Shown here in pieces: positions 1 through 64,000 of a stretch of DNA of 64,000 nt. The notes beneath the pieces are model-generated. The model was not told where the DNA came from and searched no databases. It saw only the letters and a program-made list of their open reading frames with translations. The DNA lies in NCBI GenBank assembly GCA_043803405.1, contig JAZDKB010000009.1, positions 192,001 through 256,000 of the forward strand, written 5' to 3'. The position numbers and the translations under genes are program-made. Numbering within the stretch: the first letter of the stretch is position 1; each line of letters starts with the position of its first letter. The DNA is from Spirochaetota bacterium (GTDB lineage: Bacteria; Spirochaetota; UBA4802; JAFGDQ01).

Positions 1-2
1 GG

Positions 3-599
3 GAAGACAGGTTTCTTCTGACGAAATATATGGAAGATATTGTAGCTTATGTTCTTAACAGGGTTCCTGCAAGGTATGTGACAAGCGAAAGAGGCTTTGT
101 GCATACGGAAATCGACTTTTCAATAAACACGCAGTTACAGGCTGATATACGGTTATGCGTAAATAATGCCATAAGGACACTCTCGCAGAGGAGAGAGCCG
201 GATGAACATACCTCAATAACGGAAGATCTTTTCGGAAAACATTACTATTTCCCTTATATAGTCGGAGAAGTACTCGAAGAAACAACCTTCTCCATAATCC
301 CTGATGTTGAAGTACAATTGCTGTACAACAATTTTCCGGTTCCGATGATCGATCCCGGCTGGTCAAATCCTTTCTATACATGTGAAGCAACCAAAGGTTT
401 TTTTCTTTTCTGGCCCGATTTTCTTAAAGGTGAAATGGATGAAGCAGGCGACAACATTTTTAAACTGGTATTCCGCCATAAAAAGTTTCTTAAGAAAGAG
501 ACATCTTTCGCCATCAGAGCGCTTGAAAAATTAAATTATAATAAATCGCAGGTAGTTCCTCTGGTTCTTCTAAACCTTCAAAGCGGAGAAACATTATAA
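3..599 (+). CDS. ComFB-family (late competence development / cyclic-dinucleotide-binding) protein with C-terminal extension, 5'-truncated by the window edge
   Basis: DIVAYVLNRVPARYVTSERG matches the ComFB-like D-x-x-A-x-x-LN-x-x-P-x-RY motif; the frame stays open upstream of ATG30 to the window start. Confidence 0.6.
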   Translation, partial: EDRFLLTKYMEDIVAYVLNRVPARYVTSERGFVHTEIDFSINTQLQADIRLCVNNAIRTLSQRREPDEHTSITEDLFGKHYYFPYIVGEVLEETTFSIIPDVEVQLLYNNFPVPMIDPGWSNPFYTCEATKGFFLFWPDFLKGEMDEAGDNIFKLVFRHKKFLKKETSFAIRALEKLNYNKSQVVPLVLLNLQSGETL

Positions 600-622
600 T
601 GCATTTTTATTATTGCTTTGCC

Positions 623-650
623 TTGACTTTTTAAATGCTCTTTTTATAGT
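623..650 (+). promoter_or_regulatory. Candidate sigma70 promoter for the kinase gene
   Basis: TTGACT-16 bp-TATAGT about 60 bp upstream of ATG712. Confidence 0.4.
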
Positions 651-711
651 TGTATCCAGATAATTACCTGCATGATCAAATAAAAGCGGCAGTAAAATAA
701 ATATTATAAAT

Positions 712-1797
712 ATGAACGATCAAAAACAATTTACCAGCCTGAGCGATGAAGTAATTCATAATTTTCCGACAGGAATATTTGTAATTAATCCATCCGGGGA
801 AATGCTAATTGAAAATCCGGCATTAAAGAAAACCCTGGGATTCGACCCCGAAAGCACCAATGTCGGGATGGAGCTTTACCGCTTTATCAAGTCCGATCCA
901 AAGCTGAACCAGTATCTTGAAGATGCTGCGAACGATAAAAAAACCGTTAAGATTGAAAATTTAACCTACACCCTGCATAGAGACAAGAATGAAATAATAA
1001 TTAATATCTCGATTATACCCTTAGTTGACGAACAAAAAGTAATTAGATATTATTTCTTTTTAATCGAGGACGTAACCAAGCATGCATTAATATACAGCAA
1101 AATACATCGCCAGGAAAAGCTGTCGACTATCGGGATAATGGCTTCCGGTGTTGCGGAAGAAATAAAATGGCCGCTCAGCCATATAATGATCAATCTTGAT
1201 TTTGTCGAAAAGAATACAAGTGAAGACAGCCCCATGAGGTCATATTTGCAGGCAATAAAAGACGATCTTAGCAGAATAAGGTTCGTGTCAAAACAAATGA
1301 CCGACCTGTCATTGCCTCAAACAGAAAGCAATGAAGATGTCTGTGATGTGAATAAACTCTTCTTATCCCAGCCGCTTAAGGCAAAATTAAACAAAATAAA
1401 GGAAAGAGGCATTACGGTAAAAATGTCTTTTCCTAAAAAAGCAGCAAAAGTAAAAGCTAATGAGAACAATTTAATACAGGCATTCACGCATATTATACGA
1501 AATGCGTCCGAAGCCATGCCGGAGGAAGGGACCCTTACCGTAATTGTCGAATCCATCACTGAAAAGGAAAACGATATTATTGCGATTACGATTACCGATA
1601 CAGGCATGGGCATACCTGAGCAAAATCTTCCTAATATTTTCAAGCCGTTTTTCAGCACAAAAGGCCGCAGCGGAATAGGACTGGGGCTTATGGTGGCATA
1701 TTCCATTGTTGACAATCTTGGAGGAGCTATAGGAATTAAAAGCATGCCCGGTGTAGGCACATCAGTCCGGATTGTGCTTCCGGCATTATCAATATAA
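712..1797 (+). CDS. PAS-domain sensor histidine kinase-like protein (H-box His replaced by Glu)
   Basis: N-terminal PAS (PTGIFVINPSG...IEDVT), EKLSTIGIMASGVAEEIKWPL, N-box IIRNASEAM, DTGMGI, IFKPFFSTK, GIGLGL. Confidence 0.85.
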   Translation: MNDQKQFTSLSDEVIHNFPTGIFVINPSGEMLIENPALKKTLGFDPESTNVGMELYRFIKSDPKLNQYLEDAANDKKTVKIENLTYTLHRDKNEIIINISIIPLVDEQKVIRYYFFLIEDVTKHALIYSKIHRQEKLSTIGIMASGVAEEIKWPLSHIMINLDFVEKNTSEDSPMRSYLQAIKDDLSRIRFVSKQMTDLSLPQTESNEDVCDVNKLFLSQPLKAKLNKIKERGITVKMSFPKKAAKVKANENNLIQAFTHIIRNASEAMPEEGTLTVIVESITEKENDIIAITITDTGMGIPEQNLPNIFKPFFSTKGRSGIGLGLMVAYSIVDNLGGAIGIKSMPGVGTSVRIVLPALSI

Positions 1798-1928
1798 AAA
1801 AAAATAAAGTTAAGGCAAAAAAGTCGTTTCAAAGAGCACACTGCGCAAACCCCGAAATAATAGCTGCTACTTTGTTTGAATGACTTATAACTTTTACAGC
1901 AAGATTAATAGTAAAGTTGGATTAAGAA

Positions 1929-3455
1929 ATGAATAATCATCAAATAAACGACAGCTATGTATCAATTGAATCCGCGCTTAAACGTGACGGATATTTTGTA
2001 TTCTCCCATGATGATATAAAACCTCACGAGAGTGAAAATAAACTGAGGCTGGTACATAACAGGCCGACCGGCGTTACTCATGCAAAAATTCCTGATGCCG
2101 GCGAAGCACCCGGAATAAAAATTCCTGAAAAACCTGCCAGCATAATACCCGAAGGCTATAAAAAAGGCGCCAAACCTGAACCGACGCACTATGTGGAAAC
2201 CGATTACAATATTTCCACTATTATCTCACATCTTCAGGAGCATATGCGCAGAATCTCCACGAATGTAATCGGCAGGGATGATATTATACAGCAGCTGATG
2301 TATGCTATTCTTACGGGCGAACACATGCTTCTTCTGTCGAGAACCGGAATGGCAAAATCTTACCTGGCTAATGAAGTATTTAACAGCTTCGAAAATGTAA
2401 GGATTTTTTCAGCTCAGGCAAGCAAGGACCAGACTCCTGATAATTACTTCGGCCCGTACAACATCGAAGAATTTAAGAAAGGCATAATACGGCATAACAT
2501 AAAAGGCTCAATAATAGAGGCAAACCTGGTTTTGCTCGATGAGTTCTTTGACGCAAGCGATGTTGTTTTAAGGTCGCTTTTATCTGTTCTTAATGAACGG
2601 AAATTCGTAAACGGATCGGAACAGATAGACGTAGCTATTCACACAGCTATTGCTACAGCAAATTACATGAGATTAAACGAAGTAACCGAAGCCATTCTCG
2701 ACCGTTTTCTTTACAAAGCAATAATACCGGAAGACGACGACATGTATAACAGGCTTCTGATAGATCAGGCATATAGCATTCGAAAGGGCAAACCTGAAGA
2801 ACCTATGCGAAAAATTCCATTTGATCAGATCGTCTTTCTGCATAATGTCATTAAAAACAACAACAAAAAAATCCAGATTAATTTCCCGGATTCGGTTAAG
2901 TTTTTAAAAAATGTTATAATAAACAAATTTATTTCCGAGATCAGAAAAAGCGAGCCTGAATTTTTCATAAGCCCCAGAAAACAGGCAAAGATAGCCGATT
3001 TTCTGAGAGCGACTGCAATATTAGACAACAGGTACGAAATTACCATGCAGGATTTAAGGAACATGTATATCGGCCTTGTTACGCTGAACAGGTATGTTTC
3101 TGTTAAACAGAAAGACAGACTGTTTACGGATATTTTTATAGATACTTATGAACAGACGATGTCCCATTTTAAAGCTACCAACGCTTTTCAGCAGATAGAT
3201 TTTTTACTTAATATTAAAAATATATTTCAGGTATTAAGAGATAATCCTGAAAAGAAGGAAACCCTTCATGAAGAGAAAGGACTTCTTCAGAGTCTAAAAA
3301 ATATTCTAGTTAAAATATTTCCTTTAAAAACAAAGGAAGAAGACGTACTAACAATTGAATCATTGAGAAAAAATATTGTTGAGCTCAATCCGTCGGTAGA
3401 AGAAGTCAGGGAACTTAAGCAGGGAATCCTCCGCGATTATAAGGATATTTACTAA
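1929..3455 (+). CDS. RavA/MoxR-type AAA+ ATPase
   Basis: VIGRDDII...EHMLLLSRTGMAKS (Walker A), LLDEFF (Walker B), LLSVLNER, AILDRF, ISPR. Confidence 0.85.
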   Translation: MNNHQINDSYVSIESALKRDGYFVFSHDDIKPHESENKLRLVHNRPTGVTHAKIPDAGEAPGIKIPEKPASIIPEGYKKGAKPEPTHYVETDYNISTIISHLQEHMRRISTNVIGRDDIIQQLMYAILTGEHMLLLSRTGMAKSYLANEVFNSFENVRIFSAQASKDQTPDNYFGPYNIEEFKKGIIRHNIKGSIIEANLVLLDEFFDASDVVLRSLLSVLNERKFVNGSEQIDVAIHTAIATANYMRLNEVTEAILDRFLYKAIIPEDDDMYNRLLIDQAYSIRKGKPEEPMRKIPFDQIVFLHNVIKNNNKKIQINFPDSVKFLKNVIINKFISEIRKSEPEFFISPRKQAKIADFLRATAILDNRYEITMQDLRNMYIGLVTLNRYVSVKQKDRLFTDIFIDTYEQTMSHFKATNAFQQIDFLLNIKNIFQVLRDNPEKKETLHEEKGLLQSLKNILVKIFPLKTKEEDVLTIESLRKNIVELNPSVEEVRELKQGILRDYKDIY

Positions 3456-3466
3456 GGTTAACCCAA

Positions 3467-5113
3467 TTGAATGAGAAAGGCTCTTCATTGACCGGCGGAC
3501 CGCAACCGCCGGATTTTTTTCAATACTGGGAATCATTAGGATATTTCGAGAATATCCGCTCCTTTTTGCCGCGCCAGTTCTTTATTCTGTTCGAGATAGC
3601 CCGGCTTATTGCCACCCCCGACTCGACTTTAAAAGCCAGAAACGCCATTGAAGACTTATTAAAAAAAGATAAAACGGAAGCATACGACAGGGATAAAAAC
3701 ATCTTAATAAACAGGATGGAAAGAAATGCCCCTATAAGCGATAAAATGGATATCCAGCATTACAAAACAATATATGACCTGAAGAAATCCATACCGAGAG
3801 AACTTGCGTGGGAAAAGGAGATTTTCGACATCAAGCTTTTAACAAGAACACTGTTCGTCCAGAAATTCTTCGAATCGGACTCGGACAAATTCAAGCCTAT
3901 ATCCCAGGCAAACGAGGAGGACGGACGGAGCAAAACAAAATTTGAACAGAAATTCTATCTTCTTCTCGACAGATCGCGTTCAATGGAAAAACGCATGAGA
4001 GCTTTTTATTCAAAAAGCATTGTTGTCGAGTTTTTCAGAAGAAAGATGGACAGCAATGCCAAGTTATATTACAGGGCATTTGACACCAAACCGGGAACTC
4101 TCGTAAAAATAGAAAAAAAGGAAGATTATCCGAATTTAATCGAAAAAGTAATTTTAACCACTACAGGCGGAGTAAGCACAAATATGCAGTCTGCCATTTT
4201 TCAGGCTATTGACGATATTTCTTTCGATAAAGACATGACGGATGCCGAAATACTGGTAGTTACGGACGGGCTTGTGCATGACCTTAACATACCTAAAATG
4301 AAGGAAAAGCTTAAAGGCATTAAATTGAATATCCTTAAAATTGGGCAGGATATGGCTGAACCTAACGGATATGAAATTAAGCGGGTGCTTGCGGAAGCGG
4401 GCCACGATTTTAATCCATTCTCAATAAGCCTTAAGGAAATAAAAAATAAATTCAATAACCCGGACAACGCCAGGAATATTTCCCAGGCGGAGCATGTTGT
4501 CTACAAGTACATGCTTGAATGCTCCGATAAAATAATCAGGGACATTAAAGAGATTTCCCATAAATTTATTGAAATTGAGGATATACAGTCCGCTTACACT
4601 GAATACATGAATAAGGATGCTTCTATATTTGTCGAAAAGGCCATTGATGAATTAATGAATATAAACATGGATGATAAGACTCTGGAAGAATTATCAATTA
4701 TATATAAAAAAGCATTTTTTTTAAGCCAGTACATAGAATTTCTCTTAAAAACCGATAAAATGAAAGATAATTCAAAGCTTATAGAAGCATCACAGGAGCT
4801 TTTTTCTTTAAAGCAGACAATGCTCGCAAATCCAAACCTGCTTGACATTATAATGAGAAATAAAGGATTTGAAGACGACAAGCAGGTTACCAAGGCAGCA
4901 AAAAAAGCAGCCAAAGAGAATATGAATGAACTGCTTAATCAAAAGAAAGCATTATCGAAAAACGACATTAAAAATGCAAAAATGATTTTCACCATGGGCG
5001 GGCATGGCGGAACCGGAAGCCCCGGACAATTATTATACGTTTTGTTTGTTAAGTTGTGGGAATGGATAAAATCAGTTTTTAGAAAAATATTCCGGAAAGA
5101 AAAAACGGAATAA
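3467..5113 (+). CDS. ViaA-like VWA-domain protein (partner of the MoxR ATPase)
   Basis: MIDAS LLDRSRSM, GGVST, VVTDG; 11 bp downstream of the AAA gene; TTG start. Confidence 0.8.
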   Translation: MNEKGSSLTGGPQPPDFFQYWESLGYFENIRSFLPRQFFILFEIARLIATPDSTLKARNAIEDLLKKDKTEAYDRDKNILINRMERNAPISDKMDIQHYKTIYDLKKSIPRELAWEKEIFDIKLLTRTLFVQKFFESDSDKFKPISQANEEDGRSKTKFEQKFYLLLDRSRSMEKRMRAFYSKSIVVEFFRRKMDSNAKLYYRAFDTKPGTLVKIEKKEDYPNLIEKVILTTTGGVSTNMQSAIFQAIDDISFDKDMTDAEILVVTDGLVHDLNIPKMKEKLKGIKLNILKIGQDMAEPNGYEIKRVLAEAGHDFNPFSISLKEIKNKFNNPDNARNISQAEHVVYKYMLECSDKIIRDIKEISHKFIEIEDIQSAYTEYMNKDASIFVEKAIDELMNINMDDKTLEELSIIYKKAFFLSQYIEFLLKTDKMKDNSKLIEASQELFSLKQTMLANPNLLDIIMRNKGFEDDKQVTKAAKKAAKENMNELLNQKKALSKNDIKNAKMIFTMGGHGGTGSPGQLLYVLFVKLWEWIKSVFRKIFRKEKTE

Positions 5114-5117
5114 TCCT

Positions 5118-6512
5118 CTAACCGTTCAGGCTTTTATAAATCTCCCTTGCCTTGCTGAGCAGAGTTTCCTTTTTGTTCGCTTCCGGATCATCCAGCACTA
5201 TTTCAAGGAGTTCATTCAGTATTTTTCCGATAATGGGCCCGGGCTCCACGTTAAATTCGGACATAATAACATTGCCGTCTATATCGAGATCCTTTACGGT
5301 AAGCGCGCTGTCTTCTTCGATAACCCTGGCGATCCTTCTTTGCAGTTCCATTATGGGAGCTGGCAGGCCGCTGCGCTGGCCGTTGCCGATTCTGTCGGCC
5401 AGCCTCAGCATTAAAAGATCGTTTAAATTTTCCAGGCCGACTTTTCGCATAAATCTTCTGACAGCCCCGTCAGTCCACACATCGACATAATGAAACATGT
5501 GATTCACTATCAGATTCGCGACTTTACCGGTCTCTTCATTGGAGAATTTTAATCTTTTCATTATCCTTCTGGTAATTTTTGCGCCGACCACTTCGTGGTT
5601 ATAAAAAGTCCCTTCCCCGTCTTCATCTTCTTTTCTTGTCACGAATTTCCCTATATCATGCAACAGGGCTGCGAACTTTATTATGCGGTCCGCGTCTGGT
5701 ATTGCGTCGCAGGAGTAAAGGCTGTGATAATAAATATCATAAATATGATATTTATTCTGTTTAACGTTAAAACCCTCAAGGAGTTCCGGCAGTACAAGTT
5801 TCATTAGCCCGGATTCGCGCATATACTCAAGCCCGATTGAAGGCCTCTCTGCGTCCATAAGCTTTAAAAGCTCATCCCGTATTCTTTCGGCTGACACTGC
5901 CTTTGCAGTATCGAGAGTTTTCGGTATTGCGGATAATGTGTCTGCGTCAATGCTGAAATAGAGCTTTGCCGCAAATCTGCACGCCCTGAACGGCCTAAGC
6001 CCGTCTTCGCTGAATCTGTCAACAGGATTACCTATTGTACGGATAATCCTGCTGTCTATATCCGCAAGCCCTCCTGCATAATCGATTATTTTTTCTTCTT
6101 TAATATCGTATGCCAGGCCGTTGATTGTAAAATCTCTTCTTTTGACATCTTCCTCAAGTGTTTTGGAAAAATGAACGGCCTCCGGCCTGCGGCCGTCAAG
6201 GTATTTCCCGTCCGCGCGGTAAGTGGTTATTTCGTACTGCTTTTCTTTCATCAGGACCGATACAGTGCCGTGTTTTATTCCCGTAGGCACTACCCTTCTG
6301 AAAATACTTACGACATCTTCGGGAAGCGCGTTTGTAGCAAAATCGTAATCCAGCACATCGTGGCCCAGAACAAGATCGCGGACAGACCCTCCGACTAAAT
6401 AGCACTCGAAGCCCTTTTCATTGAATTTGTTAACTATCTCAATTATATCTTTTTTGACAGGTTCCGCGATATAAAGCTGTTTTTTTAATATTTTTGAATT
6501 CAAGAGTTCCAT
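5118..6512 (-). CDS. cca: CCA tRNA nucleotidyltransferase / poly(A) polymerase family with HD domain
   Basis: LVGGSVRD, DYDFAT, RRDFTING, EDGLRPFRACRF, SAERIRDEL, LLHDIGK. Confidence 0.9.
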   Translation of the reverse strand: MELLNSKILKKQLYIAEPVKKDIIEIVNKFNEKGFECYLVGGSVRDLVLGHDVLDYDFATNALPEDVVSIFRRVVPTGIKHGTVSVLMKEKQYEITTYRADGKYLDGRRPEAVHFSKTLEEDVKRRDFTINGLAYDIKEEKIIDYAGGLADIDSRIIRTIGNPVDRFSEDGLRPFRACRFAAKLYFSIDADTLSAIPKTLDTAKAVSAERIRDELLKLMDAERPSIGLEYMRESGLMKLVLPELLEGFNVKQNKYHIYDIYYHSLYSCDAIPDADRIIKFAALLHDIGKFVTRKEDEDGEGTFYNHEVVGAKITRRIMKRLKFSNEETGKVANLIVNHMFHYVDVWTDGAVRRFMRKVGLENLNDLLMLRLADRIGNGQRSGLPAPIMELQRRIARVIEEDSALTVKDLDIDGNVIMSEFNVEPGPIIGKILNELLEIVLDDPEANKKETLLSKAREIYKSLNG

Positions 6513-6573
6513 GTTAATAGATTAAATTGATTTTTTAAGACATTTAAGCAAGAGAGAAAGCGGCTAAAAAGAA

Positions 6574-6685
6574 CTCCCGCCGTACATAAAACCCTTCCCG
6601 CAAAACCTGCATACCTTCCCGCGGATATAAACATTGCTCCCGCATTTTCTGCAAGGGTTCCTGCAATCCCGGATATGGCTCCCGC
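6574..6685. repeat. Six-unit array with an exact 21-bp period, core YTCCYGC and variable 14-bp linkers
   Basis: TCCCGC/TCCTGC cores start at 6575, 6596, 6617, 6638, 6659 and 6680. Confidence 0.85.
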
Positions 6686-6801
6686 AAGCCATACATATCT
6701 TTAATATGTGAAATACGCTCAAATGACGGGCAGTGCAACGTTAAGCAAAGCGCCGGTTAACTGGCAACTCTATTATACTTTAATTCGGGGAAAAACGTCT
6801 A

Positions 6802-8475
6802 TTACATTTTTATTTCCGAGCCTGCAAACGGGCGGGCTTTTACTGCACCGGATAAAGGAGACTCGTGATTATGAGGGGTATCCGGCTTGTAGGTATCGTA
6901 AGCGCTGACAGAAAAAAAATACAGGACAGTATTATCCATTAATGGATAATCGAGAACTCCGATTGAATCTCTTTGCCTGTTCTCTTCAATTACATCATTG
7001 GAAATCTTAACTTCAATATATTTTCTGTTGCTGTTTAAATCATTGGTTATTTTTTTTCCGTTTATATAGCTTATAATGCCGTCGTACCTGCCTGGAACGA
7101 TACCGTAATATATCCTGTACCCGCTTATGTCGTGCTCAACATTCTTGTTCCATCTCAGGGTAACATCCTTATTGCCGGCGTTTACAACCTCAAGGAACTG
7201 CGGGACAGACGGAGGAGTATCCGGCTGATAGTTTAACTCAACATTATACAGATATGGCGAATACTTCCCGTCCGGAGAAGGCACCAGGTACGCCCTCCAC
7301 TGGCAGTATTTCCCCCTGAGATAATTGCCGGAATCTTTCATTAAATAAATGCTTTTCTGATTATTTGCCACCCTGTACCACTTAAGAGCCTCATCATTGC
7401 GGCCGAAAAGGCTGTCGCTTATTCTGAATTCCATCCATATAAAAGTATGTTCTTTTAGCAGTTCGGACCATTTGAATAATGTAACCGATGTGCCTGTTGA
7501 CGGGAGAGTATGAACCGGGCTTGTAATTATTCCCTGATTATTTAAAGGTTGCCTCCCTGCAAGTTCCAGTTTTTTATAATTGATATCCGCTAAATCGTTT
7601 TCCTTTTTCAGATCATCAATGTGCCGGTACGACAATCTGAATTCGTCCATGCAGCCGTAAAAATTTTTTCCGATTACTGCAGCCGGCATATCCGTGCATT
7701 CAAAAGAAGGCTCAAATACATCTTCATAAGGTCTGTAGTTCTCTGTTACATAAACAATGTCTTCTTCAAAACCGTTCAGAAACTTTGCCAGCTTGCCCGA
7801 AATACGGTCAAAGCTTAAAATAAAATGATGCCATTTATTCAGTTCAAGCTCTTTGCCTTTAAGCAGCTTTACATCATGCCTCACGTTATTCGAATCCTTG
7901 AATAAACGGAAAAACTCGACCACTATCCTTCTGTCTTTTATTTTTATCTCGATGCCGTTTTTCTTTCCGGAAAAGTAACCCACTCTGGTGAATAAAACGC
8001 CTTCATTTATAAAGGAAACAGGGTATACTCTGAACTCTATTGTAAACGAACCTGAATCCGAACAGCTCCCTAGCCATAAGTTTTTTGACGTCTCGATCTC
8101 TATATTGTGATCTTTATTATAAAAGCCGGCAGCGCCGCCGCCAAGTGCACCGCTGTTTCGAACAAACCTGTATTCCGCATTTCTTATGATATATTTGCCC
8201 GAATCGTCTCTCTTTAATAAAAACGACTTATCATTAAACGATAAAAGAAGATCCGTGATCATAGGATTGCTTATTCCCCTGTAGGTCAAATCCCTGACCG
8301 AGAACGCTTCTTTATCTGCCGGATCTGTCGTAATTATTGCATTTTGCAATGCAAGGTTGCGGACAGGATTTTCCTTTGACGGGAAAATGACTGCATCCGA
8401 AATATTGCCGTTAGCGGAAAACAATAAAACAAATAACGCAAAGAAAGAAAGTAGGATAATTTTGTAATTTTTCAT
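6802..8475 (-). CDS. Secreted LamG/concanavalin-like jelly-roll + fibronectin type III protein
   Basis: Signal peptide MKNYKIILLSFFALFVLLFSA; FTIEFRV, NKWHHFILSFD, FYGCMDEFR (LamG); PPSVPQ...VTLRW...GYRIYYG...YFFSVSAYD (FN3). Confidence 0.75.
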   Translation of the reverse strand: MKNYKIILLSFFALFVLLFSANGNISDAVIFPSKENPVRNLALQNAIITTDPADKEAFSVRDLTYRGISNPMITDLLLSFNDKSFLLKRDDSGKYIIRNAEYRFVRNSGALGGGAAGFYNKDHNIEIETSKNLWLGSCSDSGSFTIEFRVYPVSFINEGVLFTRVGYFSGKKNGIEIKIKDRRIVVEFFRLFKDSNNVRHDVKLLKGKELELNKWHHFILSFDRISGKLAKFLNGFEEDIVYVTENYRPYEDVFEPSFECTDMPAAVIGKNFYGCMDEFRLSYRHIDDLKKENDLADINYKKLELAGRQPLNNQGIITSPVHTLPSTGTSVTLFKWSELLKEHTFIWMEFRISDSLFGRNDEALKWYRVANNQKSIYLMKDSGNYLRGKYCQWRAYLVPSPDGKYSPYLYNVELNYQPDTPPSVPQFLEVVNAGNKDVTLRWNKNVEHDISGYRIYYGIVPGRYDGIISYINGKKITNDLNSNRKYIEVKISNDVIEENRQRDSIGVLDYPLMDNTVLYFFSVSAYDTYKPDTPHNHESPLSGAVKARPFAGSEIKM

Positions 8476-8895
8476 ATTCTGCTGATTATGGTTATGGTAA
8501 TAATAGAACTTATCTAAAAATATAATTTTATTCAAAAAGCTGATTTTAAATGGCTTGCAGTTTATTTATCGGCATGAACATAGCCAAAAAAAAGGACACT
8601 AGTAGAAAAGAAGAAAAAATATAATAAATATACTTTCCCCTCTTTCTGCACAGAACGCAAACCGGTTTTTATCTTCTATTATTTTCTTGATTATTCTTCT
8701 TTTGTTGATTAAAATATAATATGCTGATTGCTTTTAATATTCATTCTACCTTGTGCAGTAAAAGGTTTATTGAAGGATAACCGGGTTTTCTGTAAACATA
8801 TATAATATCATGTTTGCCGGAGTGTAACTGGTATGGATAAGATCGTAGTATTTAATTATAATAAAACCGATTAAATTCACATTAACCCGTAAAGC

Positions 8896-12648
<3,753 letters not shown>

Positions 12649-12656
12649 TATAAATT

Positions 12657-14042
12657 TTAAAAATTTGCGCTTTTGGGTGTTCTTGGAAACGGAATTACAT
12701 CCCTGATGTTCTGCATACCTGTAATAAACTGCACAGTTCTCTCAAAACCAAGGCCGAATCCGGCGTGAGGAACGCTCCCGAACTTTCTTGTATCAAGGTA
12801 CCACCAGTACTCCTCCGGATTAAGCCCAAGCTCAACCATTCTGCTTTTCAGCACATCAAAATTATCCTCGCGCTCGCTGCCGCCTATTATCTCGCCTATA
12901 CCGGGAACAAGGACATCCATAGCCCTTACTGTTTTGTTGTCCGCATTTACTTTCATGTAAAATGCTTTAATTTGTTTAGGAAAATCGATTACAATTACAG
13001 GCTTCCTGAACTTCTTTTCCGTAAGATATCTTTCGTGCTCGGATTGCATGTCTATTCCCCACTCTACCGGGAACTCGAATTTCGCTCCCGATTTCGTTAA
13101 TATGTCTACCGCTTCCGTGTACGTAATTGTTGTAAACTCTGAATTTACTATGCTCTCCAGATTGGCAATTACGCCTTTCTGAATTCTTTGATCGAAGAAT
13201 TCCATATCCTCCATGCAGTTTTCAAGACAATACTTAAAGATATATTTAAGGAACTCTTCAGCCAGAACAATATCGTCTTCTAGTGTTGCAAAAGCCATCT
13301 CCGGTTCTACCATCCAGAACTCGGACAAATGCCTCGATGTATTCGAGTTCTCGGCGCGGAAGGTTGGCCCGAACGTGTACACATCGCCGAGCGCCGTTGC
13401 AAGGAGTTCGCCTTCCAGCTGCCCGCTTACCGTAAGCGCCGTTTTTTTTCCGAAGAAATCCTCTGAAAAGTCTATAGCTTCCTTGCCTGTTTCCGCGTTT
13501 TTTGCATCGAGCGTTGTTACCCGAAACATCTGGCCGGCGCCTTCACAGTCGTTCCCAGTGATTATCGGTGTGTGTATGTACAGGAATCCGTGCTCCTGAA
13601 AAAATTTATGAATGGCAAACGCTAGCGCGTTGCGCATCCTGAACACGGCGCCGAACGTGTTAGTGCGCGGCCGGAGGTGCGCGATCTCGCGCAGGAACTC
13701 AAACGAATGCCCCTTCTTCTGCAAAGGAAACGTTTCCGCATCCGCTTTTCCGTATATTTGAATATCGATCGCCTGCAGCTCGTACTTCTGGCCCTTGGCA
13801 GGAGAATCGATCAGTCTGCCTGTAATCGCGACGCTTGTTCCAGTAGTCAAATCTGCAAACAAAGCATACCCGGGAGTGTTCTCATCAGCCACTACCTGTA
13901 TGTTACGAAGGCACGACCCATCGTTTATCTCGACAAAGCACAGGCCCTTTGAAACACGCTTTGTCCTTACCCAGCCTTTGACAAGCACGTCAAATCCGGA
14001 CGTATCCGATTTAAGCAGATCGACTATTCTTGAACGCTTCAC
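12657..14042 (-). CDS. asnS: Asparagine--tRNA ligase
   Basis: [50 protein letters not shown] start. Confidence 0.97.
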
Positions 14043-14255
14043 ATTTTACCTCGAAAAATTCAAATTAATACTTAAGGAGCTATACTATTAACAAATAAAC
14101 TTAAATCGTCAAACAATTTTATTTTATATTTTTAGCCCAATATTTTATACTGGAATAAAATAGTTTGTTCTTACAACTCATCTTAAAAATAGCCAGTGCT
14201 CTAAAAATTTAATAGAAATAATATTGCATTCATTTTAAAACCTTGAATTTAACCA

Positions 14256-14302
14256 TTGACATTAATGATTAAATATATTATTATGTCATTATAATGACAT
14301 AA
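14256..14302 (+). promoter_or_regulatory. vapBC promoter with overlapping perfect 22-bp palindromic operator
   Basis: TTGACA(14256)-17 bp-TATTAT(14279); palindrome TTATGTCATTATAATGACATAA at 14281-14302. Confidence 0.8.
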
Positions 14303-14304
14303 AT

Positions 14305-14547
14305 ATGATGGATAAAATATATATGAACTATTTGCAATTTACGGATTTTCGGAATAAATCAAAAGAATATTTCGACAAAGTCGAACACGGCAGCTCTTAT
14401 ATAATTATCAGGAAAGGTAAACCAATTGCGAAAATCATGCCTTTTAATGAAACGATTACCGGCTGGAAGAGAGAAAATAAAAAAATTAAATTAAAAAGCA
14501 ACAAAACATCGCTGGAATATATTTTACAGGAAAGAAATGAAAAATGA
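14305..14547 (+). CDS. Phd/YefM-family antitoxin (start may be ATG14323)
   Basis: FTDFRNKSKEYFDKVEHG...IIIRKGKPIAKIMP; ATGA overlap with the toxin gene. Confidence 0.9.
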   Translation: MMDKIYMNYLQFTDFRNKSKEYFDKVEHGSSYIIIRKGKPIAKIMPFNETITGWKRENKKIKLKSNKTSLEYILQERNEK

Positions 14548-14972
14548 ATTTCTTTTTTGATACGTCCGCTTTAATAAAAAAATATATAATTGAAAACGGA
14601 TCGGACAAAGTTGATAAACTTCTTAATGAAGCGGAAAATGTATACATCTCGGCAATAACAGAAATTGAAACGTTCTCAACATTTAAAAGACTGCTAATTG
14701 AAAAAGCAATTGATAAGGAAGAATACGAAATATTAAAAAATGAATTTGAAACCGACTTCCAGTATTACAGCATTATAAACTTTGACAAAAGCATATCTTC
14801 GAATGCAAAATCTCTGATAGAAAAATATCAATTAAAAAGCCTTGATTCAATACAATTAGGGACTGCCCTATATCTAAAAGATGAAATTGACTTTTTTGTC
14901 GTATGCGATGAGAAACTAATAAAATCCGGAAAACAGGAAGGATTAAAAGTCATCGATCCAAATAAAAAATAA
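14544..14972 (+). CDS. vapC: VapC PIN-domain toxin
   Basis: FFDTSALIKKY..E, TEIE, LKSLDSIQLGTA, CDEKL. Confidence 0.9.
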   Translation: MNFFFDTSALIKKYIIENGSDKVDKLLNEAENVYISAITEIETFSTFKRLLIEKAIDKEEYEILKNEFETDFQYYSIINFDKSISSNAKSLIEKYQLKSLDSIQLGTALYLKDEIDFFVVCDEKLIKSGKQEGLKVIDPNKK

Positions 14973-15003
14973 TTTTCTCATATAGTATTATAATTCTTTA
15001 GAT

Positions 15004-15477
15004 TTATCTCGAAAAAAATCCTGTTAAAGCCGCTTTATCCAGTATGTGCGATTTAATTTCCTTCAATAAATTTCTTTCGGATGTATGTCCCGACAACTTT
15101 ACTTTTTCAATATCCAGAGCATAAACCGTCGCAACATATCCATGCTTTCCGCTTCCTTGGGGAGGCTGCGGCCCGCCGTAACCCTTTTGCCCGAATGAAT
15201 TTGTTAATTCTATTGAGCCTGCCGGCATGCCGGATTTATTCGAACAATTCTCTTCAACCGAAGTTATATTTGATGGAACATTAATAAATATCCAGTGTAC
15301 CCAGTTTGAAGCTATTGGATGAATATCAATAATTGCCAATGCGAAAGATTTAACTCCGCCCGGAATCCCGGACCAGCTAAACTGAGGGGAGATATTCTGC
15401 CCGCCTGGTACCCCGATGTTTGCATACTTTACCGGAACAGATTGATTATCCTGGTACGAGGATGATATCAGTTTCAT
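15004..15477 (-). CDS. YbhB/YbcL family PEBP (Raf kinase inhibitor-like) protein
   Basis: NISPQFSW, SFALAIIDIHP, WVHW, GYGGPQPPQGSGKHGY, YALD; GGAGG RBS before ATG15477. Confidence 0.9.
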   Translation of the reverse strand: MKLISSSYQDNQSVPVKYANIGVPGGQNISPQFSWSGIPGGVKSFALAIIDIHPIASNWVHWIFINVPSNITSVEENCSNKSGMPAGSIELTNSFGQKGYGGPQPPQGSGKHGYVATVYALDIEKVKLSGHTSERNLLKEIKSHILDKAALTGFFSR

Positions 15478-15493
15478 ACTGCCTCCTGAACTA

Positions 15494-16837
15494 TTAAGCC
15501 ATTTTTTTAACCACAACAAGTGTTATATCGTCAACCTGAGTGGACTGATAAGATTTAATGTCATTCATAATATTCTGCACAATATTATTCAGCGGCAGAT
15601 GATAATTCCTTTTAAATGACTCAATAATACGTTTCTCTCCGAACAGTTCATCGCTTGCGGATTTTGCTTCAGAAGCGCCGTCCGTGTAAAGCAAAATCAT
15701 GTCCCCTTTGCTGACAGGAATCTCCTGATCCGTTGTAAAATTTTCAATATCATCGGAGATTCCTATCCATGTTCCGTTTGTCGATATTGTTTCCGGCACC
15801 GGCTCGTTATTTCTTTGGATAATAATGTCCTGATGCAACCCCGCTGTTATTATTTTATCATCACACAATTTAATCACGGTTAATGTCATGTATCTTGTAC
15901 TGTCAAGACGCGCAAGATTCTTTCTTATTGCGGCATTTACGGAAACAAACAACCTTGACGGCATACATCCGGGTGTACGGTTCAGTATTGAAAAAATACT
16001 TGTCTGCGTCATCATCATAATGAGTCCCGAATCTACACCGTGACCGGATACATCGCCTATTGTGACCCACTTATCTCCGAGCTCAGTTTCGAAAAAGTCG
16101 TAATAATCGCCCCCTACTTCGTCAGCAGTTATCATAAGAGCCGATATCTGGTAATTACCGAGAGTGGTGTTTTTAGGAAGAATAGTAGTTTGTATTTTTT
16201 TTGCAAGCTCCATTTCACCCCATAGAGCATCTTTTGCCTCCCGCAACTGGGCCCTGAGATGAAATTCGTCTTTTATCAGCTTATGACGTACATAATTAAT
16301 ACTTACCGCAATTATAACAGTGCCGAACATAAAAAAAAGATTGTTGACGAGATTCGTTAATGCAAACTCCTGAGAGGCGATCACATTCAGTATCACATAT
16401 AAGGCGATCATCATAGTTCCATTTATTGCTGAATGTATAGGCTCCCATGGAAGAAGAAGGTTCACTCCTATTATCACGAGATTCATCCCAGCATAATAAC
16501 TCGAATCGAATCCGCCGAGATCGACGGTCATAATAGCTATTACTCCGCCTACTACAATGGTAACGAGATATCCATGAATGTACGACAACCTGCCGGGACT
16601 GGTTTTTTTTACCATAAAATACTGTAATACAGGGATGGCTGTAGCAACAATTCTGTAAAAAGCAAACCTGGGCAGAAGTTCTTCCGGCATTGTAAAAAAA
16701 TCCAAAATAAAAAAAACCGGAACCAGGGTAAAAGCAAGAGCAGTTAAAGTGATGGACCACTCGTGAATGATCGCGAACAAAAATTTCCTAAAAGGCAGAT
16801 CAACACTTGATATTTTATTTTCTGTTTTCCGGTTCAT
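15494..16837 (-). CDS. 6TM sensor (PhcS-like) fused to a SpoIIE/PP2C phosphatase (SiaA-like role)
   Basis: About 6 hydrophobic segments with LDFF..P..RF..YR, GGFDSSYYAG, NNLFF; coiled coil; VGGDYYD, GDVSGHG, LYTDG, DDIT. Confidence 0.85.
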   Translation of the reverse strand: MNRKTENKISSVDLPFRKFLFAIIHEWSITLTALAFTLVPVFFILDFFTMPEELLPRFAFYRIVATAIPVLQYFMVKKTSPGRLSYIHGYLVTIVVGGVIAIMTVDLGGFDSSYYAGMNLVIIGVNLLLPWEPIHSAINGTMMIALYVILNVIASQEFALTNLVNNLFFMFGTVIIAVSINYVRHKLIKDEFHLRAQLREAKDALWGEMELAKKIQTTILPKNTTLGNYQISALMITADEVGGDYYDFFETELGDKWVTIGDVSGHGVDSGLIMMMTQTSIFSILNRTPGCMPSRLFVSVNAAIRKNLARLDSTRYMTLTVIKLCDDKIITAGLHQDIIIQRNNEPVPETISTNGTWIGISDDIENFTTDQEIPVSKGDMILLYTDGASEAKSASDELFGEKRIIESFKRNYHLPLNNIVQNIMNDIKSYQSTQVDDITLVVVKKMA

Positions 16838-16848
16838 ACTACCGTCGC

Positions 16849-18240
16849 TTAAGCTTTTGTCGCAGTAAGAAACATCTGCGAGTTTGTATCTTCGAATATA
16901 ATATTTACATCTTTCGCATCCGTATCTTTTAACAACGACATAAATTCATCCTCTGTCCTGTAGTAAAGAACCCAGTCGTGCCAGTATTCCATGAACCACC
17001 GGCTCCTGTTCCTGAAATGGTAATTCCCGACAAATAATTTTCCACCGGGTTCCAGTAATGAATAAAGTTTTTCCGCGACCGCCTTTGCCACAGGAGGGGT
17101 CAGGTAATCGAACAGACCCATTGAATATATATAATTAAATTTACCCCATTCTTCAGAGAGATCCTTTGTCCGTAGCATAGTCCTGACTGAGTCCTTCAGG
17201 TAAGACACATGTATTTTGTAACCTATTTTTTTCTCAATATCGCGAATGATCTCCGAAGCATCCTTTATGGCTTCATCATCCTGGTCAAGAAGCGTGCAGT
17301 GAAATGATTTCACATCATCCTCGTTTTTAAAAATATCATTCAATTCAAATGCCGGGCCGCAGGCAACGGACATAAATCTGAAAACTCCATTTACTGTTTT
17401 ACGGAATTCATTGTTGACATCCCTGAGTACCTGAGGTATCAGCACGCGCCTGTTCCTTACAGCCTGTGCCGCGGGATGTTCAATTGAAATTTTATATAGA
17501 ATCATTGAAAAGGTATCTGCACCCCTGAACCCGTTTTCATATATCATTTCCATTGTTTCGGAATCGCCTACATAACCTCTCGGCTTCAGGTTGCTTCGCA
17601 GCATGAACGCGGAACAGGCAATAACATCCCATAACTGTTTTCTGAGATAAAAACCGTGTATTTCATGTTCTTCACGGGAATAATTCTTTATTATGGATTC
17701 AAGTTCGGAGATATAATCGGAAAAAAAGTCCATAAACTTTTTCCCTTCAGTGCCGATTATGGTAAGAAATACATGATCCCTGATAGATTTGATTTCTTTA
17801 GCAAGCGATTTGTCCAGTTCGTCAAAAAACTGTTTATAAACTTTCATGTCAAAAGAAACTCTGGATACATAATCTTTAAAAGCATCAGATACCCTCTCTT
17901 TCTGGGAAAGTATCAAATAGAGATCCTTTGAAAGCTTCTCAAGATTTAATAATTCCCTGCTCGCAAAGAGCACATCAAAATTGAAAACATCATTAAGGAA
18001 AATGAGTCTTCCATTTGTCCCTGAAGGATTAGTTTCCAGAATAAACTCGCAGCCTCCCAGATTTAAAGTCCTGTCATCAATTTGTAAGTCAAGGGAGGTA
18101 AATCTTTCTCCATCCCTGATATGCCAGCTGCTGTCAAACCTGATATATATTGAAAATCTGGAAGCATGGTGCAGCGTGCAGGGAATGGAGTACTTATCTG
18201 ATTTTAATGTCCCATTAAAACTGATGCCCTTATTTTCCAT
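16849..18240 (-). CDS. phcB: Class I SAM methyltransferase, PhcB-like (3-hydroxy fatty acid methyl ester signal synthase family)
   Basis: KPRGYVGD, AQAVRNRR, SVACGPA, LLDQD, IYSMGLFDYL, GNYH, EYWHDWVLYYR; 463 aa with an N-terminal beta-rich extension. Confidence 0.65.
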   Translation of the reverse strand: MENKGISFNGTLKSDKYSIPCTLHHASRFSIYIRFDSSWHIRDGERFTSLDLQIDDRTLNLGGCEFILETNPSGTNGRLIFLNDVFNFDVLFASRELLNLEKLSKDLYLILSQKERVSDAFKDYVSRVSFDMKVYKQFFDELDKSLAKEIKSIRDHVFLTIIGTEGKKFMDFFSDYISELESIIKNYSREEHEIHGFYLRKQLWDVIACSAFMLRSNLKPRGYVGDSETMEMIYENGFRGADTFSMILYKISIEHPAAQAVRNRRVLIPQVLRDVNNEFRKTVNGVFRFMSVACGPAFELNDIFKNEDDVKSFHCTLLDQDDEAIKDASEIIRDIEKKIGYKIHVSYLKDSVRTMLRTKDLSEEWGKFNYIYSMGLFDYLTPPVAKAVAEKLYSLLEPGGKLFVGNYHFRNRSRWFMEYWHDWVLYYRTEDEFMSLLKDTDAKDVNIIFEDTNSQMFLTATKA

Positions 18241-18241
18241 T

Positions 18242-18616
18242 TTATTCCATACCTTTAATTTGTATTCTGCGATCTTTGGTTTCGAATATTTTTAATGCGG
18301 AAAAACAAAGCTCCTGCCATTTTTTTGATTTTTTATAATTGATGGATATAGAACAGGTTTTATCCTTGGCATTTTCCAGAATTCTAATAAGCGGGGTAAT
18401 TGTTGAAGAATTCATATATTCAAGAGATTCGAAATTCATAACGACTCTTTTATTGAATTTACTGCTGTATTGCAGCGACTCAAGAAGGATGGGCGTAATA
18501 AAATGCCCCGGCTCCCTTTCTGTGCTTTTTCCACTGAACATTATCTCTATCGTTGAAGGTTTTTCCTGGACATCTATTGTCAGCAGATTACTTTTATGAG
18601 TTTCATTATTTTTCAT
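18242..18616 (-). CDS. SiaC/DUF1987-like STAS-type phosphoacceptor (anti-anti-sigma-like)
   Basis: FSGKSTEREPGHFITP, FESLEYMNSSTITPL (STAS/SiaC phospho-loop), KWQ; 124 aa. Confidence 0.7.
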   Translation of the reverse strand: MKNNETHKSNLLTIDVQEKPSTIEIMFSGKSTEREPGHFITPILLESLQYSSKFNKRVVMNFESLEYMNSSTITPLIRILENAKDKTCSISINYKKSKKWQELCFSALKIFETKDRRIQIKGME

Positions 18617-19120
18617 TTAATCTTTCCTCCTTCTGGACAGATGATAAACTGCTGATACAGATATTACATTGTCATCATTCACATAAAAATCAATCACAGA
18701 CTGCCCTTCGTAAGCAATACGCACTATTCCTAAACCGCTCATATTATCATTTAAAGGCTGAAGGGCAATATCCTTGATTTTTGCTATATAAGCTTCAAAA
18801 GGATTCTGAAATCCGCGAACCCATTGGACAATCCTGTCCAGTCTTTTGAAATGCATATCGTCCTGTTCCCTGACAGGGCTTTTTACTTCCACTGTAATAA
18901 TCCGTTCAGCCGGAGTAACCGAAGCATAAATGTCGGGGCATTTATCTGTAAAGCATCCATACTTAACGGCATTCTCGACAAGTTCGCTAATGGTCATTAT
19001 TATAGCATCTCTTATGACATCATTGCATCCTTTCGATTTTAGAAATTCATCGGCACTGTTCCTGATTATTTCAATATTTTCCCATACAGGTTTAATTTTA
19101 ACTTCAAAGATATCATTCAT
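18617..19120 (-). CDS. SiaB/RsbW-like GHKL Ser/Thr kinase (anti-sigma-factor type)
   Basis: SELVENAVKYG (N-box), SGLGIVRIAYEG (G2); 167 aa; GGAG RBS. Confidence 0.8.
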   Translation of the reverse strand: MNDIFEVKIKPVWENIEIIRNSADEFLKSKGCNDVIRDAIIMTISELVENAVKYGCFTDKCPDIYASVTPAERIITVEVKSPVREQDDMHFKRLDRIVQWVRGFQNPFEAYIAKIKDIALQPLNDNMSGLGIVRIAYEGQSVIDFYVNDDNVISVSAVYHLSRRRKD

Positions 19121-19177
19121 TTGCTGCTCCTGAAATATCAGTATTATGATAATTCATAAACCTAGCAAAATAGAACA

Positions 19178-19296
19178 CAGGCATACGCCTGCGACAGACC
19201 TTCGGTATACATGCTTCATTATGTTTTGAGGCGTTATTGGTGGGTTCTTAGATCTAAAGGCTTTTATCCCTGACACAAATGTCCGGGCATAACGCC
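19178..19296 (-). ncRNA. Candidate structured 5' leader (cis-regulatory RNA) of the kinase-STAS-methyltransferase operon
   Basis: GC-rich island in an AT-rich intergenic region; GGCGTTAT/ATAACGCC outer stem (19230-37/19289-96); internal hairpin CCCgGACA-TTTG-TGTCaGGG; downstream CAGGC-GTAT-GCCTG hairpin. Confidence 0.4.
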
Positions 19297-19336
19297 ATTG
19301 AAATACAAGTATAGCAGGTTACAGAAACAATAATAT

Positions 19337-19365
19337 ATTATACATTCCATATCTTACTTAATCAA
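19337..19365 (-). promoter_or_regulatory. Sigma70-type promoter of the minus-strand signalling operon
   Basis: TTGATT-17 bp-TATAAT on the minus strand, implying a ~210-nt 5' UTR. Confidence 0.65.
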
Positions 19366-19420
19366 GAAAAAAAATTAAATATCGCGGCAAAAACAAATTA
19401 GCTATTTATAAAAAAATTGT

Positions 19421-19462
19421 TTGTATTTTCTGACAGTTGTCACTATACTAATATAGTGACAA
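19421..19462 (+). promoter_or_regulatory. Promoter of the GGDEF-EAL gene with an overlapping 26-bp inverted-repeat operator
   Basis: TTGTAT(19421)-17 bp-TATACT(19444); IR TTGTCACTATA-ctaa-TATAGTGACAA at 19437-19462. Confidence 0.65.
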
Positions 19463-19600
19463 ATTAAACCTGCAATGTTTTATTTTTTTTCCGCAAGCAC
19501 TTAGAACAAATTATTATTTTAGTACCCACATTCAGCAAAAAGACTTATAAAATAATTTCACCTGCAAATTGAATATTTTAATATTTTAAAGAGGTTAACC

Positions 19601-21712
19601 TTGATCAATTATTCCCAAATGAGGATAGCTGTTAAAACAACTTTAGCAGCTGTGATTGTTATGTTTATTCCCTGCACTGCAGTGTCCGTCTTCCTGTACC
19701 GTTCGCGTATTTTAAGTATTAATGAATTTATAACCGGCATAATTATTACTTTTATTCTCGGCACAATAGCTTTGTACCTCCTGCTAAAAAGAACCATCCT
19801 GAAGCCTGTCGAAGAATTGAGAAACAAAACACTGGAGATTGGGAATACAAACAGTTTTAATTTAAGGCTGCCCGTAAAGGCAAAGAGCAATGATGAAATC
19901 TCGGCCCTGGCATCGGCATTCAATTCACTTCTTAATAAGATGTCCGAAACAAATTACGACCTGAGAAAAAAAATTGAAGACCAGAGCAGCATGCTCGAAA
20001 GAAGTATAAGAGAGAGGGTATCGTCATTAATGACAATGAACCAGGTACTCCTGTTGATGCAGGAAGTCTTTGAACATTCACTTGAAGGAATATACGTTAC
20101 CGATATAAAAGGAAAAATTATTAAAGTGAACCCGGCTTTCTCTGCTATTACCGGGTATTCGGAAGAAGAAGTAATCGGAAAAAATCCTAAAATTTTTCAT
20201 TCAGGTCTTCAGGAGACAAATTTCTATAAAGAAATGTGGCGTGATCTTGTCTCAAACGGGCGGTGGTCCGGAGAGATAACTAACCGCCATAAAGAAGGAA
20301 ATACTTATACTGAATGGTTATCAATCAGCGCCATACGTAATTCTCAGGAAGAAACAACAAATTACGTGGGAGTCTTTCATGATATCAGTGATCTGAAAAA
20401 AAAGGAAGAAATCATAGAACATCAGGCCTTCTATGATTCGCTGACCGGCCTCCCGAACAAGCTGCTTCTGAAAGACAGGATTGATAAAGGAATTGTAAAT
20501 GCCACAAGGGCCGGGAACCATCTGGGATTGATATTTTTTGATCTGGATAATTTTAAACAGATTAATGATACTATGGGGCATGCAGCGGGAGATGTTCTGC
20601 TTATAGAGGTCGCCGAACGTGTTAATTCCGTCACAAGAAGTTCCGACACCCTGTCAAGACTCGGGGGCGATGAATTCATGGTACTTGTTGAAAATATTGA
20701 AGATGCAAAACCGGTTGTAAACCTTGCGCAAAGAATAATTAGCTCTTTTCAGAATCCGTTCAATATTATTAACAACAAGTATCATGTAAGCGCAAGTATA
20801 GGGATTGCGTTTTTTCCGGAAGATGGCAAGGAATCGGAAACCCTTATCAGGAACGCGGATACGGCATTGTATAACGCAAAAGATGAATCGAAAGGAAGCA
20901 TTATGCTGTTTACATCTTCTTTCAATGAAAACGTGGCACGGAAACTCAAAATAGAAAATGATTTAAGGACCGCTATCAAGGAGAACAATTTCGAGCTTCA
21001 CTATCAGCCGAAACTCGATTTTAAGACTGGAAAAATTATTGGAGTTGAAGGCCTTGTCAGGATGAAAGAGAAGCAAAACCTGGTAAACCCTGTTGAATTT
21101 ATTCCTCTGGCAGAAGAAACAGGGCTCATTATTGAGATTGACAGGATTGTAATGGACATTGGGTTCAATGAAATCAGCATTCTTTTTGAGGAACTGGGAA
21201 TTTCGCTTAACCTTGCTCTGAATTGCTCCACAAAGGCGTTATACCTGAAAACTTTTCCGGATGCACTCTTCTGGTCACTGGAGAATTACCTGGTTAAACC
21301 GGAAAATTTTGAACTTGAAGTAACAGAAACTACAATCATGAAAAATTATAATGAATCTCTGCAAATGCTATTTCATCTCAGGAATATGGGTATTAAAATT
21401 TCTCTGGACGATTTCGGCACAGGTTATTCATCACTTGCACAGATGAGAAACCTGCCGATAAATTGTATTAAGATTGACAGAAGCTTTATATGCGACCTGG
21501 AAAAAAACAGGAATAATGCTTTTATTCTTGAGTTAATTATTTCCCTTTCACGAAAGATCGGCATTACGACTGTTGCCGAAGGAATTGAGAACGAAAATCA
21601 GTTTAACTTTTTAAAAGAAGCCGGATGTGATATTGCACAGGGATATTACATCAGCAAACCTCTTCCTTTGGATGAACTGAAGAAGTTCCTAACTTTACCG
21701 GCCCGGGGATAG
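19601..21712 (+). CDS. Membrane HAMP-PAS-GGDEF-EAL diguanylate cyclase/phosphodiesterase
   Basis: 2 TM, HAMP (DEISALASAFN), PAS, YDSLTGLPN, RSSD I-site + GGDEF, EGLVR, DDFGTGYSS, QGYY; TTG start with GAGG. Confidence 0.95.
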   Translation: MINYSQMRIAVKTTLAAVIVMFIPCTAVSVFLYRSRILSINEFITGIIITFILGTIALYLLLKRTILKPVEELRNKTLEIGNTNSFNLRLPVKAKSNDEISALASAFNSLLNKMSETNYDLRKKIEDQSSMLERSIRERVSSLMTMNQVLLLMQEVFEHSLEGIYVTDIKGKIIKVNPAFSAITGYSEEEVIGKNPKIFHSGLQETNFYKEMWRDLVSNGRWSGEITNRHKEGNTYTEWLSISAIRNSQEETTNYVGVFHDISDLKKKEEIIEHQAFYDSLTGLPNKLLLKDRIDKGIVNATRAGNHLGLIFFDLDNFKQINDTMGHAAGDVLLIEVAERVNSVTRSSDTLSRLGGDEFMVLVENIEDAKPVVNLAQRIISSFQNPFNIINNKYHVSASIGIAFFPEDGKESETLIRNADTALYNAKDESKGSIMLFTSSFNENVARKLKIENDLRTAIKENNFELHYQPKLDFKTGKIIGVEGLVRMKEKQNLVNPVEFIPLAEETGLIIEIDRIVMDIGFNEISILFEELGISLNLALNCSTKALYLKTFPDALFWSLENYLVKPENFELEVTETTIMKNYNESLQMLFHLRNMGIKISLDDFGTGYSSLAQMRNLPINCIKIDRSFICDLEKNRNNAFILELIISLSRKIGITTVAEGIENENQFNFLKEAGCDIAQGYYISKPLPLDELKKFLTLPARG

Positions 21713-21716
21713 TAAT

Positions 21717-23135
21717 TTATGCTATATCAATACAGATTATGCATATATCGTCATTGAACAAATCATTGCCGTGAAAAAGTATCAGTTCATTATAAAGTGT
21801 ATTTATAAAATCCTTACTATCCAGGTCTTTCAGTTTTAAAAAATGATCGTCTATTTCATTACCGAATTCTAATTTTGGATCATGGTTGTTTCTCGCTTCA
21901 ACAAGGCCGTCTGTGAACAAAAGCAGTTTGCTGTTTCCCGGCAGAACTGCCTTGCTGTTTGTATAGTCCAGACCTGACTGGGTAAGATCCTGACTATTCA
22001 TAACACTTAGAGGAATACTTTTTGCCGTATTCAATTTCACTATTTTATCTTTTAAAATTATCGACGGGGGAAGGTGACCGGCGTTTGAATAAATGAGAGA
22101 ATGGCTGATATTATCATAAATTCCGTAAAATGCAGTTACATAATTGTCATTAGTCTGGATCTTAAGTACCTGGTTCAGGTGATGGAGCAGTATTGCGGGA
22201 TTTGAGGAAATTTTTCTTGATTCAAGTATGCTGCTCTTAATCATGGATGTTATCAGCGCTGCCGGAACACCGTGCCCGGATACATCGCTTAAAAAAATTC
22301 CGACTTTGTTTTTATCCTTGAATTCAATAAAATCCAGTAAATCTCCCCCGACAGCTTCCATCGGTTTATAGAATGAATGTATATAGTGATTGGGACTTTT
22401 CCTTGGAATAAAATTCTGCTGAATAACGCGTGCCATTTCAAGTTCCTTATTCATAATGTTTATACGGTCTTTCAACTGGTTGCGTTCATTCTGCAATTCT
22501 TCTCGTTTATCTGCCAGTTCCCTTCTCTGGATAAAATTTTTACGTGTATAATGCTCAATAAGATAGCAGGCAAACATTCCAATTATGTTTGATGATATAA
22601 AGAAGAAATTATTGTTAATAAAAATGCTGACTAATCTGCTGTTTTCAAGCATACCTTGAAAAAATACCGCGGTTATTTCATACGCGAAAACAATAATCCA
22701 GCCCGAGGCAGCTGCGTAAGTGAACCTTAATTTTACAAATGTATAGCTCCACATAAGAACAAGCATCAGTCCGGCATAATAGAAAAGTCCGCTCTCCTTT
22801 TCCACGGCAATACCTATCATTGCAACTATGCCGAATCCCGCGATAAGAGACAATGCAGAGAGTATAATTTGCATATATTTTTTGAATATATTTAAATAGG
22901 AAACTCCAAAAACTACAAACAGGGAGGGAACAACAATTGCAAAACGTATAAACCATATCTTTGATTTTGTAAGAGGAGCGATAAGGCTGTCGAGTACTCC
23001 AAATGCAGAATAAAGAATTATTCCAAGAATCAGCGCAATTCTTACGGTAAAGATCGATTTTTCGAAATAATCTTCAATAAAAAGAGCTTCAATTGCAGGG
23101 TCAGGGAACTTTAATTTTGACAGGAATAATTTCAA
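21717..23135 (-). CDS. Second 6TM sensor-PP2C/SpoIIE phosphatase
   Basis: LDSLIAP..IWFIRF, YYAGLMLV, NNFFF; VGGDLLD, DVSGHG, NAGH, FTDG, DDIC; TTG start with GAGGGG. Confidence 0.9.
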   Translation of the reverse strand: MKLFLSKLKFPDPAIEALFIEDYFEKSIFTVRIALILGIILYSAFGVLDSLIAPLTKSKIWFIRFAIVVPSLFVVFGVSYLNIFKKYMQIILSALSLIAGFGIVAMIGIAVEKESGLFYYAGLMLVLMWSYTFVKLRFTYAAASGWIIVFAYEITAVFFQGMLENSRLVSIFINNNFFFISSNIIGMFACYLIEHYTRKNFIQRRELADKREELQNERNQLKDRINIMNKELEMARVIQQNFIPRKSPNHYIHSFYKPMEAVGGDLLDFIEFKDKNKVGIFLSDVSGHGVPAALITSMIKSSILESRKISSNPAILLHHLNQVLKIQTNDNYVTAFYGIYDNISHSLIYSNAGHLPPSIILKDKIVKLNTAKSIPLSVMNSQDLTQSGLDYTNSKAVLPGNSKLLLFTDGLVEARNNHDPKLEFGNEIDDHFLKLKDLDSKDFINTLYNELILFHGNDLFNDDICIICIDIA

Positions 23136-23302
23136 AGTGAATATCCCCTCAAAAATTTAACCTATCCACATCTCCTTGTATGTCCTTATGGCTTTTAATT
23201 ATAATTCAATATTGTAATAATGTCAAGATATGTAATTAATATAATTCTTATATGCCGATAATCAAGAAAAGATAATGCAGATCATATATAGAAAGGCCAG
23301 TA

Positions 23303-24379
23303 ATGAAAGATATTAAAGCAGCTCTTATCGGTTGCGGGAGAATTGGCTTCCTTCTCGAGAACGATCCTTTGCGCAACAAGCCCTGCACTCACTTCGGAGG
23401 CGCAAAGGCAGCCGGAATAAAAATAAAGTATGCCTGCGATATAAACGAAGAAAGACTATTCAGTTTTGCTGAGAAAGCACAGCTTCAAAAAACAAATCTA
23501 TACACATACTACCGCGAATTACTCCTTAAAGAGCGGCCGCAACTGGTTATCATTGCAACATGGACGAACTCCCATACAGAGATCGGCATACTTGCTGCGA
23601 AGAACGGCGCAAGAACGATCATTTGCGAAAAACCGGTCGCTGCCAATCTAAAGGATGCCGAAGCGCTCCTCGCCGAATGCAAAAAACGCAAAGTTAATCT
23701 CATCATTAATCACGAAAGGCGATACGATGCAAGGTACCACGCAGTAAAAAAATTGCTGACAGAAAACAGGATAGGCGAAGTAAAAACAGTTTACGCGTCC
23801 GTTCTTTCGGCCGGAGCCGGCAGCGCGGATATCACCCTGGGCGGAGGGCCGCTGCTTCACGACGGCACACACATGATAGACATTATCAGATATTTCTTCG
23901 GTGACATCCTCTGGGTAAGAGGCGAAATGCAGAAAAAAAAGCCGTCCGGATTTGAAAACAGGGCTGCGGCATGGCTAAGAAGCAAAACAGGCGTGGACAT
24001 CTTTCTCGAAGCAGGCGGGTCAAGAAAATACTTTGTATTTGAGCTTCAGATATCGGGCACAGAAGGCAAAATAGTAATCGGCAATGGATACGAGAACCTT
24101 TATCTTAACAATAAATCAAAATATTATACAGGCTTCAGAGATCTTACGGAAAAACCATTCCCGCATATAAAAGGAATGAATTATTTCAAACAGGAATATC
24201 TCGAAGCAAATAATTTATTATCGGATAAAAAAATAAATATTTCCTCAAGCGGTTATGACGGGTATAAAGCGCTGGAGACAATCCATGCCATTTATCTCTC
24301 ATCTCATTTAAAAAGCAATAAAATAGATCTGCCGATAAAACCAGGGCAAATAGATCTAAAAGAGATATTTAAGATGTAA
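23303..24379 (+). CDS. Gfo/Idh/MocA family oxidoreductase
   Basis: LIGCGRIG, CEKP, NHERRY, GGGPLLHDGTHMID. Confidence 0.9.
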   Translation: MKDIKAALIGCGRIGFLLENDPLRNKPCTHFGGAKAAGIKIKYACDINEERLFSFAEKAQLQKTNLYTYYRELLLKERPQLVIIATWTNSHTEIGILAAKNGARTIICEKPVAANLKDAEALLAECKKRKVNLIINHERRYDARYHAVKKLLTENRIGEVKTVYASVLSAGAGSADITLGGGPLLHDGTHMIDIIRYFFGDILWVRGEMQKKKPSGFENRAAAWLRSKTGVDIFLEAGGSRKYFVFELQISGTEGKIVIGNGYENLYLNNKSKYYTGFRDLTEKPFPHIKGMNYFKQEYLEANNLLSDKKINISSSGYDGYKALETIHAIYLSSHLKSNKIDLPIKPGQIDLKEIFKM

Positions 24380-24517
24380 TTCACTGCAAATCATTAACTT
24401 AATTTCACCGAATTAATAAAAATCCACAAAAATTCTGTTGACTTTTAAAATTCTATTTTCAATTTTTATCCAGGTCTAATTCAATTTTTACATTAAAAAA
24501 ATATCTACTAAACAAAT

Positions 24518-26458
24518 ATGAAAAATACAACCGGAGAAAAATATCCGCATGTGTTTCAGCCCGGCCGCATCGGGAAGCTTGAAACAAAAAACAGGGTAAA
24601 ATACGCGGCTACTGAAACGAACTTCCCTTTCGGCGACGGATACGTAAACGACAAAGAAGTCGCATACATGGAAGCACAGGCCAGGGGAGGAGCAGGGATT
24701 ATCACGACCCAGGGCGCTTACCCTGATAAAGCAGGCGAAGGTAAAGGCTTCAAGGGTATGATGGCTATTTACGACGACCGCTTTATTCCAGGACTTGCGC
24801 GCATCGCTGCTGTAATTCGCAAACATAATGTTCTCTCCTGTATACAGATTCTCCATTGCGGCAGGGAGGGAGGCGTTGAACTTGATTACTGCCTCATGCC
24901 TTCGCTTGTTCCTCAAAAGCTGTCTTACTTTAAGCCTCCGCGCGAAATCACGAAAGATGAAATAAAGCAGGCTCTCAGGGATCATGTTGACGCAGCCAGG
25001 CGGGCTAAAGACGCAGGTTTTGATATGATCGAACTTAACGGAATAGTAGGCTACCTTATATCGTCTTTCATTTCCAGGTATACCAACAAACGTTCAGACG
25101 AATACGGCGGCGACCTACGCAACAGATGCAAACTGATGACTGAGATTATACATGGAGTAAAGGACTGTGTGGGAGATATGCCTGTAGGCATAAGGCTGAA
25201 CGGCCATGAACTGCTGGACGACCGCGGCGGCAACACAATGGCCGAGAGCATAGAGACATGCAAAATTGCAGAAGAAGCAGGCGCGGACTATGTCAGCGTC
25301 ACTATCGGATGGCACGAGTCGTCGCAATCGGTCATAACAAGGGACGTTCCCATGGGGCACTGGCTGCCTGTTGCGGAAGCGGTGAAAAAAGCCGTAAATA
25401 TCCCGGTTATGATGGCATTCAGGCAGTTCCTTCCGCATATTCCGGAAAAAGCAATATCAAACAATCAAATAGATTTCTGGGAACTCTGCAGGCCGATGAT
25501 TGCTGATCCCGAACTCCCTCTTAAAGCACTGGAAAACCGCGAGGACGAAATTATACCTTGCGTTGCCTGCAATGTTTGTTTCTCAAGACTTTATTATCAT
25601 CAGCCCATCATGTGCACTGTAAGGCCCAGCCTTGGACATGAAGGAGAAGAAAAATGGGGCTATTATGGATTTCATAATATCAAAAATAAAAAAAATATTG
25701 TTATTGTCGGCGGTGGCCCGGCCGGTCTTCAATGCGCAGCAATAGCTGCTGCTAAAGGCTACAACGTGAGGCTCTTTGAAAAGCAAAAACAGTTGGGCGG
25801 CAATATTCTGCTGGCATCCAAAGTAGATAAGGGAGCAATTGAACTCTTGAGGCCAATTAATACTCTGGAAACGCTTTGCAGAAAGACAGGTGTTGATATA
25901 ACCCTCGGCCTCGCTTTTACTCCTGAAATGCTTAAACAGGAAAAAGCCGACGCATTTGTTATAGCATCCGGAGCAGTTGAAAAAACGCATACAGAAGATA
26001 TTCTTACTCCTTACAATATCCTTGCGGAAGGGAAAAAGCCGGGCAAACGTATTGTTATTTTAGGCGGAGGCGGCGCAGGCCTCGGCGTTGCGGTTTACCT
26101 TCTTCAGAATAATGATTTCGAGATCACCATTATCGAAGAAGGAACAAAACTTGGCAGGGACGTTAATCCGTTTTACCTGTGGCAGTATGTGGCTTTACTG
26201 AAAAGGAAAAATGCTTCGTTCCATACCCGCTCCAAAGCAACTGAAATAAACGGTAATACAGTTCGCATCAAAGGCCCGAAAGGAGAAACGGTTTTCAATC
26301 CGGATAGTATAATAATGACACAGTTTGAACCAGATGCCGCATGGCGGAAAACGGCTTTCGGCATTTCAAAGGAAATATATTTTATAGGCGACGCAAAAAA
26401 ACCGAGGCGTCTTCTGAATGCTATACACGATGGTTATCGTATGGGGATGGCGCTATGA
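24518..26458 (+). CDS. NADH:flavin oxidoreductase (OYE domain + 4Fe-4S + FAD; 2,4-dienoyl-CoA reductase-like)
   Basis: KNRV, QILHCGR, GYLISSF, NKRSDEYGG, CVACNVC...C, VGGGPAG, GGGGAG. Confidence 0.9.
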   Translation: MKNTTGEKYPHVFQPGRIGKLETKNRVKYAATETNFPFGDGYVNDKEVAYMEAQARGGAGIITTQGAYPDKAGEGKGFKGMMAIYDDRFIPGLARIAAVIRKHNVLSCIQILHCGREGGVELDYCLMPSLVPQKLSYFKPPREITKDEIKQALRDHVDAARRAKDAGFDMIELNGIVGYLISSFISRYTNKRSDEYGGDLRNRCKLMTEIIHGVKDCVGDMPVGIRLNGHELLDDRGGNTMAESIETCKIAEEAGADYVSVTIGWHESSQSVITRDVPMGHWLPVAEAVKKAVNIPVMMAFRQFLPHIPEKAISNNQIDFWELCRPMIADPELPLKALENREDEIIPCVACNVCFSRLYYHQPIMCTVRPSLGHEGEEKWGYYGFHNIKNKKNIVIVGGGPAGLQCAAIAAAKGYNVRLFEKQKQLGGNILLASKVDKGAIELLRPINTLETLCRKTGVDITLGLAFTPEMLKQEKADAFVIASGAVEKTHTEDILTPYNILAEGKKPGKRIVILGGGGAGLGVAVYLLQNNDFEITIIEEGTKLGRDVNPFYLWQYVALLKRKNASFHTRSKATEINGNTVRIKGPKGETVFNPDSIIMTQFEPDAAWRKTAFGISKEIYFIGDAKKPRRLLNAIHDGYRMGMAL

Positions 26459-26670
26459 TACCGATTATTGATAAAGATACTTGTTCAGGCTGCACCAACT
26501 GTGTTGAGATATGTCCTCCGCAGGCAATATCCATGATTAACGGAACAGCTTTTATTGAAGTTGAATTATGCGAGGAATGCGGCTTTTGCGCAGCCGAATG
26601 CCCGGTTGATGCTATCTCGATACATTTCCCGTTATCAGGGAATGATATAATTCCATCCGGAAAAAAATAA
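26455..26670 (+). CDS. 2[4Fe-4S] ferredoxin
   Basis: CSGCTNCVEICP and CEECGFCAAECP; ATGA overlap with the upstream oxidoreductase. Confidence 0.9.
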   Translation: MIPIIDKDTCSGCTNCVEICPPQAISMINGTAFIEVELCEECGFCAAECPVDAISIHFPLSGNDIIPSGKK

Positions 26671-26741
26671 TTTAGAGTACGTCCCAAATAAGGCCGGTAA
26701 TACATTCAGTCTGCAAATTCAGAAAAATCTTTAAGTCGATC

Positions 26742-27497
26742 CTACTTCCTTTTGAAAAAGCCCTCTATACGCTGCCGGAATTCTTCTTTGCCGGATAATT
26801 CAACAATAAATTCACGTTCCTTATCCAGATGAGCTTCCAGTCCCGAATACAGGGACTGATTTACCAGTTCCTTAAAATATTTAATTGTTTCCATCGGCAG
26901 GGCTTTGACTTCGTCAATCAATTTTTGAAGGCTTGCTTCCAGCTCTTCAGCTTCCACCATAAAATTGACCAGCCCAAGTTCCTGCGCCTTTTCCATAGTA
27001 ATATTACGTGAAAGAAGATACAGCTCATTAAATTTTAATGCTCCGACTATCCGCGAAATCAGAATGCTTCCGCCGCCGTCGGGCGTAAGGCCGATCCTCC
27101 TGTAACCCAGATTCATAATAGTTTTCTTTTCAGCAATAGTCAGATCACAGGCAGCAGCCAGGCCCGCGCCCGCTCCTATTGCAACGCCTTCCAGAACCGC
27201 AATAAATACAGCGCTGCTGTTCCTTATCATCTTAATGCTGTCATTAAGGAGAGTCGCCTCTGTAATAACCGTAGCTTTCTTATCGCCGGCATCTTTAAAA
27301 TCAGCAAGGTCTCCGCCCGAGCAAAAGTTTTTTCCCGCTCCTCTTAAAACAACAATTGAAGGCTTCTTTGCTTCAACTTTCTTCAAAGTATCAAAGAGAG
27401 CCTGAAACAATGCAAAATTCATCGCATTTTTTTTATCAGGTCTGTTTAACGTAATTGTGCATACGTCCTCTTTGTATGTTTCAAATACTTCGTTCAC
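26742..27497 (-). CDS. Enoyl-CoA hydratase/isomerase family (PaaG-like)
   Basis: TLNRPDKKNA, FCSGGDL, GAGAGLAAACD, IGLTPDGG; GTG start with GGAGG. Confidence 0.9.
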   Translation of the reverse strand: MNEVFETYKEDVCTITLNRPDKKNAMNFALFQALFDTLKKVEAKKPSIVVLRGAGKNFCSGGDLADFKDAGDKKATVITEATLLNDSIKMIRNSSAVFIAVLEGVAIGAGAGLAAACDLTIAEKKTIMNLGYRRIGLTPDGGGSILISRIVGALKFNELYLLSRNITMEKAQELGLVNFMVEAEELEASLQKLIDEVKALPMETIKYFKELVNQSLYSGLEAHLDKEREFIVELSGKEEFRQRIEGFFKRK

Positions 27498-27558
27498 GTG
27501 TTGCCTCCTGTAACAGCAGCAGATCCGACTAATTGTTTATCATATAAATACTTATCAG

Positions 27559-28098
27559 TTAGCTGCCTGAATTGTTTGATTTTTCATTCATTTTTTGTTT
27601 TAACTTTTTTACAAGAACGCTGAAGTCTTTCGGGAATATTTCCGAAATCCTTATGTCGCTTGGAAGAGATTCAAAATATTCTATAGCGATCCTTTGAACA
27701 TTCAGGTTAGTGCTGTTTATAGCTGATTTAATCGGCCCGCCAATAAACGCGTTCGGGAGTAATTTAATGGCTTCAGCGGCCGCTATTGGCTCTTTTGGAG
27801 AAGCATAGTTATACGATTCGGTTTTATCGTGAACACCTGTAAAATTGGATTCTATAATACCCATAATAGCGCGGGCTGCAGCTATATGAAGTTTCTTCAG
27901 CGATTCGGTTGTCTCTTTATATATCTTTAATTGTTTGCTTTCACTGTCCCTCGGCATCCTGGGCAGATCATTCAGCTTTTTAAGCGAATTTAATTTTATT
28001 TGAATGTCTTCTTTCTGCACTGAACGGGCAATATCTTCAGCCATGGATATTATCCCTTTAAAATAGTCGACATCGTATAAATTTTTAGTATTGGACAT
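27559..28098 (-). CDS. Hypothetical protein
   Basis: Long ORF with AGGAGA RBS before ATG28098, co-directional with mtnP. Confidence 0.6.
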   Translation of the reverse strand: MSNTKNLYDVDYFKGIISMAEDIARSVQKEDIQIKLNSLKKLNDLPRMPRDSESKQLKIYKETTESLKKLHIAAARAIMGIIESNFTGVHDKTESYNYASPKEPIAAAEAIKLLPNAFIGGPIKSAINSTNLNVQRIAIEYFESLPSDIRISEIFPKDFSVLVKKLKQKMNEKSNNSGS

Positions 28099-28132
28099 AT
28101 TCATTCTCCTTTTAAAAAATATATTCAATCAA

Positions 28133-28609
28133 TTAAAAATTTTTATTGGCATAGATAATAAGCATATCTCTATTTAAGCTTTTTAGCTTATTTTTACTAT
28201 TTTCCTCCATTGTAATCCATGCTTCGCGGGCTGCGATAACGGAGCTGATGCCGAATGTTCCTATTAAAAGCGCAGGCTTATAATCCTGCCAAACGCTTAC
28301 GCCAGTATTCTGCTTTCTTACCAGCCCGTATGTATAAAGACCGGCAAAAGTGATAATAAAAACAAACGGCGCCGAAATAAAAAACGCGATTTCAAACCTG
28401 CGAAACGGGCTTTCCTGTTCCCCGATTTGTACCGGTTCGTCCGGCTTATCCGTAGATTTGTTTTTAATAGCCAAGTAACCTGACATTTCATATTGCAGAT
28501 AATCCTGCGACGAACTTCTCCAGTATGGGATCTCCCCGTATCCGTTTAGTGTCATTTGCATTATTAAGAAAAAAATTATTGATATATATTTTAAAATTTT
28601 CAAATGCAC
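28133..28609 (-). CDS. Hypothetical membrane protein
   Basis: Signal-like N-terminus and two TM segments (RRFEIAFFISAPF...); AGGA RBS. Confidence 0.6.
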   Translation of the reverse strand: MHLKILKYISIIFFLIMQMTLNGYGEIPYWRSSSQDYLQYEMSGYLAIKNKSTDKPDEPVQIGEQESPFRRFEIAFFISAPFVFIITFAGLYTYGLVRKQNTGVSVWQDYKPALLIGTFGISSVIAAREAWITMEENSKNKLKSLNRDMLIIYANKNF

Positions 28610-28630
28610 GAGGATTCCTTATAGTTAAAA

Positions 28631-29491
28631 TTAAAAATATGCCGGAAATATTTTTTTTAGCTTTTTCTTTTGTGAAATATTCTGCTTCCCCTGAGCAGTT
28701 ATGATCGAATTTTTAACCGCGTCTTTGCATTCGCATGTCCTGTTCCCGCCCATCTTAGGCAGTAAAGCCATCATCAGTTTTTTCGCATTGTCGGCGTTTT
28801 TATGAAGATTTTCTATTAACATCTCAACAGTAACATGGGCTTCATCCACTTTCCAGCAGTCGTAATCCGTGCTCATGCAGATAACGGCATAGCATATTTC
28901 AGCTTCACGGGCGAGCTTGGCTTCAGGCAACGTGCTCATGTTTATAACGCCGGCTCCCCACGATCTGTACAAATTACTCTCAGCTCTTGTTGAAAACGCA
29001 GGTCCCTCCATACAGATAACGGTTTCGTTCGTATGGAGCCGGATGCCAGTTGATTCGGCAACCGGTTTAATTATTTCATGAAGCCTGGAACAAAACGGAT
29101 CGGCAAACGCAATGTGTCCTGCTATACCGTCGCCGAAAAAAGTACTCGGCCTGGTTTTGGTCCTGTCTATTACCTGGTCAGGAAGCACAAAGTCCAGCGG
29201 CTTTATTTTCTCTTTCAGGCTGCCGACAGCGGAAAACGCAATAATCTCTTCAACACCGATCATTTTAAGAGCCGCAATATTTGCCAGCGAATTGACTTCA
29301 TGGGGAAGGATAAAATGCCCTCTGCCGTGCCTGGGAAGAAAAGCCGTGTCAACGCCTTCCACTTTTGCTATTACTATTGAGTCGGACGGTTTTCCCCAGG
29401 GAGTATCCATATTTAATTCATCAAGAATTTCAACTCCGTCAATTTCGTAAATACCCGAACCGCCTATTACGCCAACCTTTACATTTTCCAT
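28631..29491 (-). CDS. mtnP: S-methyl-5'-thioadenosine phosphorylase
   Basis: GVIGGSG, TPWGKPS, LPRHG, MEGPAFSTRAES, NMSTLPEAKLAREAE, TDYDCW. Confidence 0.95.
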   Translation of the reverse strand: MENVKVGVIGGSGIYEIDGVEILDELNMDTPWGKPSDSIVIAKVEGVDTAFLPRHGRGHFILPHEVNSLANIAALKMIGVEEIIAFSAVGSLKEKIKPLDFVLPDQVIDRTKTRPSTFFGDGIAGHIAFADPFCSRLHEIIKPVAESTGIRLHTNETVICMEGPAFSTRAESNLYRSWGAGVINMSTLPEAKLAREAEICYAVICMSTDYDCWKVDEAHVTVEMLIENLHKNADNAKKLMMALLPKMGGNRTCECKDAVKNSIITAQGKQNISQKKKLKKIFPAYF

Positions 29492-29733
29492 TTCATTTTT
29501 TCCTGCATAAATATTTTTCTGATGATTTAGAATAAAAATATTTTCATGTCAAGTTAAAATCGCACTTAACCAGTTTCCTATTATCTGCGATAGGAGTTAG
29601 TAAGCGTCAATAAATGAAATAATTTTTGAATGCACAATCATCGCCGGTAATTATAAAAAACCGGCATTACGATAAAATTTCCACAAGGAACCGGAAATTT
29701 TTTGGTAAAAAGCTGATTATAAAAATAGACCTC

Positions 29734-29796
29734 ATGTAGCGTTCATTACATTCTATGTAGCATTCATTACATCGTACGTAGCGTTCATGACAAACC
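29734..29796. repeat. Three tandem 21-bp repeats, each with an internal hairpin, upstream of cas6
   Basis: ATGTAGCGTTCATTACATTCT / ATGTAGCATTCATTACATCGT / ACGTAGCGTTCATGACAAACC. Confidence 0.9.
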
Positions 29797-29855
29797 GCTT
29801 TACATTAAAAAAAATTATGATAATATCCACAGAATAATGTTTAACATTAGCGCTC

Positions 29856-30692
29856 ATGAAGGATAACACAATGAGGTTTACTATTGAAATTATACTTAAA
29901 GGCAAACCACCGTTTATATTGCCTTCCAATTACAGAAGAAATATAGTCGGTTTTATAAGACAGGCTGTTAAATCAAGTACTATAGCTCATAATACATACA
30001 ATGAATATTGGGGAGATAATAATAATACCAATACCCAAAAACTAAAACCGTATACCTTTTTTCTTTCTGTTACGGGCTTCCATTATATTGACCTTGATGA
30101 TAAAAAATATTTACAATTAAACGACGGATTAATTAAACTGCACATATCTTCCAGCGATTCAAATTTCTTATCGATCCTGTACGATGGGCTCATAAACTTT
30201 CAAAGGTCATATAAATTATTTAATTATTCCATCGAGTTCAAAGAAATCTTTTTAAAAAAATTCAGGGCAATTAATGCCAACTTTGTTAATTTTAAAATTC
30301 TATCTCCGATTATAGTAAGAAATATAGCAATAGACGGGGAAAAAAGAAAAAGCATGGGATATCTGGCCTGCAGTGAAAATACTTTTAAGGATTCTCTTAC
30401 GCACTCAATCCTGACCTTATGCAAAAAATTAAATTATAACCGAGAAATCAAACTCGACGATATAGAAATAGATACTACGGAATGCATTACTACAAAAATT
30501 TATCATTACCAGGAAACCATCCCCGGAATAGTCGGCAATATAGGGATCAAGGCAAGCGAAGATGTTCTTGGATTTATTTACGATACAGGCCTTGGAGCAA
30601 GACGAAGCCAGGGATTCGGTATGGTTGACTTAGTGAATGAATTTGATTATCACAACATGGTTCCGGATAAAAAACCGGCTTTAAAATATTAA
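29856..30692 (+). CDS. cas6: CRISPR-associated endoribonuclease Cas6 (orphan; start may be ATG29871)
   Basis: LPSNY, KPYTF, LSPIIVR, C-terminal G-rich loop YDTGLGARRSQGFGMV. Confidence 0.9.
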   Translation: MKDNTMRFTIEIILKGKPPFILPSNYRRNIVGFIRQAVKSSTIAHNTYNEYWGDNNNTNTQKLKPYTFFLSVTGFHYIDLDDKKYLQLNDGLIKLHISSSDSNFLSILYDGLINFQRSYKLFNYSIEFKEIFLKKFRAINANFVNFKILSPIIVRNIAIDGEKRKSMGYLACSENTFKDSLTHSILTLCKKLNYNREIKLDDIEIDTTECITTKIYHYQETIPGIVGNIGIKASEDVLGFIYDTGLGARRSQGFGMVDLVNEFDYHNMVPDKKPALKY

Positions 30693-30943
30693 AATAAATA
30701 CTCTATATCTTCACAAGGTTTCCTTCCGGACTTAACATAACCGCAATCAATATTCAAGATATTCAGCTTCTGTTTTTCGAAACGCAATTTAAATAATCCT
30801 GCTGTTTTTATCGCCCTGCGGCAAGCCGATTTTAATTTGACAAAATCATATCCCTCTGTTTTCTGTAATTAATGTTAAACAGGTTATTTAAAGTCATCTC
30901 AAAAAAATAATGCTTATTATTTTCATGCAATACCGGAGGCAAT

Positions 30944-32260
30944 ATGATTGAAAAAATCTTTAAACTTAAAGAACACAACACAAATATAAAGACTGAGGTA
31001 TTGGCCGGAATTACCACTTTCATGACAATGGCTTATATTATAGCGGCAAATCCGCTTATACTGTCAGCCGCAGGCATGGACAAGGGCGCGGTAGTGCTTG
31101 CTACATGTATTGTAAGCGGTATAATCACGATCCTGATGGGTTTATACTCCAACTACCCTATAGCACTTGCGCCGGGCATGGGCATTAACGCATTCTTTGC
31201 ATTTACAATATGCAAAGCGATGGGCATTGACTGGCGTATAGGCCTTGGCTTCTTTTTTATAGAAGGTATTATTATTTTAATAATAACCATGACAAAACTC
31301 AGAGAAGCGGTCATTAACTCAATCCCTATGTCATTAAAATGTGCTGTAAGCGTGGGGATCGGCCTTTTCCTTGCGTTTATAGGATTTGAAAACGCGGGTT
31401 TTATCGCAGGATCGCCTGCCACATTCGTAACAATGGCACAGATAAGCAGCCCGGATGTATATCCTAAAATTATCCTTGTATCAATAGTATTGATTACTAC
31501 GACAATTCTGCTCGTCAAGCGCATAAAAGGAGCCATCCTTATCGGGATCGTCATCGGGACATTGCTCAGCTTTATCCCGTTTTTCCACTCAAAGGGCGAA
31601 GCATTAAAAATTCTTGATCCGTCATTAGCGCCCGTATTGTTTGAACTCGATATTCTAGGAGCTTTTAAATGGTCATTCGCAGCATTAATCTTTACGCTGC
31701 TATTTGTAGATTTTTTCGATACGGCTGGAACGGTTATAGGTCTCGCTGTCAAAGCAAAATTTGTCGATGATAACGGTAAAATTCCCAGGATAGGCAGAGT
31801 GCTTATTGCAGATTCAGTCGGGCCGGTACTTGCCGCGCTATGCGGAACATCCACAGTTACATCGTATATTGAAAGCGCAGCAGGCATAGAAGAAGGAGGC
31901 AGAACCGGCCTTACTGCAGTTGTTACTGGCATACTGTTTCTGATAGCAATAATAGCCGCTCCTCTTGTAGGTTTTATTCCTTCAGCTGCGGTCGCGCCTG
32001 TATTGATTATCGTTGGTATAATGATGATGGATTCCGTTTCAAGAATTGATTTTTCCGATTACTCCGAAGCAGTCCCAGCATTCATAACAATATCGGTTAT
32101 GCCGTTTACTTACAGTATATCCAACGGCATATTCATGGGATTTTTATCCTATGTATTAATAAAAATGCTTTCAGGGAAGGCAAAGGAAGTATCCGGCATT
32201 ATGTATGTGCTCGCAGTCTTCTTTTTATTATTCTTTATACTCAGCCCTGTATATAAATAA
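30944..32260 (+). CDS. NCS2/AzgA family purine (guanine/hypoxanthine/adenine) permease
   Basis: TEVLAGITTFMTMAYI, APGMGINAFF, DFFDTAGT, TSYIESAAGI, GRTGLT. Confidence 0.93.
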   Translation: MIEKIFKLKEHNTNIKTEVLAGITTFMTMAYIIAANPLILSAAGMDKGAVVLATCIVSGIITILMGLYSNYPIALAPGMGINAFFAFTICKAMGIDWRIGLGFFFIEGIIILIITMTKLREAVINSIPMSLKCAVSVGIGLFLAFIGFENAGFIAGSPATFVTMAQISSPDVYPKIILVSIVLITTTILLVKRIKGAILIGIVIGTLLSFIPFFHSKGEALKILDPSLAPVLFELDILGAFKWSFAALIFTLLFVDFFDTAGTVIGLAVKAKFVDDNGKIPRIGRVLIADSVGPVLAALCGTSTVTSYIESAAGIEEGGRTGLTAVVTGILFLIAIIAAPLVGFIPSAAVAPVLIIVGIMMMDSVSRIDFSDYSEAVPAFITISVMPFTYSISNGIFMGFLSYVLIKMLSGKAKEVSGIMYVLAVFFLLFFILSPVYK

Positions 32261-32296
32261 AAATTTTTAAAATTATATATAATGTTGAATCCAAAT

Positions 32297-32330
32297 ACCG
32301 CGCGGGGCACAGTCTGCGCGGTTTTTATTT
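32297..32330 (+). terminator. Rho-independent terminator after the permease
   Basis: ACCGCGCGG...CTGCGCGGT hairpin followed by a T-rich tract. Confidence 0.75.
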
Positions 32331-32468
32331 TCCCGCCGAATATCCGGAACAAATCCGAAAATCTGTTTGTAATTATGCGATATCAGTATAATATTATTTT
32401 AAAATTTTAGCTTGATTTCTTTCATGTTTATGGCGCATGATATCCGGATTAATATTTTTGGAGGGATT

Positions 32469-33956
32469 ATGACGGGGAAAACATATTATACTAATAATAA
32501 GCAAAATGATAACGGAATATACAATAATTCATTAAAAGCATTAACCGTTATATTAATTTTTTTTATCTTTGTTATATCCTGTATAATAATAACCGGAAAA
32601 AAAAGCTTTGCAGAATCAAATATCAGTTATAACCAGAAAGGCAATTTTGAACTTGGCGGCAGTTTTGGGACGCCATCTGGTTTGAATGCAAGATACTGGT
32701 TTACAAATAAGTACGGCCTGGATGTGAATGCAGGTGTTTCGCTCGACAAGCAACCTGTATTCACTTTTGACTTCTTAGTTGAAGATTACAAACTTTACAG
32801 ATCGAGCACTTGGGAGTCCAGATTCTTTTACGGAGTGGGCGCGCTTTTCTCAAAAGAAGATGACGAGTTCAAAAACAACCTGAGGGTCCCTTTAGGACTA
32901 TCTTTTCCTATGCTTCAATATCCTATTACTTTTTCTTTTTATGTTGCTCCTGCGTTAGTACTAAATCCAAAGTCCGAATTTGAAATGAACTGGGGGATAG
33001 GAGTAAGATATAATTTTTCAAGAGCTTCTGAAATACGGGAGAATCAATACAGACTTGAAAGAGAAGTAGGAAAGCTGGAAAGGGATGTTGAATCTCTTAA
33101 ACATGGTCTGGATACTACTAAAGGGAAGCTTAGCGAGACAGAAGGAATGCTTTCCAGCACCAAGGGAAAACTTGCCGAGAAAGAAGGAGAGCTTAGCGCG
33201 ACAAAAGGCAAAGTCGATGAACTGAGTCAAAGGCTTGGCGATCTGAAAGTTAAGCTCGATAAGACCGCGACAGAACTTGATACTGCAAAAACGAAATTAT
33301 CTTCAACAACCGTAGAACTCGCCAGCACAAAAAATCAGCTGGACGAAGTAAAAACCGAGCTAAATAATACTAAAAAAAATCTGAACGAGAAGCAGACTGA
33401 ATTAGCAAAAAAGCAGACTGAGCTTAATAATGCAAAAGTAATTATAGAAAATGCTTACACAGGGAAAAAGAAACAGGAAGAAGAAGAAAAAATCGCTTTA
33501 AGGCAAAAGGAACTAAATGAACAGGTAGTGCAATTAGATTCGCAAAAGAAATCATGGGAAAAAATAAAAACAAAAGAAGCCCAAAAAAGAGAGGATTTAA
33601 AAAAGAAATGTGCGGAGAGAGGCGGCGTTATTGATGAATTCGGATATTGCACATGCCCGGAAAACCAGGAATGGGATCCAAGAACGGATAAATGTGTATG
33701 CGTAAAAGGATATCAAAGAAATCTGCCGACCGAAAAATGCAAACCATGCGAAACAATAAAAGAAAGCGGCGCGTGCGCAGACGGCAATTGCGAAGATTAC
33801 GAAGCAAAAGTTCAGTTAAAGACCGGAGCGCATAAATATATATGTGTTAAAAAATGCCGTAAAAATAATGAAGCATGGTCAAAGAGAAAGAACGATTGCG
33901 TTTGCAGGGACGGCTATTACAGGGACGACAAAGGCGAATGCGTTAAGAGACAGTAA
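32469..33956 (+). CDS. Exported protein: OM beta-barrel-like N-domain + long coiled coil + Cys-rich C-terminal repeats
   Basis: Signal/hydrophobic segment; LGGSFGTPSGLNARYW...NWGIGVRYNF amphipathic strands; heptad region; C-terminal CxC/CxxC repeats; GGAGGG RBS before ATG32469. Confidence 0.75.
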   Translation: MTGKTYYTNNKQNDNGIYNNSLKALTVILIFFIFVISCIIITGKKSFAESNISYNQKGNFELGGSFGTPSGLNARYWFTNKYGLDVNAGVSLDKQPVFTFDFLVEDYKLYRSSTWESRFFYGVGALFSKEDDEFKNNLRVPLGLSFPMLQYPITFSFYVAPALVLNPKSEFEMNWGIGVRYNFSRASEIRENQYRLEREVGKLERDVESLKHGLDTTKGKLSETEGMLSSTKGKLAEKEGELSATKGKVDELSQRLGDLKVKLDKTATELDTAKTKLSSTTVELASTKNQLDEVKTELNNTKKNLNEKQTELAKKQTELNNAKVIIENAYTGKKKQEEEEKIALRQKELNEQVVQLDSQKKSWEKIKTKEAQKREDLKKKCAERGGVIDEFGYCTCPENQEWDPRTDKCVCVKGYQRNLPTEKCKPCETIKESGACADGNCEDYEAKVQLKTGAHKYICVKKCRKNNEAWSKRKNDCVCRDGYYRDDKGECVKRQ

Positions 33957-33974
33957 ATAAACGGAGGAAATATT

Positions 33975-34754
33975 ATGAATTATGCAAAAAGAGAATGGAT
34001 AGCGGTTGGGATATCCGTGATCGTTACAGTTATATTTATCGCTTTAATGACTGTCTTTCTGGGAAAAGGCCCGCTGGGCATCATGCTGTTCGGCACGGAT
34101 TCAGCCTACTATCCTTTTACTTTGTACAACCTGATGTATCTTTTCTTTTTTATAGGACTGGGCCAGCTCTGGATAAGGTGGCTAAGCACTTATGAAGAAA
34201 AAGTCTTTTTAAAAAAGGCAGGCTTTCTTCCGGAAGGAGAGAAAGAAATGCTTTCGAGCGAAGATGAAATCGAAAAAATAAGAGTGAATGTTTCAAACGC
34301 GGTTGTGAGGGGTGAAGCCTTTCTCCCGGGATTAATAAACAATTGCATTAACCAGTTTATTAAATCGCATTCCGTAAGTGACACCATTTCGGTTCTTAAC
34401 AGCGATCTTGAACTGAACATTCACAGGCTGGATCTCCGCTATTCGATGTGCAGATATATTGTTTGGGCTATACCGACATTCGGATTTATAGGGACTGTCG
34501 TGGGCATTGCTGGCGCCCTGACTCAACTGGATATTGTTAAATTCATGGGAAGCCAGACGGATAAAGTCACACAATTTAAAGCGCTTGCTTCTGACCTGGG
34601 ATTCGCTTTTGACACAACAATTGTCGCGCTGGTACTCAGCTCCATATTTGTTTTTATTTTGCATATTGTCCAGAGCGGTGAAGAAGAGATTTTAAACAGA
34701 TCAGGTAAATACGTGCTTACTAATTTTATCAACAAGCTCTCTTTAAAAAAATAA
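33975..34754 (+). CDS. MotA/TolQ/ExbB proton-channel family protein
   Basis: WAIPTFGFIGTVVGI, LGFAFDTTIVAL; GGAGG RBS. Confidence 0.9.
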   Translation: MNYAKREWIAVGISVIVTVIFIALMTVFLGKGPLGIMLFGTDSAYYPFTLYNLMYLFFFIGLGQLWIRWLSTYEEKVFLKKAGFLPEGEKEMLSSEDEIEKIRVNVSNAVVRGEAFLPGLINNCINQFIKSHSVSDTISVLNSDLELNIHRLDLRYSMCRYIVWAIPTFGFIGTVVGIAGALTQLDIVKFMGSQTDKVTQFKALASDLGFAFDTTIVALVLSSIFVFILHIVQSGEEEILNRSGKYVLTNFINKLSLKK

Positions 34755-34772
34755 ATTAACAGGCGTACGATT

Positions 34773-35819
34773 ATGAAACGTCCTAACAGAGATTATAATA
34801 TATTTAATATTTCCATGCTGGATACGATATCGGGCGCGTTGGGCGCTGTAATGATTATCATGATTGTGCTTTTAACGCAAAAGATCGGTATCGAATCCAT
34901 GTCGTGTCAGGATATTAAAGAAGAACTGGTTACGGCTTCGGGTAAATTAAGCGAGACCAAAGAGGAGTTGAGGCTCACCAGGCTGGAGTTGAGCAAAAAG
35001 ATTATTGAGACACCGGCTGCAGCCGAAAAGGTATCCGCAGTTACAAAGATAATTGATGCAACAACCGAATCGATAAAGCAGACGATTAAAAAAGTTGTCG
35101 ATATTAAAAAAGAACTCTTTGATTCCCGGCCAAAAGAAGACAGCATGGCTTTTAAAATCCCAAATAGACTGGTCATGATTATTGATCTTTCGGGCAGCAT
35201 GGCTCCCGAAAACAATAAATATAAAGAAGACAGGCTTTCGCAGCTGAAAGCAGCTCTTAAAATGTTTATAGCAGGGATGGATCAGAATTATGCAATCGAT
35301 ATTGTTTTTTTCCCGGCTTTTCCTGAAAATATCGACAGAAAGATTTATCCCGATTTTAAGATAAAGCCGGAACTGGACGAGAGGTGCAAAAAATTCGAGA
35401 TGCGGGATGAAGCATACGACAGCAGAGACTTAATATGCTATAAATATGGGTATTTTGAAGGCGGTCTTAAAAAAATATTATCCGAAGATGATAAATATAA
35501 CTTTTACAGAAAGATCGCGTGCCTTAAAGCATATCACGATACTCCCACCGAAGAAGCGCTTGACTTTGTCCTTAGCAGCAGCATGTATAAGGATGCCGAA
35601 GGCATTATTCTTTTGAGCGACGGCCAGCCGGATTCGCTGAGAAAAAATAAAAAAACAATTGCAGGACTGCTTAAAAGCATAAAAGATAAAAATAAAACAA
35701 AGAAAAAGATATTTACTGTGGGTGTCGGGACAGAATTCCGCAATAATGAAGATACCCTTGCAGTGGATTTCTCAAAAAAGCTTGCGGCGCAGAACGAAGG
35801 ATTTTATATTGGTTTTTAA
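34773..35819 (+). CDS. ExbD/MotB-like membrane anchor + coiled coil + VWA domain protein
   Basis: N-terminal SMLDTISGALGAVMIIMIVLL (Asp in TM), MIDAS IIDLSGSM, DTPT, LLSDG. Confidence 0.8.
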   Translation: MKRPNRDYNIFNISMLDTISGALGAVMIIMIVLLTQKIGIESMSCQDIKEELVTASGKLSETKEELRLTRLELSKKIIETPAAAEKVSAVTKIIDATTESIKQTIKKVVDIKKELFDSRPKEDSMAFKIPNRLVMIIDLSGSMAPENNKYKEDRLSQLKAALKMFIAGMDQNYAIDIVFFPAFPENIDRKIYPDFKIKPELDERCKKFEMRDEAYDSRDLICYKYGYFEGGLKKILSEDDKYNFYRKIACLKAYHDTPTEEALDFVLSSSMYKDAEGIILLSDGQPDSLRKNKKTIAGLLKSIKDKNKTKKKIFTVGVGTEFRNNEDTLAVDFSKKLAAQNEGFYIGF

Positions 35820-35883
35820 GAGGCAATCTATACCCGCAAAAGGCGGCAGTTTCAAGATAAATACAAATTATGGAGAATAATAA

Positions 35884-36663
35884 ATGAACTACAAGACACT
35901 TAAGTATGAAGTAAAAGACGGAATTGCTTTTATAACCATAAACCGTCCCGATGTTCTTAATGCTTTAAATCCGGATGTGCTTAATGATCTGTTTTCCGCA
36001 AGCGCAGAAGCGGAAAAAGACAGCAATGCTAAAGTTGTTATTCTGACAGGCGAAGGGCGCTCCTTTGTGGCCGGTGCCGATATTGCAGCAATGAAGAATT
36101 ACACTACACAACAGGCGCTTGCTTTCTCGAACCTCGGGCACAGCGTGATGAACTCTTTTGAAAAGATGTCCAAGCCTGTTATTGCGGCAGTAAACGGATT
36201 CGCCCTTGGCGGAGGGATGGAGCTCTCTATGGCATGCGATTTTATATATGCGTCGGACAAGGCAAAGTTCGGCCAGCCGGAGACCAACCTTGGCATTATG
36301 CCGGGCTTCGGGGGAAGCCAGAGGCTTGGGCACATTGTCGGCATTAACAAAGCACGCGAACTTATTTATACATGCGATATTATAGACGCAAACGAAGCAA
36401 AGCGCATAGGGCTTGTATCTGAAGTTTACAAAGCAGAAGAGCTGATGAACAAAGTAATAGAAAGGGCAAAACTCATTATGACAAAAGCCCCGTGCGGCAT
36501 CGCTGCATCAAAACGCGTAATGAACAAAGGGCTTGGAATAGGAATGGATGCAGCGCTCGAACTCGAGCAGCAGGCTTTCAGCGCTGTATTCGGCACAGAG
36601 GACAAACTTGAAGGCATAAGCGCGTTCGTTGAAAAACGCAAAGCTAATTTTAAGAATAAATAA
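35884..36663 (+). CDS. Enoyl-CoA hydratase (crotonase)
   Basis: INRPDVLNAL, FVAGADI, GFALGGGMELSMACD, GQPETNLGIMPGFGG. Confidence 0.93.
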   Translation: MNYKTLKYEVKDGIAFITINRPDVLNALNPDVLNDLFSASAEAEKDSNAKVVILTGEGRSFVAGADIAAMKNYTTQQALAFSNLGHSVMNSFEKMSKPVIAAVNGFALGGGMELSMACDFIYASDKAKFGQPETNLGIMPGFGGSQRLGHIVGINKARELIYTCDIIDANEAKRIGLVSEVYKAEELMNKVIERAKLIMTKAPCGIAASKRVMNKGLGIGMDAALELEQQAFSAVFGTEDKLEGISAFVEKRKANFKNK

Positions 36664-36672
36664 ACAAACCAT

Positions 36673-36733
36673 ATACCAGGTAGAGACGCACGGCCGTGCG
36701 TCTCTACCTGGTATCCGTGCGTCTCTACCTGGT
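36673..36733. repeat. GTAG-type REP-like perfect 42-bp palindrome plus a tandem duplicate of its right arm
   Basis: ATACCAGGTAGAGACGCACGG|CCGTGCGTCTCTACCTGGTAT, then CCGTGCGTCTCTACCTGGT; lies between convergent genes. Confidence 0.85.
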
Positions 36734-36739
36734 CATATA

Positions 36740-38128
36740 TTAAAATATCTTACCCGGGTTTAGAATCCCATCCGGATCAAAGGCGGCTTTAATTCGTTTT
36801 GACAACTCAATTCCTTCCTCTGAAATTGCCAGTTCAAGATAATTTTTTTTTGTAAGCCCGATCCCATGTTCGCCTGTGATTGTGCCACCATAAGAAATCG
36901 CTTTCTGATAAATATATTTTTTTATAACAGGAACCAGCTCATTCCATTTGTCATCATCCATACTTTCTTTTAAAATATTGATGTGGCAATTCCCATCGCC
37001 TGCATGACCCCAGACGATCGAACGAAGCGATTTAGAATTTAAAAAATCTTTAATATCTTTAATAAATACCGGAATTTTTGATCGCGGTACAACAGAGTCT
37101 TCTCCGAAAAATATGCTGCTGGCATTTTTAACAGATTCCCTGACGGACCTTCGTGTTTTCCACAATCTGTCTTTCTGGTTTTTTGACTCTGCTACGAGTA
37201 TCTCGTATTTTGAATGAATCAGTTTATTCAGCCTGTCCAGATCGCTCATAATTTCTTCACGTGATTCGCCGTCAAGCTGTATAAGAAGATGAGCACCCGC
37301 ATTCTCGAACGGGATTTCCTCTTTCAGAAAATCCTTTACTGTTTTGATAGCATCTTTCTCCATGAATTCGATTGCTGAGGGGATAATGCGGTTCTGCAGC
37401 AGCACGGGCACAACACTCAGCGCTTCCTCAATGGAGTCAAAAGGGATCAGGAGATCGATCACAACCGGAGGCGCAGGCACTAGCCTTAAATATATTTTTG
37501 TAACAACAGCGAGCGTGCCTTCGGAACCGACTATTATCCCGATAAAGTTATATCCAGCGGCATTCTTTACTATCTTGCCGCCAGTGTTAATTACTTCGCC
37601 GTTAGCAAGAACAAACTCCAGTCCTGTAACATAGTCTTTCGTTGTACCGTACTTGACTGCCCTCGGACCTCCCGCGCCTTCTGCAATATTGCCCCCGATC
37701 GAACATATATCAAGGCTCGCCGGATCGGGCGGGTACATGAGCCCGTGTTCCAGCGCGGCATCCTGCAATGTCTTTGTGATCACTCCGGGCTCCACGATTG
37801 CGAACATGTTTTCTCTGTCTATCTCGATTATCCTATTCATTTGTTCAACAGAAAGCACTACCCCGCCCTTCACCGGAATGGCGCCGCCTGTTACGCCTGT
37901 GCCCGCTCCCCGCGGTATTACAGGCACTCCGTATTTTGAGCAGATCACAAGCACCCTGCTAACATCGCCGGTGCTCTTTGCGCGCACAACAACAGCCGGA
38001 AGCTGTGCCATGCCGGACGTTTCATCCCGCGAGTATTTATCCAGAATATCCGCATCAATAATGATCTTGCCCCTGCCCAGCGACTCTGCAAGTTCATCCG
38101 TTGCCTTTTTTAAATTAGTTTTATTCAT
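36740..38128 (-). CDS. FAD-linked oxidase, GlcD/D-2-hydroxyacid dehydrogenase family
   Basis: RGAGTGVTGG, PPDPAS, GGPRAVKYG, GSEGTL, GHAGDGNCH, GEHGIG, LNPGKIF. Confidence 0.9.
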   Translation of the reverse strand: MNKTNLKKATDELAESLGRGKIIIDADILDKYSRDETSGMAQLPAVVVRAKSTGDVSRVLVICSKYGVPVIPRGAGTGVTGGAIPVKGGVVLSVEQMNRIIEIDRENMFAIVEPGVITKTLQDAALEHGLMYPPDPASLDICSIGGNIAEGAGGPRAVKYGTTKDYVTGLEFVLANGEVINTGGKIVKNAAGYNFIGIIVGSEGTLAVVTKIYLRLVPAPPVVIDLLIPFDSIEEALSVVPVLLQNRIIPSAIEFMEKDAIKTVKDFLKEEIPFENAGAHLLIQLDGESREEIMSDLDRLNKLIHSKYEILVAESKNQKDRLWKTRRSVRESVKNASSIFFGEDSVVPRSKIPVFIKDIKDFLNSKSLRSIVWGHAGDGNCHINILKESMDDDKWNELVPVIKKYIYQKAISYGGTITGEHGIGLTKKNYLELAISEEGIELSKRIKAAFDPDGILNPGKIF

Positions 38129-38236
38129 AATATTACTATTTCAGCCTGCTGGCAGGCATAAACATGCCTGGGAAACATGCTTTTTGCTAATTTTTACTCT
38201 TTTTTGTCATAAAATGACCAATGGCACTATGTGCTC

Positions 38237-39079
38237 TTAAAAAAAATACACGTCAATAAATGTACCGATAAACAATACTGGTGATATGAACATGTTGGCT
38301 TTAAAGAACTTTTTTACTGCATCTGCAACATTCCTGCTGCGCGCGAGTTTCTGCTGATATGCAAAGATGAGCGCCATGCAGAAAAGAGCGATCCAGAATG
38401 CAGCGCCCATCTGCGCCATCAGGCCTGCAGCTGAAAGGCTGGCAAGGGATAAAACGTAACAGCAGGCTGAAATGACTAGCGCCTTATCTTTCCCCATTGA
38501 AGACGGTATTGAATGCAGTTTTTCGGATTTGTCAAATTCAATATCCTGTATTGCGTAAACAATATCGAGGCCTGCAATCCATGCCATTATTGTAATACCA
38601 AGAATAAAAGGCAGAATATTGAGCGAGCCTGTCACTGCAAAAAATCCGCCAACAGGAGCAGCTGCTTCAACAAATCCCAGGTAAAAATGCGAAGACGAAG
38701 AAAAGCGCTTAAAGAAAGAATATGTGAAAAGCAAAACGACAGCAGCAAATGAAAGATAAAAACAAAGCGCGTTAAGCATGTAAGCCGAAAAAATCAGGAT
38801 TAGGCAGGAGGCGGCTGCGATGAGCCACACGGATAATTTAGACACTAAGCCCTGCGGCAAAAGCCTGTCTTTTGTGCGCGGATTCTTCGAGTCTATCTCA
38901 ACATCCAGAACGCGGTTAAACGACATGCCCGCTGTTCTCGCAGCAGCAAGCGCAATCGTTACCCATATCCATACAGATAGCTGCGCTTTCCCGGCGAACA
39001 TAATTCCCAGATACGCGAAAGGCAAAGCGAACAGGGTCTGCTCTATCAGTATCAGTCTTCCAAATGTCTTAAAATCCAT
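38237..39079 (-). CDS. mqnP: UbiA-family prenyltransferase (MqnP-like, futalosine menaquinone pathway)
   Basis: EQTLFALPF, ARTAGMSFNRVLDVEIDSKNPRT, DIVYAIQD; overlaps the UbiD-family gene. Confidence 0.8.
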   Translation of the reverse strand: MDFKTFGRLILIEQTLFALPFAYLGIMFAGKAQLSVWIWVTIALAAARTAGMSFNRVLDVEIDSKNPRTKDRLLPQGLVSKLSVWLIAAASCLILIFSAYMLNALCFYLSFAAVVLLFTYSFFKRFSSSSHFYLGFVEAAAPVGGFFAVTGSLNILPFILGITIMAWIAGLDIVYAIQDIEFDKSEKLHSIPSSMGKDKALVISACCYVLSLASLSAAGLMAQMGAAFWIALFCMALIFAYQQKLARSRNVADAVKKFFKANMFISPVLFIGTFIDVYFF

Positions 39080-40511
39080 ATTCCTTCCAGCGGGCAGTAA
39101 CTTTTTGCATAATATTATCCGACATTTTTATTTCTTCCGGCCACTCCCTGCCCATGCCCTCTTCCTTTGTTTTACGCGTAGCGTCTATTCCCATCTTTCC
39201 CCCGAAATTCGGATACGGAGCAGAATGATCCAGGGCATCAAGCGGCCCCTCGGAAAAGACGAGATCCCTTCGCGGGTCAACATTATTAAGGAGCTTCCAT
39301 ACAACAGTCGAAGAATCACGAAGATCAATGTCCCTGTCAAACACAGCGATAAACTTGGTAGACGACATCTGCCCAAGCCCCCACAGAGCATGAATGGCTT
39401 TCTTTGCCTGCCCGGGGAATTTTTTATCGATAGATACAAGGGCGCAGTTATGGAACACGCCTTCCATCGGAAGTTCAATGTCAACAATCTCCGGCACAAT
39501 CATTTTTATCATAGGCAGGAAAATGCGCTCTGTGGCCTTGGCCATGTAGCAGTCTTCCATAGGAGGCTTCCCTACAATAGTCGCAGGATAAACAGCATCG
39601 CTCCTGTATGTAATGCAGTTTACGTGAAACACGGGATAAACATCCTTAGGAGAATAAAAACCCGTATGATCTCCGAAAGGTCCTTCAATGCGTGTCTCTT
39701 CAGGATCAACGTATCCTTCAATAACAAAATCGGACTCGGCAGGCACCATGAGATCAACGGTCTTTGCCTTCACAAGCTCAACAGCACGCGAGTTAAGAAA
39801 ACCGGCGAACATGAACTCATCGATGTTCGGAGGCAACGGCGCAGTTGCAGCGTACGTAACAGCAGGTGAGCCGCCGAGAGCAACGGCAACGTCCATCCGT
39901 TTACCGGCGTTCCTGTACCTGGAAAAATGATTCGCGCCATCCTTATTGTACTGCCAGTGCATACCTGTTGTTGCTTTATCGTATTTATGCATTCTGTACA
40001 TGCCCGCATTCTGGATACCATTATCCGGGTCCTTTGTAATTACGATCGGGAACGTAACAAAGGGGCCGCCGTCATGCGGCCAGCAGGTAAGGATTGGAAT
40101 TGCATCGAGCAAAGCTGAAGCGGTATCCAGCATTTTCTCCTGGCACGGCGCATGCTTAACTGTTTTAGGAAGAAAATCCGCGATTTCCTTAAGACTCAAA
40201 AGCATCTTAATTTTATCGGTCAGCCCAGCAGGCGGCTGCATTTTCATGTACGACTCAATTCTCTTTGCAATATCTTCAAATGAATTGCAGTTCAGGGCCA
40301 TCTGCATGCGTTCATAGCTCCCGAAAGCATTTATCAATAACGGGAAAGATGAGCCCTTAACTTTTTCGAACAGAAGCGCAGGCCCGTTCTGTTTGCTGAC
40401 GCGGTCTGCTATTTCCGTGATCTCGAGCAGAGGATCGGCCTCTGCCGTAATCCTTTTAAGCTCTCCCCTGGCATCGAGTGCGTTTATAAATTCTCTTATG
40501 TTCTTATACAT
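39069..40511 (-). CDS. ubiD: UbiD-family menaquinone biosynthesis decarboxylase (MqnL-like)
   Basis: NAGMYR, EGPFGDHTGFY, VGKPPMED, LDALDHS, GGKMGIDAT. Confidence 0.9.
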   Translation of the reverse strand: MYKNIREFINALDARGELKRITAEADPLLEITEIADRVSKQNGPALLFEKVKGSSFPLLINAFGSYERMQMALNCNSFEDIAKRIESYMKMQPPAGLTDKIKMLLSLKEIADFLPKTVKHAPCQEKMLDTASALLDAIPILTCWPHDGGPFVTFPIVITKDPDNGIQNAGMYRMHKYDKATTGMHWQYNKDGANHFSRYRNAGKRMDVAVALGGSPAVTYAATAPLPPNIDEFMFAGFLNSRAVELVKAKTVDLMVPAESDFVIEGYVDPEETRIEGPFGDHTGFYSPKDVYPVFHVNCITYRSDAVYPATIVGKPPMEDCYMAKATERIFLPMIKMIVPEIVDIELPMEGVFHNCALVSIDKKFPGQAKKAIHALWGLGQMSSTKFIAVFDRDIDLRDSSTVVWKLLNNVDPRRDLVFSEGPLDALDHSAPYPNFGGKMGIDATRKTKEEGMGREWPEEIKMSDNIMQKVTARWKEYGF

Positions 40512-40541
40512 TTGTTTTTAAGTATGATAATTCAATAAATT

Positions 40542-40743
40542 TTAATATTGTGTCCTAAAACCTCTGCAAAGAGATAGACAATCTTCGGACATATCATAAA
40601 TTATTTTTATTTTCGAGGACTGTCTGAGGCCGAAGGCCGAGTTCCGCAGGAAATTAAAATAATTTATGATATGTCCATAATATAGATAATGTGTATCATA
40701 TAGAATATTCTATAATAATAAAGGTTTTAGTACGCGCTCCTAA
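40542..40743. mobile_element. MITE-like non-autonomous element with a long internal hairpin
   Basis: Imperfect TIRs GTGTCCTAAAACCT (40550-63) / AGGTTTTAGTACGC (40722-35), flanked by TTA/TAA; internal perfect 21-bp IR (40587-607/40656-676) around GAGGACTGTCTGAGGCCGAAGGCCGAGTTCCGCAG. Confidence 0.5.
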
Positions 40744-40918
40744 TGTTATTCTTACTTGAACCGATCTAAGCCCGGCTTGTCAATCAGAAATGAAAATATA
40801 TTTAATAAATACATCTTTTAGATAAAGCATAGTTATTGACTTTTTAAATTAAATCATCTAAACATGTTCCCAAAAGAATGTTAAGTAAATTCAATAAAAT
40901 TTAAAAGGAGAAATTCTT

Positions 40919-41341
40919 ATGAAAAGATTTCTTATTGCCGTACTGGCGACAGCTTTCTTTGTAACAGCCCTGGTAGCAGCACCGAATAAAATGAAAGAAG
41001 GTAAATGGGAAATAACGATGAGCATGAACATGCAGGGTATGCCGTTTGCAATGCCTCCTGTTACTCATACACAATGCATCACTAAAAAAGACCTGGAAGA
41101 TAATAAAAAAACTCTTCCGGCAGCAGGGAAGAGCGAAAATTGCGAAATAAAAGACTATAAAATAAGCGGAAATACTGTAACGTGGAAAACAGTATGCAAA
41201 GACGGAACCAAAGGCAGCGGTGAAATTACTTATAAAGGAGATTCGTATTCAGGGACAATGACAATGGAAACTGTAGATAAAAAAGGGAATAAATCCGTTA
41301 TAAACTATAAAATAAAAGGACGCCGTCTGGGCGACTGCTAA
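40919..41341 (+). CDS. DUF3617-like exported protein
   Basis: Signal peptide, MKEGKWEIT, TQCIT, C...C, KGRRLGDC C-terminus. Confidence 0.8.
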   Translation: MKRFLIAVLATAFFVTALVAAPNKMKEGKWEITMSMNMQGMPFAMPPVTHTQCITKKDLEDNKKTLPAAGKSENCEIKDYKISGNTVTWKTVCKDGTKGSGEITYKGDSYSGTMTMETVDKKGNKSVINYKIKGRRLGDC

Positions 41342-41354
41342 TAATTGCTTTAAC

Positions 41355-41387
41355 AAAAAAAGCGGGGATAACAATCCCGCTTTTTTT
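41355..41387. terminator. Bidirectional Rho-independent terminator
   Basis: A7-GCGGGGAT-aaca-ATCCCGC-T7 between convergent genes. Confidence 0.85.
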
Positions 41388-41412
41388 ATAAAAACAAAAC
41401 AATCAATAAATA

Positions 41413-42219
41413 TTATTTTGACTTTACTATTTCTTCTATAAATTTAATAACAGGCTGATCGCCTGCCTTAGTAGTATAAACCTGAACAGGTGAATAAATA
41501 AAGTTAAGGATTTCTCCGGATTTAATCTTTTCTTTAAATAAAGGAATATTTTCTTTATTTGCAATAATATATACATTATTCTTTCCGGTTTTAGTTGTAA
41601 GCAGTATAAGCCTGTCCCCGGCTTCAGTATTATCCTTTAAAGAAGAAGGAATCTTATACATCTTTTTAGGATATAATGAACCCTGAAACATCTTCCCCTG
41701 CAGCGATTTATAATCATTAATTAATTGTTTATATGTTGCTCTAGGAATTATACTGTAATCGAAAGAAGGAATTTTATCCGGATTTAAGACAGGTATTCCG
41801 GTTGTAATAGCCTGGGAACCTTCTATAGTATCCTGCCTTGATGCTATTTTATCGCCTTCAAGTTTAATTATTACAAATTCCTGCGTATCATAAGTAGTAT
41901 TTTCGACTTTTTCCGCAACATTTTCCGTTCCCGGCTCTGTCAATATTCCTATTTCCCTTACCACAATACCATTGCCGCCCTTTTTCCTTGCATAATTTTT
42001 TGCGTCTTCGATCCTTTTTTCGGTTTTCCCGCCCCTAACGCGAAGCAAGCCTATCTCCTGATATTTTTGGGCCGGTTTTATATTATTAAACACCTCTATT
42101 TCTTCATTATCTCCAAGCGGTGAAAATTCATTTCCTGTTTTTATGAATTCTGCGCTTGTACAGGAGAATAATATACCGGAGATGCATAAGAAAAATAAAA
42201 ACTTAAACATTCTTTGCAT
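41413..42219 (-). CDS. Hypothetical lipoprotein
   Basis: Spirochaete-type lipobox LFSC; N-terminal domain with ARKKGGNGIVV. Confidence 0.7.
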   Translation of the reverse strand: MQRMFKFLFFLCISGILFSCTSAEFIKTGNEFSPLGDNEEIEVFNNIKPAQKYQEIGLLRVRGGKTEKRIEDAKNYARKKGGNGIVVREIGILTEPGTENVAEKVENTTYDTQEFVIIKLEGDKIASRQDTIEGSQAITTGIPVLNPDKIPSFDYSIIPRATYKQLINDYKSLQGKMFQGSLYPKKMYKIPSSLKDNTEAGDRLILLTTKTGKNNVYIIANKENIPLFKEKIKSGEILNFIYSPVQVYTTKAGDQPVIKFIEEIVKSK

Positions 42220-42589
42220 GCTGACCTCGTTTAATATATGAGAAATATATTTTTTCCAAAAAAAATTTACTTTTTAATAAAAAACGTCTTTCCTTAATTT
42301 AAAATATCGGCTGTAATCTTTAAAAATTCAAGTTAAACATTTTTAGCTGTTTTTTATCTATAATTAAATTTTTTTTTATTTTCCCCTTGACTTTTATGCT
42401 ATTCCGGCCAATCTGTGTAAAAATATTGCTTTTTTAAAGATGTCCTCATTACCTTTTTTTAACAAGTAATATATTCAATATTACTCTTTTAAAAGGCATA
42501 ATAAAATCAATTTTAATTCATCCTAAACTGACTTTCTTGAAGGCATTTTTTTATATTTAACGGGATGTTTAGTTTTAAACAAAACAAGC

Positions 42590-42610
42590 AAATATTGATC
42601 ATCAATATTT
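42590..42610 (+). promoter_or_regulatory. Candidate operator upstream of acs
   Basis: AAATATTGAT-c-ATCAATATTT perfect IR, 30 bp before ATG42641. Confidence 0.45.
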
Positions 42611-42640
42611 ATATAATTAATAATTCCAAGGAGAAGTAAT

Positions 42641-44638
42641 ATGGCTGAAGTTACTCTTAAAGAAATTTACAAGGTTCCGGAAAAGTTCAGACAAGGGGCA
42701 TATATAAAAAGCCGCGCGGAATACGATAAGATGTATAAGGAATCGGTTGAAAATCCCGATGCTTTCTGGAAAAAAATTGCGGAACAAGAACTAACATGGT
42801 TCAAAAAATTTGACAAAGTAAGCGACTGCAACTTTGGCAAAACTGCAAAAGATCTCAGAGTGAAATGGTTTTTAAACGGCAAAATAAACGTTTCCTATAA
42901 CTGCCTTGATCGTCAACTTGAAAAAAGAGGAAATCAGGTAGCTATTATATGGGAAGGCAATGATCCATCAGAAAGTAAAAAATTCACCTACAAGCAACTT
43001 CACGAGCAGGTCTGCAAATTCGCGAATGTTTTAAAAGCTAACGGAGTTAAAAAAGGAGAAAGAGTAACCTTCTTCCTGCCAATGATTCCTGAACTTGCAA
43101 TCGGTATTCTTGCCTGCACAAGAATAGGCGCGATCCATTCGGTTGTATTCGGCGGATTCTCTGCTGAAGCTCTAAGAGACAGAATCATAGACGCAGATAG
43201 CCATTACCTGGTATCCTGCGACGGAACATTCAGAGGCGCAAAGGCTGTTCCTCAAAAAGATAATGCAGACAAAGCTCTTGCAGAATGCCCGAACGTAAAA
43301 CTTCACATAGTTGTAGAAAGAGTTGGGAAAGGCAAAGGCGTAGAATGCAAATGGAATCCTAAAACCGACAAATGGTATCATGAAGAAATGGCAAAAGTTG
43401 ATGCAAAATGTGAAGCTGAGCAGATGGATTCAGAAGATCCTCTATTTATTCTCTACACATCCGGTTCAACAGGAAAGCCAAAAGGCGTAATGCACACAAC
43501 CGCAGGATATCTGCTATTTGCAGCATATACCCACAAAATGGTCTTCGATTATCATGACGGCGATATTTACTGGTGTACAGCAGACGTAGGCTGGGTAACA
43601 GGACATTCATACATAGTTTACGGCCCATTATGCAATGGAGCAACCTCAATTATGTTTGAAGGCGTTCCAAACTATCCGGATCCAGGCAGATTCTGGGCAA
43701 TAGTTGAAAAATACAAAGTAAACACTTTCTACACAGCTCCAACAGCTATCAGAGCTATTGCAAAAGAAGGTGATTCTTGGGTAGATAAACATGATATTTC
43801 CTCATTAAAACTTCTCGGATCTGTAGGCGAGCCTCTTAATCCTGAAGCATGGAACTGGTATTATATGAAAATAGGCAGAGGCGAGTGCCCAATCAGTGAC
43901 ACATGGTGGCAGACAGAAACAGGCGGACATCTTATTACTCCGCTGCCAGGCGCCATAGATATTAAACCTGCAATGGCAACAGTCCCGTTCTTCGGAGTGC
44001 AGCCTACAATAGTTGACGACGGAAATACTGAAATAAAAGGTGTAGGTGAAGGAGCCCTTTGCATAAACGCATCATGGCCCGGAATGATGAGAGGAGTATA
44101 CGGCGATAAAGGCAATGAAACCTTCTTCGCTAAATATTTCGAACAATTCCCTGGCCGCTACTTCTCAGGTGACGGCGCAAAGAGAGACAAAGACGGTTAC
44201 TATCAGATAACCGGCCGTGTTGACGACGTTATTAACGTATCCGGTCACAGAATGGGAACAGCTGAAATCGAGTCTGCTCTTGTATCCAATAAAAAAGTTG
44301 CTGAAGCTGCAGTTGTCGGATATCCACATGCAATCAAAGGAACTTCAATATACGCATTTGTTACATTAAAGACAGGCGTTCCGAAAACAGAGGAACTGAA
44401 GAAAGAACTCATTGCAACAGTAAGAACAGTTTTAGGCCCCATTGCAACTCCTGAACTTATTCAGTGGGCGGATGGACTACCGAAAACACGTTCCGGCAAG
44501 ATCATGAGAAGAATTTTAAAGAAAGTTGCTGCTGCCGATTTCGACCCGAAAGGAATGGGAGATATTTCAACTCTTGCCGACCCGGCAGTTGTTGAAGTTT
44601 TAATTAGCGGAGCAAAAGAAACTCAAAAGATTAAATAA
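42641..44638 (+). CDS. acs: Acetyl-CoA synthetase (AMP-forming)
   Basis: [59 protein letters not shown]. Confidence 0.97.
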
Positions 44639-44671
44639 GCACCACTGGTTCTTTTTAACAATGTTTAAAAT

Positions 44672-44705
44672 AAAAAAAGCGGGATATAAAAATCCCGCTT
44701 TTTTT
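44672..44705. terminator. Bidirectional Rho-independent terminator
   Basis: A7-GCGGGAT-loop-ATCCCGC-T7 between convergent acs and the ADP-forming ligase. Confidence 0.85.
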
Positions 44706-44740
44706 ATGCTTTTTGAGGATGTATTGCTACTGCCGTAGTT

Positions 44741-46909
44741 CTATCCTTCTATTATATTTTGGCGTCTTAACCCATAATGATACATCTGGCTAAGCACTTC
44801 CGATGCCAGTTCGACTGTGGAATATACTGGAAATCCTGCCTGTTCCATTTTAATTACATCGTTAATCATGAATTCCTTGCAGGCCACACAGCATAGAACC
44901 GTCTTCCCCTTATAATCAATATTTTTCATAATTTCAACAAACGATCCCAGTATTTCACCCTGAATTACCACTATAAAACTCTGAACATCGTTGCTGTCCA
45001 GACCTATTTCAATTAAAGTTTTTACCTGTTCCGGAGACATGGAAAATGAACAGTCTATAGGATTGGCTACATTTGCAAAATCCGGAAGAGCATCTCTTAG
45101 ACGTTTCTGAAGCATTGTATCCAGCGCAGAGAGACGCATCCCCGAGAGATAAAGCATATCCGTTGCAGCTACTCCCAGCGAGCCTGTATAGGTAATGACC
45201 AGAACGCCGTTGCCTTTCGGAACAGGTTGCTTCGAGAAAGCGCGGATAAGCGCAAATAGATGTTCATTGTCGCGCGCGCGTATCACACCGCTTTGTTTGA
45301 AGGCTGCGCTGTTGATTTCGTCATTGCCGGCAAGCGAAGCAGTATGTGAAGATACGGCTTTCTTGCCTGCTTCAGTACGGCCGTTTTTAAGTACTATTAC
45401 AGGCTTTCGAAGAGATGCCTTGCTTGCTACGTCAACAAATCTCCTGCCGCTGCGTACATCTTCCATATACATAACTATAAGTGAGATGTGTTCATCTCCG
45501 CTTAAATATTCCAGAATGTCGGTTTCGTTTATATCCATCTTATTACCTATGGTAGCTACAATACCGAAATCCTGTATATTGCTTAGTCCGGTAAGTATCC
45601 CTGCAGCATAGACTCCGGCCTGAGCTACCATCCCGACATTTCCTTTATTGAGATTGCCGAGCAGCCCTATCGATTGAACCATATTGTGATGTGTATTGAT
45701 AACGCCCGAGCAATTGGGTCCCAGAATGCGGCAGCCATTTTCACGAATTATCGTTTTAAGCGATTCCTGAACCCTTTTCCCTTCTTCGCCGCTTTCTGCA
45801 AAACCTGCTGCTTCAACCACAACAAATCTTACCCCTTTCCTGCAGCAGTCAGCTACAGCTGCTTCGACTGCTTTTGCCGGAACGATTATTATTGCCAGGT
45901 CAATGGGTTCCTGAACGTCCAGAATGGACTTATAAGTTTTAATGCCCATCATTAGGTCTTTTCCAGGATTGATGGGATAAAGTTTGCCGGGAAATTCATG
46001 ATTTATAAGATTCCAGAGTACGTTGTAACCCAGTTTGCCTTTAACATCGGATGCGCCAATTATGGCAATACTATCCGGATAAAAGAAATCATGCATATTC
46101 GCATTACCTGATGCGGCAAAAAGGTCAGGCTGTACTGGTTCACGGACAAACATACGGGCATCTACAACCGTATACCCGTCAGAGTATAAAAACAGCGGAT
46201 TAAGATCCAGTTCGCTTATTTCAGGATTTTCAGCTACAAACATGGATACCTTCATAAGCAGTTTACGAAGAGAATCAAGATCGACAGCCGCCTGCCCCCG
46301 GTGTCCCTTTAAAATAGCAGCTCCGCGAATTTCTTCAATCATTTCCGCGGCGTCCTTTTCTGTAATCGGAAGAATGCGAAAAGAAACATCGCGCAGCACC
46401 TCAACGAACACGCCTCCGAGGCCGAACATAATAACGGGACCGAAATTCGGATCGCGCACCACGCCGATTATCGCTTCTACTCCCGGCCTGGCCATCTGTT
46501 GAACGCTGATACCTTCAATGTGCTGTTTTTTAAACTTTTTGCACATTTCATTGTACGTGGCGCGGACATTAGCCTGCCCTGTTACATTAAGTTTAACTCC
46601 GCCTGCATCAGTTTTATGGACCACATCCAGTGAAGCTATTTTTAAAACAACAGGAAAACCTATTTCTTTGCTGATGCTTGCGGCTTCTTTTTCGGAACGC
46701 GCAAGCAGATAACCGGTAGTTGAAACGCCAATATTCTCAAGTATCTCTTTGCTTTCATGCTCCATCAGATAGCTGCGCTTTTCCAGCAAAGCCTGATCTA
46801 TTATCTCTCTATGACTGTGTGTTTTTTGACGCGAATCCGTTTTATCCCGCTTATCACGCTTTGCGGATATAGCTTTTTTTTTGCGTGATGTGGAAACTTG
46901 CTTCTTCAT
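44741..46909 (-). CDS. Acetate/acyl-CoA ligase (ADP-forming), beta(ATP-grasp)-alpha fusion
   Basis: HKTDAGGV, FGLGG, LDLNP (beta); IAIIGAS, YPINP, GPNC, SSHTASLAG with catalytic His, NPID (alpha). Confidence 0.9.
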   Translation of the reverse strand: MKKQVSTSRKKKAISAKRDKRDKTDSRQKTHSHREIIDQALLEKRSYLMEHESKEILENIGVSTTGYLLARSEKEAASISKEIGFPVVLKIASLDVVHKTDAGGVKLNVTGQANVRATYNEMCKKFKKQHIEGISVQQMARPGVEAIIGVVRDPNFGPVIMFGLGGVFVEVLRDVSFRILPITEKDAAEMIEEIRGAAILKGHRGQAAVDLDSLRKLLMKVSMFVAENPEISELDLNPLFLYSDGYTVVDARMFVREPVQPDLFAASGNANMHDFFYPDSIAIIGASDVKGKLGYNVLWNLINHEFPGKLYPINPGKDLMMGIKTYKSILDVQEPIDLAIIIVPAKAVEAAVADCCRKGVRFVVVEAAGFAESGEEGKRVQESLKTIIRENGCRILGPNCSGVINTHHNMVQSIGLLGNLNKGNVGMVAQAGVYAAGILTGLSNIQDFGIVATIGNKMDINETDILEYLSGDEHISLIVMYMEDVRSGRRFVDVASKASLRKPVIVLKNGRTEAGKKAVSSHTASLAGNDEINSAAFKQSGVIRARDNEHLFALIRAFSKQPVPKGNGVLVITYTGSLGVAATDMLYLSGMRLSALDTMLQKRLRDALPDFANVANPIDCSFSMSPEQVKTLIEIGLDSNDVQSFIVVIQGEILGSFVEIMKNIDYKGKTVLCCVACKEFMINDVIKMEQAGFPVYSTVELASEVLSQMYHYGLRRQNIIEG

Positions 46910-47077
46910 GCTGCTCTCTCCTTCGCATGCTATGGACAGCGCCCTCCATTTGACGCATCCAAAACAGTATTGATTAGAATTATATGGAAAAATAATAGAA
47001 ATTTTTTAAAAGGGAGGCTATATTGTCCACAATTTTTTTAAAAATCTTAAAGATTCTAAGTAATTAAAAAAATTAAA

Positions 47078-48022
47078 TCAGGAGGGTTGTTTCCTGATAA
47101 GCAGCAGATATTCGTATTTATATAGATCTTCAATGAACTGGCATATCAATTCTGCCTCATCGCTTTGACTCCCTTTTAATTTCATAATGTAAATTAATTT
47201 ATCGGTTAGTTCAAACGGAATATAGTCTGCGAAAGGGCCTCTGCGACATGAGTAGCCAAATGCTTCTGCGACCTTTTGAAGATAAGATAATTTTATTGTA
47301 TATTCATCATGTCCCATAAGGGATATCTTTTCCGGGATTCCTTTTGATTCCATGTAAATAGGGAACGGAATATTATCCGGAACAGCCGCTTCACAACTGT
47401 GCTCCCCGCAAAAAATATAGGGTATACCGGAAGCGCAGAGCTTTTCAATAATTTTCAAAGCCCCCAAATTAAAATTAAACTTATCGGACTCAGGCTTTTT
47501 AAGTATGTAGCTTTTAAATAAACGACGGGTTTCTATAAGGTCAGGATCGCCCGTTTTAAAATCAGAATTAAACAGCTCACAATTAAGATTAACCAGTGTC
47601 GGAAAATCACCGAGGTTCTCATTGAGAATTGCCAGATCGAACTTTTTCAGAAAGTCCGGTTCGGTCTCCAGGAAATCCTCGTTCCTGAATGACACAGTGT
47701 GTGATCGAAGCGTTTCTTTTTGCTTCTCCAAAAGAGCGTTTGAAATATCCACCATGCATGCCTCAAAGGAATTCCGGTCAAGGAAATCCTTCATCAGGTA
47801 ACCGTACCCCCCGCCTATCTCAATGACTTTTTTTATTTCTTTTAGGGGAATAAACTGACTTAAAAATTCATACAGCAGATTGCCGTAGGATTGATTATTA
47901 AACAGTATTTTTCGAAGAGGCGTGTTTTCAGGTTGGAGTGAATTACAGACAGTAAGTTCCCATCCCAGCGTATTCAGCTTTTCCGTGTGATATGCAATTG
48001 TTGTATTAAGATAATAATCCAT
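47078..48022 (-). CDS. Class I SAM-dependent methyltransferase
   Basis: VIEIGGGYG, MVDIS, LNENLGDF. Confidence 0.75.
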   Translation of the reverse strand: MDYYLNTTIAYHTEKLNTLGWELTVCNSLQPENTPLRKILFNNQSYGNLLYEFLSQFIPLKEIKKVIEIGGGYGYLMKDFLDRNSFEACMVDISNALLEKQKETLRSHTVSFRNEDFLETEPDFLKKFDLAILNENLGDFPTLVNLNCELFNSDFKTGDPDLIETRRLFKSYILKKPESDKFNFNLGALKIIEKLCASGIPYIFCGEHSCEAAVPDNIPFPIYMESKGIPEKISLMGHDEYTIKLSYLQKVAEAFGYSCRRGPFADYIPFELTDKLIYIMKLKGSQSDEAELICQFIEDLYKYEYLLLIRKQPS

Positions 48023-48105
48023 TTAATAAATTTCTTTAAGCAGGCTGCAGGGTTTAATTCTAAAAAATTCCTTCTACTCACAATCTTAAATGTATCAATG
48101 TAGTA

Positions 48106-48549
48106 CTATTCATCAACATACTTATCATTAAACCATGTTCCTTCTTTTTGCGTCCCGTCGCTGTAATAATATATCCCCTTGCCGTGCATTTTATTGAATC
48201 TGCTTTCCCCTGTATATTTATCGCCGTTCGGCCATGTCCATGTGCCAATTCCGTCTATAAATCCGTTTTTAAATTCTCCGGCATACTGGCCGCCGGTGCT
48301 GCTTGATCCTTTTCCGAAAAAGAAAGTTCCCTGCCCGTGCATGGCACCGTTTTTGAACTGTCCTTTATACTTGCTGCCGTTTTCCCATGTATATGTGCCG
48401 GTACCGTTTACGCAATTGCCTTCTACGCACCCATATACAGCAGCAGGAATTTTATCCCTTTTTTCTTGAGTAGCAGTTGTTATTGTTTTACAGCCGAAGA
48501 TAAATAGCGGGAAAAGAAACATAAAAATTACAACAGTTTTCTTTAGCAC
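48106..48549 (-). CDS. MORN-repeat lipoprotein
   Basis: Lipobox IFGC; repeated YxGxFxNGxxHGxG; GTG start with GGAGG. Confidence 0.85.
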   Translation of the reverse strand: MLKKTVVIFMFLFPLFIFGCKTITTATQEKRDKIPAAVYGCVEGNCVNGTGTYTWENGSKYKGQFKNGAMHGQGTFFFGKGSSSTGGQYAGEFKNGFIDGIGTWTWPNGDKYTGESRFNKMHGKGIYYYSDGTQKEGTWFNDKYVDE

Positions 48550-48582
48550 ATTTCCTCCTTGGGAAAATTATAATATTAATTT

Positions 48583-49863
48583 TTAATTCGACAAAATTTC
48601 ATTAAACTTATCAAACACTTCTTTTTCCGATAAAATTGTATTATGATCGGCATTAAAACCAAAAATACCCTTGGCTCCGGAATACGCACGCGCGTCAAGT
48701 GCCCTGCCTTTGGACGTGTTGTCGTTCTTGCCGAAAAAAAGATAATAATCAATTGAAGAAGAAATATTTTTATCCAGTAATGTTTTTATGAACATGCTGT
48801 GTGATGATACGTCGATCCAGCTGGGCAAAACATACGGAGCAGTTTTCAAAGCTGCATCGGCAAACTCGAATCCCGACCACGGAGTGGCAAATGTAGCATA
48901 AAGCTTAATTAATTTTTCTTTGTCTCCGCAATAGGTCGTCAGCATGGAGCGTGTAACAAGACCGCCCATGCTGTGAGCGATTAAATAAAGCCGTTTAAAA
49001 CGATATTTCTGCTCCAGTTCTTTTATTTTTATATAAAGAAGTTTTGAAAGCAGCGGCAACCTTAAACCTGCAGGATAATAAAAAAACAACGGCTGATATT
49101 TTTTTTTGTCCAGGCGTACATAAAAGTAAGCCCAGTCCTGCGGGGAACCCTGAGCGCCGTGCACAAATAAAACCGGGATTTTTGAAGGATCATAATTTGC
49201 GGTTAAATAAATATTTGCGCCAAACGCTTTCATGAATAACGACGGATGCCACCATCCGATCTTTGCATTATCTGAAGAAAATATTTCACTGTATATTTTT
49301 CTTATCTGGCCGTTATAAGTTGTGTATTCAATGCTGTTATAATTGTATTGAACGGAAAATTTTTCGGGTAATTTAATTCCATTTAACTCTGAACTGCCGA
49401 TATTCAGATTAATATCATTCCTGATTTCATTGTTTTTTAAAACGATTTTATCGGGTCTGCCGTATACCCCGGTAATTTCATTTCCGTCAAAGATATAATC
49501 ATTATTCGAGTCGGTGATTGCATACAGATAATACACGCCTTCCGGCAAATAAAGCATAAAGTTAGTTGTATGGTTAAGAATAACATAGCTCGTTATATAT
49601 TTTTTTTCTTCCGTTACAGGATTAACGGAATATGCAAGAATTACAACCGGCTGCTCTTTTAACTCTTTCAAATTTATCGAGCCCATAATCACGGAAGTAT
49701 TATTCTCTGGATAATCCTTTACATTTATTACAGTGCTTTTTTTAACACGCATGGAATCCGTGTCATCTATACTCAGGAATGAACAGGACATAAAAATAAA
49801 AAATATATTTATTAAACAATAAAACCGGTTTTTAATTTTCATAAATGATAAATGTTCATGCAA
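48583..49863 (-). CDS. Alpha/beta-hydrolase (lipase/esterase, PGAP1-like) lipoprotein
   Basis: Lipobox FMSC, VLFVHGAQG, nucleophile AHSMGG, ATPWSG, ADHNTIL. Confidence 0.85.
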   Translation of the reverse strand: MHEHLSFMKIKNRFYCLINIFFIFMSCSFLSIDDTDSMRVKKSTVINVKDYPENNTSVIMGSINLKELKEQPVVILAYSVNPVTEEKKYITSYVILNHTTNFMLYLPEGVYYLYAITDSNNDYIFDGNEITGVYGRPDKIVLKNNEIRNDINLNIGSSELNGIKLPEKFSVQYNYNSIEYTTYNGQIRKIYSEIFSSDNAKIGWWHPSLFMKAFGANIYLTANYDPSKIPVLFVHGAQGSPQDWAYFYVRLDKKKYQPLFFYYPAGLRLPLLSKLLYIKIKELEQKYRFKRLYLIAHSMGGLVTRSMLTTYCGDKEKLIKLYATFATPWSGFEFADAALKTAPYVLPSWIDVSSHSMFIKTLLDKNISSSIDYYLFFGKNDNTSKGRALDARAYSGAKGIFGFNADHNTILSEKEVFDKFNEILSN

Positions 49864-51060
49864 TTATTTAACTTGCTGATTTTTAAATTTTGAAATCAGA
49901 TTGATTATCTTCTCATTCTTTTTTGCTTTTGCTAATGTTAATGCATCTTTATTAAAATTATCTACTATATCCAAATCTGCTTTATTCTGCAGCAACAGTT
50001 CGGCTATATAATAATAATTATTTTCAGATGCTTTCATCAACGCTGTCTGGCCTGTTTTGTCCTGTATATTAGCTTCAGCGCCGTTGTCCAGCAATTGCGC
50101 CACTGCATCATAGCAATTATAGTTTGCTGCCTTAATGAGAGCAGTCTGTCCAGTGCTGTCCCGGGTATCAATTTTAGCACCCTTTTCAATCAATTGTGTA
50201 ACTATATTATCATAATTATATAATGCCGCAAACATAAGAGCGGTCTGCCCGCTTTTATCCTGTATGTTGACATCACATCCTTTATTTATTATTAGGGATG
50301 CAGCGCTATCAAATTTATAACTTATTGCCTGCATTAGAGCCGTCTGCCCAATATTGTCCTGTATATTCAGATCAAATTTGTTCTGAAGCATTATTAAAAC
50401 AATATCATCGTACTTCCAGTATACTGCAAGCATAAGCGCTGTCTGTCCATCCTTATTCTTAATGTTTAAATTTTTATCGAATGGAGCCATGATTTTAGCA
50501 GCGCTGAAATATTTATTTTTCAAAGCAAACATTAACGGTGTGTCTCCGTTTGCGTCAAGTGTCGAATGACAATCAGGCTTTGAGCTTAATATTTTAACGA
50601 TAGCATTAAGCTTATATTCGATAGCTATAGTCATTGCCGTATATCCGTACGAATCCGGAAGTTTTACATTCGCATTTTTATTCAGTAAAATTTGTACAAT
50701 TTCCGGTTTATTATATTTAACAGCAGTCATTAACGCTGTAAATCCATCCTCATCCTGAATATCCGGATCGGCATTCCGTGATACCAGGTATTCAACAAGG
50801 CCTGTGTGTCCGTACTGTGAAGCATAAATTAACGCGGTTTTATTATCAGAATCCCCGTGATTGACATCAACGATCTTCTCTTCAACACACGTCATAACCA
50901 TTATAATGTTACTTGTTTCAATATATTTAAAGAACGCGGATTCAGGATTGGAGTAGGAATAGGAAATCTCTCTGTTGTATAAACGAATAACGTCCGAAGA
51001 AGCGCAATGCATACAAAGAGATAATAATAAAGAGGTAATAATTAATATATGCTTTTTCAT
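49864..51060 (-). CDS. Ankyrin-repeat lipoprotein/exported protein
   Basis: About 10 repeats of D..G.TALM.A; N-terminal signal with Cys. Confidence 0.93.
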   Translation of the reverse strand: MKKHILIITSLLLSLCMHCASSDVIRLYNREISYSYSNPESAFFKYIETSNIIMVMTCVEEKIVDVNHGDSDNKTALIYASQYGHTGLVEYLVSRNADPDIQDEDGFTALMTAVKYNKPEIVQILLNKNANVKLPDSYGYTAMTIAIEYKLNAIVKILSSKPDCHSTLDANGDTPLMFALKNKYFSAAKIMAPFDKNLNIKNKDGQTALMLAVYWKYDDIVLIMLQNKFDLNIQDNIGQTALMQAISYKFDSAASLIINKGCDVNIQDKSGQTALMFAALYNYDNIVTQLIEKGAKIDTRDSTGQTALIKAANYNCYDAVAQLLDNGAEANIQDKTGQTALMKASENNYYYIAELLLQNKADLDIVDNFNKDALTLAKAKKNEKIINLISKFKNQQVK

Positions 51061-51062
51061 AT

Positions 51063-51725
51063 TTACATGAAGCCTTCTTCCATTAAAATACGCCTGAGCT
51101 TTTTATTCTGCTGCTCATGATCATCTGCTGCTGTTCCGGCCATTTTCTCAACATATTTTGAAAGGATATCGATTTCAATATTTACTTCCGCGCCGGTTTT
51201 TTTTTCAATGAGAGTTGTATTTTTAATTGTTTCCGGAATAATATATAATCTGAAGCCGCTGTCGGATAACGCAACAACAGTAAGCGAAATACCGTCTACG
51301 GCAATCGAACCTTTTGCTACAATATATTTTGATATCCCTTTGGATACTGCGATCTCGATGCTTAACCCGCTGCCGTCTTTTGCTATTGATTTGATTTTCC
51401 CTCTTCCGTCAATATGCCCCTGCACAAAATGCCCGCCAAACCTTGCGTCTGCGGACATCGCCCTCTCAAGGTTAACCCTTCTGCCGGATGATAATGAACC
51501 GAAGGTAGTTGCCTCCATAGTAACTTTTGATGCAAACACGGTAAAGGAATCGTCCGTAAATCCGGTTACAGTCTGGCATGCCCCGTCTATCGAAATTGAA
51601 TCACCGGTCTTGATATTGTTCAGGACTTTCGCAGCGGATACCGTTAAATAAATCCCTCCGCCGGATTCACCTGAAGATTTTACCGATTTAACAATCCCGA
51701 TTTCCTCAATTAATCCTGTAAACAT
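51063..51725 (-). CDS. ribE: Riboflavin synthase (alpha)
   Basis: MFTGLIEEIG N-terminus, GDSISIDGAC, GGHFVQGH, KGSIAVDGISLT. Confidence 0.95.
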   Translation of the reverse strand: MFTGLIEEIGIVKSVKSSGESGGGIYLTVSAAKVLNNIKTGDSISIDGACQTVTGFTDDSFTVFASKVTMEATTFGSLSSGRRVNLERAMSADARFGGHFVQGHIDGRGKIKSIAKDGSGLSIEIAVSKGISKYIVAKGSIAVDGISLTVVALSDSGFRLYIIPETIKNTTLIEKKTGAEVNIEIDILSKYVEKMAGTAADDHEQQNKKLRRILMEEGFM

Positions 51726-52963
51726 TCGGTTTCCCTGCAAACACCCAGAGTCGGCTCTGAATAAGCATTATATAAGATGTCGTCCTTAAGCATCACAGCC
51801 GAAACGTCGTGAAGAATTTGCGATTCCGATATAAGCTGCCTTCCTTCCGCGTGAACGACATCCTTTCCGCTGCCCAGTAATCTCGGAGTAATAAAGTAAA
51901 TGAACTGATCTATTTCACCTGCGTCGAAAAATGAACCTGCTGCAGTTCCGCCTCCTTCAACCATAACCGTCATTTTACCGCGATTGTATAATTCATGCAG
52001 AACGATTCGCACCAGTTCTTTTCCCGTATTCCATTGAGTAAATATTATATTCTTCGATTTTATTAGCCCGTTAATATCATCCGATTCGTTTTCTTTTAAT
52101 ATTTTTTCTTTTTTTGCTTCATCAACAAAAAGTAAAAAATTATTATCTTTAAAAATTTTTTTATTAAAATCGATCTTTTCGGGTGAGCCTATCACAACCC
52201 GCAAAGGCGAAACCAGGGAATCGATTTTAATTTGTTTTAAAAGCATTTCAATAAAAAAACTCCCCCTGCCCGTTATTTTAAATTCAGATCTTCTGAAATA
52301 TTCTTTAACAGTATCCTTAAATGAATCGAGTCTTACATCCAGACCGGGATCATCCTTAAGCATTGTATTCTTTCCGATAATTACTGCATCCATGATTGAC
52401 CGGAGCTTATGCGCTACATATCTGGAATAGTCGGAGGAAATCCATTTTGAATCCCCGGATTTTGCCGCAATCTTTCCATCAAGCGTAAGCGCCGATTTAT
52501 GGATTATATAAGGAGTCTTTTTAAAAATATATTTTTTAAAATGTCTTATAAGGTCATAAGCTCTTTCGGACATATCAGACATAAAAACTACATCAATTCC
52601 CGCGTTCCGTAACGTTTCCACTCCTTTGCCTGCGACAGCGGGATTCGGATCCAGCACGGGAATATAGACACGCGATATTTTCGATGCCTTTATGGCGTCG
52701 GTGCATGGCGGTGTACGTTTATCGTAGTGGCAGCAAGGTTCAAGGGATACATACATTTCTGCGCCGGATACATCCGTGCGTGCGTTTTTTAAAGCGTAAA
52801 CTTCAGCATGATCCGAACCGCAAGGCGCAGTGCCTCCCGTCGATATAATTTCCCCGTTCTTTACAATAACAGCGCCCACCGAAGGATTCGGGGATGTTTT
52901 ACCAAGCCGTGAGAATCCGATCTCGAGCGCCAGTTCCATTAGCTTTCTGCTATTCTCCGACAC
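51710..52963 (-). CDS. ribD: Bifunctional riboflavin deaminase/reductase
   Basis: PNPSVGAV, HAE, LEPCCH...PPC, LDGKIA, SKWIS, VEGGG. Confidence 0.95.
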   Translation of the reverse strand: MSENSRKLMELALEIGFSRLGKTSPNPSVGAVIVKNGEIISTGGTAPCGSDHAEVYALKNARTDVSGAEMYVSLEPCCHYDKRTPPCTDAIKASKISRVYIPVLDPNPAVAGKGVETLRNAGIDVVFMSDMSERAYDLIRHFKKYIFKKTPYIIHKSALTLDGKIAAKSGDSKWISSDYSRYVAHKLRSIMDAVIIGKNTMLKDDPGLDVRLDSFKDTVKEYFRRSEFKITGRGSFFIEMLLKQIKIDSLVSPLRVVIGSPEKIDFNKKIFKDNNFLLFVDEAKKEKILKENESDDINGLIKSKNIIFTQWNTGKELVRIVLHELYNRGKMTVMVEGGGTAAGSFFDAGEIDQFIYFITPRLLGSGKDVVHAEGRQLISESQILHDVSAVMLKDDILYNAYSEPTLGVCRETECLQD

Positions 52964-53885
52964 TGCCTACTCCATATTGCTCATATAATTTTTTTCTATC
53001 ATCCGATAAATTTAATTTTTGAGTTAAAGAATCTTTTAAATCATTTACCGCAGAATCATTATAACTTTTTGCAGATAAATATCCGCCTATGATGCTGCCA
53101 CCGTAAAAAAAAGTCGCTGCAGTCCCGACGAATACCCCGATTGCTTTATTATCTGTCTTAAACGAGTAATATGTTAAAGCAGACAATACTGAAATCAGAA
53201 AAAATGCAATTACGCCTGTCGCAGTCCGGTCGGCATAAACGTAACCCATACCGGGTATTGCTCCCAAAGCAATAGCATTGCAAGGGTTTTTTAAGTTCGC
53301 GTAAATTTCATCACTATAATCAATTAACTCGAAAATGTTTTTGTTTGCATCATTAAGACCGATATTTATTTTTTTATTATATACAATACTCTTTGCTTCA
53401 TCAAGCTTTTTCAGCATTATGTATGAAAGTAAAGTCCTTTTATACAAATAAAGATTAAAATCATCGCCTGCTGAATTTGTAATTGAATTAGCCAGGTTAA
53501 CTGCTTTAATGAATTCATTATTATGAATAAAAGCATCACTTATAAAAACAGAATGGATTGCATTCATCCTTAAATCAGTTCTAAAGTTCATCAGAAGAAT
53601 ATCAGAATACCTGCGCCCGTTATAAAGCAGAAAAAGCTCCGTAGTAAAATAAGTATTATTATTTATATATCCGGGATAATATGAATTTAAACGTTTTAAT
53701 TCCGAATATGCCCTGTAATACTCATTCTGTGAAATGAGATGTTTAACAAATCCAAGCATGCTGCCGGCGCTGTATTCTTTAACGGTTGTTTCAGCACTCT
53801 GATTTGTATTCGAATAAACAATCGTTGGAATTAATTGTAATAGTAAAAAAGCAGCTAATAAAATTAATTTTAAAGATAATATCAC
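52950..53885 (-). CDS. Hypothetical exported TPR-like/membrane protein
   Basis: Signal peptide, EYYRAYSELKR, AIPGMGYVY plus C-terminal TM hairpin; overlaps the ribD start. Confidence 0.65.
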   Translation of the reverse strand: MILSLKLILLAAFLLLQLIPTIVYSNTNQSAETTVKEYSAGSMLGFVKHLISQNEYYRAYSELKRLNSYYPGYINNNTYFTTELFLLYNGRRYSDILLMNFRTDLRMNAIHSVFISDAFIHNNEFIKAVNLANSITNSAGDDFNLYLYKRTLLSYIMLKKLDEAKSIVYNKKINIGLNDANKNIFELIDYSDEIYANLKNPCNAIALGAIPGMGYVYADRTATGVIAFFLISVLSALTYYSFKTDNKAIGVFVGTAATFFYGGSIIGGYLSAKSYNDSAVNDLKDSLTQKLNLSDDRKKLYEQYGVGSVGE

Positions 53886-53893
53886 AATTTATT

Positions 53894-54778
53894 CTATTTA
53901 GAAGTTAATTTCTCCCACCAGAGGACCACCGGAGACGCGATATATATAGTGGAATAAGATCCGACAATAAGACCGAATATCAGCACCTTGGAAAAGCTGT
54001 GAAGTGCTTCGCCGCCCAGAAAAAAAATCGCTATAACCGAAAATAATGTCAGCATGGATGTCAGTATCGTTCTTCCCAGCATTTGAGATACTGATTTATT
54101 AATAATATCACTGAACATCTGCTTGGACTCGATATTTATGTTCTCTCTAATCCGGTCAAAAATTACAATAGTATCATTTACGGAATATCCGGCAAGTGTA
54201 AGGATTGCAGATATGACAGGTATGTCCATTTCAATTCTCATTATGCCGCAAAAAGCCATTGAAAGGGCAATATCGTGTAAAAGTGCAGTTATTGCGCCTA
54301 CGGCATATTTAAACTCAAATCTGAATGCCAGGTAAACCATTATCAGGACAAGGGCAATTATTATACTATATAAAGCTGATTTCCTGAGATAGGCGCCAAT
54401 TGCAGGCCCCACAGTTTCAACACTGATAACATCCAGTTTTTTAAATTCTTTATCCAGAGCGCCTTTGACTATCTGATAACTTTTTTCCGATGTCTCGCCT
54501 TCGCCGTGAAGCTTACTGCCGATTATGTAGTTATTGTCCTCTTCTTTACCTATTTGCTGCACAGTGGCACTGACATTGTTTTTAGTAAAAACGCCTCTTA
54601 TTTTAGCAATATCAACTCCCTTTTCGAATTTTATTATAGTCTTAACTCCGCCGTTAAAATCAATCCCCCAGTTAAAGCCATCATTCAAATAAGTCGCAAA
54701 TGAAAAGATTACGATTAAAGCAATAGACACCCCGATAGCAATAAATCTGTACTTTAGAAAATCAACTATTCTTTCCAA
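53894..54778 (-). CDS. secF: Protein translocase subunit SecF
   Basis: GIDFNGG, VGPAIG, HDI, GYSVNDTIVIFDRIRE, GSYSTIYIA. Confidence 0.97.
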   Translation of the reverse strand: MERIVDFLKYRFIAIGVSIALIVIFSFATYLNDGFNWGIDFNGGVKTIIKFEKGVDIAKIRGVFTKNNVSATVQQIGKEEDNNYIIGSKLHGEGETSEKSYQIVKGALDKEFKKLDVISVETVGPAIGAYLRKSALYSIIIALVLIMVYLAFRFEFKYAVGAITALLHDIALSMAFCGIMRIEMDIPVISAILTLAGYSVNDTIVIFDRIRENINIESKQMFSDIINKSVSQMLGRTILTSMLTLFSVIAIFFLGGEALHSFSKVLIFGLIVGSYSTIYIASPVVLWWEKLTSK

Positions 54779-54788
54779 GGGAGACTCC

Positions 54789-56600
54789 TTATATACTTAG
54801 CTTATTAATATTTTTTTTAAATGAGATCAATTCAAATACGTACTTAGTAACAACCAAAGCTACGAACATGGTAGCCACAATACCAACAGCAAGCGTAACA
54901 GCAAAACCCTTAACCGGCCCGGTTCCATACTGGAAAAGAACAAAAGCCGCAATTAGAGTAGTCAGGTTTGAGTCAAAAATAGCCCAGAATGCCCTGTTAA
55001 AACCATTGGTAATTGCCATTCTTGCTGACTTTCCGCTTTTAAGCTCTTCTTTTATTCTTTCATATATAATTACATTTGAGTCAACCGCCATACCGATATT
55101 AAGGAGCATTCCGGCGATGCCCGGTAATGTCAGGGTAAATCCAAGCCAGGACAATGTTGCAAATAAAAAGATCGTATTTAATATGAGGCCGATAACGCCG
55201 ATTACCCCTGCCAGCTTATAATAGATAATCATAAACAGCCCGATTCCTGCAGTTCCTACAATAACAGCATTGATCATAGACGCGATTGAATCCTGCCCAA
55301 GCGTAGGCCCGACTGTGGTTTCCTGAACAATAGTCAGATCAACAGGCAATGCTCCTTCCTGGATAATTCTGGCCAGGGCATTTACTTCATCCAAAGTAAA
55401 ATCGCCTGTAATTTGTGCGCTGCCTGTAACAATAGGATCATTGATCCTAGGCGCGCTTCTGATTTTATTATCTATTATAATTGCAAGTCTTTTCCCTTTG
55501 TTTTCCTGTGCCGTTACTTTGGCGAATTTTGCGGCTCCATCGGTAGTAGTAGTAAATTGAACGATTAACGCGCCATATTCGTCATGCCCAACATACGCTT
55601 TGCTTATGTCATTGCCGGATAACGCAACAGTCTTCTGAAGAACCATTATATCCGTGGGAAAAATCTTTTTGGTTTTTGCGTCTCTGTTATAGAGGAATAA
55701 TATTTCAAGGTTCCACGGCAGCTTTATTTCTTTTGAGATGTTTGATGTTAATGCCTCCTGAGCATCGGGCAATTCGGGCAGGCTCTTATTCCTGTAATTT
55801 GCAGCCAGCCAGCCCCCGGCCTTTAAGCTGTAGGCATCATCGACAATCCTGTATTGAACACTCCCCGTAGTGCCGATGGCGTTTTTAACAGCTTTAGGAT
55901 CCTTTACTCCCGGAAGTTGTATTTCTATAGCCTCATTACCCCTCTGAAGTATCGACGGCTCTGCAACGCCAAATTTATCAACTCTGTTGCGGAGCATTTC
56001 AAGCGCCTGCTCCGTAATTTCATTTTTAAAATTATCTCTTAGTTCATTCGCGTTGTTAAGCCTGTTGTCATTAATATCTTTTAGTAAATTATCAATTTCT
56101 TTTAACTCTTTCTCACCGGTTTCCTTATCTGATTTTCCTTTACCGGGTGTTTTTGCTTCGAGTAATTTCTTTTTCTCAATAAGCTGTTCTCTTTCAGCCA
56201 TATATTGCTTCTTTATTTTTTCAAAATTAGCCATCATGACTAAATCCATTCCGCCCTGCAGGTCAAGGCCAAAATTTACTTTCTTAGCAAGAAATGCTTT
56301 TTCCGCCCAGTGAGGAAGTATTTTCACATCTTTAACGCCTTTAAAAATTTTTACTTCGTTCATAACTGCATCCGTAATTTTTAGGCCGGACGCTTCTATT
56401 CCAACCCTGCCTTCTGTCTTAGTTATATTAAATCTGTCAGCCGGAAACCTTTTTAAAATTGTTTGTATTTCATCAGGAGAAGCATCGCTTGTAAGTATGA
56501 TCTCCATGTTTTTTGTTCCGACAGAAGGAAGCACAAGAATAATCGTAAAAATAATAACAACGATTATAATGATTCCTTTATAAACCATACCTTTATTCAT
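54789..56600 (-). CDS. secD: Protein translocase subunit SecD
   Basis: GLDLQGG, RVDKFGVAEP, GALP, VGPTLG, GMAVDSNVIIYERIKEE. Confidence 0.97.
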   Translation of the reverse strand: MNKGMVYKGIIIIVVIIFTIILVLPSVGTKNMEIILTSDASPDEIQTILKRFPADRFNITKTEGRVGIEASGLKITDAVMNEVKIFKGVKDVKILPHWAEKAFLAKKVNFGLDLQGGMDLVMMANFEKIKKQYMAEREQLIEKKKLLEAKTPGKGKSDKETGEKELKEIDNLLKDINDNRLNNANELRDNFKNEITEQALEMLRNRVDKFGVAEPSILQRGNEAIEIQLPGVKDPKAVKNAIGTTGSVQYRIVDDAYSLKAGGWLAANYRNKSLPELPDAQEALTSNISKEIKLPWNLEILFLYNRDAKTKKIFPTDIMVLQKTVALSGNDISKAYVGHDEYGALIVQFTTTTDGAAKFAKVTAQENKGKRLAIIIDNKIRSAPRINDPIVTGSAQITGDFTLDEVNALARIIQEGALPVDLTIVQETTVGPTLGQDSIASMINAVIVGTAGIGLFMIIYYKLAGVIGVIGLILNTIFLFATLSWLGFTLTLPGIAGMLLNIGMAVDSNVIIYERIKEELKSGKSARMAITNGFNRAFWAIFDSNLTTLIAAFVLFQYGTGPVKGFAVTLAVGIVATMFVALVVTKYVFELISFKKNINKLSI

Positions 56601-56644
56601 CTTAGCCTCTTATTTCCAGAAAATATAACTAGTTTATTACAAAA

Positions 56645-56672
56645 GTAAAGACGCATAGATATGCGTCTGTAG
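56645..56672. repeat. Degenerate copy of the GTAG-type REP palindrome
   Basis: GTAAAGACGCATAGATATGCGTCTGTAG vs GTAGAGACGCACGGCCGTGCGTCTCTAC at 36680. Confidence 0.55.
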
Positions 56673-56714
56673 CCCGGCCTAAGGCTGGAAGGAAAAAACA
56701 ATAATTTTTTTCCG

Positions 56715-57359
56715 CTAATCGCCGGGAAACCTCCTTAAGACCTTTTTATCCCCTTGTGTTTTTGACCTGATTTTAAATAAAATGATAATTCCGAGTATTA
56801 AACAAACCAAAAATATTTTAACTAATAGATCCGAAGTGCTTTTTTTTAAGCCAAATAAGCCTTTCGCGTTTTCTTCGGCAACAGGATTTTCCGCTTTAAC
56901 ATTGCCGGAATCTGTAATTTTTTCATCAACCCGCTTTTCATTAACTAAGGTAATTCCCGGGATCCTTCTGTACTTAAAATCTCCCTCACTGATTTCCAGG
57001 AGATTATTGCTGTTAACGGGTTTATCCGCGACTATTTTAATATTAGTTAATTGTTTCTGTTCTGCTGTTTTAGCATTTATATTTTCGCTTGCTTTAATAG
57101 TTTTGGCAGGTTTGTCATTCTGCGTCTTTTGATTATTCGCCGGCTCTTCTGCTGAATTTTCGGATTTATTTTTTATTATTTCTTTTATATTATTTTGAGA
57201 AGGAGAAACATCCGTTGTCTTCTCCGGCTTATTTCCAACCTCAGCAGCAGGTTCCGGCCCGGGTAAATTCTCAGTTCCGGAATTACTCTGCTGTCCCGGG
57301 AGTTCGGCTGTAATAAAAGATAATAAAAAAAATAGTGATATAAATAGCGCTTTTTTCAT
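56715..57359 (-). CDS. Hypothetical protein between yajC and secD (signal peptide, low-complexity linker, C-terminal TM)
   Basis: MKKALFISLFFLLSF..., N/E/K/P-rich middle, FKYRRIPGI, C-terminal TM + basic tail. Confidence 0.7.
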   Translation of the reverse strand: MKKALFISLFFLLSFITAELPGQQSNSGTENLPGPEPAAEVGNKPEKTTDVSPSQNNIKEIIKNKSENSAEEPANNQKTQNDKPAKTIKASENINAKTAEQKQLTNIKIVADKPVNSNNLLEISEGDFKYRRIPGITLVNEKRVDEKITDSGNVKAENPVAEENAKGLFGLKKSTSDLLVKIFLVCLILGIIILFKIRSKTQGDKKVLRRFPGD

Positions 57360-57510
57360 TTTATTTTTTATAACTACCCGCAATTCTGAATTTAAAAAAT
57401 TTTATTTTATTAGAAACTAAAATAGAATTTCCTCAGCAATTAGTAGTTAACTAACAGGTGCTTTGTATAAAAATTGAAATATATACTATCTGAAAACTTT
57501 AAGTATAAAT

Positions 57511-57834
57511 TTAGGATACTTTCATTTGAATTGCGGATTTTGCAAAATCCACTTTCGCGCCGTCGGAAATCTTTAAAACGACAATTCCCTCTTCTTTTTT
57601 TATATTAACAACAACACCGTACATACCGCCGGTTGTTATAACTTTATCACCCTTATCGAGCTGCTCTATCATTTTTTTCCTGTCTTTCTCTTTCTTCTGG
57701 TTAGGTCTGATAAGTAAAAAATAAAATATTACAAGAATGGCAGCAGGCAGAATAAGCATACTTAATCCGCCGCCGGATTGCCCTGCAGCAGCGGCCTGAT
57801 CTTGAGCATAAGCTGATGAAATTAACTGTAACAA
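57511..57834 (-). CDS. yajC: Preprotein translocase subunit YajC
   Basis: FYFLLIRPNQKK, LDKGDKVITTGGMYG; TTG start with GGAGG. Confidence 0.95.
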   Translation of the reverse strand: MLQLISSAYAQDQAAAAGQSGGGLSMLILPAAILVIFYFLLIRPNQKKEKDRKKMIEQLDKGDKVITTGGMYGVVVNIKKEEGIVVLKISDGAKVDFAKSAIQMKVS

Positions 57835-57936
57835 TTTAATCCTCCAATTATTTTTATAATTTATTGAATTTTTAAAATTAAATTAAATATGTCAACCCTT
57901 TAATGTTTAGATATTAGAAATAATTAATTGAATTTA

Positions 57937-58629
57937 TTAATAAATGACAACAGGTATATTAAGTTTGACATATTTATCAAGATTGATAATGTCATTGTTA
58001 TGCATTCTAATACATCCGCTTGAGGCAAGCTGACCTATAGAAGGGTCATCGCTGGTCCCGTGTATTGCTATACCTGATCCGATCGAAAGTGTTTTCCCTT
58101 TGAATTTAGGTATGAGTCCTTTAATCAATGCTTCGTCATATCTCTTCTTATCATTATTGTTAGGATAATCAACCCTGAAAAAACGCGGCCCGTATGCATT
58201 ATATCCAAGGTCTATGTCCTTTTTACCGAACTTATAGTGCCCTTCGTTAGCCTTAAAATAAACCGTATTCATATCCCTTAGTTTTTTATACGAAACAGTC
58301 TTCTTATCCGCATCCAGGCTTAAAATTTCACTTATACTGTAAATACCCTCCGGTGTCCGGTTATCTCCTGCGCATAATTTTGCCTTTTTATCCGGATTTA
58401 ATCCATAACCAATTTTATAACTGACAGCAATGCTTAAATCCCTGTTGCAAACATAAATGTTAAAATCCTTTTTTGATATACAAATAATATGATCACCTTT
58501 ATAATGTTTAAAAATTATTTTTATCTGTGATTCTATAACCGGATCAATAGACCCGGCTAGCAATACATTTGCACAAATTGCAAATATTAAAAACAATCCC
58601 GTGGTAATCCATTTTCTGTATTTTCTCAT
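57937..58629 (-). CDS. L,D-transpeptidase (YkuD family)
   Basis: GDNRTPEGIY, YPN, IAIHG...SSGCIRM. Confidence 0.9.
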   Translation of the reverse strand: MRKYRKWITTGLFLIFAICANVLLAGSIDPVIESQIKIIFKHYKGDHIICISKKDFNIYVCNRDLSIAVSYKIGYGLNPDKKAKLCAGDNRTPEGIYSISEILSLDADKKTVSYKKLRDMNTVYFKANEGHYKFGKKDIDLGYNAYGPRFFRVDYPNNNDKKRYDEALIKGLIPKFKGKTLSIGSGIAIHGTSDDPSIGQLASSGCIRMHNNDIINLDKYVKLNIPVVIY

Positions 58630-58801
58630 TTATAATTTTCCTTAATAAAATTCCCCTGGGCAAGCCCGCGGTGCTTTCGCACTGGTTTCCGCCTTTGACG
58701 TCAGTAATGTATTCTGTCACAATGTGCAGAAATAATGATCTGACAACTAAAATACTATTCAAGTATTAATGTTTTCCGATAAAGAATCTTATTAAATAAT
58801 A

Positions 58802-59578
58802 CTATTTAGTAATGCCCCTGGCGGATGATTTTATAAACCGTATCAGCTCGTCTATATCCTTATTATCTTTTATTGCAAGTAATTCCTCAAGCGCCTGCGT
58901 TACATTTTTCCCTGACCTGTAAATTATTTTATATGCTTCCTTGATTGTTTTACGTCTTTCCGGAGAAAATTCCCTTCTGCGTAAACCTATAACATTAACC
59001 CCTGCAACCATTGCGGGATTGCCTTCAGTAGTCATAAATGTCGGACAGTCTTTTACTATTCTGGCAAGCCCGCCAATCATTGCGTATTTGCCTACGCGCA
59101 CGAACTGATGAAATCCGCAAAGTCCCGAAACAAACGCAAAGTCGTCTATTTCCACATAACCCGCAAGCATTGAATTGTTTGCAATAGTGACATTATTCCC
59201 GACTTTAGTATTATGAGCCAGATGCACACCGCCCATTAAATAACAGTTGCTTCCCAGTTCAGTTGCCGAACCTTCTTTTGTGCCCCTGTGTATCTGCACA
59301 AATTCCCTTATAATATTATTATCTCCTATTGTGACAAATGTTGCGTTGCCGTTATATGCTGTATCCTGCGGCGGCGCCCCAATATGTGCGGAATGCCCTA
59401 TCCTGTTGTCGCTCCCTATCTTAACATTGCCCTCAATATGCGCGCAATGTCCGATTTCCGTGTTATGGCCGATAGCGATATCTCCACAGAGATAAGCGTA
59501 GGGACCTATCTTTACATTATCGCCTATAGAGACATTCCCTTCAATGATGGCTGTTTTATGAATCAAATCACTTCCCAT
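58802..59578 (-). CDS. lpxA: UDP-N-acetylglucosamine O-acyltransferase
   Basis: IHKTAII, hexapeptide repeats, PQD, IREFVQIHRGT, HLAHN, HQF, NVIGLRRR. Confidence 0.95.
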   Translation of the reverse strand: MGSDLIHKTAIIEGNVSIGDNVKIGPYAYLCGDIAIGHNTEIGHCAHIEGNVKIGSDNRIGHSAHIGAPPQDTAYNGNATFVTIGDNNIIREFVQIHRGTKEGSATELGSNCYLMGGVHLAHNTKVGNNVTIANNSMLAGYVEIDDFAFVSGLCGFHQFVRVGKYAMIGGLARIVKDCPTFMTTEGNPAMVAGVNVIGLRRREFSPERRKTIKEAYKIIYRSGKNVTQALEELLAIKDNKDIDELIRFIKSSARGITK

Positions 59579-59677
59579 TTTGTTATTAATCCCGGCTTAA
59601 TAAATTACTTATCTTAACTGACTTTTTCCGTAATATTATTGTTAAATTATGGATAAATGTCAGTCAAGTTGAGTAAT

Positions 59678-60691
59678 TTATCGTTTATTTATTTTGTCCT
59701 CAATCACTTTTACTCTTTTTAATAATTCCGGAAGATATTTAAGAGCAGCAAAAATTCTGTGATGTTCCTTTGCTGGCCTGGCAGGAGTGCCGGCAAATAT
59801 ATCCGCTTTTTTTATGTTATTGTGAATTGCGCTTTGACCCATTATTATAGTATTATCAGGAATGACAACATGATCTGCAACTGCAACCTGACCGGATATT
59901 ATAACATTGCTGCCGATAGTTGCAGACCCTCCTATCACTGTCTGTGCTAAAATAAAACATTTTTGTCCGATTTTAACATTATGGGCAATATGAACCAGAT
60001 TATCAAGCTTAGTGTCATTCCCGATTTCCGTTTTATCCACGGTCGCCCTGTCTATGGCACAATTGGCACCTATTTCAACCCTGTCCCCGATCTTAACAAT
60101 CCCTGTCTGGGGGATCTTAATTATTTCATTGTCTTTTTTATAAAATCCAAATCCATCGGAACCTATTACAGTGCCTGAATGCAGAATACATTCATTGCCG
60201 ACTGTACATCGTTCCCGCATTACAACACCGGAGTAAAGAATTGTGCCGGAACCGACTGAGCAATTACTTTCCAGTACGCAATTCGGATATATAAAACAAT
60301 TTGCTCCGACATTTGCTCCTTCCATTATAACAGCGCCTGCCATAACAGTTGCGCTTATATCTATATTTGCCTGTTCGCTGATTATTGCGTCTATGTCTGC
60401 GCAGCCGCTATCATATCTTCCGCGGCTGGGATTAAATATCCCAAGAAGTCTTATAAAAACGAGCCTGGGATCATCTGATTCAATGAATGGAATATTTCCG
60501 GTATTTAAACCGCGCGGGATTACAAGCGCTGCAGGATTTTTTGATTTTGCTTTTTCTAAAAATTTGGCGTTTTCAATATAAATAATTTTATTATTTGCCG
60601 ATACGCTCTCTAGGCTGCCTACACTGTCAATTTCAACATCTGCTCCAGCATATTCTTCATTAAGTATTCCGGCTATTTCAGAAAGTTTCAT
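59678..60691 (-). CDS. lpxD: UDP-3-O-acylglucosamine N-acyltransferase
   Basis: GSDGFGF, KIPQTG, VEIGANCAIDR, KLDNLVHIAHNV. Confidence 0.95.
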   Translation of the reverse strand: MKLSEIAGILNEEYAGADVEIDSVGSLESVSANNKIIYIENAKFLEKAKSKNPAALVIPRGLNTGNIPFIESDDPRLVFIRLLGIFNPSRGRYDSGCADIDAIISEQANIDISATVMAGAVIMEGANVGANCFIYPNCVLESNCSVGSGTILYSGVVMRERCTVGNECILHSGTVIGSDGFGFYKKDNEIIKIPQTGIVKIGDRVEIGANCAIDRATVDKTEIGNDTKLDNLVHIAHNVKIGQKCFILAQTVIGGSATIGSNVIISGQVAVADHVVIPDNTIIMGQSAIHNNIKKADIFAGTPARPAKEHHRIFAALKYLPELLKRVKVIEDKINKR

Positions 60692-60778
60692 TTCTTATAA
60701 TTCACTTCTCATTTTGACTGTGTTTCAGTATAAAAAATATAATTAAAAATTTATTTTAAAACAGCGATATATCAGGCA

Positions 60779-61285
60779 TTACCTTGAAACAGGAGCGCTT
60801 CGCTCCTTTTGCCTTATTATTTCCCTTAGCACTTCCTCTGTAATATCGTATTCCTTTTTAGCATACACAGCGCCCTCGCCTATATTAAAAACAAAATCTA
60901 TATCCGATTTTTTTGCAATATTCCCAAGAGCCGTATTTACCCGGTTAAGCATTATGCTTTTAAACTGTTCTTCATCGCTTTTTATCTTTGCGAATTCCTG
61001 CTTAAACTGCTTCTGTTTTTCAATGAGATCTTTTTTTACAACATCATCTTTCGCATCTGCAAGCCTGTTTGCAATGTCGTCCAGTTTATGAACAATATCT
61101 TCTTTGCGCCTGTTAAGAGCCCTGGAATCCGGATCATTATTGTTCATATAATTGAAGATAATATCTAAATTTACAAAGCGGAATTTGCCTGCGGCTGCTT
61201 CAGCGGGCTTACTCTCGCTTTTTTCTCCCATACTTGCGCAGGAAAATAATAATAAAAATAAAATTATACTTTTAATATAATTCAT
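60779..61285 (-). CDS. OmpH/Skp-like periplasmic chaperone, lipidated
   Basis: Lipobox LFSC, FRFVNLD, helical middle, VYAKKEYDITEEVL; located between bamA and lpxD. Confidence 0.75.
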   Translation of the reverse strand: MNYIKSIILFLLLFSCASMGEKSESKPAEAAAGKFRFVNLDIIFNYMNNNDPDSRALNRRKEDIVHKLDDIANRLADAKDDVVKKDLIEKQKQFKQEFAKIKSDEEQFKSIMLNRVNTALGNIAKKSDIDFVFNIGEGAVYAKKEYDITEEVLREIIRQKERSAPVSR

Positions 61286-61288
61286 GTT

Positions 61289-63823
61289 TTAAAATCTGTA
61301 ATCGCCTATAGCGAACTGAAAGTTGAAATCCTGGTTAATTTCATGGAAGAATCCGTTATCCTTCCCTACCCATTCCACTTTTCTTCCGAACCAGAACCTT
61401 AGCGGCATCATAGGGAGCTGTATTTTAAAGCCGAATCCCCACGAGTATTTAAAATAATTCATTTTGTCCGCGTCAAAAAAGTCCCTGATATCATAAACCT
61501 GTCTATTTTTTAAATCATTATCAATTACTTTTCTATCATCATCCGTTCGGTATTTCTCCCAGAATTTATCGTTCCATAACGAGCCTGCATCAAAGAAAAG
61601 AGCAAGCCACAGCATTTGAGGATGCACAGGGATCCTTAATTCTGCGCCATAAGTTATACGATGAAAAAGCCTGCCCTGCCACGATTCAGGGAAAGAACTG
61701 TCGTCCAGTTCCCATCCTCTAAGCGTATCCGCCCCGCCCAGATGCAACATATCTTCCGATTCCAGCCACGCGTTCCCGTACGGCGACTGAATTTCCTCAA
61801 GCTTTCTTTTATCAAACGGAGGAGTAAGGAAAGTACCGTTTGCCCTGAATTCAAACACAACAGGATGTGTCTTCAAAAAAGGCAAATTGAATGGAGAATA
61901 ATAAGCATATGCCTCAGGAGAATAAGTAATAAAGTGATCATCACCGCGGAGTAAAGTGCCGCCGGTAAAACCTACCCTGAATTTTGCATACGTCCCTCTT
62001 GTCGGATTCATGTAATTATCTTTAGTGTTGCGGGAAATGTAATAGCTGATCGTTCTGCTTTCCTGAAGACCGTGAGACTCTTCAATGAAGATATCGTCGG
62101 GACTGTTTCCGGTAGGATTCAGTATGCTTTTAAAAGCATGTTCCCAGATAATGCCGACATTATAATAATACCAGAATTGATAGCTTAATCCGAGAGTGTA
62201 TCCGAATTTCTGCACCTGATATTCAGCATCTTCGTTTGTATTGCTGAATATGGAATCATCCGGGTAAGTATACAACCTGTAAAAAATACTGGAAGAAAAA
62301 CCTAACGGATATTTGTCCAGAAGCCAAGGTTCAAAAAAACGAAGACTAACCTCAGTGGATGTCGGGCCGTACTGAACACGGAGGCCGACAGTCTGCCCGT
62401 TTCCCATAAGATTGTTTTCGGCAATATCAGCGAATATTGAAAAACCGGACTGTGTGCCATATCCGCCGCCGAGAGAAATTGTGCCGCTAGGCTGCTCCTC
62501 CACATCAACAATGAGGTTCATAAGGCCTTCCTTGCTTCCCGGCCTTATGTCAAAATTCACCTGCTTAAAGTAACCTAAGTTAAAAACTTTCTCCCTTGAA
62601 ATCTGTATCTTTTCCGAATTAAAAAGCTCACCTTCTTTTACTACTAATTGCCTTCTGATTACTTTATCTTTAGTTTTTTTATTTCCTTTTATAATTATAT
62701 TTTCAATATATGCCTGGCTTCCTTCTTCTATTTGAAAATCGACCCTCACAAACTTACGCTTTTCTGTTTTACCGTCAACTTTTACATCGCGCTCCTGGAT
62801 TGTTTTATTCGGCACTACCCTTGCAAAAATATACCCCTTTGATGCATAGTTGAAACTAATTGACTGCATATCTCTTGTAAATGAAGTATTATTAAACACT
62901 TCTCCATTTTCAGTGAGCTCAAACTTTGATTCAAGCGTCTTGGTAGTGAAAACCTTATTCCCTGCTATCGTGTATTTATCGAAATAATATTTTTCGCCTT
63001 CTATAAGTTTTATTGTAATAAATATCGCCCTTTCATTCTTTTCTTCGGGATCCTTCCATGCGTACTCTACTTTATCCTCAATGATCTGCGCGTCAATATA
63101 ACCGAGCTCTTTGGAGTATCCGACAATCTTGGCTTTATCCTGTTCATAAATATCTTTATTAAACTTGCCGTCGTCGAATAACCCGGATTCCTTTGTTTCC
63201 ATAACTCCTGCAAGCTTGCTGGCTTTCGATTTTTTCGCGCCCAGAATGGATATCTTTTCAACCCTGATCTCTTCTCCTTCATCTACAATAAAGGTTACTT
63301 CAACGCTGTTATCCTTTTCTTTTTTATTTAATTTATAACTGATAACCGCATTATAGAATCCCTCTTCTTTATATTTATTCTTCATCAATTTAATGCTGTT
63401 TTCAAGAAGATCGATCTTCAATACTTCGCCTTCTTTAACAGGAATTAAATTTTCCAGGTCTATATTGCTTTTTTCTTTTACACCCTTAAACGAAATTTTC
63501 GAGATTAGCGGCCTTTCTTTACATACGAATTTCAGCCTTACGCCGTCCCTGTATTCCTCGACCTCTAGTGTTACATCCTCGAACTGGCCTTTGTTAAAAA
63601 CAAGCTTTATTGCCTTTCTGACCTCGATCGCTTTTAGAGGAAATCCCACATCCAGTTCAGTCTGTTCCAGTTCAATTAAAAGATCATCGGCATCAACGTT
63701 CTTTATCCCGGAAAATTCTATTTTCCGGATAATCATACCTTCATATTTTGACGGAGCGGAAAATACTCCGTTAAACATTACCAGCAGACTGAAAATAAAA
63801 ACATATATAAACGCTTTTTTCAT
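61289..63823 (-). CDS. bamA: Outer membrane protein assembly factor BamA
   Basis: POTRA repeats (GNKKTKDKVIRR, NLGYF), ENNLMGNGQ, GGADTLRGW, C-terminal FQFAIGDYRF. Confidence 0.96.
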   Translation of the reverse strand: MKKAFIYVFIFSLLVMFNGVFSAPSKYEGMIIRKIEFSGIKNVDADDLLIELEQTELDVGFPLKAIEVRKAIKLVFNKGQFEDVTLEVEEYRDGVRLKFVCKERPLISKISFKGVKEKSNIDLENLIPVKEGEVLKIDLLENSIKLMKNKYKEEGFYNAVISYKLNKKEKDNSVEVTFIVDEGEEIRVEKISILGAKKSKASKLAGVMETKESGLFDDGKFNKDIYEQDKAKIVGYSKELGYIDAQIIEDKVEYAWKDPEEKNERAIFITIKLIEGEKYYFDKYTIAGNKVFTTKTLESKFELTENGEVFNNTSFTRDMQSISFNYASKGYIFARVVPNKTIQERDVKVDGKTEKRKFVRVDFQIEEGSQAYIENIIIKGNKKTKDKVIRRQLVVKEGELFNSEKIQISREKVFNLGYFKQVNFDIRPGSKEGLMNLIVDVEEQPSGTISLGGGYGTQSGFSIFADIAENNLMGNGQTVGLRVQYGPTSTEVSLRFFEPWLLDKYPLGFSSSIFYRLYTYPDDSIFSNTNEDAEYQVQKFGYTLGLSYQFWYYYNVGIIWEHAFKSILNPTGNSPDDIFIEESHGLQESRTISYYISRNTKDNYMNPTRGTYAKFRVGFTGGTLLRGDDHFITYSPEAYAYYSPFNLPFLKTHPVVFEFRANGTFLTPPFDKRKLEEIQSPYGNAWLESEDMLHLGGADTLRGWELDDSSFPESWQGRLFHRITYGAELRIPVHPQMLWLALFFDAGSLWNDKFWEKYRTDDDRKVIDNDLKNRQVYDIRDFFDADKMNYFKYSWGFGFKIQLPMMPLRFWFGRKVEWVGKDNGFFHEINQDFNFQFAIGDYRF

Positions 63824-64000
63824 TGAAAAAAATCAACCTCATGTCAGAACGTCGGCCTTAAAAATAATAATAGTACATTATATTTTTTGCTCTCTTTACT
63901 TTATCAGCCGGCTAATGTCAAGAAATTATATTTGTGATTAATTATTGCGAAGCAGTATACAAAAAAAGTTACGTAAGTATTAAGGTAAGTTAATAAATTT

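Follow-up and report, generated by a model that had tools for sequence, protein, structure and literature searches.

Within the 64,000-nucleotide stretch of Spirochaetota DNA analyzed here (the window), a gene for a PhcB-like methyltransferase (MT) lies among the genes of a putative partner switch, and we questioned whether these neighbors form a signaling unit in which a compound made by the MT is sensed by a membrane phosphatase. The cluster comprises five minus-strand open reading frames (ORFs) at 15004-19120, encoding in order a GHKL Ser-kinase-like protein of the SpoIIAB/RsbW kind (18617..19120, 167 aa), a small protein predicted to be a STAS-fold/SiaC-family phospho-switch (18242..18616, 124 aa), the MT, a class I SAM methyltransferase of the PhcB superfamily (16849..18240, 463 aa), a six-transmembrane PP2C phosphatase (6TM-PP2C; 15494..16837, 447 aa), and a YbhB/PEBP protein (15004..15477; PBP/YbhB, 118 bits). 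The kinase and STAS genes have 0 bp between them, the STAS and MT genes 1 bp, and the MT and phosphatase genes 11 bp. The ORF list and translations confirmed the genes, gaps and motifs that a sequence-only reading had described, including KPRGYVGD, ACGP, and GLFDYL in the MT; the 16 bp gap it gave between the phosphatase and PEBP genes holds only with an ATG start at 15477, the longest PEBP ORF (15004-15519) beginning with a TTG at 15519 and overlapping the phosphatase gene. On the opposite strand, a divergent HAMP-PAS-GGDEF-EAL gene lies 480 bp upstream of the cassette. A consensus scan also placed a promoter-like site (TTGATT-17-TATAAT, 19337..19365) on the minus strand, some 215 nt ahead of the first codon of the kinase gene, which is weak evidence because the region holds 13 such sites compared to the 17.6 expected from shuffles.

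To define the unit we relied on a neighborhood survey of 80 fetched, related loci. The kinase-STAS-MT-PP2C order is kept on one strand in 71 of the 80, and the kinase gene lies upstream of the MT in 74; in three of the remaining nine loci a contig end truncates the cluster, and three others retain kinase-MT-PP2C while their STAS gene has shifted to a nearby position. Because the same order and strand recur this often, the arrangement is far beyond chance, and the sequence records name eight phyla among these loci, pathogenic Leptospira included. The idea that unrelated regulatory genes are merely packed together with no functional unity is contradicted by this recurrence across the phyla named, and we regard it as having next to no probability. 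The survey, a check that the sequence-only reading had itself proposed, thus bears out co-conservation of the genes while correcting that reading on two counts: the cassette also occurs outside this genome and outside the spirochaetes, and the PEBP gene is not a fifth member, since a PEBP relative is encoded at 0 of the 80 loci. The conserved unit is four genes only, namely the GHKL Ser-kinase, the STAS/SiaC-like protein, the MT, and the 6TM-PP2C, with PEBP as a neighbor that is possibly co-transcribed here. No obvious output gene and no response regulator is encoded within the cassette, and no GGDEF/diguanylate cyclase gene lies within the operon of this window. A literature search found no description of the cassette, in agreement with the earlier suggestion that the hybrid architecture is undescribed.

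Relatives of the MT are annotated by JGI as 'extracellular factor 3-hydroxypalmitic acid methyl ester biosynthesis protein'. Its matches to class I SAM methyltransferase domain models all fell below the cut-offs. We then compared it with PhcB-type proteins of Paraburkholderia, Cupriavidus, and Massilia bearing the JGI phcB label, which stand in for Ralstonia PhcB. Using hhalign, the cassette MT profile aligned end to end with this Burkholderiaceae set (444 columns, probability 100%, E 1.5e-46, 23% identity), and the pairwise comparison gave 27% identity over 315 residues (E 9e-37). The cassette clade has 60 invariant residues, and the PhcB-type clade shares 26 of them, all at positions 195 to 457. 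By model and alignment, the MT contains a helical domain (residues 88-282, 17395..17979) with the KPRGYxGD and RNR motifs common to PhcB-type proteins, and a Rossmann-fold SAM-binding domain (residues 287-461, 16858..17382). By these comparisons the MT is a member of the PhcB superfamily, and the earlier description of it as PhcB-like stands to that extent. Orthology to PhcB was rejected: in a FastTree phylogeny of 126 rows (midpoint root, four warned long-branch joins), the cassette MTs and the seven PhcB-type rows form two separate supported groups on opposite sides of the tree, divided by deep nodes with PilZ-bearing MTs in between.

The N-terminal domain of the MT (residues 7-81, 17998..18222) is modeled by AF2 as a beta-barrel with a pLDDT of 77.6. 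Apart from one NMR domain of unassigned family, the top 22 listed Foldseek matches are all PilZ domains or PilZ-bearing proteins, at weak E-values (0.009-0.13, reaching 0.3 among the top hits as a whole) and query-normalized TM-scores of 0.45-0.64, suggesting a PilZ-like fold. Pfam PilZ is found at E <= 0.001 in 13 of 28 wider MT relatives, at or before the N-domain position, which suggests that post-translational control is common in this family of enzymes. These PilZ-methyltransferase fusions, uncharacterized relatives within the superfamily, share the helical and MT core with the cassette clade, whereas the latter has lost any recognizable PilZ sequence signature (0 of 40 members match Pfam PilZ at E <= 0.05). 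PilZ domains bind c-di-GMP through RxxxR and D/NxSxxG motifs, and both are absent from the N-domain alignment of 25 rows. One could picture the predicted barrel binding c-di-GMP made or degraded by the divergent HAMP-PAS-GGDEF-EAL protein, the partner switch then serving as a parallel input, and the modeled fold, the recognizable PilZ domains of relatives, and the proximity of the GGDEF-EAL gene would all suit such gating. Given the missing motifs, the missing Pfam signature, and the presence of a GGDEF-EAL neighbor at just 7 of the 80 loci, we consider it quite unlikely.

A further alternative casts the MT as a CheR-kind protein carboxyl methyltransferase whose substrate would be the sensor, the STAS protein, or some other signaling protein, adding adaptation to the phosphorylation switch. 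Weak matches to the CheR SAM-binding domain occur in 34 of 40 cassette-clade members (best E 6.7e-7), and the N-domain model shows a weak resemblance to MapZ, a PilZ protein whose structure was determined in complex with CheR1 (5xly_B, E 0.26). The CheR similarity, however, is confined to a stretch of some 45 residues in the SAM-binding region, and the closest structures to the whole MT model are small-molecule methyltransferases and 3ocj. Moreover, the only family members tied to a characterized system, those of the PhcB kind, have a small ester as their product according to PMC7694676. A CheR-like role for the MT is therefore highly improbable.

We next considered the phosphatase, which joins a predicted 6TM sensor domain (residues 1-215, 16193..16837) to a SpoIIE/PP2C catalytic domain (residues 257-444, 15506..16069; 105 bits). 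Six hydrophobic segments were located between residues 29 and 183 by a crude Kyte-Doolittle scan as opposed to a dedicated predictor. In the catalytic domain the GGDYYD, GDVSGHG, and DG motifs are conserved, the metal-motif residues being at least 95% conserved across 64 rows. The TM domain aligned over 188 residues with that of a PhcS-like kinase encoded beside a PhcB-type MT (BLASTP, E 8e-6), and a profile built from 64 TM domains of the cassette picked up the PhcS-like kinase at E 6.9e-11. The two membrane domains are thus homologous by sequence comparison, as anticipated by the earlier proposal of a PhcS-type sensor. Against the cassette profile the PhcS-like TM domain (38 bits) scores in effect no higher than paralogs such as the TM domain of the window's second PP2C (36.5 bits). 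The sensor family is broad, and what it binds may be something other than the MT product.

MT and sensor genes are also paired outside the cassette. Among non-cassette MT relatives from Myxococcota, the 25 scoring at least 155 bits include 20 that are immediately followed on their own strand by a sensor TM domain gene, plus another with such a gene 1.3 kb away; none of the 15 weaker relatives has a downstream sensor TM domain gene. The outputs fused to these sensors comprise 15 hybrid kinases (kinase-REC-second kinase-like domain), three kinase-REC-PP2C proteins, and one cyclase. Likewise, the Burkholderiaceae proxy operon is arranged MT-kinase-regulator-regulator, like phcBSRQ as laid out in passages of PMC7694676. 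Because they stay together in clades whose outputs differ, MT and 6TM sensor are an old pair with interchangeable outputs, which favors the idea of a self-made signal read by a phosphatase. No other evidence here backs the notion of a cognate receptor with an exchanged output as well as this pairing does, and that part of the sequence-only reading is partly supported.

Relative to the Ralstonia Phc system, the cassette MT has the same build (N-domain, helical domain with KPxGYxGD and RNR, Rossmann fold at about 288-460), and the gene after it encodes a membrane protein of the same 6TM sensor family. It differs in that the MT belongs to a separate clade (23-27% identity), the sensor carries a PP2C phosphatase where PhcS has a histidine kinase, and the signal would be relayed via a STAS protein and Ser kinase instead of PhcR/PhcQ. 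Passages of PMC5995829 confine the intact phc system to Cupriavidus and Ralstonia.

Turning to the switch, the window kinase matched HATPase_c_2 at 21 bits, below the cut-off. Across 40 orthologs the N and G boxes are conserved, with E46, E49, N50, K53, Y54, G55, D95, S128, G131, and R134 invariant. The slr1658 superfamily model, the nearest, matched 40/40 orthologs (best E 2e-14), SpoIIAB 16/40, and SiaB 9/40 weakly (best E 2.3e-4); the window kinase itself did not match the SiaB family model NF038262, and its profile found SpoIIAB in the PDB at E 0.004. The small protein matched Pfam SiaC (PF09345) at 28.6 bits, above the cut-off of 24.5; of 40 orthologs, 36 matched this family and 15 matched STAS. 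Within its YMNSS motif (LEYMNSSTITP), S70 and S71 are invariant, and S70 is aligned with the YMDSA serine of TM1442, a classical STAS anti-sigma antagonist found by the small-protein profile in the PDB at E 2e-5. No SiaC or SiaB chain appeared at E <= 1 in PDB profile searches with either protein. By motif conservation at the presumed catalytic residues, the generic features of an RsbU/V/W-type partner switch are present (PP2C metal motifs, STAS Ser, GHKL N and G boxes), and the three parts look functional.

The label 'SiaABC-like' fits this switch only loosely. As in SiaABCD of Pseudomonas aeruginosa, a membrane PP2C, a SiaC-family protein, and a small GHKL kinase share one operon; the gene order differs, however, and the MT takes the place of the SiaD cyclase. 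The PF09345 match supports the label, whereas the phosphatase scored only 48.1 bits with the SiaA model NF038263 (cut-off 700), the PP2C part alone aligning, and the kinase lies nearer slr1658/SpoIIAB. The RsbU/V/W and SpoIIE/SpoIIAA/SpoIIAB systems share with the cassette a SpoIIE-family phosphatase, a STAS antagonist match, and a SpoIIAB-like kinase, though the cassette has no sigma factor gene, a 6TM input, and an embedded MT. Synechocystis Slr1658/Slr1659 provide the best NCBIfam matches for the window kinase and small protein, yet at 29.2 and 31.2 bits these scores are far under the curated cut-off of 100. Disruption of slr1658 alters transcription, raising pgr5 about 1000-fold through a chain left unknown in passages of PMC6525291 and PMC7555055.

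Collectively, these comparisons suggest a model in which the product of the MT is a small, hydrophobic, methylated compound, a fatty-acid-type methyl ester being the likeliest, and the phosphatase would detect this compound through its PhcS-type six-helix membrane domain. Detection would alter PP2C activity, up or down, and this activity, opposing the GHKL serine kinase, would set the phosphorylation state of the STAS/SiaC-like protein, a partner switch thereby replacing the His-Asp relay of the Ralstonia Phc system. The switch might act on the MT's own PilZ-like domain or on an unlinked factor, and the whole cassette may respond to cell density. We judge the chances of this reading, a conserved four-gene unit in which an MT-made methyl compound is sensed by the 6TM-PP2C and read through the STAS/kinase switch, to be evenly balanced. 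With a PhcB relative and a phosphatase-fused Phc-type sensor recurring together in many phyla, the cassette may represent an undescribed way to read a self-made, lipid-like signal.

Co-inherited neighbors need not be synthase and receptor, and the sensor could control the MT instead. The principal alternative holds that the MT is solely the regulated output of the partner switch, as SiaD is in SiaABC, with nothing sensed back: the membrane phosphatase would sense an unrelated envelope or nutrient cue, and the unphosphorylated STAS/SiaC-like protein, or the kinase, would bind the PilZ-like N-domain and activate methylation of a cellular lipid or metabolite. The 1 bp between the STAS and MT genes, the regulatory-looking fold modeled for the N-domain, and the Pfam PilZ domains at that position in 13/28 wider relatives are consistent with such control, and passages of the SiaC-SiaD paper (eLife 2021, PMC8457831) propose that DUF1987 proteins modulate adjacent proteins. 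However, the MT stays paired with a 6TM sensor without the adjacent STAS or kinase gene in the PhcB-type operon and in 17 of the 20 Myxococcota pairs. In addition, two Myxococcota loci (L112 and L113) have weak STAS-profile matches (17-19 bits) immediately following the sensor-kinase-REC-PP2C gene, an order that puts the switch downstream of the sensor. As the sole logic, control of the MT by the switch is thus possible and rather unlikely; it is compatible with the self-made-signal model as a feedback loop.

Also in favor of the self-made-signal model, the genome from which the window comes encodes a further protein in which a sensor domain with 49% identity to that of the phosphatase over 190 residues (E 9e-59) is fused to an Hpt-HATPase kinase. 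An extra TM-PAS-kinase from the same sensor family, present at 34 of the 80 cassette loci, points the same way; against the model, a close second receptor like that of this genome was found in 0 of 5 related genomes.

The sequence-only reading placed five co-directional minus-strand genes in close succession, and the ORF listing agrees: a 167-aa GHKL Ser kinase (18617-19120), a 124-aa STAS/SiaC-like protein (18242-18616), a 463-aa methyltransferase (16849-18240), a 447-aa phosphatase with a six-transmembrane (6TM) and a PP2C domain (15494-16837), and a YbhB/PEBP protein (Pfam/NCBIfam) whose gene ends at 15004. The intergenic gaps are 0, 1 and 11 bp, with a final gap of 16 bp when the ATG at 15477 is taken as the PEBP start codon, and all four motifs quoted in that reading (YMNSS, KPRGYVGD, ACGP and GLFDYL) are present in the translations.

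The methyltransferase, a single-copy gene in the window's genome, has 1477 relatives at E <= 0.001 in a word-indexed search and 3982 clusters of relatives at 50% identity in an exhaustive one. A one-genome-per-species scan returned 218 loci with close relatives, and we fetched the best 80, which by record title comprise 26 from Spirochaetota (including Leptospira weilii, L. alstonii and L. borgpetersenii), 20 from Thermodesulfobacteriota, 16 from Myxococcota (some titled merely 'Deltaproteobacteria bacterium'), four from Fidelibacterota, three each from Pseudomonadota and Calditrichota, one each from Bacteroidota and Nitrospirota, and six whose title gives no phylum. When these best 80 of 218 were searched with profiles of all four proteins, 71 carried the kinase, STAS, methyltransferase and PP2C genes in that order on a single strand, confirming the expected co-conservation. 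None of the 80 has a PEBP relative, so the PEBP gene is a local neighbour and the conserved unit comprises four genes rather than the five first proposed. Among the exceptions, the sequence ends just after the methyltransferase in L025 and L069 and just before it in L049, L059 has a variant arrangement, and in L047 the methyltransferase stands alone. Three Anaeromyxobacteraceae loci read kinase-methyltransferase-PP2C, with the STAS gene on the opposite strand beyond the phosphatase gene in two (L054, L077) and none found in the third (L053). At L038 a single ORF (7665-9059, plus strand) joins kinase-like and methyltransferase parts, and the STAS gene and methyltransferase N-domain are absent; it is an assembly error or else a natural fusion or deletion. 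The cassette is almost certainly a real, widespread unit, whose carriers include pathogenic Leptospira, Desulfobacterales, Myxococcota and others. On contig MIBJ01000008.1 of one Spirochaetes MAG, some 14 kb separates two complete copies of the cassette (L014 and L021).

In the AF2 model of the methyltransferase (pLDDT 90.9), a beta-barrel at residues 7-81 is followed by a helical domain spanning 88-282 and a Rossmann domain spanning 287-461, and Pfam/NCBIfam matches to class I SAM methyltransferase domains fall below cut-offs. The JGI product name of many relatives is 'extracellular factor (EF) 3-hydroxypalmitic acid methyl ester biosynthesis protein', the label of KEGG phcB. Our comparison with PhcB uses as proxy, in place of Ralstonia PhcB itself, a Paraburkholderia graminis plasmid operon encoding a 468-aa methyltransferase, a 445-aa kinase and two response regulators, an arrangement that mirrors the phcBSRQ operon given in PMC7694676. 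The P. graminis methyltransferase is 66-70% identical to identically labelled proteins of Cupriavidus, Massilia, Pseudoduganella and Janthinobacterium. The window's protein aligns with the proxy at 27% identity over 315 residues (E 9e-37), and profile-profile comparison with the PhcB-type proteins extends over 444 columns (E 1.5e-46, 23% identity). The PhcB-type clade retains 26 of 60 residues invariant in the cassette clade, all within 195-457 and including KPxGYxGD, RNR and GLFDYL. In a FastTree phylogeny of 126 rows (no bootstrap, midpoint root, four long-branch warnings), the cassette methyltransferases form one supported group, and the seven PhcB-type rows form a separate group nested among 594-613-aa PilZ-bearing proteins. 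From the alignment to the proxy and the separate grouping, the methyltransferase belongs to the PhcB superfamily and shares its build but is not a PhcB orthologue; 'PhcB-like', the term of the sequence-only reading, thus fits its superfamily and build but not its clade.

The whole model, queried with Foldseek, matched small-molecule methyltransferases of a generic kind and 3ocj, an uncharacterised structure, and phmmer against the PDB gave nothing useful. A cluster look-up for ten distant relatives supplied no names. The protein atlas, at family level only, yielded PilZ/methyltransferase clusters and a 469-aa 'Regulatory protein' cluster from Pseudomonadota, and six of 400 genomes had a match in a sample of the class containing locus L060 (genome G252 left unscored). 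Plasmid records with a match numbered 122 from Rhizobium and four from Sinorhizobium. On a Rhizobium acidisoli plasmid (L136) and on Sinorhizobium meliloti pSymB (L137), a 345-aa distant relative (about 25-29% identity) that consists solely of the helical and Rossmann parts is divergent from an EAL-domain gene.

Pfam PilZ was recognized (E <= 0.001) at or before the N-domain position in 13 of 28 wider methyltransferase relatives and in none of 40 cassette-clade members at E <= 0.05. A PDB structure search with a separate model of residues 1-105 (pLDDT 77.6) returned nearly all PilZ domains at the top, with weak E values of 0.009-0.3 (Alg44, BcsA, PP4397, YcgR, MotI, VCA0042, PA4608 and MapZ). 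Both c-di-GMP motifs of PilZ domains, RxxxR and D/NxSxxG, are absent from the N-domain alignment. We read the modeled N-domain as a probable degenerate PilZ-type barrel, for which a docking or regulatory role is more likely than a c-di-GMP site.

The small protein scores 28.6 bits with Pfam SiaC, whose cut-off is 24.5, and 31 bits with the slr1659 superfamily; among 40 orthologues SiaC is matched by 36 and STAS by 15. S70 and S71 of YMNSS are invariant across these 40. Among solved structures the small-protein profile best matches TM1442 (E 2e-5), a STAS anti-sigma antagonist whose YMDSA aligns with YMNSS, so that S70 falls at the position of the phosphorylated serine of SpoIIAA-type proteins; the same profile finds no SiaC chain in the PDB at E <= 1. 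The kinase matches HATPase_c_2 (21 bits) and the slr1658 superfamily (29 bits), both below cut-off, and the best solved match to its profile is SpoIIAB (E 0.004); against NCBIfam, slr1658 models match all 40 kinase orthologues, SpoIIAB 16 and the SiaB family nine. The phosphatase scores 105 bits against SpoIIE/PP2C, with its GGDYYD, GDVSGHG and DG motifs kept in at least 95% of 64 rows. These three proteins make up a general RsbU/V/W-type partner-switching set whose nearest counterpart is the slr1658/slr1659 pair of cyanobacteria, and they are 'Sia-like' only loosely. In Synechocystis, loss of slr1658 changed transcription, according to PMC6525291 and PMC7555055.

A hydropathy scan places six hydrophobic segments at phosphatase residues 29-183, a part for which no Pfam model matches in the scanned proteins. 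Over 188 residues this domain can be aligned with its counterpart in the Paraburkholderia PhcS-like kinase at 24% identity (E 8e-6), and a profile of 64 cassette domains finds the same kinase at E 6.9e-11 (38 bits), in line with the proposal that a PhcS-type receptor domain here carries a phosphatase output. The profile also matches a TM-PAS-kinase encoded after the phosphatase (a cluster present in 34 of the 80 loci) and the window's second membrane PP2C (21717-23135, minus strand; 36.5 bits), so the sensor family is broad and the PhcS-like member not specially close. In an uncultured Leptospira sp., a 612-aa second TM-PP2C (L062:5130-6968, plus strand), which matches the cassette profile at 207 bits in its sensor domain, follows the cassette phosphatase and looks like a tandem receptor duplication.

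Among 301 sampled Myxococcota genomes, 109 (counting one genome flagged as unpublished, which entered this tally and nothing further) had a methyltransferase-family match at E <= 1e-15, and we fetched 40 non-cassette places, split at a methyltransferase score of 155 bits. A gene with the TM domain (46-113 bits) lies directly downstream on the same strand in 20 of the 25 places at or above this score; of the remaining five, one has such a gene 1.3 kb off and four have none, and none of the 15 weaker places has one. By Pfam, the 20 sensors comprise 15 hybrids of a kinase, REC and a second kinase-like domain, three kinase-REC-SpoIIE proteins, one adenylate/guanylate cyclase and one truncated protein. 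The hybrids recall PhcS plus PhcR, the latter a kinase/response-regulator hybrid according to PMC7694676. At L084 a gammaproteobacterial methyltransferase relative is likewise followed by a TM-kinase gene. Given this adjacency and the varied outputs, methyltransferase and 6TM domain are an evolutionarily deep gene pair, met again and again with different output modules; the cassette in the window represents the version with PP2C and partner switch.

The leading rival takes the methyltransferase for a mere output of the switch, as SiaD is for SiaC (PMC8457831). Two results weaken this view: the methyltransferase-sensor pair persists where STAS and kinase genes are not adjacent, and in the kinase-REC-PP2C variants the weak STAS-profile matches (17-19 bits; none recognized by Pfam after the L112 and L105 genes) come after the sensor gene. 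The methyltransferase as switch output could still hold in the form of a feedback arm. The variants themselves, single Myxococcota chains of 6TM sensor-HisKA-HATPase-REC-SpoIIE beside a methyltransferase relative (L112:5821-8454, L113:7027-9705 and L105:5999-8650, all plus strand), seem to stand midway between the Phc-type and partner-switch versions; at L105 a REC-Ser/Thr-kinase gene follows.

On another contig of the window's genome (C19:160000-172000, fetched as L129), a 709-aa protein (4740-6869, minus strand) joins Hpt and HATPase domains to a sensor domain that shares 49% identity with that of the phosphatase over 190 ungapped residues (E 9e-59). All on the minus strand, the genes after it encode a CheX-like protein (4276-4743), a single-domain response regulator (3911-4267) and a fatty-acid desaturase (2674-3690), and upstream is a thioesterase-like gene (7809-8285). 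Through the 709-aa protein the same signal may have a second output, one with a lipid-metabolism flavour; should the sensor read the methyltransferase product, this genome would read it through two outputs. A similarly close second copy occurs in none of five related genomes, so the feature is lineage-specific, and we rejected a second closely related receptor as a general feature.

The sequence-only interpretation is partly supported: the homologies, gene order and conservation are established, and the biochemistry is inferred as follows. The methyltransferase would produce a methylated, hydrophobic molecule. This would be sensed by the 6TM domain of the phosphatase encoded next, which would relay the signal by dephosphorylating the STAS protein against the action of the kinase. 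No obvious switch target is encoded in the cassette; candidates would be the methyltransferase's own PilZ-like domain, giving feedback, or an unlinked factor. Generalized to the recurring pair, the sequence-only reading remains the most economical. We regard the chances that the phosphatase senses a self-made signal as about evenly balanced, and true quorum sensing in the strict, cell-density-dependent sense as unlikely.

We rate the cassette as a putative Phc-type synthase-receptor pair with a partner-switch output. Our search of full text (main articles, mostly outside subscription journals) found no description of the cassette or of PhcB/PhcS relatives outside Burkholderiaceae, and PMC5995829 describes the phc system as intact only in Cupriavidus and Ralstonia. 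A wider picture, tentative and on balance somewhat doubtful, is that Phc-type signalling, far from special to Ralstonia and Cupriavidus, is one branch of an old, many-phyla family pairing lipid-ester synthase and 6TM receptor with interchangeable outputs (histidine kinase, kinase-REC-PP2C, PP2C with partner switch, cyclase), and that the cassette is a real autoinducer circuit acting through Ser/Thr dephosphorylation of the STAS protein. If true, this would be a new major class of quorum-sensing wiring and, to our knowledge, the first autoinducer-type receptor to use a PP2C/STAS/kinase partner switch for its output in place of a two-component relay or LuxR-type regulator. It would also give the 6TM sensor domain and many PilZ-methyltransferase fusions a testable function. 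Should the pair work in a Phc-like manner, an overlooked family of self-made lipid-like signals and receptors would span spirochaetes (including Leptospira pathogens), sulfate reducers, myxobacteria and several candidate phyla.

Around the cassette, an Rfam scan of 14000-24000 gave no match, and hence no known riboswitch in the 5' leader. This leader, about 215 nt from a promoter-like site to the start codon of the kinase gene, contains a hairpin resembling a terminator, T-run included (19176-19193, minus strand); itself matched by no Rfam family, it could be an attenuator or a chance match. A divergent HAMP-PAS-GGDEF-EAL gene (19601-21712, plus strand) lies 480 bp from the kinase gene, followed by the second membrane PP2C gene; a GGDEF-EAL neighbour occurs in only seven of the 80 loci, all among the closest relatives. 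Upstream of asnS, with no evident link to the cassette, is a large hybrid sensor kinase of 1250 aa (8896-12648, plus strand), in which PAS domains, a kinase core, two receiver domains and an Hpt-like end were discerned by eye. Between the PEBP gene and asnS, two overlapping plus-strand ORFs of 80 and 142 aa (14305-14547 and 14544-14972) look, by eye, like an antitoxin/PIN-toxin pair.
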